Source: Eledone cirrhosa | Lineage: Eukaryota | Reading direction: 5' to 3' | Length of the DNA: 64,000 nucleotides | Assembly: GCA_964016885.1 (NCBI GenBank) | Contig: OZ024759.1 | Span: 23,126,001 to 23,190,000 of the forward strand | Shown: one piece after another, positions 1 through 64,000 of the stretch | Position numbering within the stretch: position 1 is the first letter of the stretch | Layout: every line of letters begins with the position of its first letter | Translations under genes and position numbers: made by a program | The notes under the pieces: model-generated | Database searches by the model: none | Seen by the model: only the letters and a program-made list of their open reading frames with translations | Told to the model about the DNA's origin: nothing

Positions 1-40
1 TGCGTTATGGTCCACCTGGTTCCTTACCACTTTTCCTTCG

Positions 41-80
<40 letters not shown>

Positions 81-82
<2 letters not shown>

Positions 83-240
83 AAAGGATAACAAGGACGA
101 TTGGTTACTCCATTACATTTATTGGTAGGTGACGCGCGTTTCGCCACTGATCAGCTCAAGGTTCGATCTGTATCGATCCTACCCGACTCAATTATCAGCA
201 GCTCGACGGACCCTTTAAAATGCTACAAGAAAATGCAATG
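81..240 (-). mobile_element. Penelope-like pLTR remnant with degenerate type I hammerhead (127-213)
   Basis: Minus strand: GGGT-CCGTCGA-GCTGCTGAT...ATCAGTGGC-GAAAC-GCGC-GTC-ACCT, then AATAAA and a (TA)n tract. Confidence 0.55.
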
Positions 241-340
241 CATGCTGTGATAAAGACAGAAGTTCAAGAGTTTGACAATATGAATTGTTTTGATTGGTGG
301 GAAGGATCAAAGGGATGTACTGAATATATATATATATATA

Positions 341-685
341 TCATCATCATCATCATCGTTTTACGTCCGTTCTTCCACGCTAGCATGGGTTAGACGGGTT
401 GTCCTGTTGTGGGCAGTGTCTGGTCGGCTGACCATGCCTTGCTCATACAGGAACTGATCTAGCTTGATTTCTACAGCTGGATGCCCTTCCTAACACCAAC
501 CTCATTTACAGTGAGTGCTGGGTGCTTTTTCTTGGCGCCTACACGTCCACTTTACAGTGTGGGCTGGGTGCTTTTTTGCCGTGGCACCTCCACGACCACC
601 TTGCGGTGGGGGGAGTGGGGGCATATTGTTTATATGCTTCAGCATGTACCCATGGGAGGTCGCGTACCCTGTATTACTGCGTGTA
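341..685 (-). mobile_element. SINE B / RTE-tail-type element; near-identical copy at 39062-39420
   Basis: (CAT)n...TTTTACGTCCGTTCTTCCACGCTAGCATGGG...GGATGCCCTTCCTAACACCAACC. Confidence 0.8.
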
Positions 686-1057
686 TATATATACAAATAA
701 AGATTCAGCGAGAATCGCATTTTCGGCGGGCAGGAAAAGCGAAGCGAAACGCAAAAATCAGAAATGATACTGGCAAAGTGCTCAATAGTTGAAAACCAGA
801 GCTAAACAATGTGTTAAGAAGCCATACAAAACTGAAAAGGTGGTCAAGAAAGCATTTAACCACCCAAGCCAAAAACCAAATCAAGCTAAACAGGTCAAAA
901 CAAAAACTAGTTTCAGAAGATCCCGTTAAGGGTGAAAGCAGCGATTATTTGCTTAAACTTTAATCTGTTATTTTAATAAATATGGTTCTTATATATTTGA
1001 TATATATTTATTCTTATCGAGCTCTCTTTGGATTTTACTCTTCAAATTTTTTATTAT

Positions 1058-1101
<44 letters not shown>

Positions 1102-1219
1102 CGTTGAATTTTCTAATTGGATATTCACCCCGAAACTGGATACCAACCCGGAGTACACCTGAACTTCCACCAGGAAATCTTTCGTAACATTGAAATTTTC
1201 TTTGCTTCTTATATATATA

Positions 1220-1658
1220 CTAGCAGAGGTACCCGGCGTTGCTCGGGTATTAAATAGCAGTTGTATATACCATCTATGTCAATACTTCAGTGCTACTTCG
1301 AAAACTATACTTTTACAACATCATCGGCTTTTTCCAAAATAGGGTTCCTGCCCCCAGGGGTCCCCTACTCAATATGTGCCAATTCTGAGAGTTCACATTC
1401 ATCTGTAGGACAAACGTAGCCCATGTGTCAAGTTTTGTGAAAATCGGTTGCGAACTCCAGAAGTTATGACGTTTTGTTGCATTGCACTGCAGTGCTTCAG
1501 TCGACTCCAAGGAAGTGGTTAAAGGGGGTTATCTGCCGGGAGGCCCTATAATCAATATCTGTAAAAATGAAAGTGCCCATGACCATCCGGAGTACATAAG
1601 TAACCTGTCTTAAGTTTGGTGAAAATACTGTAGAAATGCATAAGGTTTATACACGCGC

Positions 1659-1701
<43 letters not shown>

Positions 1702-2308
1702 TGTGTGTGTGTTTGTGTGCGTGTGCGTGTGTGTTTGTGTTTGTGTGCGTATGTATGTGTATGTCCGTCGGAACATACGTATGTACTGGCCTAAATCTTC
1801 ATTATTTACTTTTACTATTTTAATAACCTCTGTGATTTTCGTTTTCAATTTTATTTACATCATTCTTAAACTCCGGGGCTGGAAATCATTCTCCTATGTT
1901 AAATAGAATATTGGTCTAACGACTCCATTTATACCATAAACTTGGTCTTGTCTTTGCATGAAATTGTTCTTCTCGCTCCACATAACGACGTATTATCCTC
2001 GCAAGGGAACGTCTTCACGAACCAAAATATCGTCTTCCTGTTTTCGTTCGGTTGGAACGTTTCTCGAAATATTTACTTCTGCGTTCACAGATTACTCTCA
2101 GTTCAATTTGAATGGGAAATTCCTGTTTCATCCATTTTCTCCGTAACCATGGAAGCTTGTAGCTTGAAAGTCGACCCAACGCCTCCTCGGGTCATTCTAC
2201 ATAACTGTAAATTTTCGCTGCATTCCAGCAAGCCATTTCGACGTTTATCCGACTACACCTACTTACTTAAATATACAACGTCCGATCATTTCCAATTTAT
2301 ATAGTAGA
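1220..2308 (-). mobile_element. Non-autonomous Helitron (about 1.1 kb)
   Basis: On the minus strand it starts with TC (2308) and ends with hairpin ACCCGAGCAACGCCGGGT plus CTAG (1220), inserted between A and T. Internal (GCGT)n/(GT)n tract. Confidence 0.75.
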
Positions 2309-2404
2309 TATATCTACTATATAAATATATATATATATAAGACTCTTAAAGGTAACTATTCTTATTCTCGTTCTATAAATTGAAATACATACGTCAGTCA
2401 ATGT

Positions 2405-2444
<40 letters not shown>

Positions 2445-2490
2445 GACACACACTGTTAGGAATTTAAGAACATGCTAGTCACAAAAGAGC

Positions 2491-2537
2491 CACGTGTGTG
2501 ATCACGTGACGCCACTGCTAATGACGTAATTTATAAG
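2491..2537 (+). promoter_or_regulatory. Putative promoter: two CACGTG E-boxes plus CRE/ATF-like sites
   Basis: CACGTG at 2491-2496, TCACGTGAC at 2502-2510 with overlapping TGACGC, and ATGACGTAAT at 2521-2530, all within 45 bp of unique sequence just upstream of a strong donor. Confidence 0.45.
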
Positions 2538-2538
2538 A

Positions 2539-2578
2539 ATGAAGTGTTTCCAGAGAGAAGTAATGATAAAAACGAAAG
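2539..2578 (+). CDS. NT5C2: Candidate first coding exon of the cN-II/NT5C2-like gene (MKCFQREVMIKTK, phase 1)
   Basis: ATG at 2539, 40 nt open to a strong donor AAG|GTAAGG at 2578/2579. Phase 1 joins in frame to the 27603 exon (G+CT TCC AAT ATG). Lies directly after an E-box/CRE cluster. No homology support for the peptide. Confidence 0.4.
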
Positions 2579-3386
2579 GTAAGGTGGATAACAACATTTG
2601 TAGCATTCTGCCAATTTACTAATAAGTGGCAACAAGTTTCTTTAAAAATATTTCCTTTGATGTTGCTAACGATTTTATAAATTTTTTTCCTTTCTTTACG
2701 TTATCGTTGCAGTGTTGCCTGTGCAATGATATTAAATAAATGGAAACTATCTTTATAAAACCATATTTATTCTATTATATATATTTCAAGGGTACCAAAA
2801 CTTTGGTACGCTTTCATCAGATAAAATACAAAGTTTGTTTTATAAATTTTGACATAACCAAGTAAAGATACCTTAACGGTTCAAGTTTTTCTTGGATAAT
2901 GAAAATTCAATGTAGAAAAAATGTTATATATATATAATGTATATGTGTATTTCATTGGATTTTTACATTGAATGTTCAACCGGACACTTGGATATCTTTT
3001 CGGATCATTGGATTTTCCGATGTGTGTGTGTATATGCGTAAATATATGTGTGTGCGTATTTCACAAACAAGATTAAGCAGACGATACATATCGTGTTTGT
3101 TTGTGTACTTTTAGCTGTGAAAAACAAAGAAACAATCTCAGGTCACGAAGTATTCTATGTAAAATCATTTGCTGAATAATTTAAACGCAGTTGATCTCCC
3201 AACATGACAGGCTACCTAGTTTTTATAATGAATAGTTGCTTAACCACGTGTCAGTCCTATTTTGAGAAGACCTTTGGTCAATCCAATGAATCTCAAACGA
3301 GAGACACTTGGCTTCCAGAAGGAGAAATTTTAATCAAGAGAAGTAATCGCGACAGATCTAAAACAGGAAAATATAGTTTATACGCC

Positions 3387-3450
<64 letters not shown>

Positions 3451-3455
<5 letters not shown>

Positions 3456-3762
3456 ATCAAAAGATGGTTAAAAGAGTTATGTATTTTATTATGCGCATTT
3501 CAAAAACAAATATCATCATGCGATGACATTTGCGTTTTCGTCAGATAAAATAGGGAGACATGATATGAAGGTTAAAAAACACTTGTGAATAGTGCAGTTT
3601 TAAATCAACATATGAAATGCGCATAATAAAATACATGGAACTCTTTTAACCATCTTTTGATCTTATATATTATTTATACTCCAGTCCTACAAACTGTAGA
3701 GTGCTACTTATCCGATATCTGCATTGCTTTATTGTACTACAATAAAACTCACCTCCTACATT
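3451..3762. mobile_element. Inverted-arm insert at (TA)n
   Basis: 3451-3502 is approximately the reverse complement of 3613-3670, followed by an unpaired tail. Confidence 0.6.
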
Positions 3763-4059
3763 ATATATATATACACACACAGCGTACACAAACTATCCTT
3801 TCCTGAAAATGACACAGAGGAGACTCAGGCTAGCTGTACATGCTCACCGACATTCAGAGTTAGCACTGCACACAGTAGTCCTGTTGGAGCCGCTGGACAC
3901 ACTGGAAGTGGGAAACCGAGGATAACATATATTGATGCCCTGAGGATAGGCACTAGTCTCTGGGAGACGCGGGACATAGCGGCAATGATGAAGGACAGAC
4001 TGCTGGAGAGAACTCGCCCATAGATCTCGGGTATTTTACTCGCCCCGTTTTAATTTTTC

Positions 4060-4095
<36 letters not shown>

Positions 4096-4102
<7 letters not shown>

Positions 4103-4230
4103 AAAGTGAACAACACAAAATATAACTACCCCATTACCAAAGGTTGGAGTAGTTATATTTTGCGTTGTTCACTTTCTAATTAAATAGCTCTGTTCTATAC
4201 ATAGAGCACTCTTTTTTCCTTTGCTTTTTC
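4096..4230. mobile_element. Fold-back insert at (TA)n
   Basis: Arms at 4096-4129 / 4149-4182. The tail TAGCTCTGT.CTATA.ATAGAGCACTCTT recurs at about 19444-19480. Confidence 0.6.
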
Positions 4231-4258
4231 TTCGGAATTACTTAACACACACACACAC

Positions 4259-4303
<45 letters not shown>

Positions 4304-4406
4304 TCTACAAGTATCTCACAGTCCAAGACTGAACACGAGACCACGATTGAACCCCCAGCCCAGGATGTCACCATCTCTAGGACTTCCCACTAAGCCACCA
4401 AGACTG

Positions 4407-4454
<48 letters not shown>

Positions 4455-4469
4455 TTATTTATTTATTTA

Positions 4470-4915
4470 GGTTTGAAGGTTCACCACTGGATAGAGCTGG
4501 TCATTCCGTATGTTCAATCTTGATGTAATAATATGGAGAGTACTCAACGTAAAGCAGCTCAACCGTCTTCGTTTGTGTAGTTGGTGGTGCGAGTACGGAG
4601 TTAAATATTATAATAAAATAACAGGAGGCTGGACTTGTGTAAATCCTTGAAAGGTTTATTATACTATGATCATTTCAATGACCGGGTTCTGTATCATTGA
4701 GGGCGACCGGCTAAAGTGGAAGATGCTAGATGGTTGGTCGTCCTCGGGTCTACGATTTTCAGCCCCATGGATTTTATCTGTTACATTCATTTATTATATT
4801 TCGAATACCTGATGATATCACCAGATTCATACGGAACCCGGTCATTGAAATGATCATAGTATAATAAACCTTTCAAGGATTTACACAAGTCCAGCCTCCT
4901 GTTATTTTATAATTA
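4470..4915. mobile_element. Inverted-arm insert (about 82-bp arms) with hammerhead-like remnant
   Basis: 4613-4694 is the reverse complement of 4829-4910. CTGATGA at 4809 followed by CGGAACCCGGTC and AATAAA; (TA)n on both sides. Confidence 0.65.
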
Positions 4916-4916
4916 C

Positions 4917-5001
<85 letters not shown>

Positions 5002-6164
5002 GAGAGAAAGAGAGAGAATAGAAATGGCTGTAGTTGCTATTTAAGGTAACTTAAAATGCAGTGGGAATACGAAGAAAGCAAGAACGGGGGGGGGGGGAGT
5101 TTTCCTCATCAGTTGTCTACTGGGGGTCTCGGATATCTATCTATCTATCTATATATTATAATGGGTAAAGACCCTATTCGGTCTCGTGTGACCATGGGAT
5201 TGCACCTAGAAAGCTGCCCTCCGAGGCACAATTCCGGGCAAGGTTGTTTGTGAAAGACCAGCAGTCCAAAGGAAAGGTAAGGTCGATATAGCTTAGCACC
5301 AATGACATTGCAACTTATTTCTGTAGCTATGTGGAATATAGTGTCTTGCTCAAGAACACAACACACCGCCGTGTCCGGGTTCTAACTATTAAGCCATGCG
5401 TCTTCACATACAGTGTGAGAGAGAGATAGAGAGAGAGATAGGGAGAGAGAGAGATAGGGAGAGAGAGAGAGAGAGAGAGAGATAGGGAGAGAGAGAGATA
5501 GGGAGAGAGAGAGATAGAGAGATAGAGATATATAGAGATAGATAGATAGATAGAGATAGTGTGAGTGAGTGAGTGAGTGAGTGAGTGAGTGAGTGAGTGA
5601 GTGAGTGAGTGAGTGAGTGAGTGAGTGAGTGAGTGAGTGAGTGAGTGAGTGAGTGAGTGAGTGAGTGCGTGCGTGTAGCGGGGTTTTACCCAACTTCACT
5701 CAACTCCATGGTTATGAGATATTGAGATCTTGGCACCCAGGCAGGGTAATCGAACCTGGAGCTGCATTTGTTGCGAGGCGAACTTCATAAACACACACAC
5801 ATCACCCCTAAAATTAATTACCAAAATCATCTCTCAGCATTTGCTACTCGAAAGACATTTCCGCCGAGGTCAATGTCAATTTGGCAATTAACCTTTCAAA
5901 TCCCTACCTCATCACACCACTGACATTTATACGATTATGCCAAAACAATTCTATGATACATTCATCTCAATACCGGTTGATAATAGTAAGTATAGTAAGT
6001 ATATTAAGTATAGCAACACTGGCAGAAGTGCCGTCCTCAGGGGAAGTTGGTAGGGCGTGGGGAAGATTTCTGCTAGTCTATTCTGTTGTTGTTTTACTCT
6101 TTAAATGGCCAACGATCCTCAGTTTTCACGTATTTCAGAGTGGTAGAGGCTTCGTCCTGGCACT

Positions 6165-6565
6165 AGGGTTAATGTCGTAGGAATCTCGTTTTGACACTAG
6201 GGGTAGAGTCGTAGGGACAACCTCCTAACACCAGGGGTAATCGGTGAGGTCTCGTCTTGACATAAGGGTTAATGTCGTAGGAGCTTCGTCTTGACACTAG
6301 GAATAGAAACGTAGGGGCATTGTGATGAAGCCAGCGACAGTCGTAGGGACCTCATCTAGGCACTAGAGATAGAGTGGTAGGGTCCTCGTCATGACGCCAG
6401 GGGTAGTGTCATAGGGACCTCTCTCGACACCAGGATTAGAGTTGTAGGTACCTCGTCCTAACACTAGGGGTAATGTCAGGTGTCTCATCATAACACTAAG
6501 AGTAGATCGTAGATGCCTCATCCTGAAACAGGGTAGAATCGTAGGAACCCGACTTGTCACTAGGA
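6165..6565. repeat. Degenerate tandem repeat, unit about 37 bp
   Basis: Recurrent GTCGTAGGGACCTCGTCTTGACACTAGGGGTA. Confidence 0.75.
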
Positions 6566-7324
6566 GACAGGGGTTCTCAAGCACGCAACCCACAAACTAC
6601 TTTTCTATAATACACGTCAGAACAAAATGACTAATTAAGACCCCCCATCCCCCTCCAAGTGGTGACAGAATTTCTGAGAAAGAGAGAAAGAGGGAGTAAA
6701 AGGGAGAGGGAGTGAAAGAGAGAGAGAGGGAGTGAAAGAGAGAGTGTGAAAGAGAGAGGGAGAGAGAGTGAAAGAGAGAGGGAGTGAAAGAGAGGGAGTG
6801 AAAGAGAGGGAGAGAGTAAAAGAGTGAAAGAGAAAAAAAGAGTAAAAGAGAGAGAGAGATAAAGAGCGATAGAGAGAGAAAAGAGATAAATAAAGAGGAA
6901 TATAGAGAGAGATAAAGAAAGAGAGAGGAAGACTAGAATTGGCCCCAGCAGCACTGCCAATACTAGACTGGTACTTAATTCATCCACATTGAAAGGATGG
7001 TGAACTTGGTGTTTTTCTTGATGCTGACAAAACGAGGTTGTAACATTTGAACCCATCATCTCAAGAGACAGTCAACAGCTCTTGACAGTTCTATTAATTA
7101 ATTGAGAAAGCAAAAGAAAAATATTACTGGCCCATTGTTGAGTCACAGACTTTAGAAATATCTTGGCAGATATACCAACACTGCACATGATATGAAAGTT
7201 TGAATTGGCAAAGCTTGGAGTACCATCTATTCATTAATCCTTTCCTTACAATATTGCTAAGGTAATATACTCCATTTGAATCAACTAATGAAGAATTTGC
7301 ATAGATTTACGAAAAGTATTTACG

Positions 7325-7462
7325 AAAAGTATTACCTCCCTTTATGATCTGAGTTCAAATCCCGCCGAGATTAACTTTGCCTTTCATCCTTACGGGGTCG
7401 ATAAAATAAAGTACCAGTAATGCACTGGAATAATTGCTGGCCTTGTGCCAAAAGTAGAAACA
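7325..7462 (+). mobile_element. SINE family A (partial)
   Basis: CTGAGTTCAAATCCCGCCGAG...CCTTACGGGGTCGATAAAATAAAGTACCAG...AAAGTAGAAAC. Confidence 0.85.
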
Positions 7463-7471
7463 GCTATATAC

Positions 7472-8996
7472 TGTAGTGTTTGTGGTAGTTGTGGCTATAG
7501 TGTTTGTGGTAGTTGTGGCTATAGTGTTTGTGGTAGTTGTGGCTATAGTGTTTGTGGTAGTGGTGGCTATAGTGTTTGTGGTAGTTGTGGCTATAGTGTT
7601 TGTGGTAGTGGTGGTTATAGTGTTTGTGGTAGTTGTGGCTGTAGTGTTTGTGGTAGTGGTGGCTATAGTGTTTGTGGTAGTGGTGGCTATAGTGTTTGTG
7701 GTAGTGGTGGCTATAGTGTTTGTAGTAGTGGTGGTTATCGTGTTTGTGGTAGTTGTGGCTGTAGTGTTTGTGGTAGTGGTAGTTATCGTGTTTGTGGTAG
7801 TGGTGGCTATAGTGTTTGTGGTAGTGGTGGCTATAGTGTTTGTGGTAGTGGTGGCTATAGTGTTTGTGGTAGTGGTGGCTATAGTGTTTGTGGTAGTTGT
7901 GGCTATAGTGTTTGTGGTAGTTGTGGCTATAGTGTTTGTGGTAGTGGTGGTTATAGTGTTTGTGGTAGTTGTGGCTGTAGTGTTTGTGGTAGTGGTGGCT
8001 ATAGTGTTTGTGGTAGTGGTGGCTATAGTGTTTGTGGTAGTTGTGGCTATAGTGTTTGTGGTAGTGGTGGCTATAGTGTTTGTGGTAGTTGTGGCTATAG
8101 TGTTTGTAGTAGTGGTGGTTATCGTGTTTGTGGTAGTTGTGGCTGTAGTGTTTGTGGTAGTGGTGGTTATCGTGTTTGTGGTAGTGGTGGCTATAGTGTT
8201 TGTGGTAGTTGTGGCTGTAGTGTTTGTGGTAGTGGTGGCTATAGTGTTTGTGGTAGTGGTGGCTATAGTGTTTGTGGTAGTGGTGGCTATAGTGTTTGTG
8301 GTGGCTATAGTGTTTGTGGTAGTGGTGGCTATAGTGTTTGTGGTAGTGGTGGTTATAGTGTTTGTGGTAGTTGTGGCTATAGTGTTTGTGGTAGTGGTGG
8401 CTATAGTGTTTGTGGTAGTGGTGGCTATAGTGTTTGTGGTAGTGGTGGCTATAGTGTTTGTGGTAGTGGTGGCTATAGTGTTTGTGGTAGTGGTGGCTAT
8501 AGTGTTTGTGGTAGTTGTGGCTATAGTGTTTGTGGTAATGGTGGCTATAGTGTTTGTGGTAGTGGTGGCTATAGTGTTTGTGGTAGTGGTGGCTATAGTG
8601 TTTGTGGTAGTGGTGGCTATAGTGTTTGTGGTAGTGGTGGCTATAGTGTTTGTGGTAGTGGTGGCTATAGTGTTTGTGGTAGTAGTGGCTATAGTGTTTG
8701 TGGTAGTGGTGGCTATAGTGTTTGTGGTAGTGGTGGCTATAGTGTTTGTGGTAGTTGTGGCTATAGTGTTTGTGGTAGTGGTGGCTATAGTGTTTGTGGT
8801 AGTGGTGGCTATAGTGTTTGTGGTAGTGGTGGCTATAGTGTTTGTGGTAGTGGTGGCTATAGTGTTTGTGGTAGTGGTGGCTATAGTGTTTGTGGTAGTG
8901 GTGGCTATAGTGTTTGTGGTAGTAGTGGCTATAGTGTTTGTGGTAGTGGTGGCTATAGTGTTTGTGGTAGTGGTGGCTATAGTGTTTGTGGTGGCT
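7472..8996. repeat. 24-bp minisatellite, about 63 copies
   Basis: Unit TGGTGGCTATAGTGTTTGTGGTAG with TGG/TTG variants. Confidence 0.97.
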
Positions 8997-9165
8997 GAAG
9001 TTGTGATGGTGTTGATGTTGGCTGTAGTGGTGGTGGTGGTGTTGGCTGTAGTATTTGTGGTAGAAATGATGATGGTGTGGTGGTGTTGATGTTGGTTATA
9101 GTGTTTGTGGTAGTGGTGTTGTTAACTGTAGTGTTTCTGGTGTAGGCATTGGCTACAGTGTTTGT

Positions 9166-9320
9166 GATCGACCCTAGTACGTTTCTGGTACTTTATTTTA
9201 TCGACCCCGTAAGGATGAAAGGCAATGCTAACCTCGGCGGGATTTGAACTCAATGTAAAGGGCTGTAACATTATGCTGCTAAGCATAATGTCCGACACCC
9301 TACCAATTCTGCCAATCTAT
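9166..9320 (-). mobile_element. SINE family A
   Basis: Reverse complement of the family A consensus. Confidence 0.8.
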
Positions 9321-11061
9321 TAATAATAAAAGAATGGAAACTGTGAGCTGTCTGTCTTAGCACTTTAGAGAGATTTGGTGTTTTGGCTTTGAAACAACTT
9401 TTGGCTTTCAAACCAATAAATAAACTAACAAATACTAGCCTACTGCTTGTTGTCATAGCAACCAGGGTATAAAGCAGATATTTAGTAATTAATTAGAAAG
9501 AAGAATTAGAAAGAAACTGAAAGAATTCGAAAACCGAAGAACAACAACAAAAAAAAAACTGAAGAATTCTGGCACATATTCATTTAAGTGTGGATTTTTT
9601 TCCTTTAATCAAGATTTTTAAAAATAAATTAAATGGTTTTCAGATTTTATGTTGTGAACATCAAAGATACAAAATCTGAAATTTATATTTTAATGATAAA
9701 ATAATTTTTGTTTTTTCAAAATTGCCGATTTCTTTTTGTTGGTTTGTTTTGTTGGAGTTAGTATAACTCTGACATCTAAATAACTATCATCGGATTATTA
9801 AATTATCTAAGGAATGGATTAGATACCTAACTAATAATTGTTTCTACTTTTGGCACAAGGCCAGCAATTACTCAGTACATTACTGGCATATGCCGCAAAG
9901 GATATTGTCCGACGCTCTACCGATAACTACCAATCCAACGCCCTAACTAATACTAAAACTGAAATATAAATGAATTTGTTCGTGTGTTTTTATTGGCAAC
10001 ATGGCCTTCCCAAAATTTAACAATGTCTTTCAACACGATTTTACACCAACAATCTTTCAAAACAAATAAAATAACCAAGTATGTTTATATATAGATAACA
10101 TATATTTATAAACTTCTAATGTAAACGAAATGTATTATATACACAGAGAAAGAAAAGCTGTGTAGCTATAAATAGTCAAACTTAGTAATTTCTAAAAAAA
10201 AAATTATTTTTATACCTTACTAATGTTTATCTTATTTATCTCTAGCTTTTTTTACAGCAAAGCCTGAATTTCTTATATTCAAAATAGGAAAATAGTTAGA
10301 GGACTCTGCCCCGACGACCCTCTCAAGAATATGTGGACGAAGAAGAAATCCCCTCACTTTCTTTCATTGCTTAATAGTCTCTGCTCTTTCCCCCTTTTCC
10401 CTCTCATTTATGACATTCAGAGTCCTCTCCCCTATGTTTCTCTACACCCAAATCTGCCATTCTTTTACCCTTTCCCCCTTTTTTTCATTACTAAATTTTG
10501 TTTTTATCTTTTTTTTTTCATATGTCCATCTTTGTATAGCTTCTATTTGTAAAATATAATTGACATATGTTTATGTATACCACGAGAAAAATATAGTTTC
10601 TCAGAGTTCTTTCATCACACATCTGTGACATCACCAGTGGTGTTTCAGAAATTGTATTCATAAAAAAAAATGGAAGAGTAAAGATCCTTTCAATCATGAA
10701 TGACCAAGGCTTTTGTACATAGAAAGTTCCCCATCTGTTTTTGTGGAAAACCAGCAGTCACCCCTCTCCACGATACCGATGTTGTCCAAAGGAAAGGCAA
10801 TGGCCGACACAGCTTGGCACCAATGACGTCATACTTCATATAGACTATACACTTTATATGTCCACCATACACACACTATAAAATGTTGTCCAAGGAAAGA
10901 GTAAAGGCTGAAACAGTTTCACAGCAGGGACGTCAACACACACACACACACCTATTTGTGGCATCACCGGTTCTACCCATTGGTAAACAGCCTAACATAA
11001 ATGATGTGTATATATATATATACATATAATTATACATACACACACACACACACATCATACA

Positions 11062-11205
11062 CCATAGAGTTACATCCCTTTACGGTCTGAGTTCAAATCC
11101 CGCCGAAGTTAACTTAGCCTTTCATCCTTACGGGCTCGATAGAATAAAGTACCAGTAATGCAGAGGTATTTGCTGGCCTTGTGCCAAAAGTAGAAGCAAT
11201 TATTA
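11062..11205 (+). mobile_element. SINE family A
   Basis: Family A consensus. Confidence 0.85.
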
Positions 11206-11952
11206 AGAAAGGTTCTAACAAAATCATGGAAAGTTTTTATAGTTTAAATCTAATAGTTATAAAATGTTTGGTATTAACAGGGTTAAAGACTAAAATAAAA
11301 TGTAAGAAGGAGACGAACTCAATCATTACAATCCACACATACAAAAAAAAAGGGGGGTTTTACCATGGTAAGATTACGATTTATAGGGAACCACTTTTAC
11401 AAATACACCGGTTTGAATTAAAATGAGGTCGTAGAATAGAGAAGTAGGCGTTTGTGTAGGCGAGAAGTGGTTTGAACACTCGGCCTTTGTGATTAAAAGA
11501 TATTCTTGCATTCTTTTTAGGAGTATATCTAGGACTGCGTTAACCGATATGTTGTTTCATTTGCCAAGACAATAGGGTAATAATTTAAGGGAGATTTTAC
11601 TGCTCTTTCTAGCAGTTTCAGTGACCCCCGTAGAAGATCTTGAGAGTAGGCTGAAAAGTTCATAGGCTGACTATGCTGGAAAATAAACCTCATTTGGTCA
11701 GTCCATGAACTTTTCAATCCATCCTCGTAGATGGAAAGAAATTATTTCAGTTTCAATCAAGCCCGTAACACCAGTCTTTGATCAAAAGGGTTCGAACTCT
11801 GGTCACCCGTTTTTTGTTTGTTTCTTTTTTTTTGGGGGGGGGGGGGATACTTCGAGGGAAAATTGTCTGATATTTCTACATTCATTAGTGTAAGTGGCGT
11901 GGTTAGTACAGATGGTAGTGGTTGCGACAATGTTTGCACTTATGGAACTAAC

Positions 11953-11992
<40 letters not shown>

Positions 11993-12116
11993 ATATATAT
12001 ATACACATATATATATATACACATATATATATATACACATATATATATATATACACATATATATACACATATATATATACATATACATATATACATATAT
12101 ATATATACATATACAC

Positions 12117-12151
<35 letters not shown>

Positions 12152-12409
12152 AATGGTATTTCTACCATACAGGCAGTGTACGTGGCATGGTTGTTGGTAC
12201 TGGAGCTGATTGCCCAAGTGGAATTAACACATATTTATATCCTGTCTATTTTAACATGTATGTAATGTAAAGGGAGTACATTGAAGGAGGTCTGGATGGT
12301 ATTTCTAGCTAACATGTACTTTCATTAGTGAAAGTGGGGTTGGTTGGTAACGGTGCTTGTGATTACACAACAGTTGTGTGTATGTGTGTGTGTATATATA
12401 CACACACAC

Positions 12410-12411
<2 letters not shown>

Positions 12412-12478
<67 letters not shown>

Positions 12479-12832
12479 GGGGGAGAGAGAGAGAGCAACA
12501 GAAAGAGAGAGAGCGCAAGAGAGAGAACGCAAGAGAGAGAGCGCAAGAGAGAGAGAGCAAGAGAGAGAGCAAGAGAGAGCGCAAGAGAGAGAGCGCAAGA
12601 GAGAGAGAGAGCAAGAGAGAGAGCAAGAGAGAGAGCAAGAGAGAGAGAGAGAGAGAGCAAGAGAGAGAGAGAGAGAGCAAGAGAGAAAGAGAAACAAAGA
12701 AAGAGAAAGCAAGAAAGAGAAAGCAAGAAAGAGAAAGCAAGAAAGAGAAAGCAAGAAAGAGAAACAAAGAAAGAGAAAGCAAGAAAGAGAAACAAAGAAA
12801 GAGAAAGCAAGAAAGAGAAAGAAAGAAAGAGA
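12412..12832. repeat. Compound (TA)n-(GA)n-(GAAA/GCAA) microsatellite
   Basis: Seen directly. Confidence 0.95.
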
Positions 12833-12962
12833 GGGGGGTACTGATTGTTGAAACAGGTGAACCACCAGTAACAAAATGTTACACAATATAAATAATTCAA
12901 ATTTAAAAGATATATTTAGCGAGAGTCGTATTTGAGAACACATTTTGTACACATATAATAGA

Positions 12963-13335
12963 AATAATTGTTTCTACTTTAGGCACAAGGCCAGCAATTA
13001 CCCAGTACATTATAATAGAAATTATTGTTTCTACTTTAGGCAGAAGGCCAGCAAATACCCAGTGCATTACTGGTACTTTATTTTATCGACCCCGTAAGGA
13101 TGAAAGGCAAAGTCAACCTCGGCGGGATTTGAACTCAGATCGTAAAGGGACGTAACTATGTTGGAAAGCATGGTGTCCGACCCTCTACCGATACTGCCAA
13201 TCCAATATAGGCACAAGGCCACTGATTTTGGGGGGAGGGGAAAGTCGATTAAATCGACCCCAGTGCGTGACTGGTACTTTATTTTATCGACCCCGTAAGG
13301 ATGAAAGGCAAAGTTAACCTCGGCGGGATTTGAAT
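12963..13335 (-). mobile_element. Cluster of nested or tandem SINE family A copies
   Basis: A tail-only copy, a full copy and a longer-tail variant in succession. Confidence 0.85.
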
Positions 13336-13435
13336 AATAGAAATAATATTGAAGAAAACATGGTCATCATACATATTGTTATAACTTGACACTGTATATG
13401 TGGATATATAGATACATACACACACACGCACTCAT

Positions 13436-13467
<32 letters not shown>

Positions 13468-14054
13468 GGAAATTCTAAAAAGTAAAATGGAGAAAGTTGA
13501 AGAATATAGTGGCAGTTGGCAAACACGAATCGCTATTCTTTTCCTAACAGCAACATTAACGACAACAACTACAGCATAACAACTTTGATAGACATTATGA
13601 CTAAGAAATAGACGAAGGCAGAACAGTGGAAACAATAATGAAAACAATCAGAAGCAGAACAGTAAAAGAGACAGAAGGGGGCAGGGTGAAAAGAAGAGTA
13701 TGTTATACTCTCCATAAACATATATATATATAGAGAGAGAGAGAAAGATTGAAAATGGGGAGTATATACTCTTTATACATATTTGTATGTGTTTAAATAA
13801 ATATATAGAGATATACTTTTTCAATCTCTCTCTCTCTCTCATATATATGTTTATTTATTAAAATAACAGATTAAAGTTTAAGCAAAGAATCGCTGCTTTC
13901 ACCCCTAACAGGTTCTTGCTCTATGGTTTTATATATATATATATATATTATCCTTATCGGGCCCTCTTCGGACTTTAGTCTTCACATTTATTATTATTAC
14001 TATATATATATATATATATTCACAGACACAAACGTATGCATGCATATATATGTG

Positions 14055-14149
<95 letters not shown>

Positions 14150-14328
14150 CAGTATGAGCAAGGCATGGTCAGCCGACCAGACAACAGGACAACCCGTCTA
14201 ACCCATGCTAGCGTGGAAGAACGGACGTAAAACGGTGATGATGATGATGATATATATATGTATACACCAGTTTTCCTGGAATAATATTTTTAATTCCTTG
14301 AATATATATATGTTAATGCTGTACTAAA

Positions 14329-14460
<132 letters not shown>

Positions 14461-15994
14461 GACCGAGTAAAACAGAGGAATGAAAGAATGAAAGAGTGAT
14501 AGAGAGAGGGAATGTTAAAAGACGAATAAACGTAAGTGTGTGCGTATGTATGTGAGTGTGCGCGCATGTTTATATATATATATATATATTTAAAGGAAAG
14601 TTGAAACGAAAACACATTTACAAGATATTGTGAAACTAACAGACTGTATTTTAGAGGAAAAAATTCAGACCTGGTTTTATTTGATAAAACGAAAAGCAAA
14701 AGCAATTGATACCCACAACAAACATACATACATACACACACGCGCATATATATATATATACACACATAAAGAGAGAGAGAGAGACTCCGGCTAGTTTCAT
14801 TTTCATAATCACTTGCCTTACCAAGCAAAACATTTCTCTAGAATACAAAAGTTTGGCAGAAAGAAAAACAAAAAGAAATTAAACAATTTCGCGCGTATAT
14901 ATACATAATACTTAGACACACACACAATATATATATATATATATATAGATATATATATATATATATATATACGTAATACATAGATATATATTTGTAATAA
15001 TAGTATTACTAATAGTTGTCAAACTAACACCCACACAAACATATATATATATATACACATACATACATATATATATATACATACATACACATATACAATT
15101 AGTATTTCTGTGTGTATTACATTATTCTAGTGTCCCTTTCTACATATAAGTCGTTATAGATTCTAGACAACGCTGTCTTTTTGGTTGTGTGAATTCGCTT
15201 TCCTAAACTATCTATTATTATTTTATATTGAGTAATAAAATAGTTTTGTAATCGCAAAATAAAAAAAACAAGATCAGCCTTAATAGACAGGCTGACACAC
15301 GCATATATATGTACACATATACACGTATGCTTCTATATAGACAAACAGACGCACACACATAAGTAGATAAATAGACACACACACACATATGTACAGAGAG
15401 AGAGTGAGAGACAAAGAGACACAAATAGATATACATCTACTTCGATTTGTCGACCTATCTACAGAGAGAGTATCAGCTGGATAATCAATTAGAAAGAGAG
15501 AGTATCAGCTGGATAATCGATTAGAAAATATAAGAGAGAGAGAGAGAGTAAAACAGGAAGATAAAATAGAGAGAGAACGAGAGAGGTTGATATCATAAGG
15601 AACTGGAGTAAAAGAGGAACGAAGGAAGACCGAAGGGAAATTACATAAACACACATACATACATATAAACACTAATACACATACACACATATATATATTA
15701 CATAGAGAAATAGAGTGAGTGAATGAGAGAGAGCGAGAGATTGTGTGTGTGTGTGCCTGTGTGATTGTAATCTTTGTTTAAGGGATTAAAGGGGAAAGAA
15801 ATATAGTTTAAAAGGCATATTTACCAAAAGGAGCAAAACCTTCAATTGAAATCAGGTATGGATATTTTATTTTTAAAATCAAATCTTCGAACAAGATCGC
15901 TTGATCTTAACGTATTTTATTCAAATATAAATATAAATATAATCATTACGGGGCTCGTTTGGGAAACAATTATATATATATATATATATATATT

Positions 15995-16114
15995 CAAGGA
16001 GTCCCCCCAAAATGTATACATACTTTGATTACCTGTACAGGGAATATATATATATATATATATATTAGAATGCGGTTGAATTGTGTATACATTGTGGGGG
16101 GGGGGGACAGCCTG
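15995..16114. mobile_element. Tc1/mariner-like MITE
   Basis: Degenerate TIRs CAAGGAGTCCCCCCAAAATGTATACA / TGTATACATTGTGGGG..GACAGCCTG. Confidence 0.55.
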
Positions 16115-16438
16115 TTTGTGTATATATATATATATAAGCTTACATATGTTCACCGGGTTTGGTTGGGTAAAACGAAAAATAAATGAGAGGCAGAAAATCT
16201 TGTATTTTTTTAATTCAGAGGAAACTATGAAATAATGGTTATTTTTGGTATTCGGTAATCCTTCGTCTTAGGTCTACGAGATGTAATCATTGCGTCGGAA
16301 GTCGTGATTTCGTTTTCATTTCGAATGAAACAGTTCTAGTCCTGTAGAAGCCATTTCTATATTAAACATTTATACTCTACGTATTGAGTACCTTACTTAC
16401 TGTGGTTACCCCCGATTGAACTTGGGATACACACACAT

Positions 16439-16471
<33 letters not shown>

Positions 16472-16484
16472 ATGCATGTATGTG

Positions 16485-16528
<44 letters not shown>

Positions 16529-17951
16529 TGTTTATATATATATATATATATATATTTATGTGTATGTATATATATATTATATGTATATACACTACGTGTC
16601 TGTACATCACAGAGACTGCCAAACACGTACTCACGTACGACCTGTTTAGCGACTTCGGAAATTGCCGAAGTCACTGTTTACATCACGTCGACCTAAAACG
16701 AAGAACCCCGTTATATATTAGGTGGGTATGAATTGTCTTGTTTTTCGTAATGGCGATGGCGAAATGAAATACCGTAATATTTATACTACAGAAGAATCGA
16801 AACCTGTTCGCAAAACTCAACCCGCTTAACCTTTTATAATTGATGCAAACCCTCACCATAATTTATTACAGAAACTAGCGTGGGAGCACTACGTGCCCGA
16901 CCAACCTGCTAGAAATAAAAACCAAATTTTCTTCATACCATATACAATTATTGTCTTAATCCTTCTTTTACCTTATTTCTGATTAATACACAAGTATTTC
17001 AATTAATTAATGAAGAATTTTTAGGGATTTTCTAAAATTATTCATTATTAAGATAGTGCTTATAACAAATGGTTTTTGTATAAAATTTATTTAAATAGAA
17101 ATCCTTTAAAACTAAAATGGATGGTTCCGTTTCATAGAACCAGAACTGGTTGGTATTATAAGTGTCAAATACAGGAATGTCTACTCTATCACAGCTGACC
17201 TGATGGTAAACAACTTGATTCTAAATAACCATTACAGCACCGTCACTGCCAACGTGGGAGCCTCTCTATGGACGCCCCATTTGCTAGAAATAGTAGCCAA
17301 ATCTCAACTTGACGCCGTATAAAAAAAAAGGTTTCATTGGATGTGTCAATAAAAAAGACATGGTTGGAACTTTTGCTGCCAAATCTCCCTCAAATGACAC
17401 ACCACCACCACCATCACCTGACAGATAAATACATCAGATATTGCCGTATGGATAATACCTGGGAAAAAATCACGGGGATAGTCGCGGTTGGAATACGTTT
17501 GTTTATAGTCATACAACCCAATCAGTGTTGAGAAAGGGCTAAATGACAAACAAATACACTACGGGCCAACGAGTGTGCTTCTCAGTGGTTGCACGAAATA
17601 GCACCTGCTTGCTTAATACGGGCTCAAATATAATAAATGTGAAGGTAAAAAAATGAGGTGGAAAATTGTGATAGTCACTTTGATGAAAGTCCTGCTTAAT
17701 CAAGGCTGACCTAGGGCTAAACAACAAAGCACCCACATAGAATCTCGACTTCTTTAAAGTCTTTCGTAAAAATAGTTCTTTGTTCAATTTAACAAAATGT
17801 TTTTACTGTCTAATGTTTATGTTGATTATATATGTATGTGGATGTATATATGTACGTATGTGTGTATATGTATATATATATTGTGTATGTATGTATATAG
17901 TCTGTGTCTATGTAGATTGTGTGTATGTGATATATATATATATATATATAT

Positions 17952-18120
17952 AACGAAGGAGTTGTGGTAAGGAACCAGATGGACCATAACGCACAAGAGT
18001 ACTCAATACTTAGGGTAGTAGACTGGGTAATAGGAGAAAGTATGACCCCGACGGCAGAGCTCAAGCCGTTTCTGGACTTTAGTCCAGAAATAGCCGTCGA
18101 AGTCATACTTTCTCCTATAG
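17952..18120. mobile_element. Fold-back insert between (TA)n tracts
   Basis: TAGGAGAAAGTATGAC..CGACGGC / GCCGTCG..GTCATACTTTCTCCTA with an inner palindrome TTTCTGGACT-TT-AGTCCAGAAA. 17952-17993 is approximately the reverse complement of window positions 1-41. Confidence 0.6.
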
Positions 18121-18274
18121 ATATATATATATATCTATATATATATTTATGTAATAAACAACATAAGATAATTATTTCATTTACCAGTGGTTTCTTGAAA
18201 GCAAACAAATCTGCTTTCAGTCATCAGAACGAAAAAATCCTGGTGTTTTTATTGAATGTATATATATAGTATAT

Positions 18275-18308
<34 letters not shown>

Positions 18309-18326
18309 GTACATTGTGTGTATATT

Positions 18327-18369
<43 letters not shown>

Positions 18370-18389
18370 TGTATATAGTGTGTATATCA

Positions 18390-18421
<32 letters not shown>

Positions 18422-18732
18422 TTGTGTGTATATATATATATTGTGTATGTGTGTATGTATGCTTGTGTTAATATATACGTGTATTATTTATACGAAATGA
18501 AAGGTGCCGAAGGGATAGGCACTTCCCATACTTTATATGGGGGGAGGGTGTCTCAAAAGAATTTAATCCAACCCAGGGATGGTTTAAGCTTGCATCGTGT
18601 GGCCTCAGCTGAAGATCTTCACTAGGGCACTTGTCTCAAACTGATTTAAATGTATGTATATTATTTATTATAGTAGGAAGAAAATTAATGAAGAAAAACC
18701 CTTGTGTCAAAACTTGATTCTAAATATTATTT

Positions 18733-18905
18733 ATCGGTAGAGGGTTGGACAACATGCTTTGTAGCACAGAGTTACGCCCCTTTCTCATCTGAGTTCAAAT
18801 CCCGCCGAGGTTAACTTTGCCTTTCATCCTTACGGGGTCAATAAAATAAAGTACCAGTAATGCACTGGGTATTTGCTGGCCTTGTGCCAAAAGTAGAAAC
18901 AATTA
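18733..18905 (+). mobile_element. SINE family A
   Basis: Family A consensus. Confidence 0.85.
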
Positions 18906-19412
18906 TTTATGGAGACAAAAAAATTGTTTCGGTCCTTAAAAGTTAAGGACCGAAACATTTGCTGGGGGGTTCTTCTCTGAAGACCTGCTGTCCAGCTCTC
19001 CTGAGAGTTTCTTACCAGTTTATTACAGTAGCAAGAAATGGAATTTAAAGCCCTCATGTTAAAACTTAATTGTAAATATTATTTATGGAAACAAGAAAAT
19101 AAATTTAGGGTTCTAGAGTGAGATAGGGAAGGGGCTTGATTACAACCCAGCCTCCACATCAACCTCAGTCCGTAACCCCCCCCCCCCTATATATCGAAAT
19201 CTGTGACCTTGTGCGAAATTTAAGAAAACATTGTTTTTTTGTCCTCTTATTTACCAATAATTCTCACTGAGAATGGTGTCACCCGGTGATGGACTAAGTT
19301 AAAAATTAGGTTATCGACTTCCTCGTGACTTTAAATTCTTTTTATAAATATTTACTGATGAATGATATCTCTACGCTCCCTAGAATTCTACTCTTACTAT
19401 TTAAATACACAT

Positions 19413-19445
<33 letters not shown>

Positions 19446-19940
19446 GCTCTGTACTATATATAGAGCACTCTTCTTTCCTTTACCTTAAGCAACTGGTGAT
19501 ATTATATAAGGTTGATCAATGAAAACAAATAAGACAAGGTTTAGTACTTAAATTAATTCATTATTTTACGAGCGTTTCAAAACGCGGCAATCTTTCGTTT
19601 TAGGTAGGTAAAATAAAACTTTGCGAATATGTTTAAATTTCACTAAGTTTCGGTTTCCGTCAGTCTAAATATCATGGGTTAGGGTTATTATCCTTTGTGA
19701 GATTTCGCTTCTTTTGAAATAAACTTTTGTTTTTCTGGATTTTTTTAATTTACGTACCTAAAACGAAAGATTACCCAAAAGACTATTATCGATATCAGCT
19801 ATGCAATTCCTTGATAAAATACGTCCATTCTGTGGTTAGAAACTTTCAAGAGAGCTGGGCAGCAGAAGGTATTCAGTTAAGAAACCACTACCCAAGTGAT
19901 TCTGTCCTTAACTTCTTAAAATTCGACCATTCTGCTGTAT

Positions 19941-20238
19941 ATGGTAAATTATTTTTCTATTATTACACCCGTCTCCGAAACGAGTGAAATTTATGCTTTT
20001 CTTATAGATCAGGGTTATGCCAGTTTTAAACTAGCAGAAGACTCGATACTTAGGATAGAGTGTGTAAATATATTAGATTTTCTTATAATTAATAAAAAAT
20101 AAAAATTAAAAAACTCATAATTTCCGTCAGTTTTGAAAATCTGATTTGTTCAAAACACACACAAAACAAAAAAACAGGAAAAATATGACTTTCACCTTCA
20201 ACGTGAGACGGGTGTAATTGCAGAAATAAATTTACCAT
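19941..20238. mobile_element. MITE-like element with about 50-bp imperfect inverted termini
   Basis: ATGGTAAAT...ATTACACCCGTCTC / GAGACGGGTGTAAT...ATTTACCAT. Confidence 0.55.
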
Positions 20239-21009
20239 TTTTGTTTTCTAAGCAGGATAAAATAGACCACATTGGCTCGTGTGTATATATTTTTTTAAGT
20301 ATTAAAAAAAAAAATCTTAAACGTAAGAATGTATGCGATAATTTCAGTAGACATCCAATGGCTAAATTTAAGATATTTTCCGTTGGCAAATTTCAGGATG
20401 TTGGAACAAGACTAAAATTTGATGGTACCGTGTAATATTTCCATGCATCGCGTTCCATTTAGCTTCTACATTTTTGTTTTCTCTCGTTCTCTCTATTTGT
20501 GTGTCTACCCTTCTAACTAAATCATATTTCCTTCCTCATATCGTATCTCTCACCAGCACTCACTATATAGGTTTACTCTATCTCTTTCACTCACTGTATG
20601 ATTTTACCCTGTCTCTTTCACCCTTCCAATAGTTTTACTCTATCTCATTCACTCTATACTTTTACTGTGTCTCTTTCACTCACATATAGTTTTACTCTTA
20701 CTCTCACTATTTACTCTGACATTTGCACTCAATAATAGTATCACTCCCACTATTGTATCATTCTATCTCTTCTAATATTACCCTGCTTTACTTTCGAGTT
20801 TATAATGCTATCGCCACTTTCTTAATTTATCCTTTCGTATCGTAGTCACCCTAGCGATTTAGGTCCTCTATGATTTGAACGTATATATGTGTATATATAT
20901 ATCTGTGTTTCTCTATTATATTAAATTATATATATATAAAGTTATATCTGTATAAATACAGAGTGTGAAACCGAGACTGCACCAACGTGTATAAATATAT
21001 TCACGTATC

Positions 21010-21650
21010 TAGCATGGGAGTGAACGGCACAGTGGTGAAATTATTAAAGAATCTGTATGACGAGCAACAACCTGCAGTGAGAGTGGGAAAAGAGCTTGCA
21101 GAATGGTTCATTGTAAACAGGGGAGTTCAACAGGGGGTGCCTGGTGTCGCCTTTGGCATTCAATCTTTACTCTGAGGCGGTGATGAAAAAGTCAGTAGAT
21201 ATGCTATCCTGGATCGAGGTTACTGTTGGTGGGAAAGAGATCAACAACCTGCGGTATGCTGACGACATAGTGCTCATAACAAACTCACCAGCAAATCTAC
21301 AAACACTGCTGGATAAAATTTACAGAATTTCAAAGGAATATGCTCTGGAGATCAACATCGAAAAGACAAAACTAATGGCAGCAACTAGACAGAAGGAAGA
21401 AATGAATATATGGTGCCAAGGTGCTAGGCTTGAACAAGTCGAGAAGTTCAAATACCTTCGTTCAATACTTGAGCAGACAGTAGAGTGAAGTTGGGAAATA
21501 AGGATGAGACTAGTAACTGCAAGAACAGTCCTGAGCACACTCAGCAGCCTTTGGAAGGATAGAGCTCTTACAAAGTCCACCAAAAAGAAAGTAATCAAAA
21601 AATTAGTGTGGCTGGTAGCTCTATACGGTTGTGAGTTCTGGATTTTAGGT
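21010..21650 (+). mobile_element. RTE-clade LINE reverse transcriptase fragment (frameshifted)
   Basis: RGVQQG/SPLAFNLYSE...INNLRYADDIVL...IN.EKTK.M...VEKFKYL; frameshift near 21140 and a stop codon. Confidence 0.88.
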
Positions 21651-22199
21651 TGTGAGTTAATCAATGAAACAAAACAAACACAGGAAAGCAAAATTACACA
21701 GTTATATTAGCTTCACGCTTGGAGGAAGTGGAGGAGTGTTCAACGTTCGGACAGAAGTCCTTCATCGGGAAAGTTCGAATAAGGAGAAAACTGGTATGAG
21801 TAGTGTGTGAAGATTAGGAAAAGAAGTTCGGAAAAGGGGTTGGGGGGGAGAAAGATAGGTATGGGCAGGTATTCTTTATTATATTGTATTTCACTCACAC
21901 TGCAAATCCTACCTTTACCTCATCAAATTCTTCTCTATCTCATTATCTACCTATTGACCTCATTCCCTCACTCAACTCTTACTCTATCAACTTTTCCCTC
22001 CTTCAGATATTTTACTCTTTCACTTACAGTTTCTATTGCCAGTGGTTGATAAGCGACTTCCAAAACCCACAAACCGACTCATTTTCATCCTTCACATTCC
22101 ACAATGCTTCTAGAAAAACTATATACAAGCACAATACAACACTCTTATTTACCGATTCTTTCACGTCCTCTCATTCACCTTCTTATACAAATACATGCT

Positions 22200-22540
22200 C
22201 ACACACTATCTCTCTCTGTACTTACACACAAATACTATCTTTCTTTATAAACACACTATCTCTTTATAAACACACACACTATTTCTCCCTTCTAACACAC
22301 ACACATTCACTATATTTCTCTACTAACACACACACACACACACTATCTCTTTATAAACACACACTATTTCTCCCTACTAACACACACACATTCACTATAT
22401 TTCTCTACTAACACACACACACTATCTCTTTATAAACACACACTATTTCTCCCTACTAACACACACACATTCACTATATTTCTCTACTAACACACACACA
22501 CTATCTCTCCCTACTAACCCAACACACTATTTCACCCCTA
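22200..22540. repeat. CA/CT-rich minisatellite
   Basis: Recurrent ACTATCTCTTTATAAACACACAC and ACTATTTCTCCCTACTAAC. Confidence 0.85.
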
Positions 22541-22732
22541 TCTCCCACATCACAAGGTTTAATGTACCGAGTGACGTGGGCAACAACATCCTCAATTAAT
22601 ACAGACTGTTTTGTGTACTTTGCTTCAATACATCATCCCTTTCTTTAGACTTTTTTCAAAAATTCTTTTACTGGTTTCAGGCATTAGACGGTTGCCATTT
22701 CAACCGTTAGTTCCAGACTATATATACATGTG

Positions 22733-23133
22733 AAGGTGTGTGGCTGAGTGGTTCGAGAATTGGATTCGTAATCGTGAGATTGTGAGTTTGATTGCCAGAT
22801 CGGGTGTTGTGTTGTGTCGTTGGGCAAAACACTTTATTTCACGTTGCTCCTACCTGGATTTGAGACCGATAGAGAGTATTAGCAATTAGAAAGACCAATG
22901 GAAACATTGTTTCATTGGTCTGATTTGACGAAAGTCGATCAACTGTTCGTATAATTATATTGCAATTTATCCAGTTTAGACTAGGTACAACATATCCCAA
23001 CATGTAAGAAGCAACTAAACGTGTTGGTATCAGGGAAGAGTATCCAGCTATAAAACATTGCCTAAAAAACACCCATCCAACCCATGCCAGCATAGGGGAA
23101 AAAAAAAATCAACATAAAAACAACAATGATGAT
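22733..23133 (+). mobile_element. Older tRNA-derived SINE (B-related)
   Basis: TGGCTGAGTGG...GAGTTTGATT head, GTGTCGTTGGGCAAAACACTTTATTTCAC core, ATG-repeat tail. Related copy on the minus strand at about 41140-41330. Confidence 0.65.
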
Positions 23134-23260
23134 AGTGAAATACTTTAAACAAATAAATAAAAATAAAATAATCAGTAAAAGGAAAATAGAAATTCTGTGG
23201 AATTATATTTTGCAAAAGTTTATGGCAGGAAGCCATAGACCAACATATTTCTACAATATC

Positions 23261-23328
<68 letters not shown>

Positions 23329-24099
23329 TCTTCAACAAGAAATTCTATATTTAAATGCAGTTGTTAAAAATATACAGAAACAAAACAAAAATCGCTTAAA
23401 CATTAGAATTCACATAATTTAAACTAATTCAATACTGTGAAAATTATCAAACCAATTTACTTGGATTCAGGCTTTTAACCATTAAATATAGATTGGGTAA
23501 AGGCAGCAAATTGGCAGACATAGTTGTTAGAATGTTGGATAGAGTGCTTTGTGATATTCCTTTTCACTCTCTGAGTTCAAATCCTGCCGAGGTCATCTTT
23601 GCCTTTTATCCTTTCGAGGTCGATGAAAACAGTATTTGTCAAATTAGTAGTGGGGTCGATTCTTTCTCCCTTCCATTCTCTAGAAGAATCTGCTATATTC
23701 AGACCTAGAGAGGAGATGGGCTCCGCCAGGTTTTAAAAAGTGTCCTAGCAATGCTGTATGTCACTATAGCGCCCCAACAACCCCCTCAGGAGTTACAAGA
23801 GCATGTATGCATAGGTTGGGTATTCTTAACCATCATAAGTAGATTGGGGAACGGTTTAACCACCAAATACATATTTTTTTTGTGGGGGGGAACCATCAAA
23901 TAGAGATTGGGGGCAGTTTAACCATCAAATACAGATTGGGTGGTTTTGATAATCAAATACAGATTAGGAGCAGTTTAATCATCAAATGTAGTTTGGGTGG
24001 TTTTAATCATCAAATACAAATTGGTTAGTTTTAACAAGCTTCTGCAGTTTTCGTCTATCAATTCCACTTACAAAGTCATCTCTTGAAACAGAATGATAC

Positions 24100-24560
24100 A
24101 CACAGGCTAAGTTCTTCTAAGAACACAGTCTAAATTTTGAAACAACAGTGTATTGCTTTATAACAACAACACAAGTATTTTTAAGGATTTTGAGACCATT
24201 TCCCCTGCTTTAGCATAGAAAATGGCCTTGTGAGTCCCATAACAGTTATGGCTCATGAAAGGTCTCTTTTGAGGTAGTATTTTCTGACCAGAGCAAGAAC
24301 ACACTTGTTGCTTTATATAACATGTTAAGATACAGTTTACTTATTCTAAACCAAATACACAACCTTAAAAACAAGTGTTTTTAAGGCTTTTCAGGCCTTT
24401 CCATCAGCTAAAGCAGAGAATATGGCCTTATGAGCCTCTCAACAGATGTGATTCATGATGGGGTCTGTATTTGAGGCAGTGTTTTATGACCAGAATGAGA
24501 ACAGTTGTTGCTTTATACAACATGAGATGCAGAGTACTCATTCTAAACCGGATACACACA
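24100..24560. repeat. Degenerate tandem duplication, unit about 200 bp
   Basis: ACAAGT.TTTTTAAGG.TTTT..G...TGACCAGA...TTGTTGCTTTATA...TTCTAAACC repeated about 200 bp apart. Confidence 0.75.
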
Positions 24561-24786
24561 GCATGATATAACCCAACTTAAAAGCCATGAAGGTGGTGCT
24601 GGTCCACTCAATCTGCTTACAGTCCAGTGGCTGAAACCAGTTGAAGCATAAAAGATTAATAGTTTTTTTATTATTATTATTATTTTCCATGTCCCAAACA
24701 AAAGAGAAAACCATATTTCATGGTTCATTAAATGACATGGTTGACAACCACACACAATTTAATTGCATAGTAATCAATAATACACA

Positions 24787-25087
24787 TTTAGTGGTTAGAG
24801 CATTGGCCTTGCAATCGAAAGGTTGTGAGTTCAATTCTCAGACCGGGTGATGTGTTGTTTCCTTGAGCAAGACACTTTATTTCACATTGCTCCAGTTTAC
24901 TCAGCGGTAGAAATGAGATGATTGGGACTGGGGTCCATATCATTCCACTGCAAAAAAGCACCCAGCACTCACTGTAAATGAGGTTGGTGTTAGGAAGGGC
25001 ATCCAGCTGTAGAAATCAAGTCAGTATCAGTTCCCGTCCCACCTTTGCAAGTAGGGAAAAGCGGACGTAAAATGAAATGATGATGAT
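24787..25087 (+). mobile_element. SINE family B
   Basis: tRNA-like head (TAGTGGTTAGAGC...GAGTTCAATTCTC), central TCCTTGAGCAAGACACTTTATTTCAC, tail GGTTGGTGTTAGGAAGGGCATCCAGC...(ATG)n. Confidence 0.88.
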
Positions 25088-25369
25088 AAATGTATTGAAT
25101 GAAGTAGAAAAATGAAACTTCCAATCCAATTTATAATCAATGGTTGATACCAGATCTATATCTGATATATACAAACAACAAATCTATATTTCATTGTTAA
25201 AACCACAATCATCATTTGTGATCAAGTATGACTTGGTAGTATGTTCCATGCTTTCACTAAGTTTTAGGTGTCTAAGCAGACCTTTGTGATCCTCCCCCCC
25301 CCCTCTCTCTCTCCAGCTCTCACATCCACGATGTGAGAGCTGCATGGAAAGAAAGGCTGCACCCGTACT

Positions 25370-25505
25370 GGGCTGGTACTTCAACCATGAAAGGATGAAA
25401 GGCAAAGTGGACCTCGGCAGGATTTGAACTCAGAAAGCAGAGGCCTGGAATGAATACCATAAAGCATTCTATCTGCCGTTCTAATGACTCTGCCAATTCG
25501 CCGCC
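25370..25505 (-). mobile_element. SINE family A, older subfamily
   Basis: GGATGAAAGGCAAAG...CGGCAGGATTTGAACTCAG...CTGCCAATTCGCCGCC. Confidence 0.75.
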
Positions 25506-26574
25506 TAGTATTATGCGTATAAAATGTTTATTACAAAGTAAGTACTTGAAATTTTGAACATAGTTCACTGCTCCGTAGTCCTACATTTGCGGAGCTGAAG
25601 GTGGTCTCCATATAATTGAATAAAGTATCCCTTTAAAGTTTTTGTAACCATATTTCTAATGAAATGCACTATTTCAATTAATTACTGAAGAATTTTAATG
25701 GATTTACTAAAATTATCAACTATTGTATATACTTGAATATAAGAGCCCCCCCCCCCCCATCTACACACACACTCCTTATATGTCTGAGAAATGGACAAAA
25801 TTCCAAAGCCCATTTATAAGTTGAGGCAGCTAATCAATACATTGTTTAGATGGCATATATAAGCCAAGCCAACCCCACCATTTAAAATTGACATCAAAAT
25901 TGTTAAGGCAGTGCTCCAGCATAGCCAGAGTCTAATGACTGAAACCAGTCAACCAATTTTTTTTACAACCTATTTTAAGTGCTGAGACCAGTTCAATCTT
26001 GTTTTAATATTTACTGACAATTGAGCTTGTTTGATTAAATATCAACTTGTTTTGTTTATTTTATGCTCTAAACTTGCATGATTAAGTTTACTTTGCTTCA
26101 ATGTTTGTAAAGATTAAAGATTGCATGTTATCTGCCATATAGGGTCATCTGGTGCTACCATTAAGGTCAAATAAGCAGCTGCCAAGGGCACAGACCTTAG
26201 AGAAGCACAGTAATAAATCTTAAAATGTGACAGTTTTATACAGATTTGTATTAGAATTTTTTTCCATACACTGATGCGTATGTATGTGCATGTGCATTCA
26301 TTTATATGTATGAGTATATAAATATAAATGCACAGACAGACAAAAATACACTCACGGGCATACATTCACACAAAAACAGACACACACTAACACACAGGGT
26401 AGCAAATGTTTTTTCAGCATCCGCTTCCTTCCTTTTACACACACATTCACACAGGCATCAGACATAATGAGTGAGGAGTAGTATGAGAGTCAAACTACCG
26501 TCTCTTTACATGTAGTGACAGCATCGCAGAAATTTATATAGAGATTAAATTAGATATATAAAATCTATGTCTAA

Positions 26575-26856
26575 AATCTATGGCAAACTCCCTCGAGCCT
26601 CTGCCCTTCTAAAATCCCGGAGAGCTCAATTTGCTGGCCACTGTCACCGTGCCAGCAATGAAATCATATCCGCTCTCTTGCTCTGGAACCCTGACTCCAG
26701 CCTGACTAGGAGTAGGAGGCTGTCATTCCCTGACGTTATCTCTAGGGATACGGGAATCAGTAGACAGGACCTGGGGGCAGCGATGGGGGACAGGGAATTC
26801 TGGGGCATGAGAGTGAGATCCATCATCTCGACAGTAGTCGATGAATGATGATGATG
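26575..26856 (+). mobile_element. 5'-truncated LINE 3' end (RTE-like) with (ATG)n tail
   Basis: IYG.LP...RRAQFAGHCHR...AMGDREFW; ends in GATGAATGATGATGA; AGATATATAA on both sides. Confidence 0.75.
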
Positions 26857-27602
26857 AGATATATAATAATTTTATGTGAGGCCTTAACGTAGTTTGCTGG
26901 GTGATTCAGTGTGATAAGGCTTGCCTCTTGAATTGCAAGTACTAATCATTTTTGCCAGATATGGGGACAAGAGCAACATGAAATAAAGCATCTTGCCCAA
27001 GGACACAATATGCCAAAACCTAGTCAAAAATCAAACTTGTGACCTTACGATAGTGAACCAAATGCCCTAACCACAAAACCTTCACATATAAATACATATA
27101 TACATATGGCAAACTGAATACAAATGTTTTTTTTTCTCAAAATATTTTTTCCATCCCTTCCTCTTCTCAAGCTTTATCTTTCTATTTCATCTTTTATTTC
27201 TCATTCTATCTTCTGATGAAGGACTAGTGTCAGAAACTTTAAGACACTTTTCTGACTATATCAAGTGTTAAACTAATATGTTTCTTCATTGTACTGTGTT
27301 GTCTGCTTTGCTGTTTCTGTTTACTTTTTGCATATATATATATATATATCCACCACAAGCCACAGGCCCTTCATAAAGAGGTTGGTGACAGGAATGCTAT
27401 CAGGCTGTAAAACATTGCCTCAAAAACTACTGTCCAACCCAAGCAATCATGGAAATAGTAATGTAAAATTGATGGTGTGTGTGTGTGCATGTGTGTAATG
27501 TGGTGAGTAGTGTGACGTGCGGTCTGTGTAGTGCAGTGGTATGGTGTATGTTTCCTAATACCTTGGAGAGACTTACTCTAGTTTTCTATTGTGTTCTTTC
27601 AG

Positions 27603-27702
27603 CTTCCAATATGTCTGCTACAACAAACTATACCACCATGAATGTGTGCGGTACATGTGAAACACATAAGAAGAATAAATATCGTCGCGACCCTGATCAA
27701 AG
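27603..27702 (+). CDS. NT5C2: cN-II/NT5C2-like exon: (A)SNMSATTNYTTMNVCGTCETHKKNKYRRDPDQ(R); ATG at 27611
   Basis: Pyrimidine tract plus CAG acceptor; AG|GTATTG donor (phase 2). KKNKYRRDPDQR matches cN-II KKYRREAYHR and joins in frame to the 44446 exon. Confidence 0.85.
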
Positions 27703-27912
27703 GTATTGTACCATGTTTTCTTCTTACTAACATATCTAACATTAACATTTCCTTCACAGATGCTGTAGCTGGGTCTGTAGCTGACTGACATCGATTGGTC
27801 TGATCAGCCACCATTCAGCCTTACAGTAAGCATGGAACTCCTAGAACTTTCCCCCTCCAGGTGGAGTTGTAGGAGTGTCGTCATGACATATGCTATGTCT
27901 TGGACATTTTAA

Positions 27913-28323
27913 CCCTTTAGCATTTACATTACTCTATATTTACTATTGTATTTTCATGTTAAGGGCTTTACCTCATAACTATCTCACATGATATCGAATC
28001 TATGAGATTTTGATATTTATTTAGAGAACAATACCTTAACATAAGTATGAGTTGCTGGTTACGGCTGGTTTGAACAGAAAGAGATGAGAGAATTCTGACC
28101 GGATATGGCCAGTTTAATCCTTTAGCATTTACATTACTCTATATTTACTATTGTATTTTCATGGTAAAGGCTTTATCTCATAATTATCTCACATGATATC
28201 AAATCTATGAGATTTTGATATTTATTTAGAGAACAATACCTTAACATAAGTATGAGTGGCTGGTTTGAACAGAAAGGGGTGAGAGAATTCTGACCAGATA
28301 CAGCTGGTTTAAATGCTAAAGTG
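27913..28323 (+). mobile_element. piggyBac-like MITE, tandem dimer
   Basis: TTAA|CCCTTTAGCATTTA ... TAAATGCTAAAGTG|TTAA; the internal unit of about 205 bp is duplicated. Confidence 0.7.
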
Positions 28324-28414
28324 TTAAACCCTGTGGAGCCCATCTCTCTCTCTCTCTCCATGTTTGAACACAACTGATTTCTTCCAGAGAAAAAGAGAAA
28401 AAGAAACAGAGAGA

Positions 28415-29052
28415 AAGTGTGTAAGAAGTGTGTAGGATGTGTAGTGTGTAGGATGCAAATAGTGTGTAGGATGTGTAGTGTGTAGCATGTAGCCTGTGTG
28501 TAGTGTGTAGCATGTGCGTGTGTGAAATGTGTGTGTGCATGTGTAGTGTGAGTGTGTGTGAGTAGTGTGTAGTGTGTGTGTGTGAGTAGTGTATGTGTGT
28601 GTAATGTGTGTGTGTGTGTGTAGTGTGTGTGAGTAGTGTATGTGTGTGTGTGTGTGTGTAGTGTGTAGTGTGTGTGTGTGTGTAATGTGTGTGTGTGTGT
28701 GTGTGTGTGAGTAGTGTGTAGGATGCAAATAATGTGTAGTGTGTAGCATGTAGTGTGTGAGTAGTGTGTAGTGTGTGTGTGAGTAGCGTGTAGTATGTGT
28801 ATGTGAGTAGTGTGTAGTATGTGTGTGTAGTGTGTGTGTGTGAGAGTAGCGTGTAGCGTGTGTGTAGTGTGTGTGTGAGTAGTGTGTGTGAGTAGTGTGT
28901 AGTGTGTATGTGTGTGTGAGTAGTGTGTATGTGTGTGTGAGTAGTGTGTATGTGTGTGTGAGTAGTGTGTATGTGTGTGTGAGTAGTGTGTATGTGTGTG
29001 TGAGTAGTGTGTAGTGTGTGTGTGAGTAGTGTGTATGTGTGTATGTGTGTAT
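28415..29052. repeat. (GT)n/GTAGT compound microsatellite
   Basis: Seen directly. Confidence 0.95.
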
Positions 29053-29084
29053 AGAGAGGAAATGAGAAAGAGATATAGAAGAAT

Positions 29085-29325
29085 CAACCCTAGTATTGAG
29101 CCAAGTACTTTTTTTTTATCAACCTCGAAACGATGAAAGGCAAAGTTGTCCTTGGTACTTTTGGCACAAGACCCGCAATTACCCAGTGCATTACTGGTAC
29201 TTTATTTTATTGACCCCATAAGGATGAAAGGCAAAGTTAACCTCAGCGGGATTTAAACTCAGAACGTAAAAGGTCATAACTCTTGCAAAGCATGGTGTCT
29301 GACACTCTACCGATACTGCCAATCT
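29085..29325 (-). mobile_element. SINE family A (nested copies)
   Basis: Family A consensus on the minus strand. Confidence 0.8.
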
Positions 29326-29621
29326 GAGCCATAATATATAATATATATATAATGTATGTATATATAATGTATGTATATACACCCATTCTTATTAATCTAA
29401 GAATAAATCACTCTATTTTCAAGTCAGTTCATCACAACTTTCATATTAACAAAAATAGATGAAACAGAATAATTAATTGGGTGACAGAACTTATTGATTA
29501 ATTACCGTTAATACTTAATGAAGTAATCATAATAGATGTGTTGTAATTTATAACAAGGCAAGGGGCTGAATTAAGTGCAAGAATTTCAGGAGCTGGTGCA
29601 GTAATACACCAACTTCAGCAT

Positions 29622-29985
29622 TCATCATCAGCATCATTTTATGTCTGCTTTTCCCTACTTGCAAGGGTTGGACAGGTCCTATTCAGCATCTATCCATTTG
29701 TCACGGTCCTTCGTCGTCATCTCCGTGAGCTTCAGCGATCTGAGATCAGCTCATACCACCTCCGCCCATGTTTTTGTGGTCTTTCTCTACTGTGTCTTCC
29801 TTCTACTGGGATTTCTTGGCACTTCTTTACCCAGCGGTCATCCTCCATGTGCATCATATGTCCATACCAACGCCATCTTCTCTCCTGCACACTACAACTA
29901 ATCCCTCTTATACACAGTTTCTCTCTCAACTCATCTATGCTTTGTCGTTCACACACATTGACATTGCACATCCAACATTCAGTAA
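29622..29985 (-). mobile_element. RTE-type LINE 3' fragment with SINE-shared tail
   Basis: ELREKLCIRGI...ERRWRWYGHMM.MEDDRWVKKC; ends in an ATG-repeat tail. Confidence 0.8.
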
Positions 29986-30039
29986 TCAAAACAAGGGAGG
30001 TAGGTGTAAAAGCCTAACTTGCTATCTTTAATTCAGTAT

Positions 30040-30440
30040 TCATGTCAATTCTTACCTCTGGCCATGAATCTTGGGTAATAACTGAAAGAATAAGATCATA
30101 AATACAAGCGGCCGGAATGGGTTTCCTCCGAAGTGTCTTTGGGCTAATGTTAGTCGATAGAGTGCGTGTTTCAGAGATCAGAGAGTCACTCCAGGTAGAG
30201 CAACTACTACTCCGAATTGAGAGATCACAGCTCTGATACTATGGGCATGTGGTTAGAATGTCTCAGGAAAGGAGACCCAGGGGTAGATCCCGAGCAAGAT
30301 GGTTGTATATTATCCATGAGCTCGTTTGGTCTTGCTTGGGGATCCAACCAGATCAACTGGAGACGGTTGCTTCTGAGAAGGCCAGCTGGAAGGTGTGCTT
30401 CAGGACCTTCCCAGGAATAAGTGGGAGAAGAAGAAGAAAT
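30040..30440 (+). mobile_element. RTE-type LINE 3' fragment
   Basis: LT.GHESWVITERIR...GFLR...YYGHVVRMSQERRPRGRSRARW; ends in (AGA)n. Confidence 0.75.
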
Positions 30441-31375
30441 TAGAATTGTGAACAGAATAATAGGATTATAGGGTGATTTTACCCAATTTTATAAACCATT
30501 ATTTATAGCAACTAACTGTGTTTACAGTTATTTTCTGTGCCTAAGTTTCTATATTTCCTATATTTTCTATAAAATTCATCACTCCTCAGTGCTTCAAAAG
30601 TCTGATACTTTACACAAAATGTTTATATTCAAAAGCTGTTTGATTTAGCTTTATAATTTAGATTGGAACGGTTTTCAGAGGTCCCCCCAGCTCAATGGTT
30701 AGAGCAGTCAGCTGTTACTTTTTCCCCCCATCCATAAATGTATTCTACTCAATTTTCTAAACTATTAATTATAGCAAGTAACTGTGTTTACAGTTATTTT
30801 CTGCCAGGTTTGAAATACTGAAGATAGACTGTATATCAATATAGCAACCCCTACAACGACTCCATCATGAGTTACAGGTCTATAAATATACACACATATA
30901 CATCGTCAGCAGTGAGTGAGAGGGAAATAGCAGAAAGGAGGAGGTCCCGGTTTGTTTATCTACTAAGTGTCAAATTAACCCAAAATAAATGGTAAATTCC
31001 TCACTTGGTATCAGCACTGGAATGATGAAAATGGCAATAATTTCCGGAGAAATTTCCATCAACAATAACAAGTTTCAAATTTAAATTCCTTTCATATTTT
31101 TTTTTAAATATCATTTAAAAAAAGAATCAATATTTACAATATATGCACAGCTCCCATTTAAAAAAGAAAAAAAAAAATATATATATATATTATATATACA
31201 TATATATAATTGTTTCTACTTTGGGCCTAAGGCCAGCAATTATCCCAGTGTATTACTGGTACTTTATTTTATCAACCCCGTAAGGATGAAAGGCAAAGTT
31301 AACCTCGGCGGGATTTGAACAATATACATAATATATATATAGTTTAGTTACTGAGGTTATAGGAAAAACATACAT

Positions 31376-31710
31376 GGAGGCACATGGCTTAGTGGTTAGA
31401 GCATTGGCCTTGCAATCGAAAGGTTGTGAGTTCAATTCTCAGACCGGGTGATATGTTGTTTCCTTGAGCAAGACACTTTATTTCACATTGCTCCAGTTTA
31501 CTCAGCTGTAGAAATGAGATGATAGGACTAGGGTCCCTATCATTCCACTGCAAAGGGGTCGTGGAGGTGCCACAGCAAAAAAAGCACCCAGCACTCGCTG
31601 TAAATGAGGTTGGTGTTAGGAAGGGCATCCAGCTGTAGAAATCAAGCCAGAATCAGTTCCCGTCCCACCCTTGCAACCAGGGAAACGCGGACGTATGATG
31701 ATGATGATGA
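31376..31710 (+). mobile_element. Full-length SINE family B
   Basis: GGAGGCACATGGCTTAGTGG head through to the (ATG)n tail. Confidence 0.9.
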
Positions 31711-32327
31711 TATATATATACATATATATATATTTATATACATACATACCCCTGCGTGTGTCATCACCACCACCACCACCACCAATATTCTACTTGGGTC
31801 ATAAGATAGAGTAAAATTATCAGCTAAGTTCATATCCTGCTGGAACACTTATCAAAATTACCAGAGAGATAGGGAGAGAGAGGGGGTGAGATCATGAGAG
31901 AGAGAGTGATATATATAAATATACACACACACACACATACATACAGAGACAGATACAGATGCAGAGAGAGAGAGAGAGGTAAAGAATGTCAAAGTTCATT
32001 TTTCTGAACTTTACATATATCTTTTTTCATTTTTATTCTATTTTTTAAAACATTTATTCTGTATTATTTCTCAGGAAATGTCTCATTGAATTGCCAAATC
32101 ACGGGATCGTTCACTCTTGTGAATTAGTCAGCAACGGTTCAACTATTACAAAATAATAATGTCATAATTTTAATGTGATATTACCTTTACCACTACCCAC
32201 CTACCCATTACAAATAGTGTATTGTGTGCTTTCTGAGATGTAGTTTTGTGTGTTCCCACATTGAAATCTTATATCTCATTGCATGAGTTATGGACTTGCC
32301 AGGGCTATACAGATCCCTATCCCACTA

Positions 32328-32377
<50 letters not shown>

Positions 32378-32659
32378 TTACAACATCCAGTCCTAAATAA
32401 ATGAGATTGTGTAGGTGTCACGACAAAAAAAAACACAAAGTCTATGCTGTAATGTGGCCGTGTAGGTAACACGGTAAAAACCTCCCAGTCCACACTAAAC
32501 GTGGTTGGTGTTAGGAAGGGCATCCAGCCATAGAGAACCTGCCAGACAGTCCCATATGAGCGAGACAACCAATCTTGCCTCAAGTGGAACAATTCCCGTC
32601 TAAACCCATGCTAGCGTGGAAGATAGACGTTAAATGATGATGATGATGATATACAATAG

Positions 32660-33850
32660 AGAGAGGAAAAACACAGGAGCGTGTTTTCATTTACAGGATT
32701 TTAACCATCTTTGCTCCAGGGAGCTAAGCTTTAGTTTCTACAGCCTCTTCCACGAGCTCATCTATCATTGAGGCAATCCTCTTGGTGTAGCTTCGTTGGA
32801 TTGCCTTAAGTTCTGCAGTTAATTTGACATTGTGGGACGATCACAGTTGAGAACAATGGTCCAGTCAGCTGAGAGGATGAAAGTCCTCAGAATCCAATCC
32901 TCCAGTCATCTGTACGTTGCCATCATTTTGATTCCTCCTGGTCCAGTGTACTTTTGTTGTGTTGATTCTGTTTGTGGGTTGATAGAGTGCTTGAAACCTA
33001 CCTGCATTAAATAGCATATTGTTTCCCATCCGTATATGGCATCTAAATCCTATTGTAACAGAATAGCATCAGCCAGTTTCTTGATTGCCTGTGCTACTTT
33101 CATGTCATCAGCATAGCTTGTGAAGGAGGCTGTCCGAATTACATAGGATATATCTGAGAGAGCCACCACAAACAGTATTAACCCCAAGTCAGTTCCCTGG
33201 AGCATGTCTCTTGTTATTGATGCTTCCTTTGAGAGGGCCCTGTTGGCTGCAATGGTCTGGCTTCTGTTTTATAAGAAGTCATGAAGCCATTCGCCTAGTT
33301 TTCCAGTTATGCCAAAGCTACGTAATTTGTGACATATCATTCCATGATCAACCTTGTTAAAGGCCTTTGCAAAGTCGAGATATATCACATCTACATTCAA
33401 ACGGTCTAGCAGCTGTCTGAGTATCCAGTCATAATGCTGTAAGAGCTGCATAAGACAACTTCTAACCTGGCGAAAGACATACTGAGTGTTAGATCATTTT
33501 CCTCTAGAAAAGAGGTCAGTTTCCTTCTGATGATTCATTCCATGACTTGATATGTGAAGCCAGGGAAACAGCTCTGTAGCTTTTTAGTGTTTAGCATCTA
33601 TTCTACTCCCTCCTTTTTGAATAGAACATATGTCTTTTAGTTTTCCAGGTAGTTTATTACTTGTAAGGGATCTTTGGATGAGGATCTGCAGTGGTTTTGC
33701 TAATGTTCACTTGCATGTTTTTAGAAGGATTGCTGGGAAACCATCATTGGCCAGCTGCCAAATTTGCTGACATTTCATCTATGGCTGATATTACATCTTT
33801 CACCTGTATATTGATGTGGTTGATGGCTACCATTTCTCTGTTTAATGCAG
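32660..33850 (-). mobile_element. Decayed CR1-clade LINE RT fragment
   Basis: VDVIYLDFAKAFNKVDH...GITGKLGEWLHDFL; YADD at 33104-33115 on the minus strand; multiple stops and frameshifts. Confidence 0.85.
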
Positions 33851-35142
33851 TTGTGTTCAACGATATTTTTATATATATATATGTATGTATGTATGTAAAA
33901 GGTATACAGTAATAACACAATCGGTACAGTATATGGAAGGAATATATTGGGTTAACGCTTGAAATAGCAGGAAGAGGGTTTTAACGTTTCGGACGCTAGT
34001 CCATCATAAGAAAGAATGAGAAATAAGATAGATTGAAGGGATGGGCAGGGTAGAATTGGAAAAAATGTCTTTTATACACACAGTGTATTGACTTGTGTAT
34101 AAGTTGCAAAGGTTAAGTCTATAAATTAGCAACAATGGCGCTATTAACCTGGTGATCTAATTACAGGTGTTCAAAGATAATTAAATCATTTTCAATCAGG
34201 TTTATCATTTATAATGACACAGCTTCATGATAAAACACTTCTTTATCATATAAGCTTTCGGTAGACTTTCACCTTTTAATAACCATATGTATAATGAAAT
34301 ACACTATTTCAATTAATTAATTAACAATTTTGCTAGATTTATTAACATTATTAATTATTTGGATTAATTGAAATACAATATTTCAATTAATTAATGAAGA
34401 ATTATGTGAGATTTACAAAAATTATTAATTTTTCATTCCTAACGAAACTTAACATATGGTTCTTGTGTCAAACTATGTTGTAAAGTTTCATTTTAACCTG
34501 TTTATAACCATATTTCTAAACAAATATGCCTTTTCAATTAATGAATTGTGAGACATTTACTAAAATTATTTATTATTTCATTAATAAGACAGTAACTTAA
34601 CATATGCTTCTCATATAAACTGTTGGAGAATTTTAATTTCACCTTTTTATAGCTGTATTTCTAAAAATATATACTATTTAAATTAAGATTTTTGAGGTTT
34701 TTCCTAAAATTATTTCATTACTAAGTAATATGTTTACAAGTGGGCACTGTGCATCAGCTGGATGGACGACAAAACTAACAAGTCGGTCCCGGAGTTGATG
34801 AGAACAGAGAGGCAGGTGGTTGCAACCGTAAGGAAGGTGTCATCAGGGCCCAGAATCTTTGCACTCATATCCTGAAGTGATGCATTGATGACAAGAGAAG
34901 ATCGAGAGAAAAACCAAAGAGACACTAGAGTGATGACATCAAGGACTGAATGGGAAGAATGCTGGTGGAGTTCACAGTTGTGGTCAAGGAGAGGAGAACA
35001 TTGGTGCAATTGTCCATGGTCCCTGACCCTCAATAATGAGGGTGGGAAATGAAGAATAAAGTAACTTAACATGATTCTTGATTGGTGCTTTATTTTATTG
35101 ACCTCCATAGGATTTTATCTCAATGGAAATGGCCATTGTGGA

Positions 35143-36233
35143 TAGTAGTGGTGGTGGTGGTGGTGGTAATGGTGGTGGTGGTAGTAGTAGTGGTAGTAGT
35201 GGTGGTGGTGGTGGTGGTGATAGTAGTGGTAGTAGTGGTGATGGTGGTGGAGGTAGTAGTGGTAGTGGTGGTGGAGGTAGTAGTGGTAGTGGTGGTGGAG
35301 GTAGTAGTGGTAGTGGTGGTGGAGGTAGTGGTGGTAGTGGTGGTGGTGGTAGTTGGTGATAGTTGTGGTAGTAGTAGTGGTAATGGTAATAGTGGTGGTG
35401 GCGCTAGTAGTGGCAATGGTAGTAGAGGTAGTGGTTGTAATGAGTGGTGGGTGTAATGAGTAGTGGTGGTGGTGGTAGTAGTGGTGGTAGTAGTGGTGGT
35501 GGTAGTAGTGGTGGTGGTGGTGGTGGTGGTAGTAGTGGTGGTGGTGGTGGTGGTGGTAGTAGTAGTGGTGGTGGTAGTAGTAGTGGTAGTAGTAGTGGTA
35601 GTAGTGGTGGTGGTAGTAGTGGTGGTGGTGGTGGTGGTGGTGGTAGTGGTGGTGGTGGTGGTAGTGGTGGTGGTGGTGGTAGTGGTGGTGGTGGTGGTAG
35701 TGGTGGTGGTGGTGGTAGTGGTGGTGGTGGTGGTAGTGGTGGTGGTGGTGGTGGTAGTGGTGGTGGTGGTAGTGGTAGTAGTAGTGGTGGTGGTAGTAGT
35801 AGTGGTGGTGGTGGTAGTAGTGGTGGTGGTGGTAGTAGTGGTGGTGGTGGTAGTAGTGGTGGTAGTAGTGGTGGTGGTAGTAGTGGTGGTGGTAGTAGTG
35901 GTGGTGGTAGTAGTAGTGGTGGTGGTAGTAGTAGTGGTGGTGGTAGTAGTAGTGGTGGTGGTAGTAGTAGTGGTGGTGGTAGTAGTAGTGGTGGTGGTAG
36001 TAGTAGTGGTGGTGGTAGTAGTGGTGGTGGTGGTAGTGGTGGTGGTGGTAGTGGTGGTGGTGGTAGTGGTGGTGGTGGTAGTGGTGGCGGTGGTAGTAGT
36101 AGCGGTGGTGGTCGTAGCGGTGGTGGTCGTAGCAGTGGTGGTCGTAGCAGTGGTGGTCGTAGCAGTGGTGGTCGTAGCAGTGGTGGTCGTAGCAGTGGTG
36201 GTCGTAGCAGTAGTAGTAGCGGTAGCAGTGGTG
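35143..36233. repeat. (GGT/AGT)n trinucleotide tract, about 1.1 kb
   Basis: Seen directly. Confidence 0.97.
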
Positions 36234-36480
36234 TCTGATATCTTGTTATATTCTCCGAGTAGTTGGCAGCCCAGCCGATAGAATGTACTGATTATTACAT
36301 TATAGAAATGGTAAGACAGGTTTGTGTAAACTATTTTGGCGATGTGGAACAAAAAAAAAAATAGCAATTATATTCTGTCGATTATTAGGTTTTATAGAAG
36401 AATGTGGTGAGGAACTCTTATAATAAGAATGCAATAATGTTATGTAAAGAATTTTAATTGACTCTAATGTAATTAGAAGA

Positions 36481-37285
36481 GGAGGCACGTGGCCTAGTGG
36501 TGAGAGTATTGGATTTATTACCATCATAATAAAGTGGGTTTGATTCTTGGACTGGGTATTGCGTTGTGTTGTGTTCTTGAGCAAAACACTCCATAAACTA
36601 TCCTGCAGTGAGCCAGGCTCCCATACTGTGGTTCTGCACCTATCTTTCCTCATAGTGGCGTCATCCAGTACCGGGTCCCTAAACTATGGTCATGCTGTGA
36701 GATGGGTTCAACGCGGCCAACTGACCTGTCTCTCCTCATAGTAGTGCCATCCGATACTGAGCCATGAAACTATGGCTATGCTGTTAGATTGGTTAGGCTC
36801 CTCGTATCGCTGCCAACAAGTACTGGGCTCCAACAGGCCTCTTTGCATAGTGGTGCCATCCAACGGCAGGCTCCCAAATTGTGGCCCCACACCTGTCTCT
36901 CCTCATCCAGTGCCAGGCCCCCAAAATGGTGGCTAGGCTGTGAAATGGGTCAGGCTCCTCGTATTGGTGCCTTCTAGTACTGGCCCCTAAACTATGGTTC
37001 TGCTGCGATATGTGTCGGGCTCCATAACTGGTTTTGTTGTGAGACTGGATCAGCGCAGCTTACTGGCCTATCCCTCCTCATGAAGGAGCCATCCAGTCCC
37101 ACACTGTAAATGTGGTTAGTGTTAGGAAGGGCATCCAGCTGTAAAATACCTGGCCAAATTTACAGTCCTCAACGGAGCAAGGTGCAACATGGCCAACTCT
37201 GGCCAGACTTGCCTCCAGGCATGGACAACCCATCTAACAAATGCAAGCATGGAAGAATTGATGTTAAATGGAAATGATGATGATA
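36481..37285 (+). mobile_element. Older SINE family B with an internal degenerate tandem expansion
   Basis: B head at 36481-36600, degenerate repeats at 36600-37095, B tail at 37095-37285. Confidence 0.65.
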
Positions 37286-38020
37286 AACAAGGCATTCTTG
37301 AGAATACAAAACAGTGTTACATCAGCATCACAGCAAATATGAAAGAGTTTGCTCTTATACTGTAAATATCCACAACAATCTCTTCACTAGTAAAGATACT
37401 ATAAACATTTGAATTAAGGTCTATGAAACTGTATTAGCAAGACATTCTTGAAAAATACAAAATAACATTGTGACAGCATTACATTGAAGATTAAAATCTC
37501 TAATACTACAGATTCTCACAATAACCTGTCTACCAGTAAAGTTACTATAAGCATTTGAATTAACCATACAAAACAGCACTATAATTGCATCACATTAAAA
37601 ACTGAAAATCTTTACTCTGATGCTTTAAATTTTCACACCAAGCTGTCCAGTAGTAAAGATACTGAAAACATTTGAATTAACAAATCGTATGAAACTACAT
37701 TAGCAAAAGAATTTTCAAAATATCAGCAAGACATTCTTGATAAGTATAAAACAGCACTATGACTGCATCACATAAATTTATGTGTTTAATACTGTAAATT
37801 TTCACAACAATTTGTCCACTAGTAAATATACTATAAACATTTGAATTAAATATGAAAGTACATAAACAAGACATTCTTGATGAGTACAAAACACCTGTAT
37901 GACTGTATGACATTATAAATTTATGTGTTTACAATTTGTATCACATTATAAATTTATGTGTTTACAATGTGTTTACAATGTCCACTAGTAAATATACTAT
38001 AAACATTTAAATTAAGTTTA
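37285..38020. repeat. Degenerate tandem repeat, unit about 140-150 bp
   Basis: Recurrent CAAGACATTCTTGA...CACTAGTAAA.ATACTATAAACATTTGAATTAA. Confidence 0.8.
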
Positions 38021-38700
38021 CAAGTTACCTGGAATTGTTTTAGAAATACATTTTTTTTTTCAAAATAAGACAGTACATCACATAAATTAATATATCTTTA
38101 CTCCAATTTCTGAAAATGCAAATTTTCATAATCTGTTTCTGGCAGGGATGCTATAAAAAATTATATTAACCAACACATCTTATTTTTTTTTTTTTATATA
38201 TACATATTTTCCTGCTAAATCATAACAGGATGTAAACATAAAATTAATTAAAAAACTTTTGTTCTACAACTTATCACGGAATCCGTGTAGTTTTTGTGTT
38301 CAGGAAGTCAGTATATATTTCAATTTGGCTTAAACAAATAGTTAGGTTTAGTTCCTTTTACATTTTTTTGGTAAGACATGGCACCATTTCAAACTCTGTG
38401 GTTTTTAATCTAGTGATAAGACACAATGGAATACACTAGACTTAAATTCTAAACTCAACTTGGTTTGTCATGACTAAAAAGAGAAACTTACCTAATACTA
38501 GTCACTCTTTCAGTAAAATAAAACAAAAAACAAAAACAATAACAGCAACAACAACAAAAACAAGGTGTACTCACTGACTGGATTTTCTATAGTAAAAAAG
38601 AAAAAGAAAAAGAAAAAGAAAAAGAAAAAGAAAAATATAAAAATGGCTACAAGGTATTATTAGTATTTAATTTGTAATTTTATGTCTGTGTGTGTGTATA

Positions 38701-39060
38701 CAGTGTACCCTCAGCATTCGCTGTGCCACTTATTCGCGGAATTTTCCTCAGAACCTAACTAATAATTGTTCATGGAAACAACTGCATATTCGCGGAATCG
38801 TAAATACCTTCCACGATGTTTTTATGGCCTTTTTCGGGAAATATATATTTGTTTAACACTAAATTATTAATAACAATATACCGTATTTGCTGGCCTATTG
38901 GATAACTCTTCGCATAAAACGCTGCCTCTTTTAAAATTATATTTTACATTATATTTTGACATTTAGGCATATTTATGGAACACATCCAATATTCGCGGTT
39001 TTTCACTCTTTGTAGGTGCTCTAGGAAGGTAAACCCTGCAAATACTGATGGACGACTATG
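38701..39060. mobile_element. Tigger/pogo-like MITE
   Basis: TA|CAGTGTACCCTCAGCATTCGC ... GCAAATACTGATGGACGACT..|TA, resembling MER2/Tigger-type termini; internal ATTCGCGG repeats. Confidence 0.65.
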
Positions 39061-39061
39061 T

Positions 39062-39420
39062 ATCATCATCATCATCACCGTTTTACGTCCGTTCTTCCAC
39101 GCTAGCATGGGTTTGACAGGTTGTCCTGTTGTGGGCAGTAGCCAGTCAGCTGACTAAGTCTTGCTCATACAGGAACTGATTCTGGCTTGGTTTCTACAGC
39201 TGGATGCCCTTCTTAACACCAACCCCATTTACAGTGAGTGCTGGGTGCTTTTTTCCGTGGCGCCTACACGTCCACTTCACAGTGTGGGCTGGGTGCTTTT
39301 TTTGCCGTGGCACCTCCACGACCACTTTGCAGTGGGAGGGGGTAGGGTCATGTTGTCTATATGCTTCAGCTTCGACTTGTACCCATGGGGGGGGGGGTCT
39401 TCTGTTTTACTGCGTGACAC
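39062..39420 (-). mobile_element. SINE B / RTE-tail-type element
   Basis: Colinear with 341-685. Confidence 0.8.
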
Positions 39421-39443
39421 CAGAGGTGTATATATATATATAT

Positions 39444-40228
39444 ATATTGTTATACTTTGGGAGGGTCATGTTGCCAATAAGAAACACATGCACCAGTTGC
39501 TTTCACTTCAATTTATTATATATTTATAAATTTACAAATTTATAAATTTATAAATTTCTGATTGGTTGGTTGGTTGGTTCCACAACCAGATAGTTGTTTA
39601 TATATAGTCAGTCCTTTCGTCACACACTCTGTGACCTCTTCAGTGACTGGGGATTCCTTTCTTTGTTTCTGTGCCTCTCCTTTGTTCTGTCCTACGCCAT
39701 TTTGTTTCTGTGTGTGTGTTGTGTGCTCAGTTTGCGCATGCGCCACATCCGGGTGTCTGTGTGTGTTTATGTTCATTTATCTATTTGTTTATTTATTTAT
39801 TTATTTACATTGTTATTGGTTGGTTGTTTGTTCTATGTGTGTGTGTGTTTTCATTTTGTCCTTAATTGTAAGTTGTGATGTTACTGTTCCACTCATATTT
39901 TCTATTTAATTTTGGTTGTAATTCTTTTATGTTTATTGCCTCTGTAATTTGTCTAAACATTGCATCTTTTCTGAAGAGGTCACAGAGTGTGTGACGAAAG
40001 GACTATGACTATATATAAACAACTATCTGGTTGTGGAACCAACCAACCAACCAGAAATTTATAAATTTATAAATTTGTAAATTTATAAATATATAATAAA
40101 TTGAAGTGAAAGCAACTGGTGCGTGTGTTTCTTATTGGCAACATGACCCTCCCAAAGTATAACAATATCGGTTTCAACACACGATTTCAGATAAAGAATC
40201 TTGCTAAACAAATTCAGAAACGAAATAT
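39444..40228. mobile_element. Inverted-repeat element with about 200-bp arms, hammerhead-like core and one-sided tail (Penelope-like)
   Basis: 39444-39643 is the reverse complement of 39971-40168. Both arms begin with CTGAAGAG-GTCAC...GTGAC-GAAA. Extra tail at 40169-40225; flanked by (TA)n. Confidence 0.7.
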
Positions 40229-41349
40229 ATATATATATATATGTTATATTTGGTGAGGGTCATGTTATAATATTCCTATAAATATATAGTAAAACACGCT
40301 GTTTGGGGGTGGAGTTGGTTTTCACTTTAGTATATTTTATATTTCTCTAATTAACTCAGATGGCAATCAATGTTTACCATTAAAAATATAGAGATGAATA
40401 TAGTTTCTCAGAGTTCTATCATCATGTACCTGTGACATCTTTACTATTATATTTCCTCCTGTAATGTTTTCTTATTCTATTTATTCATATATTGTTTCTG
40501 ATTGCACATGCTTTTGTGTGCGTTTTCTGTTTGGTGTGTGTTCATATGTTTGTATTCTATATTTGGTCCCAAGTGTGTGTTTATGTGTGAGTTTTATTAT
40601 ATCTGTGTATATTTATTTATATTTATAAACATACACAAACACACTATTGTGTGTTTGTGTATGTTTTTTGTTATTCCATTCATGTTATCTGTTCAGCTTC
40701 GGCTTTAATTCTATTTCAGCTGCTTCCCTAATTTCTCTACTTGTTGAGTCTTCTCTATGTTTAGCTATTTTAATTTCTATATTGTCTATATGTGTACTTG
40801 CTATAGTTTAACTGCTATAAATTAGTGTTTAGTCTTTCGTCTCTTACTCCACTGGACAGCATTTGGCTTGTGCCAGACGCTGTGACCCTCAGGTGTACTA
40901 GCAGTACACTTTATGGGAGTTAAAATTATGAAAGTCCACCTCAACAGCCAATGACCCTGGAGTTGTGTGTCTTTCATTCGCATTTTTTTCTTTATTTAAA
41001 AAGAAAAACTCAACAATTTTTTAAGGCAAACCTTTTTTACTTGTTTTCGTCTGTTGTCTTGTCCTCTCATAATTTTCCTCAGTTTAGATATATATCGACA
41101 AGATCCCAGACCTCATTTGCTTAACGAGTGGAGCTCATCAAATCAGACTGAGGAAACAATGTTTCCATTGGTCTTTCCAGTTGCTTATACTATCTGTCCG
41201 GTGCAAATCCAGGCAGAAGGAGCAACGTGAGATAAAGTGTCTTGCTCAAGGAGATAACATCACCCAGTCTGGGAATAAAAATCATGTCATGATTGCGAAA
41301 CCAATTCTGTAACCACTCAGCTACCTGCGAAACATGCATAGCAGGTTGA

Positions 41350-41690
41350 TATCATCATCATCATTTTACGTCTGCTTTTCCGTTTGCAAGGATGGGACGG
41401 GTCCTATTCAGCATCTCTCCACTAGTCACGGTCCTTCGTCATCATCTCTGTGAGCTTCAGCAATCTGAGGTCTGCTCTTACCACCTCCGCCCATGTTTTT
41501 CGTGGTCTTCTACTGTGTCTTCCTTCTACTGGGATTTCTTGGCACTTCTTTACCCATCGGTCATCCTCCATGCATATCACATGTCCATACCATCGCAGTC
41601 TTCTCTCCCTCACACTACAACTTATCCCCCTTATACACAGTTTATCTCTCAACTCATCTATGCTTGGTCATTCACACACTTTGATACATG
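41350..41690 (-). mobile_element. RTE-type LINE 3' fragment, same family as 29622-29985
   Basis: [24 protein letters not shown]...RPRKTWAEVVRADL. Confidence 0.8.
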
Positions 41691-41747
41691 ATTAAAATCT
41701 AAATACATGTAAACAAAACTTCAGCGTTCTTATCTAAGTGTGTAGCT

Positions 41748-42772
<1,025 letters not shown>

Positions 42773-42789
42773 TGAATATACGTGAATAT

Positions 42790-43472
42790 ATACGTAATAT
42801 ACGTGAACGGCAAAGCATAAACGAACTAAGGGAAAAATTAGAAATAAGAGGGATCAGATGTTTACTCGAGAGAAGACTACGTTGGTATGGTCACGTGATG
42901 CGCATGAAAGACGACAGCTGTATAAAAAAGTGCAGGGCAATAAAAATAGACGGTAGCCATGGAGTAGGCAGACCCAGAAAAACCTGCGACGACTTGATAA
43001 ATTCCGACCTCACACACTTACACCTCTCCAAGACAATGTCACTGGACCGAGATCTTTGGCGCTACACAGTAATATAGAAGACCCGCCTTACCTAAGTACA
43101 CAGTGAAACCTACTACAGTCAGTAGGCACCTCTAACAAAATACACCCCCGTCCCATCCACATCACCCCTTTCAATGTAAAATTATGTTGGTATCACAACA
43201 TCCAGCCCGAAACAAATGAGGTCGTGTAGGTGTCACGACAAAAAAAAAACACAGTCCACGCTGTAATGTGGCCGTGTAGGTAACACGGTAAAAACCTCCC
43301 AGTTCCACACTGTAAATGTGGTTGGTGTTAGGAAGGGCATCCAGCCGTAGAAAACCCGCCAGACAGTCCTATGCGAGCAAGACAACCACTCTTGCCTCAA
43401 GTGGGAAAACTCCCGTCCAAACCCATGCAAGCGTGGAATATGGACGTTAAACAATGATGATGATGATGATGA
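42790..43472 (+). mobile_element. RTE-type LINE 3' end with 3' UTR and (ATG)n tail
   Basis: [11 protein letters not shown]...[22 protein letters not shown]...GRPRKT; the UTR ends GGTTGGTGTTAGGAAGGGCATCCAGC...GACGTTAAA(ATG)n. Confidence 0.82.
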
Positions 43473-43516
43473 TATATATATATATGTATGTATGTGCGAG
43501 TGTGTGTGTGTGTATA

Positions 43517-43581
<65 letters not shown>

Positions 43582-43902
43582 GGAGGCACATGGCTTAGTG
43601 GTTAGAGTATTGGCCTTGCAATCGAAAGATAATGAGTTCAATTCTCAGACCGGATGATGTGTTGTTTCCTTGAGCAAGACACTTTATTTCACATTGCTCC
43701 AGTTTACTCAGCTGTAGAAATGAAATGATAGGGACTGGGGTCCATATCATTCCACTGCAAAAAAGCACCCAGCACTCACTGTAAATGAGGTTGGTGTTAG
43801 GAAGGGCATCCAGCTGTAGAAATCAAGCCAGCATCAGTTCCCGTCCCACCCTTGCAAGCAGGGAAAAAGCGGACGTAAAATGAAATGATGATGAAATGAT
43901 GA
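43582..43902 (+). mobile_element. Full-length SINE family B
   Basis: Family B consensus. Confidence 0.9.
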
Positions 43903-44124
43903 CTTAGGGATTGTAACATCCAGTTACTCGAAGTTCACCAGAAAAGCACTAAGAGGTACATTCTGTTATTACCATAACACAGGACATTGGTCAACCTGAG
44001 ATTATATTAAGACATTTATCCAAGGTGCTGCTCAGTAGGATTAAAACCAAAACCATGTGGTTGTGAAACGAACTCTTCCTTAAACATATAACCATGCCGT
44101 CAACTAAAATCTTATAACTGTATT

Positions 44125-44400
44125 CCTTCTTCACCCACTTATTCCTCAGATGAGAGGCCTAGTCCTCAGAGAATTGTGAGAGGGCTAGTCCTCAGAGAGT
44201 TGCAAGGGGCCTAGTCCTCAAACACTCCTCCCAGCATGTCCTGTCAGAAGCAACTCAACTATTTCCAACTGTTCTGGCTGGATCTCAAAGCCAGACCAGC
44301 CGAACTCATGGATGTTATACAACCATCTTGCTTGGGGTCTACCCCTGGGTCTCCTGCCAGTTGGTTTGCCCATAAAATATGCCCAGCGATTTTTTCCTGA
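44125..44400 (-). mobile_element. RTE-type LINE 3' fragment
   Basis: KPTGRRPRGRPQARW...; same family as 30040-30440. Confidence 0.7.
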
Positions 44401-44445
44401 CACATACTGTTTTAAAAAGATATTTTTTTACATTTTTCTTTCTAG

Positions 44446-44519
44446 GATATTTGTAAACCGAAGTCTGAACTTGAATAAAATAAAGTTTTTTGGATTTGAT
44501 ATGGATTACACTCTGGCAG
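44446..44519 (+). CDS. NT5C2: cN-II/NT5C2-like exon: (R)IFVNRSLNLNKIKFFGFDMDYTLA, HAD motif I DxDxT
   Basis: TAG acceptor, G|GTAAGT donor, 74 nt. FVNRSL and FGFDMDYTLA are cN-II signature sequences. Confidence 0.96.
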
Positions 44520-44759
44520 GTAAGTAATATGCTAGATTAAAGGTAAAGGGTGATTGGATAGCAAGCAGGGGTTCCTCTACGATAAAGGGCCACAAATTTT
44601 CTTTTCTCTTATAATATGCAAGTGAAGTGCCCCAAATGAAAATTTCAGTCAGGGGACCCATATAAGATACTTAGAGGGGAAACAAATTTCTGAAAACATT
44701 TGGCGGATAACGAGATCATAGGCATTGTCATTGGTGAATATGTCACAATAACAAACGCC

Positions 44760-45110
44760 TAGTATACTCTCAAAAGTGGTAGTGTTGGTGCATGATAAAA
44801 TACACTTAGTATACTCTGAAAAGTGATAGGGCTGGTGCATGATAAAATAGACTTAGTATACTCTGTAATGTGGTAGTGTTGGTGCATGATAAAATAGACT
44901 TAGTATACTCTGTAATGTCGTAGTGTTGGTGCGAGGTTAAAACACTCCTAATACACAGTAAAGTCGTAGTGCTGGTGCCAAGTTAAAATACACTTAGTAC
45001 ACAATCTGTTAAAGTGTTAGTACGATGCTAAAATACACCTGGTACACTCTGTAAAGTGGTAGTGCTGATGCCAAAATAAAATGCACCCAGTACACTCTGT
45101 AAATTGGTTG
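44760..45110. repeat. Degenerate tandem repeat, unit about 43-44 bp; related array at 56110-56300
   Basis: AGTA.ACTCTGTAAAGTGGTAGTG.TGGTGC units, resembling an internal module of the SINE B/RTE tail. Confidence 0.75.
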
Positions 45111-45289
45111 ATACAACATTCAGGAACCAACCATAGAAACCACATCAGATTATGCAACTTAAGTGTCAAGACGGTGCTCTCCGACTTCTAGCATAGGAAC
45201 ATGACAGCTCCGTCCAACCCATGCCAGCATGGATAGAGGACATAAAATGATGATGATGATGATATTTACTTTTCCTTCCCCTCTCTTAG

Positions 45290-45407
45290 TATACAAGTCC
45301 CCAGCATATGAATCACTGTGCTTTGAAGAACTCAAACAAAGACTAATTGATATTGGTTACCCTGACGTTATCAAGGAGTTTAAATACGACCCAACATTCC
45401 TTGTGAG
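45290..45407 (+). CDS. NT5C2: cN-II/NT5C2-like exon: (V)YKSPAYESLCFEELKQRLIDIGYPDVIKEFKYDPTFLV(R)
   Basis: TAG acceptor, AG|GTGAGA donor, 118 nt, phase-compatible. Similar to cN-II YKSPEYESLGF...IGYP. Confidence 0.95.
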
Positions 45408-45457
45408 GTGAGAGGAAAATTCTTTGCTATTTTTTAATTTAATTTATTTTCTTTTAA

Positions 45458-45682
45458 TCCTTTAACATTTACATTACTCTATATATACTATTATATTTTT
45501 CGCAGTAAAGGCTTTATCTCACATAATTCTCACATAATTATCTCACATATCGAATCTATGAGATTTTGATACTTATTTTGAGAACAATACCTTAACATCA
45601 GTATGAGTGGCCAGTTACGGCAGGTTTGAACAAAGATGCGAGAGAAGTCTGGCCGGATATGGATGGTGTAAATGCTAAAGGG
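45458..45682 (+). mobile_element. piggyBac-like MITE
   Basis: TTAA flanks and TIR (C/T)CCTTTA.CATTTAC / GTAAATGCTAAAGGG; same body as the 27913 copy. Confidence 0.75.
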
Positions 45683-46041
45683 TTAATTCAGTTTTTTTTA
45701 GTTTTTTTTTTATGGTGCTTCATTATTTTTTGTTTGTTTTGTTTCTCTCCTCCACCCTACTCACATCCCCCACCGCTAAACAACTGTTACATCAATTATT
45801 ATGGTATTTTTTTTTTTGTTTTCTTCATTTCCCATGCTTCAGTCAAAGAGGGCTTGCAAAGGCCAAGGCAGTGTCCCTTCCTCCTGGGTAAGACATACAC
45901 CAAAATGTAAGCTAAGGAAACGTTTCGATGTGTTGCTGTTTAGCCCTAGGTTGGTTAGCTCTGAATAAACAGACCTATAGCCATAGGTATTCCAGCTGTC
46001 ATCGCAGGTCTTTTTTTTTACAGTATCATCATCATTATCAT

Positions 46042-47707
46042 ACTACAGCCCTTTGCATTCTGTGTTCACTACACTACAGCCCTTTGCATTCTGTGTTCAC
46101 TACACTACAGCCCTTTGCATTCTGTGTTCACTACACTACAGCCCTTTGCATTCTGGGTTCACTACAGCCCTTTGCATTCTGTGTTCACTACACTACAGCT
46201 CTTTGCATTCTGGGTTCACTACAGCCCTTTGCATTCTGGGTTCACTACACTACAGCCCTTTGCATTCTGGGTTCACTACACTACAGCCCTTTGCATTCTG
46301 TGTTCACTACACTACAGCCCTTTGCATTCTGGGTTCACTACAGCCCTTTGCATTCTGTGTTCACTACACTACAGCCCTTTGCATTCTGTGTTCACTACAC
46401 TACAGCTCTTTGCATTCTGGGTTCACTACAGCCCTTTGCATTCTGGGTTCACTACACTACAGCCCTTTGCATTCTAGGTTCTCTACACTACAGCCCTTTG
46501 CATTCTAGGTTCTCTACACTACAGCCCTTTACATTCTGGGTTCACTACACTACAGCCCTTTACATTCTGGGTTCACTACACTACAGCCCTTTGCATTCTG
46601 GGTTCACTACACTACAGCCCTTTGCATTCTGGGTTCACTACACTACAGCCCTTTACATTCTGGGTTCACTACAGCCCTTTACATTCTGGGTTCACTACAC
46701 TACAGCCCTTTGCATTCTGGGTTCACTACACTACAGCCCTTTGCATTCTGGGTTCACTACACTACAGCCCTTTGCATTCTAGGTTCTCTACACTACAGCC
46801 CTTTACATTCTGGGTTCACTACACTGCAGCTCTTTACATTCTGGGTTCACTACACTACAGCCCTTTACATTCTGGGTTCACTACACTACAGCCCTTTGCA
46901 TTCTGGGTTCACTACACTACAGCCCTTTACATTCTGGGTTCACTACAGCCTTTTACATTCTGGGTTCACTACACTACAGCCCTTTGCATTCTGGGTTTAC
47001 TACAGTACAGCCCTTTGCATTCTGGGTTCACTACACTACAGCCCTTTACATTCTGGGTTCACTTCACTACAGCCCTTTACATTCTGGGTTCACTGCAGCC
47101 CTTTGCATTCTGGGTTCACTACACTACAGCCCTTTGCATTCTGTGTTCACTACACTACAGCCCTTTGCATTCTGGGTTCACACACTACAGCCCTTTACAT
47201 TCTGGGTTCACTACACCCCTTTGCATTCTGGGTTCACTACACTACAGCCTTTTACATTCTGGGTTCACTACACTACAGCCCTTTACATTCTGGGTTCACT
47301 ACACTGCAGCCCTTTACATACTGGGTTCACTACACTACAGCCCTTTGCATTCTGGGTTCACACACTACAGCCCTTTGCATTCTGGGTTCACACACTACAG
47401 CCCTTTACATTCTGGGTTCACTACACCCCTTTGCATTCTGGGTTCACTACACTACAGCCTTTTACATTCTGGGTTCACTACACTACAGCCCTTTACATTC
47501 TGGGTTCACTACACTGCAGCCCTTTACATTCTGGGTTCACTACACTGCAGCCCTTTACATACTGGGTTCACTACACTACAGCCCTTTGCATTCTGGGTTC
47601 ACTACACTACAGCCCTTTACATTCTGGGTTCACTGCAGCCCTTTGCATTCTGGGTTCACTACACTGCAGCCTTTTACATTCTGGGTTTACTACATTACAG
47701 CCCTTTA
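46042..47707. repeat. 31-bp minisatellite with 26- and 29-bp variants
   Basis: Unit CACTACACTACAGCCCTTT(G/A)CATTCTG(G/T)GTT. Confidence 0.97.
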
Positions 47708-48174
47708 TGTTGAATAATGATCTTACTGATGTTTGAGCGACAACACTTGTTCATGGGCCTGATCAAGACTGACCTTGGGCTATATAGCAACAATTCATGA
47801 TAACCTGGTTACTAATCTATCATTTATCCGACGCCAGACCCCTGTGTATGTACGTGTATGTGTCTAAATGTATGCACGTGTGCATATGTCTGCGTAAATG
47901 TGTGTGCGCGTACACATGTTTGTGTAAATGTGTGTGTGGGAAAATGCATGTGCATATGTTTGTAGATTGTGTGTGCGTATGTATTTGCATATTGTATGTG
48001 TGCATGTATGTGCATGCAGTGTATATAAGGGTGTGTTACTATTTTACATCTATTTTTCCAGACGGAGTAAGTCTTAATAGATTTTTATTACAGCAACAAT
48101 TTTTACAGTTAGGTGCACTTCCTGTGTTAACTCAGCCGTGAAGCAAAAATGGTTATTTTTTTAATTGTTGTTCG

Positions 48175-49545
48175 TGTTTGTGGGTGTGGTGTTGGTGGTG
48201 GTGGTGGTGGTGGTGTTGGTGGTGGTGGTGGTGGTGGTGTTGGTGGTGGTGGTGGTGTTGGTGGTGGTGGTGTTGGTGGTGGTGGTGTTGGTGGTGGTGG
48301 TGTTGGTGGTGGTGGTGGTGGTTGTGGTGGTGTTGGTGGTTGTGGTGGTGTTGGTGGTTGTGGTGGTGTTGGTGGTTGTGGTGGTGTTGGTGGTTGTGGT
48401 GGTGTTGGTGGTTGTGGTGGTGTTGGTGGTTGTGGTGGTCTTTGTGGTTGTGGTGGTCTTTGTGGTTGTGGTGTTGTTGGTGGTTGTGGAGTTGGTTATT
48501 GTAGTGGTGGTTGTGGTGGTGGTGGTTGTGGTGTTGTTGGTTGTGGTGTTGTTGGTGGTTGTGGTGTTGATGGTTGTGGAGTTGGTGATTGTGGTGGTGG
48601 TTGTGGTGGTGGTGGTGGTGGTGGTGGTGGTGTTGGTGGTGGTGGTGGTGTTGGTGGTGGTGTTGGTGGTTGTATTAGTGGTGGTGTTGGTGGTTGTGGT
48701 GGTGTTGGTTGTGGTGGTATTAGTGGTTGTGGTGTTGGTGGTTGTGGTGTTGGTGGGTGTTGGTGGTTGTGGGTGTTGGTGGGTGTTGGTAGTTGTGGGT
48801 GTTGGTGGTGTTGGTGGTTGTGGTGTTGGTGGTTGTGGTGTTGGTGGTTGTGGTGTTGGTGGTTGTGGTGTTGGTGGTTGTGGTATTGGTGGTTGTGGTA
48901 TTGGTGGTTGTGGTATTGGTGGTTGTGGTGTTGGTGGTGTTCGTGGTTGTGGTGTTCGTGGTTGTGGTGTTGGTGGATGTGGTGTTGGTGGTTGTGGTGT
49001 TGGTGGTTGTGGTGTTGGTGGTTGTGGTATTGGTGGTTGTGGTGTTGGTGGTGTTCGTGGTTGTGGTGTTCGTGGTTGTGGTGTTGGTGGATGTGGTGTT
49101 GGTGGTTGTGGTGTTGGTGGTTGTGGTGTTGGTGGTTGTGGTGTTAGTGGTTGTGGTGTTGGTGGTTGTGGTGTTGGTGGTTGTGGTGTTGGTGGTTGTG
49201 GTGGTGTTGGTGGTTGTGGTGGTGTTGGCGGTTGTGGTGTTGGTGGCAGTTGTGGTGTTGGTGGTTGTTGTGGTGGTGGTGGTGGTGGTTGTGGTGGTGG
49301 TGGTGGTTGTGGTGTTGGTTGTGGTTGTGGTGTTGGTGGTTGTTGTGGTGTTGGTTGTTGTGGTGTTGGTTGTTGTGGTGTTGGTGGTTGTGGTGTTGGT
49401 TGGTGGTGGTTGTGGTGTTGTCGGTGGTGGTGTCTGTGCTGTGCTGTTGGTGGTGGTGTCTGGTGGTGTTGGTGGTGTCTGGTGGTGTCTGGTGGTGGTG
49501 GTGTCTGTGTTGGTGGTGGTGATGCCTGGCGGTGGTGGTGTTGAT
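48175..49545. repeat. (GGT/TGT)n simple repeat with 15- and 18-bp higher-order units
   Basis: Seen directly. Confidence 0.96.
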
Positions 49546-49777
49546 GATAAGCAAAGGTTCGATGGGAAAGGGAGAGGGGAGAGAGAGAGAATGGGGGAGA
49601 GAAAGAGGGATAGAGATGGAGAAAAAGAGGGAGAAAAAGAGGGAGAGAGAAGAGAGAGTGAGAAAGGGGGAGAAACAGAGGGAAAGAAAGGCAAGGCGAT
49701 ATATATATCAACACATATGCTGTATTATTATCATTGATTCTTTTATACATACTGTGTCTTTTTCTTTCTTTTGGCAG

Positions 49778-49873
49778 GGGTTTGTGGTTTGATAAATACT
49801 ATGGCAACCTCCTCAAAGTCGACAGCTATGGAAACATTCTAGTCTGTGTCCACGGTTTTAAATTTTTGAAACG
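49778..49873 (+). CDS. NT5C2: cN-II/NT5C2-like exon: [31 protein letters not shown](R)
   Basis: CAG acceptor, GT donor, 96 nt. [17 protein letters not shown] matches cN-II. Confidence 0.95.
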
Positions 49874-50019
49874 GTACTACCACTTTCACTATTTTTCCAT
49901 CTTTTTAACATCTTTTTTCATATTCAGCCAAAAATTTGTTCACCTTTTTAGACAGAACCACCTAAAGCCACCCTGGTTTTATGATACAAAAAACTGACCA
50001 TTTTAAAATGTTTATACAT

Positions 50020-50576
50020 ATCTGGAACCCCTATCTTGCTCAGAACATTGACCGCCTGGAAACTGTTCAGAGACGTGCAACCAAGCAAATACCCTCCATC
50101 AGGCATCTACCATACTCTGAGCACCTTGCTTCCCTGGGCATGGATACATTGAAGCTCCGACGCCTGGCAGCTGACTTGGTAAACACCCACAAAATTGTTA
50201 ACCATTATGCCAACAACAACCCTGAGTACCTTTTTGATTTCCATGTGTCTAACACACGTGGACATGTCCACAAGGTTAGAAAACAGCACAGTTCCCATGA
50301 CTTTCGGAAACATTTTTTCACGCTCAGAGTTGCTGAAGCATGGAACAAACTACCTTCATCAGTTGTTAGCTGTTGAGACACTGCATCCTTTAAGACCTCC
50401 ATGCTTCCCGAGATCCGCCAACACTACAGCTAATGTTCCCCCTCCATACACACATGTATACCATGACACTGTTCATTTCCCTGACATTTGTGTATTATTC
50501 TATGTACTATACATACACCTTTGACGAGTTGTAGTGCACCTGAGCACTTTACACAATAATTTCATTATTATTATTA
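50020..50576 (+). mobile_element. CR1-clade LINE 3' end with (ATT)n tail
   Basis: WNPYL...LETVQRRATK.IPS...TL..RRL..DL....KI...TRGH..K...FFTLRV..WNKLP. Confidence 0.88.
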
Positions 50577-50585
50577 TACATATAA

Positions 50586-50840
50586 CCCTTTAGCATTTAA
50601 ACTGGCTGTATCCAGCCAGAATTCTCTCACTTTCTGTTCAAACAGGCCATAACTGGTTGCTCATACTGACCTTAAGGTATTGTTTGCAAAATAAATAGCA
50701 TCAAATTCTCGTAGATTCGATATTATGTGAGGTAAAGCCAGGTGGTGCTATTAAGTTAGACATGGCCTGGGCAAATACTAGCCAAAACCTATCAAAGTAA
50801 AATATAATAGTAAATATAGAGTAATGTAAATAGTAAAGGG
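50586..50840 (-). mobile_element. piggyBac-like MITE; partial copies at about 51010-51082 and 60786-60892
   Basis: Same TIRs and body, reversed. Confidence 0.7.
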
Positions 50841-51144
50841 TTAAAAATTACACTGTAATTTTATTTAGAGAATTTCTGTTAATATTCCTATCAGCAGCAG
50901 CTGACTAATGAAAATACTTTGTTATTTTTTTAATTATTCCAAATTCTTTTAATTATTTTCAAAATTAATTGGCACAGTCAGTTCATTAGCAATATGGTAG
51001 CAAATGTGAGATAAATATGTGAGGTAAAGCCTTTATAATGGAAATACATTAGCAAATATAGAGTAATGTAAATGCTAAAGGGTTAATGTATGGAGACCCA
51101 AGATTTTGTTTACTGTTAACAGAGATATATCTGTTCTCTTTCAG

Positions 51145-51233
51145 CAATGAACTTGTACGTCTCTATCCAAACAAATTTATCCAGCTTGATGACAACAGAT
51201 GCTATGTTCTTAACACATTATTTAATTTAGCAG
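51145..51233 (+). CDS. NT5C2: cN-II/NT5C2-like exon: NELVRLYPNKFIQLDDNRCYVLNTLFNLA
   Basis: CAG acceptor, G|GTAAGG donor, 89 nt. YPNKFIQ and LNTLFNL motifs. Confidence 0.95.
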
Positions 51234-51249
51234 GTAAGGATTCTTTATG

Positions 51250-51895
51250 TGACTTGCTGGACATCCAGATTCGTTATCTCCTTGACCCATTTATTCTTAG
51301 GAGGGTCATGGGGGCAGAGTCCTCAAACACTTCTTCCAGAGCGTCATTCCAAGCCAGACCAGCTGAACTCATGGATGTTATCCAACCATCTTGCTCAGGG
51401 TCTACTCCTGGGTCTCCTGCCAGTCCATTTTTGCCTGTAAAATCTATCCTGTGATTCTTTCCTGCGGCAGTCTAACCACAACATGCCAATAATATCGGAG
51501 CCATGATCTCAATTTAGAGAAGTAGCGGCTCTAACTGGAGTGGCTCTCTGAGCTCCGAACTATGCACTCTATTGAGTAACATTACTCAAAAGACCCTTCA
51601 GAGGAAACCCTTTTCAGTCACTTGTATACACGATTGTATTCTTCTGTCATTATCTAAGATTCATGATTGGCGGATTGGTGGATTGGCAGTATCGATAGAG
51701 GGTCGGACGCCATGCTTTCCAGCATAGTTACGTCCCTTTACGGTCTGAGTTCAAATCCCGCCGAGGTTGACTTTGCCTTTCATCCTTACGGGGTCGATAA
51801 AATAAAGTACCAGTAATGCACTGGGTAATTGCTGGCCTTGTGCCTAAAGTAGAAACAATTATCTAAGATTCATGACTATAGGTAAGGGTTGGCAC
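51250..51895 (-). mobile_element. RTE-type LINE fragment interrupted by a SINE A insertion
   Basis: Reverse-complement similarity to 30040-30440 on both sides of the SINE. Confidence 0.7.
51667..51857 (+). mobile_element. Full-length SINE family A with 18-bp TSD
   Basis: tRNA-like head (TGGCAGTATCGATAG...GAGTTCAAATCCC), central CTTTGCCTTTCATCCTTACGGGGTCGATAAAATAAAGTACCAG. TSD ATTATCTAAGATTCATGA at 51649-51666 and 51858-51875. Confidence 0.9.
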
Positions 51896-52289
51896 AAATA
51901 CCAAACTGAAGATAGCGAATTTGGTTTTTACAAAATGTTACATCCAGAGTCATCACTAAGAGAATATAAAAAACAATGTAACTATTTTCTACACTTTTCA
52001 TGGTAAGCTGGGCTAGATTGTATGTTTACTAAAAGAAACACAAACAACTAAGGTTTGCCTTCACTTTCAACAATATCACTGACCATCATTCATTATCCTT
52101 CATTAATCTCATCATTCAGGGTAGAGGTAGACCAAGAAAACATGGGGTGAGGTTGTGAGAGCTGACCTCAAATCACAGACTCACAGAGGCGATGACAAAG
52201 GATTGTGACGTGTAAAGTGATGCTGTGTTGAGAAGGACCCATCCAACCCAAGCATGGAGAAGCAGACGTAAAAATGATGATGATGATTG

Positions 52290-52346
<57 letters not shown>

Positions 52347-52959
52347 TATATAATAACTAGAAATTGATTAACATATAAATAAACATGAATAATCACAGGA
52401 GATAATTTTTACAAGTGTGTATTCTGCGGGTGATATGGTGCATGTCTTTCTGGATATATATATATATGAAAAATAGTCGTTTTGGAAGCCTCAAAATATT
52501 CCACAACAATGCTTCACGCAAACTTTAACACTCATGTATATATGTATATACATAAACATTCTTCATCATCATCGTTTAACGTCCATCTTCCATGCTAGCA
52601 TGGGTTAGACGGTTTTGTTCCATTTGATGCGGGAATGGTCGGGAGACCATGCTTTGCTCACATGGAAGCGTCTCTGGCAGGTTTTTTACAGCTACATGCC
52701 CTTCCTAACACCAACCACATTTACAGTGTGGACTGGGAGCCTTTTCACTGTCTCCTACATGACCATCTTACAGTATATAAATATATATACTGTAAATGTG
52801 CTTGCCGTTAGGAAGGGCATTCAGCTGTAGAAAACCAGCCAGAAACACCCCTATTTGAGCAAGACACGGTCGCCCGACACAGCTTGGCTTAAAATAGGAC
52901 CTGTCTAACCCATGCTAGCGTGGAAGATAGACGTTAATCGATGATGATGATTATATATA

Positions 52960-53225
52960 TACATGATGCCTGTGTGAGGTGCACGATGCTGCATAGTAGT
53001 GAGACATGGGCAGCAACTGCAGAGGATATGCGACGGCTGGAGAGAAATGAGGCAAGCATGCTCCGTTGGATATGCAATGTCAATGTGCGTGAACGACCAA
53101 GCATGGATGTGTTGAGAGAGAAACTGTGTCTGAGAGGGATAAATTGTTGTGTGCAGGAGAGGAGACTGCGATGATATGGACATCCCGCCTTTGCAAGCAG
53201 GGAAAAGCGGGTGTAAAATGATGTT
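52960..53225 (+). mobile_element. RTE-type LINE fragment (internally deleted) with tail
   Basis: MLHSSETWA...LERNEASMLRWICNV...REKL.LRGI...ERRLR. Confidence 0.8.
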
Positions 53226-53242
53226 GATTATATATATATATA

Positions 53243-53396
53243 TATTTCGTTTCTGAATTTGTTTAGCAAGATTCTTTATCTGAAATCGTGTGTTGAAACC
53301 GATATTGTTATACTTTGGGAGGGTCATGTTGCCAATAAGAAACGCACGCACCAGATGCGTGCGTTTCTTATTGGCAACATGACCCTCCCAAAGTAT

Positions 53397-53404
<8 letters not shown>
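53243..53404. mobile_element. Short fold-back copy of the 39444-40228 family
   Basis: Perfect 49-bp arms (53302-53350 / 53356-53404) with a 5-nt loop, plus the same tail as 40169-40225; (TA)n on both sides. Confidence 0.8.
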
Positions 53405-53446
<42 letters not shown>

Positions 53447-53546
53447 ATAGTTTGTTATGTAATGAGTTGAGAAAATTCTGGCCGGATACAGCCGATTTAA
53501 ATACTAAATCACTTTAATGATACATTTATCTACCTTTTCTTTCCAG

Positions 53547-53604
53547 AAACTTATATGTTGGCCTGCATGGTTGAATACTTCTCAACCTGTACACTATATG
53601 AACA
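53547..53604 (+). CDS. NT5C2: cN-II/NT5C2-like exon: (E)TYMLACMVEYFSTCTLYE(Q)
   Basis: CAG acceptor, GTAAGT donor, 58 nt. Similar to ETYLLACLVDFF. Confidence 0.93.
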
Positions 53605-53739
53605 GTAAGTATGAAAGGAGGGGTTTTTTGGTCCCCCCCCTCCCTCACTCATCCCCCACTCTATCAGCTCTTGATAGTTGCCATTGCTTTGCCCCACACC
53701 AGACCTGATAAACACAAATAACAGCATTTTGTGTATGTG

Positions 53740-53779
<40 letters not shown>

Positions 53780-53824
53780 CACACACACGCACATGTATTT
53801 GTGTGTGTGGATATTATATACAGC

Positions 53825-53857
<33 letters not shown>

Positions 53858-54123
53858 GTCTGTATATATATATATATATATGTATATACATATATACATA
53901 TACACCGACGTGTGTGTGTGTGCATATATATATATATGTATATACATCGACTTGTGTGTGTGTGTGTGTGTGTGCATATATATATGTATATACATTGACG
54001 TGTGTATATATATATATATGTGTGTGTACATACATCGACGTACATGTGTGTGTGTGTTTATATATATAATTTATATAATATACATATATATACACATACA
54101 CACACATCTGTATATATATATAT

Positions 54124-54700
54124 TAAGAGGTATCAACTGTGTTCTGGAGAGGAGATTGCGTTGGTATGGACATGTGATGCGTATGAAGGATGACAGCTGT
54201 ATAAAAAAGTGCATGGCAATAAAAATTGATGGAAGCTGCAGAGTGGGGAGACCAAGAAAAACCTGAGACGAGGTGATAAAAACTGACCTTGCTCACTTAC
54301 ACCTCTCTAAGACAATGTCACAGGGTCGAGACCTTTGGCCGCCATGCAGTTGTACAGAAGACCCGACTGCCATTGCATACAAACCTAGTCAGTAGGCACC
54401 TCTTAACTCAATATACACCCCACCCTCACACCCTACCCCATCCTCCCTCTCCCGTTCCGTCCACTGTGTCGATGACAACAGTCCTCACTGTAAAGTGGCC
54501 GTGTAGGAGACACGGAGAAAAGACTCCCAGTCCACACTGTAAATGTGGTTGGTGTTAGGAAGAGCATCCAGCTGTAAAAAACCTCCCAGAGACGCTTCAA
54601 TGAGAACGAAGCATGGTCTCCCGACCATTCCTGCATCAAATGGAACAAAACCGTCTAACCCATGCTAGCGTGGAAGATGGACGTTAAACGACGATGATGA
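54124..54700 (+). mobile_element. RTE-type LINE 3' end, same family as 42790-43472
   Basis: [29 protein letters not shown]...GRPRKT plus the shared 3' UTR. Confidence 0.82.
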
Positions 54701-54718
54701 TATCTATATACATATTTG

Positions 54719-54749
<31 letters not shown>

Positions 54750-54756
54750 GTATTTA

Positions 54757-54804
<48 letters not shown>

Positions 54805-54847
54805 TATGTGTATGTAAGTATGTATGTATATATGTATACATGTGTAA

Positions 54848-54886
<39 letters not shown>

Positions 54887-55091
54887 TACATACAATGAGC
54901 ATCTTATCCAGATGTAAATATACACACACACACACGAGCTTACCCAGACATACACACAAAGATACATTCATATACAAAGTGAGCTTCTGAAGCAGATGTA
55001 AATATATATTAACACACACACACACGCACCCACACACACAAACACATTGGCTGTTCTCTCCATCAATTAATCTAATGTTTCTCTTCCACAG

Positions 55092-55185
55092 GACTGACAG
55101 AGGTGTAAATTACGGAAGCCTATACATGTCATATACATCCATCTTCCAAGATGTCAGGGCCTCTCTTAATTGGTTATATACTGAG
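55092..55185 (+). CDS. NT5C2: cN-II/NT5C2-like exon: [31 protein letters not shown]
   Basis: CAG acceptor, GAG|GTAATT donor, 94 nt. MSY.S.FQDVR motif. Confidence 0.93.
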
Positions 55186-55299
55186 GTAATTAAACATACG
55201 CATCTTTTCTTATACAGCCACTCCTCACTCAATGACCCTCGAAGTTGTAACTTATCTTACAATTGTGGTCGTTAGCCTACAGTTGCTAACACTCCACTC

Positions 55300-55660
55300 G
55301 TATTCAGGACATTCATATTCATCACTCCCCTCACCCAGTCACTTTTACCCTTCCTCAACACAAGACCCAACCATCTCATTCTATTTCTCTTAACAACATT
55401 CATCACTGGCTCTATTTCACTCACCCAGTCACTTTTACCCTTCCTCAACACAAGACCCAACCATCTCATTCTATTTCTCTTAACAACATTCATCACTGGC
55501 TCTATTTCCCTCACCCAGTCACTTTTACCCTTCCTCAACACAAGACCCAACCATCTCATTCTATTTCTCTTCACAAGATATATCACTCACTATCCCTCTC
55601 ATCCAGTCACTTTCATCCTTCAACACACGACCCAACCATCTCATTGCATTTCTTTTCACA
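55300..55660 (-). repeat. 87-bp tandem repeat (three near-identical units plus one degenerate) derived from RTE LINE coding sequence
   Basis: Minus-strand unit encodes NVVKRNRMRWLGLVLRKGKSDWV..., resembling [13 protein letters not shown]....WVKK. Confidence 0.85.
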
Positions 55661-55752
55661 ACCATACCTAGACATGCTCTAGGCGACCCACAGGCTGCAT
55701 GTTCAAGACCCCTGGCCTAAGTTATATTTTTCACATTGTTTTTTTTTTTCAG

Positions 55753-55832
55753 AGTAATCTAAAGAAAAAAACTGCTGACAATATAGAAAAATATATCCAT
55801 CGAGATGATAGGTTATCTGTTTTACTTGAAAG
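55753..55832 (+). CDS. NT5C2: cN-II/NT5C2-like exon: SNLKKKTADNIEKYIHRDDRLSVLLE(R)
   Basis: Long T tract plus CAG; AG|GTATGT donor; 80 nt. Similar to [27 protein letters not shown]. Confidence 0.92.
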
Positions 55833-56010
55833 GTATGTTACCTTCATTAAGAAATCTTATTGATCAGTGGAGTGTATGCATTCCAGAAACCATTAATTTG
55901 TGCTTAAAATATATTTAGATTTGCTATAGAATATTATTGGGGGTATTGCCTGTTTTGTTCCTGAGCTATACAAAGTTTCAAAGTATGTGTGTTTTATTAT
56001 ATTTTGATAG

Positions 56011-56071
56011 GATCAAGGAACATGATGCCCAGAACTTACTTATTACCAACAGTGACTACACATACACTGAT
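56011..56071 (+). CDS. NT5C2: cN-II/NT5C2-like exon: IKEHDAQNLLITNSDYTYTD, HAD motif II TNS
   Basis: TAG acceptor, GTAAGT donor, 61 nt. TNSDY.YTD motif. Confidence 0.94.
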
Positions 56072-56545
56072 GTAAGTTGTACATCTTTCATATTATTAAT
56101 TGTATATACAGTCCACCCTGGAAAGTGGTAGTGATGGTGCCATGATGAAGACCACTCAGTCCACCCTGGAATATAGTAGTGCAAGTGCTATAATGAAAAG
56201 TACCCAGTCCATCCTGTAAGGTGGTAGTGCTGGTTTCATAATGAAAAGCACCCAGTCCACCCTGTAAGGTGGTAGTTCTGCTGTCATGATAAAAAGCATC
56301 CAGTCATAGAAACCAAACCCAAAACATAACATAACATGACTAAGATGTGGACACTTGACTAGTCTAGCCTCAGAATGTGACAACCCATGCAAGCATGGAA
56401 AATAAATGTTAAATCGTGATCATGGTGATGAAGATGATACACATTACATTATACATAAGGTGGTACAACTCACCTTATATTATCTATACATCACACCATA
56501 CAGTATAATGACTTTGTACAACTCTCATTATATTAACTGTACAAT

Positions 56546-56817
56546 CGTAAGCCTCTGTGGCCCAATGAATAAGACACCAGCCTCCTAAGCCGGGGATTGC
56601 GGGTTCAAGTCCCGTCAGAGGTATTTTTAAGGGCTGTGGATTGGCAGTATCGGTAGAGGGTCGGACGCCATACTTTGATGCATAGAGTTACGGCCCTTGC
56701 CATTCTGAGTTCAAATCCCGCTGAGGTTAACTTTGCCTTTCATCCTTATGGGGTCGATAAAATAAAGTACCAGTAATACACTGGGTATTTGTTGGCCTTG
56801 TGCCAAAAGTAGAAACA
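56546..56817 (+). mobile_element. Composite retrocopy: 5-nt leader + tRNA-Arg + T5 + SINE family A, flanked by a 19-bp TSD
   Basis: ATTATATTAACTGTACAAT occurs at 56527-56545 and again at 56818-56836. Confidence 0.85.
56551..56623 (+). tRNA. tRNA-Arg(CCT), probably a degenerate retroposed pseudogene
   Basis: 73-nt cloverleaf: acceptor GCCTCTG/CAGAGGT, anticodon loop CTCCTAA, T-arm GCGGG-TTCAAGT-CCCGT, followed by TTTTT. Defects: D-loop GG changed to GA, a D-stem mismatch, and an A-C mismatch in the anticodon stem. Confidence 0.85.
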
Positions 56818-56835
56818 ATTATATTAACTGTACAA

Positions 56836-57125
56836 TGAAAGTAAAACCAAAGTTAGATATAGGTTGTTAAGAGTACTTCATTGTTTTACGAACGTTACAG
56901 AGGGTTGACTGATCATGGTAAATCGAATGATTAAACATCAGGAAGTGGTTACATTACCATCTATTTTTAGTGCTGATATTGGAGAGCAATCACTCCGTCT
57001 TTTTCAGAAACGTCTGGCGTTGGATCATTTGATCTATCATGATCAATCAGATCCTCTGTAATAATCGTAAAACAATTACGTGCTCTTAACCTATATCTGA
57101 CTTTTGTTTTATTTTCATTATTCAA
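56836..57125. mobile_element. Older, diverged inverted-arm insert
   Basis: 56836-56931 is approximately the reverse complement of 57023-57117. Spacer contains CTGATA...GAAACGTC. Confidence 0.5.
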
Positions 57126-57485
57126 AATATATATCATATATAGTTAAATATATATTACACGATACACTATTGAAGCTGTGTTCTGAATGAGAATGTTTAG
57201 ATAAACATTTTCTTCAGTATAACCTCTATGGCTTGCTATATACATATTTCCTTCACTGAATTTATTCTGCTAACAACAACCTAGTGTGAACATTTCTGAA
57301 TATCTGCAGACACACACACACTCAGATACATATACACACACACACTGATGCTCATACAGATACACCACACTCACACAGAAGCACAAAGATACACCACATA
57401 CACAACACATACATCATATACACACAGATACACACACACACAAACCCACGTAATTGAAGGTGTGTATGTGTATATATATGTGTGT

Positions 57486-57740
57486 GTCTTGTGTCCTTGA
57501 GCAAGACACTTTATTTCACATTGCTCCAGTTTACTCAGCTGTAGAAATGAGATAAGGACTGGGTCCATATCATTCCACTGTAAAGTGGTCATGGAGATGC
57601 CACAGCCAAAAAAAGCACCCAGCACTCACTCTAAATGAGGTTGGTGTTAGGAAGGGCATCCAGCCTTAGAAATCTAGCCACAATCAGTTCCTGTCCCACC
57701 CTTGCAAGCAGGGAAAAGCGGACTAAAAATGATGATGAAA
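57486..57740 (+). mobile_element. SINE family B (5'-truncated)
   Basis: Family B core and tail. Confidence 0.85.
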
Positions 57741-57744
57741 AATA

Positions 57745-57932
57745 ATTGTTTCTACTTTTTGGCACAAGGCCAGCAGTTACCCAGTACATTACTGGTACTT
57801 TATTTTATCGACCCCGTAAGGATGAAAGGCAAATTTAACCTCGACGGGATTTGAACTCAGACCGTAAAGGGACGTAACTATGCTGGAAAGCATAGCGTCC
57901 GACCCTCTACCGATACTGCCAATTCATCGCCC
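57745..57932 (-). mobile_element. Full SINE family A inserted into the tail of a SINE B, with TSD
   Basis: ATGATGATGAAAAATAATT on both sides. Confidence 0.85.
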
Positions 57933-57968
57933 GTTGATGATGATGAAAAATAATTATATATATATATG

Positions 57969-58210
57969 AATTAGTTACAACAGGGAATATACAGGTACTT
58001 AAGTTTTGTTGGATTATGCACTCCAACTCATTCAACCTGTTATAAAAACAAAGATGTCCTCCCATCTTTGTTTCTATAAAAGGCTGAATGAGTTGGGGTC
58101 TAGAACCCAATGAAACTTAAGTACCTGTATATTCACTGTTGTAACTAATTATACTTAACTCACCCCACGGAGTGAGTGCTCTTACCCTTGAATATTTCTA
58201 CCAAACTTTT

Positions 58211-58218
<8 letters not shown>
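57969..58218. mobile_element. Long fold-back insert (about 88-bp imperfect arms, 6-nt loop) with tail, between (TA)n tracts
   Basis: 57969-58056 is approximately the reverse complement of 58063-58150. Confidence 0.7.
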
Positions 58219-58307
<89 letters not shown>

Positions 58308-58337
58308 CTCTTATATTTAAAATCAATATATTTTCAG

Positions 58338-58373
58338 AGAGTCATGAAATATATACTGGAAACAAAAACCGAG
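58338..58373 (+). CDS. NT5C2: cN-II/NT5C2-like 36-nt exon: RVMKYILETKTE
   Basis: TTTTCAG acceptor, GAG|GTATGT donor, phase 0-0. Aligns with KIMTYLF, which fills the gap between TNSDY.YTD and W..YFD. Confidence 0.82.
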
Positions 58374-58552
58374 GTATGTTATTGATATTCCACCATTCTC
58401 CTCCTTTCCTTTACTCAAACCCTGACAACCTGTCCAACCAGCAAGTAAAGTGAACATAAAATGTGATGATGACAGTGATGGTGTTTAAATTTTGTTTATG
58501 TTCTTGCTGGTTCAATAAAATCCAACTGAAAGCATGTATTTAAATACCCAAT

Positions 58553-58920
58553 AAAAGTACCCAGTACATGTTGTAATATGGTTGGTGCTAGGAAGAGTAT
58601 CCAGCCATAGAAAGCTTGCCAAACAAGGGGTTAGGAGGACCCTTAGTTGTGTCAAAGACATGCCCCCCCCCCCCCATTGCTGGTGATCTACACAAAATCA
58701 CCCAGTACACACTGTAAAGTGGTTGGTGTTAGAAAGAGCATCCAGCCGTAGAAAGCTTGCCAAACAAGGGGTTAGGAAGACCTTTAGTTGTGCCAAAGAC
58801 ATGACCACCTCCTAGTGCTGGTGATCTACACAATAAAAGCACTCAGTACATGCTGTAATATGGTTGGTGTTAGGAAGGACATCCAGCCATAGAAAGCTTG
58901 AAAACAAGGGGTTGGGGCGA
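58553..58920. repeat. Tandem repeats of a SINE-tail module, period about 140-150 bp
   Basis: Three copies of GGTTGGTG.TAG.AAG..CATCCAGCC.TAGAAAGCTTG..AAACAAGGGGTT. Confidence 0.8.
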
Positions 58921-59438
58921 CTCTTCAGTTTGTCACAAAAGGCATTACAATTTCTCCTCCGCATTTGATATTACCATACATAAGTGTGATACAGACCCCG
59001 CAGCTTGTCTGAGGTGAGTAGCCCTGTCTTAGTACTGAATTGGTTTATGTAGACCCGTCCAAACCTTGCTAGCAGGGAAAGTGGAAGTTAAATGATGAAA
59101 CAATATATTTACATATTGAGGGTTCATTTTTATGTAATATGAAATCAAACTCAACTATATATATATGTGTGTGTGTGTGTGCAACAGTAAATTGCATGCA
59201 GTCTATTCTGTAAGTTGCTAGTGCTGGTGCCATGAGAAAAGCCCCAGTCAGCGCTGCTGGAGTCACAATAAAATGCTCCCAGTATACACTGTAAATTGAT
59301 TGGAATTAGAAAGGGTATCCAGGCATAGAAAACAAGTAAAAAATGGAGCATACAAGCAAGGTATAATCACCTGACCAATCTAGATTTAGTACGTTATAGC
59401 TTGTCTAACATAAGCAAAACATGGAAAATAGATGTTAT

Positions 59439-59824
59439 ATCATCATTTCATTTTACGTCCGCTTTTCCCTGCTAACAAGGGTGGGACGGGAACTGATTCT
59501 GGCTTGATTTCTACAGCTGGATGCCCTTCCTAACACCAACCTCATTTACAGTGAGTGCTGGGTGCTTTTTTTGCCGTGGCACCTACAGGTCCACTTTACA
59601 GTGTGGGCTGGGTGCTTTTTTGCCGTGGCACCTCCATGACCACTTTGCAGTGGAATGATATGGACCCCAGTCCCTATCATCTCATTTCTACAGCTGAGTA
59701 AACTGGAGCAATGTGAAATAAAGTGTCTTGCTCAAGGAAACAACACATCACCCGGTCTGAGAATTGAACTCACAACCTTTCGATTGCAAGGCCAATGCTC
59801 TAACCACTAAGCCATGTGCCTCCA
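59439..59824 (-). mobile_element. Full-length SINE family B
   Basis: Near-identical reverse complement of the 31376 and 43582 copies, with one extra internal module. Confidence 0.9.
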
Positions 59825-59912
59825 TGCTATATGGTAATAATAATGGTGGCGGCAATGACGAGAATGTTGAGGTTATCAATAACTATTACTTCTTTTACTC
59901 CTGATACTCTAG

Positions 59913-60020
59913 ACAGACAAACCTACCAAAAAATGGACAGAATACTTCGACTATGTTGTTGTTGACGCCAAAAAACCCGAGTTTTTCAAAGATGGTTCAT
60001 TACTGCGCCAAGTGGACCAG
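59913..60020 (+). CDS. NT5C2: cN-II/NT5C2-like exon: [39 protein letters not shown] motif III Lys
   Basis: TAG acceptor, CAG|GTAAGA donor, 108 nt. W..YFD...VDA.KP.FF..G..LRQVD. Confidence 0.95.
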
Positions 60021-60614
60021 GTAAGAAGATTTTGGTAAAACGAAGGCTGCTACAAAGGTGGACGTATTGTATGTTTGAGGTGAATGTTGGTAGAGAGAAT
60101 GGGAAAGAAATATTGTGATTGAGATGGATTTTGGTAGAGAGAAAGCTGATATGGATGTGGGTTTGAGGTAGATTTTGATAGATAAAAAGATGCTACAGAT
60201 GTGGAAGAAATGTGGGTTTGAGGTAGATGTTGGAAGAGAGAAGGATGATACAGAGGTGTGTAGCCAAAACACTATACATATGTATGCACAACTGTGACGA
60301 ATCTTAGAATGCTGAACTTCTATATTTTCTCACCACCCCTCCTTCCTCAGATGTGTGTGTATGTAATAATTATTTTTTCTAAGTGTGTGTTTATATATAT
60401 GTATATGTAGATGCACGCAGGTTTGTAATTCTATTGTCTATGTATCTTTCTAAATAAACAGACACAAACACACATATACTCACACATATATAAATATTTA
60501 CACACACAAACTCGCACATAATCGTAAGAGCCAATGTGTGTAGCCAAAGATGCTTTCTGCATTTTGTCATCACCAGTGCATGATGGACAAATACACATTG
60601 GCTTTTATTATTTA

Positions 60615-60722
60615 ATATCCCGCCGAGGTTGACTTTGCCTTTCATCCTTACGGGGTCAATAAAATAAAGTACCAGTAATGCACTGGGTATTGCTGGCCTT
60701 GTGCCTAAAGTAGAAACAATTA
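60615..60722 (+). mobile_element. SINE family A (5'-truncated)
   Basis: Family A 3' half. Confidence 0.8.
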
Positions 60723-61445
60723 TTTAATGGATATATTTTGTTATAAACATACTGGAATCTTGCTATGAAGGTTTTAACTTATTAACCCTTTAGCATTTAC
60801 ATTACTCTATATTTACTATTGCATTTTCACAGTAAATGCTTTACCTCACATAATATCTCACATAATCTCGAATCTATGAGATTTTGATATTTATACATTA
60901 ATTCATTTACTTTATCAATTATTCAATATACCCATGCTAGCGTGGAAGATGGACGTTAAACGAAGATGATGATGATGATGATGTCACTGAGTATTGGACC
61001 TCTATGCCACTATGCAATGTTTCAGGCCCATCCATCCATATATACATACATACATGAAGGTTGCATCTCAATTTCAAGAAGTCCAACCACCTAAACCCCC
61101 CCTGTTACACATGAGTGGCATGAACGTGACTCTTTAGCTCTGCAAAGGATTTACATTCCTTTCTGCATATGCTGCAGTGATGAATATTATGATGAATCTT
61201 GTAGCTATTACTAAATAATACATTTTTGTTATACATAATTAATATAGAAGTAAAATTCCATGACAAATTTTTCAGTATAATGAAATTTTTTCAATCCCTA
61301 TGGTAATAAACAAATGCTCAATTTGTTTTGGTCAATCTCTCAAAGAATTTTTCCTAACTACGAATTTTTTTTATCCCCCATGAATTTTGTTATAATAGAA
61401 TTTTACTGTATTTGTTTTAAATATAAATTATTGATTATTCAACAG

Positions 61446-61512
61446 ACCACAGGATCGCTAAGTATTGGATGTCACACAGGACCTATGCATAAAGGACAAA
61501 TATATTCTGGAG
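61446..61512 (+). CDS. NT5C2: cN-II/NT5C2-like exon: TTGSLSIGCHTGPMHKGQIYSG
   Basis: CAG acceptor, G|GTAAGT donor, 67 nt. TG.L.IG..TGP...G..YSG. Confidence 0.94.
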
Positions 61513-61571
61513 GTAAGTAGAAAGAATTTTAGATTAACTGCTGAGATTTGAATGTAAATAACAGTCTTCTT

Positions 61572-61760
61572 CATTGCCCTCTTATTCCTTGGAGCATCAT
61601 GAAAGGAAGAGTCCTGAAGCACGTCTTTTAGCAAGTCTTGTCAGAAGCAACTGTCTTCAATGGATCTCGCTTGATTCCCAAGCATGACCAGCCGTGCTTA
61701 TGGATGCTATCCAACAATCCTGCTCGTGTTCTACCCCTGAGTCTTCTGCCAGTTGGATTT
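61572..61760 (-). mobile_element. RTE-type LINE 3' fragment
   Basis: Similar to 44125-44400 and 51250-51430. Confidence 0.6.
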
Positions 61761-61871
61761 GAACAAGGTACAGCGCAGCCAACTGACCAGACTTGTCTCA
61801 TAAAATGGCTGACCCAACCAACCTATGCAAGCATAGAAAAATAGATATTAAACTGTGATGATGATTTTATT

Positions 61872-61910
<39 letters not shown>

Positions 61911-61989
61911 ATATATATATGTGTCTAAACCCATGCTAGCGTGGAAGATAGACATTAAACGATGATGATGGTGTGTGTGTGTATATATA

Positions 61990-62026
<37 letters not shown>

Positions 62027-62223
62027 CACTTCCATTTTGAAATGGTATATTGCAGGTGAGAGTTCAAGTCCCATGAGCAGTGGTGTGCAAATGTTTCCAT
62101 CTCCAGTATAGTTTAATACTGAAAGTATTAAACTATTTTCATAGTTAAACAACGTTGATGCTTCTAACTTACAAATTCAAAAAACTATGTACTAACTTGT
62201 AAATAATTATCTTTTACTGTTAG

Positions 62224-62446
62224 GCTCCTGTTCAGGTTTATCACAGATGATTGGAGCCACAGGAAAAGATGTACTATATATTGGTGATCACATCTATGGG
62301 GACATTCTTAAATCGAAGAAAGAAAGGGGATGGAGAACTTTCTTGGTCATACCTGAATTAAAACATGAACTAAAAGTATGGACAGAGAAGAAACCTTTGT
62401 TTGACAAAATTAATACTCTTGAGGTGGATCTTTCAAATATTTACAG
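62224..62446 (+). CDS. NT5C2: cN-II/NT5C2-like exon: (G)SCSGLSQMIGATGKDVLYIGDHIYGDILKSKKERGWRTFLVIPELKHELKVWTEKKPLFDKINTLEVDLSNIY(R), HAD motif IV
   Basis: TAG acceptor, AG|GTATGT donor, 223 nt. LYIGDHI.GDILKSKK..GWRTFLVIPEL signature. Confidence 0.97.
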
Positions 62447-62467
62447 GTATGTTGTGAGTATTTCTAA

Positions 62468-62680
62468 TGAAGTATTGGTAGAGTGTCTGACAAAATGCAT
62501 TATAGCATTTAGTTACGACCCTTTACATTCTAAGTCCAAATCCCACAGAGGTTAGCTTTGCCTCTCATCCTTACAGGTTCGATAAAATGAAGTACCAGTA
62601 ATGTACTGGGGTCAATTTAATCAACTTCCTCTTCCACTAAAATTGGTGGCCTTGAGCTTAAACCAGAAACCAATATTAAG
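62468..62680 (+). mobile_element. SINE family A, older copy
   Basis: Diverged family A consensus. Confidence 0.7.
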
Positions 62681-62875
62681 ATGGTATTTATAACAATGTT
62701 CTTCACTCACTGACATGTAGCTAGCGAAGAACATTTAATCGACTCTTCCTTCCTCTCAAAATTGTAGGCCTTGGGCCTAAACCATCAACCATTATTAAGA
62801 TAGTATTTATAACTTAACAAAATGTTCTTCACTAACTAAAAATAACAATATAGAAAATATATTCCAACCTTTTCA

Positions 62876-63565
62876 CAGTTGTACATGTCTGGCAAGTGAT
62901 TTGATCTAAGACTGTAGTGTTGAAACTAAAACATTTACTGTGTAAAATTCATTTTAGCCACTGTTAGTTTCAAAACACCACAGTCTCAGATGAATCACTT
63001 ACCAGACATGTACAACTACAGTTAAAATGACTGTTCTACGATGAAATTGCTTTAGTTTCAACAACAGTCTCAGATTAAGTGACTTGCCAGACATGTACAA
63101 CTACGGTTAAAATGACTGTTCTATGATGAAATTGCTTTAGTTTCAACAACAGTCTCAGATTAAGTGACTTGCCAGACATGTACAATGTACAACTACAGTT
63201 AAAATGACTGTTCTACGATGAAATTGCTTTAGTTTCAACAACAGTCTCAGATTAAGTGACTTGCCAGACATGTACAATGTACAACTGTGGCTAAAATGAC
63301 TGTTCTTCGATGTGATTGTTTTAGTTTCAACACATCAGTCTCAGATGAATCACTTACCAGACAAGCACAACTGTAGCTAAAATGACTCTTTCCCAATGTA
63401 ATTTTTTTAGTTTCAACACAGTCTCAGATCAAGTCACTAACCAGACATATGCATCTGTGGCTAAAATTAATTACTCTTCCATGATGTAATTGTTTTAGTT
63501 TCAAAACTAACACAGTCTGAGATGAAGTCACTTGCCAGACATGTACAACTGGCTAAAATGACTTA
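62876..63565. repeat. 85-93-bp tandem array preceded by one inverted unit
   Basis: About 7 direct units TTAGTTTCAACAACAGTCTCAGAT..GT.ACTTGCCAGACATGTACAACT; 62876-62960 is a reverse-complement unit. Confidence 0.88.
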
Positions 63566-63612
63566 CAAAAATTGTCTATTCTAACATTTTAACTGATTAT
63601 TATTATTTACAG

Positions 63613-63673
63613 ACATCTAGACAGCAGTTCTCAAGAAAACCCTGATAGTCAAGAAATTAGAAAATCATTGAAG
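63613..63673 (+). CDS. NT5C2: cN-II/NT5C2-like exon: HLDSSSQENPDSQEIRKSLK; gene continues beyond the window
   Basis: CAG acceptor, AAG|GTAATA donor, 61 nt. HLDSSS...PD motif. Confidence 0.93.
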
Positions 63674-64000
63674 GTAATAAATTTCATTTTATCTCATTTA
63701 ATCCTTTATGTTGTTAGAACACATGCATGACAGGTCGGTGGCGGTAGAATGAACCAATCTTACTTATCTCCCTTCCTAACACTCCATTGAGAGTTATCTC
63801 CCTTTAATGCGACAATTGTGCTGACTAATCAAAACATATCCAAACTGCTGTCTTGGTGAGAGGAACAGAGCTAGTGATGAATGTTGTAAAGAGAAATGGT
63901 ATAAGATGGTAAGGTCATATGGTAAAGAAGGATGAATTTGACTGGATGAGAGGAATAGAGTGAGTGATGTTATGAAAATGGAATGAAATGGTTGGGTCAT

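Follow-up and report, generated by a model that had tools for sequence, protein, structure and literature searches.

A tRNA-Arg(CCT) pseudogene and a SINE within one target-site duplication in Eledone cirrhosa: a probable single-copy chimeric retrocopy

Chimeras of U6 and a SINE formed by template switching have been described in platypus, where the partner is Mon-1, and in a lizard, where it is AnolisSINE2 (PMC4476161). In humans, 21 tRNA/LINE-1 chimeras have been reported, with duplications of 9-19 bp in the eight that were checked; most contain antisense tRNA halves, which were attributed to twin priming (PMC13174262). Whole SINE families have also gained a 5' module, as in the addition of a tRNA to a 7SL-headed SINE, of 5S to a tRNA-headed SINE, and in SINEU (PMC4494074, PMC4824008, PMC4758252), and a template switch has been proposed for the addition of tRNA, 5S or snRNA to the 5' ends of SINEs (PMC4494074, PMC4824008, PMC4758252, PMC5786205). 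Pre-tRNA retropseudogenes made by L1 were copied from a precursor template, implying recruitment in the nucleus (Schmitz 2004, cited in PMC4476161).

The locus described here lies in a 64-kb stretch of Eledone cirrhosa DNA, designated the window, and all parts of the insert are given on the forward strand. Two copies of a 19-mer beginning with ATTAT, at 56527-56545 and 56818-56836, were identical at 19 of 19 positions and occurred nowhere else in the window, as an earlier sequence-only reading had noticed. The left copy was followed by a 5-nt pre-tRNA leader, CGTAA (56546-56550), recognized by comparison with the leaders of tRNA-Arg genes, a decayed tRNA-Arg(CCT) without CCA (56551-56623), a run of five Ts, T5 (56624-56628), taken from the sequence to be a Pol III terminator copied as the 3' U-tail of the pre-tRNA, and a complete tRNA-type SINE (56629-56817) delimited by alignment with other copies and by head-motif matches. 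The junction lies at the end of T5. The right copy of the 19-mer, identified by its identity with the left one, began exactly at the end of the SINE tail, as it does in solo copies of the SINE; the duplications of 18-19 nt attributed earlier to such copies were found near 51678 and 57745. A single duplication enclosed the tRNA and the SINE, and the inner SINE had no duplication of its own. This arrangement supports a single insertion event that produced both parts, and with it the earlier proposal of one LINE-driven insertion.

As a control for chance, 19,838 stretches of 100 nt were drawn at random from the window; none shared 12 nt or more with the right 19-mer, the best match being 11 nt. 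A match of 8 nt was reached by 361 of the 19,838, so duplications of 8-10 nt are weak evidence when taken alone. Short-read contigs from two runs of one sample (X11 and X12, possibly the assembly's own) covered 56440-56604 with zero differences and the left junction is, therefore, no assembly artefact; none of the contigs listed for these runs bridged the right junction. Among the joints listed for two contig sets, possibly from the same sample as the assembly, none skipped the insert, and two RAD runs with the same species label did not cover the flanks. No empty site was seen. Four runs of other species, compared at 80% likeness, left 56464-56510, just to the left of the duplication, uncovered, and their output was swamped by SINE contigs. 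Minisatellites overwhelmed a scan of the entire window for direct repeats. Long minisatellite or microsatellite tracts occupied 7338-10000, 41700-42890 and 45950-49800, with a 12/24-bp minisatellite unit near 7.3 kb and other tracts in the introns of the nucleotidase gene described below.

The insert sits in sense orientation between exons, located within 44447-62447 of the forward strand, of a 5'-nucleotidase family gene. Of four frames tested that contain exons of this gene, three matched PF05761 (about 44447-44518, 49776-49880 and 62223-62447). On its right side is an older palindromic, MITE-like repeat with a truncated left arm (56829 to approximately 57134, no strand assigned), which was defined by its other genomic copies, about 40 or more, with 74-86% identity and most of them starting at the same position. 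This repeat begins with the 8 nt that close the 19-mer, so that the left 19-mer holds an orphan piece of it. The continuation of these 8 nt is present only on the right, which fits duplication of the target. The copies of the repeat did not extend into the left flank and provided no paralogous empty site.

The 73-nt tRNA-Arg(CCT), preceded by CGTAA and followed by T5, had been pointed out before and was recovered by both programs used, as an ARAGORN call and as an Rfam RF00005 match of 47.9 bits against a gathering score of 29. It was the only tRNA that ARAGORN and Rfam found in the window; other Rfam hits, listed by e-value, were rejected as microsatellite noise. The leader was identical in two C12 tRNA-Arg genes (L002/L003) and matched at four of five positions in two others (L004 and L005), while the start of the trailer was common to L004, which has T5, and L003, which has T4. 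Because the leader is shared with genes, the trailer is a genomic T-run and there is no CCA, a precursor rather than a mature tRNA is supported as the template, in agreement with the earlier suggestion.

Relative to the nearest genes, the captured tRNA had four G>A changes in 73 nt, at sequence positions 18, 24, 29 and 57. These fall in the D-loop GG, a D-stem pair, an anticodon-stem pair and a T-loop purine, so that three of the four are in the D-loop GG or in stems. At minimum energy, gene L007 folded into a cloverleaf and the captured tRNA did not; the insert has neither the intact cloverleaf nor the conserved D-loop GG of a functional tRNA-Arg(CCT) gene. The divergence of the tRNA part (4/73, 5.5%) was close to that of the SINE part (8/189, 4.2%), which was measured against the majority of its subfamily (14 other copies, themselves diverged by 4.1% on average). 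The two halves look equally old and neutrally decayed, which supports the view that the tRNA was damaged after insertion. All four changes in the tRNA were G>A and four of those in the SINE were C>T. Deamination of the cDNA was considered as the source of this bias and dropped, given the small numbers, the CpG context of two of the four and the mixed changes seen by eye in other chimeras.

Full-length copies of the SINE start with (A)AGGGCGG, as judged from an alignment with 36 other SINE hits, among which some copies recur in overlapping loci. The SINE, therefore, begins at 56629 or 56630 and directly touches the T-run, and the approximately 7 nt that had been placed after T5 as separate from the SINE form its 5' end. 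Base 56629 could have come from the donor, from the SINE or from an untemplated addition. An A-box-like element (56642-56653) and a B-box-like element (56707-56718) were read by eye. The head motif had 57,234 exact matches genome-wide, satellite arrays included, and the SINE gave 18 further hits within the window. ATTAT followed 86 of 103 full-length copies and, as most of its insertion sites do, the 19-mer starts with this sequence. The superfamilies considered for the SINE were MetaSINE, CORE and octopus OR/OK, membership of which would show as a shared central domain. The search gave the SINE no published name, and its motif had no match in two supplementary files of PMC4824008. In parts of the genome (C1:10316733-10343651; L016, L025, L002) there is a satellite built from the SINE head, its period based on 45 bp, and complete SINEs follow one another head to tail, each inserted into the ATTAT behind an earlier copy.

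The junction between the tRNA-Arg and the SINE had a single match in the whole genome (3.0 Gb). In a DNA search, only this locus covered both halves among the best 40 of 1,296 candidates. An exact pattern, consisting of this tRNA end and TTT within 3 nt, matched this locus and three genes, two of which open their trailer with a T-run: L003, with leader CGTAA and T4, and L004, with leader CGCAA and T5. No SINE followed the terminator in any of these three loci or lay directly behind any of the 12 distinct tRNA-Arg genes checked. Two tRNA-Arg genes, L007 and L012, had a 5'-truncated sense SINE about 100 nt downstream and different leaders and trailers. The fit of the donors was imperfect, L003 having T4 and one private change, and L004 a leader difference and two private changes. 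A comparison of the flanks of the insert with the tRNA-Arg gene loci revealed no positional homology, only short hits far from the genes. On this evidence the tRNA and SINE parts appear to derive from unlinked loci, with SINE-free tRNA-Arg genes of the donor type as candidate donors. Genes for tRNA-Glu/Asp (unit of about 1.34 kb), U6 (about 1.8 kb), tRNA-Asn and tRNA-Arg form tandem arrays (C3:277.25-277.37 Mb; C19:31.78-31.84 Mb; C4:117.36-117.42 Mb; C10:16.74-16.75 Mb).

Two parts of the sequence-only reading were not supported by these searches. It had proposed that Pol III read through T5 into an adjacent SINE at a source locus, but the junction is single-copy, the best donor-type genes are SINE-free, and the genome search yielded neither multiple copies of the junction nor a tRNA-Arg gene with a SINE directly behind it. 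It had also envisaged a tRNA-capturing, dimeric SINE that amplifies tRNA-like loci. A dimeric or composite SINE family would comprise many copies of the junction in different duplications, and one match was found in 3 Gb. Moreover, the T5 at the junction and the damaged A-box argue against transcription of the insert as one unit from the 5' promoter, as far as the sequence indicates.

Similar joins were found elsewhere in the genome. Ten matches were obtained with a pattern that required the SINE head a short distance behind any tRNA T-arm, and seven of them were tRNA-trailer-SINE joins, a rate of at least 7 per 57,234 heads of the same motif. A looser pattern gave 29 matches, sorted by script and by eye. 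Nine were bounded by duplications of 11-19 nt (L074, L075, L077, L079, L086, L088, L091, L094, which is the present locus, and L098), nine were uncertain, with a short or absent duplication, and 11 were set aside as non-chimeras in which the SINE had its own duplication or there was no tRNA. Among the uncertain matches, L081, L082, L090 and L099 may be real tRNA genes with an inserted SINE. Further joins were found beyond the looser pattern at L034 (10-nt duplication), L038 (8 nt), L041 and L053. The total was 22 joins, 11 with a duplication of at least 8 nt, all in sense orientation, the only one that the patterns could detect; antisense joins were uncounted. Rfam or ARAGORN confirmed the tRNA in 11 other join loci. 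The labels Glu and Asp came from ARAGORN, and Lys, Asn, Gly and Phe from reading the anticodon; some 3' tRNA fragments are presumably Ile-like and His-like.

CCA was absent from every join and a trailer was present in all, most trailers ending in a T-run (not that of L088). Four of the duplication-bounded joins (Arg, Asn, Lys-CTT and Asp) contained a full-length tRNA, three of them with a leader of 3-5 nt; most others were 5'-truncated. The Asn chimera L091 shared an 18-nt trailer and four of five leader positions with gene L187, which continues without a SINE, and in the Glu chimeras L042 and L045 the match to the SINE-free genes L043 and L054 ends within the T-runs of the latter. The joins L044 and L045 had a common Glu trailer, SINEs of two subfamilies, and 2 and 6 Ts, respectively, at the junction; the length of the junction T-run varied among joins with a common trailer (2 vs 6, 2 vs 4). 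Several junctions had an extra A or G. Two joins, L048 and L053, had a common trailer and SINEs of the same subfamily, 5.6% apart, and could share one donor; an exact match to that trailer was not encountered in any gene. A search for the exact donor trailer of the Lys(CTT) chimera L077 matched only L077 itself, and none was found for the Asp chimera L088 among the top loci examined. The Asn and Asp chimeras were each single among 40 scored hits.

Several of these loci had additional features. The full-length tRNA-Asp chimera (L088, 1451-1545) is bounded by an 18-nt duplication, has no T-run at the junction and is the strongest candidate for a composite that could be transcribable as a whole. 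In L081 (1431-1540) and L090/L039, the T-run of an intron-bearing tRNA-Lys(TTT) is joined to the SINE start with no clear duplication; these are either captured unspliced precursors or genes with an inserted SINE. The 5' junctions of L042 and L044 contain short re-copied stretches, in which the tRNA start or the target site is doubled, at small homologies between target and tRNA. At L079, L083 and L073, tRNA-like sequences of uncertain type adjoin the SINE, L079 being bounded by a 17-nt duplication and scoring 37 bits as a tRNA.

Matches to U6 numbered 48, mostly in one tandem array, and 14 dispersed copies were examined. In four of the 14 (L206, L211, L212 and L217), the U6 copy ran in sense into the same SINE, and the duplications measured 15, 8, 6 and 13 nt, respectively. 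Seven other dispersed copies (L207, L208, L209, L210, L213, L214 and L215) were followed by three other recurring short tails, common to pairs or trios, which are probably the 3' ends of other LINE or SINE families. In view of these recurring tails, several retroelements in this genome seem to capture U6.

The single junction, the SINE-free genes of the donor type, and the recurrence with other tRNAs and with U6 indicate that two RNAs were joined in trans, as a one-off each time. The insert also has the organization of the chimeric retrocopies of small RNAs and retroelements of the U6/L1 type: one duplication surrounds both parts and none the inner part, the small RNA is 5' and in the same orientation, it is joined by its natural 3' end, the T-run, and the SINE is present from its first base. 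In our judgement, the locus is quite probably a single-copy chimeric retrocopy, made when the reverse transcriptase of a LINE, having copied the SINE RNA, switched to the 3' U-tail of a separate pre-tRNA. The LINE enzyme would have nicked the ATTAT site and primed on the SINE tail. Reverse transcription would then have proceeded to the 5' end of the SINE RNA, moved to the U-tail of the separately transcribed pre-tRNA, and continued along the unmodified precursor as far as the 5' leader, after which synthesis of the second strand would have generated the 19-bp duplication. Transcription started at the captured tRNA promoter would end at the internal T5, before the SINE, which would explain why the chimera did not multiply.

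Ligation of the pre-tRNA and the SINE RNA, by an enzyme of the RtcB type, before reverse transcription and insertion in one pass is unlikely but deserves consideration. In PMC13174262, RNA ligation is named together with template switching as a possible origin of sense U6/L1 and Alu/L1 chimeras. It yields the same sense, end-to-end product, so that DNA sequence cannot separate it from a jump, and the location of the junctions at U-tails is in its favor. However, RtcB requires a 5'-OH acceptor and a cyclic-phosphate donor. Nearly all of the joins use the native 5' end of the SINE, which should carry a triphosphate if it is that of a primary Pol III transcript, and the tails of pre-tRNAs would be expected to end in a 3'-OH. 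The extra A or G at several junctions is, moreover, as expected of untemplated addition before a jump, an activity known for the R2 enzyme.

It is more doubtful still that Pol III transcribed a tRNA gene together with a SINE behind its terminator, that the joint transcript was retrotransposed, and that this donor later disappeared or is missing from the assembly. Two intact-looking tRNA-Glu genes (L050 and L046) have a SINE inserted in the terminator under its own short duplication, so that read-through donors are possible in principle in this genome, and the assembly, in 1,796 contigs, may be incomplete. The downstream SINEs of L007 and L012 also count in favor of read-through, but the leaders and trailers of these genes differ from those of the insert and no Arg locus of the required structure was found in the genome. 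Insertion of a SINE at the donor would, in addition, have produced a duplication starting with ATTA between the T-run and the SINE, and the present insert has none. The model would further require a different lost donor for every tRNA type and another for U6, while donors free of a SINE exist for Asn and Glu.

Two successive events, in which a tRNA gene or retrocopy came first, a SINE was inserted behind it, and the outer 19-mers are a coincidence or an older duplication, are very unlikely. There are precedents for the second step, in that the same SINE adjoins tRNA-like sequences with a duplication of its own at L073, L085, L093 and L100. Several observations speak against it here, 1) the SINE has no such duplication and the right 19-mer starts exactly at its tail, 2) an outer match was not once reached by chance in the 19,838 stretches, 3) the left 19-mer holds 8 nt of the older repeat that continue only on the right, and 4) the flanks lack positional homology to tRNA-Arg gene loci. 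Membership in an amplified dimeric tRNA-Arg and SINE subfamily is largely refuted and scarcely credible, for, although SINE families with a gained 5' tRNA or 5S part are known (PMC4494074 and PMC4824008), the junction had one match genome-wide, no other locus among the best 40 of 1,296 candidates covered both halves, and the Asn and Asp chimeras were likewise single.

Taken singly, the locus is an ordinary, dead by-product, and the class to which it belongs is a variant of the known chimeric retrocopies of small RNAs. A broader reading is put forward tentatively and with some doubt: the dominant SINE of this genome may routinely capture nascent Pol III transcripts at its 5' end. Scattered copies would then preserve, as a fossil record, the start and termination sites of pre-tRNAs from many genes, perhaps also of unspliced precursors that still carry an intron, and would constitute a standing pool of proto-dimeric SINEs. 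The filter would be the internal terminator, and joins that lack it, such as the full-length Asp chimera L088, would be founders of two-headed families before amplification.

In papers on SINE evolution, the template-switch origin of composite SINEs was inferred from finished families. The joins described here offer intermediates, which are independent single copies with traceable donor genes and involve several tRNAs and U6. They make testable the choice between a jump and ligation, and the captured terminator as a block to the founding of families. They also call for caution, since retrocopies account for some of the tRNA genes annotated in such genomes. In the mostly open-access literature searched, no paper describing pre-tRNA/SINE chimeras in sense was found.

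Like the U6/LINE and U6/SINE chimeras (PMC4476161), the joins consist of a sense Pol III RNA with a U-run, 5' of a LINE-mobilised element, within one duplication and often 5'-truncated. Unlike the U6 chimeras, the joins contain a pre-tRNA whose leader and trailer are specific to a gene, almost every SINE partner is full-length, and the host is an invertebrate. The human tRNA/LINE-1 chimeras (PMC13174262) similarly unite a tRNA and a retroelement in one event under one duplication, but the joins found here, with patterns that were sense-only, are in sense, run through the 3' end of the tRNA into the genomic trailer and have a SINE as partner. The retropseudogenes of pre-tRNAs made by L1 share the precursor template and were described as stand-alone, whereas here the precursor rides on a SINE. 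The composite SINE families have the same architecture as the joins; those families are amplified, whereas the joins are single copies, most of which keep the Pol III terminator at the junction.
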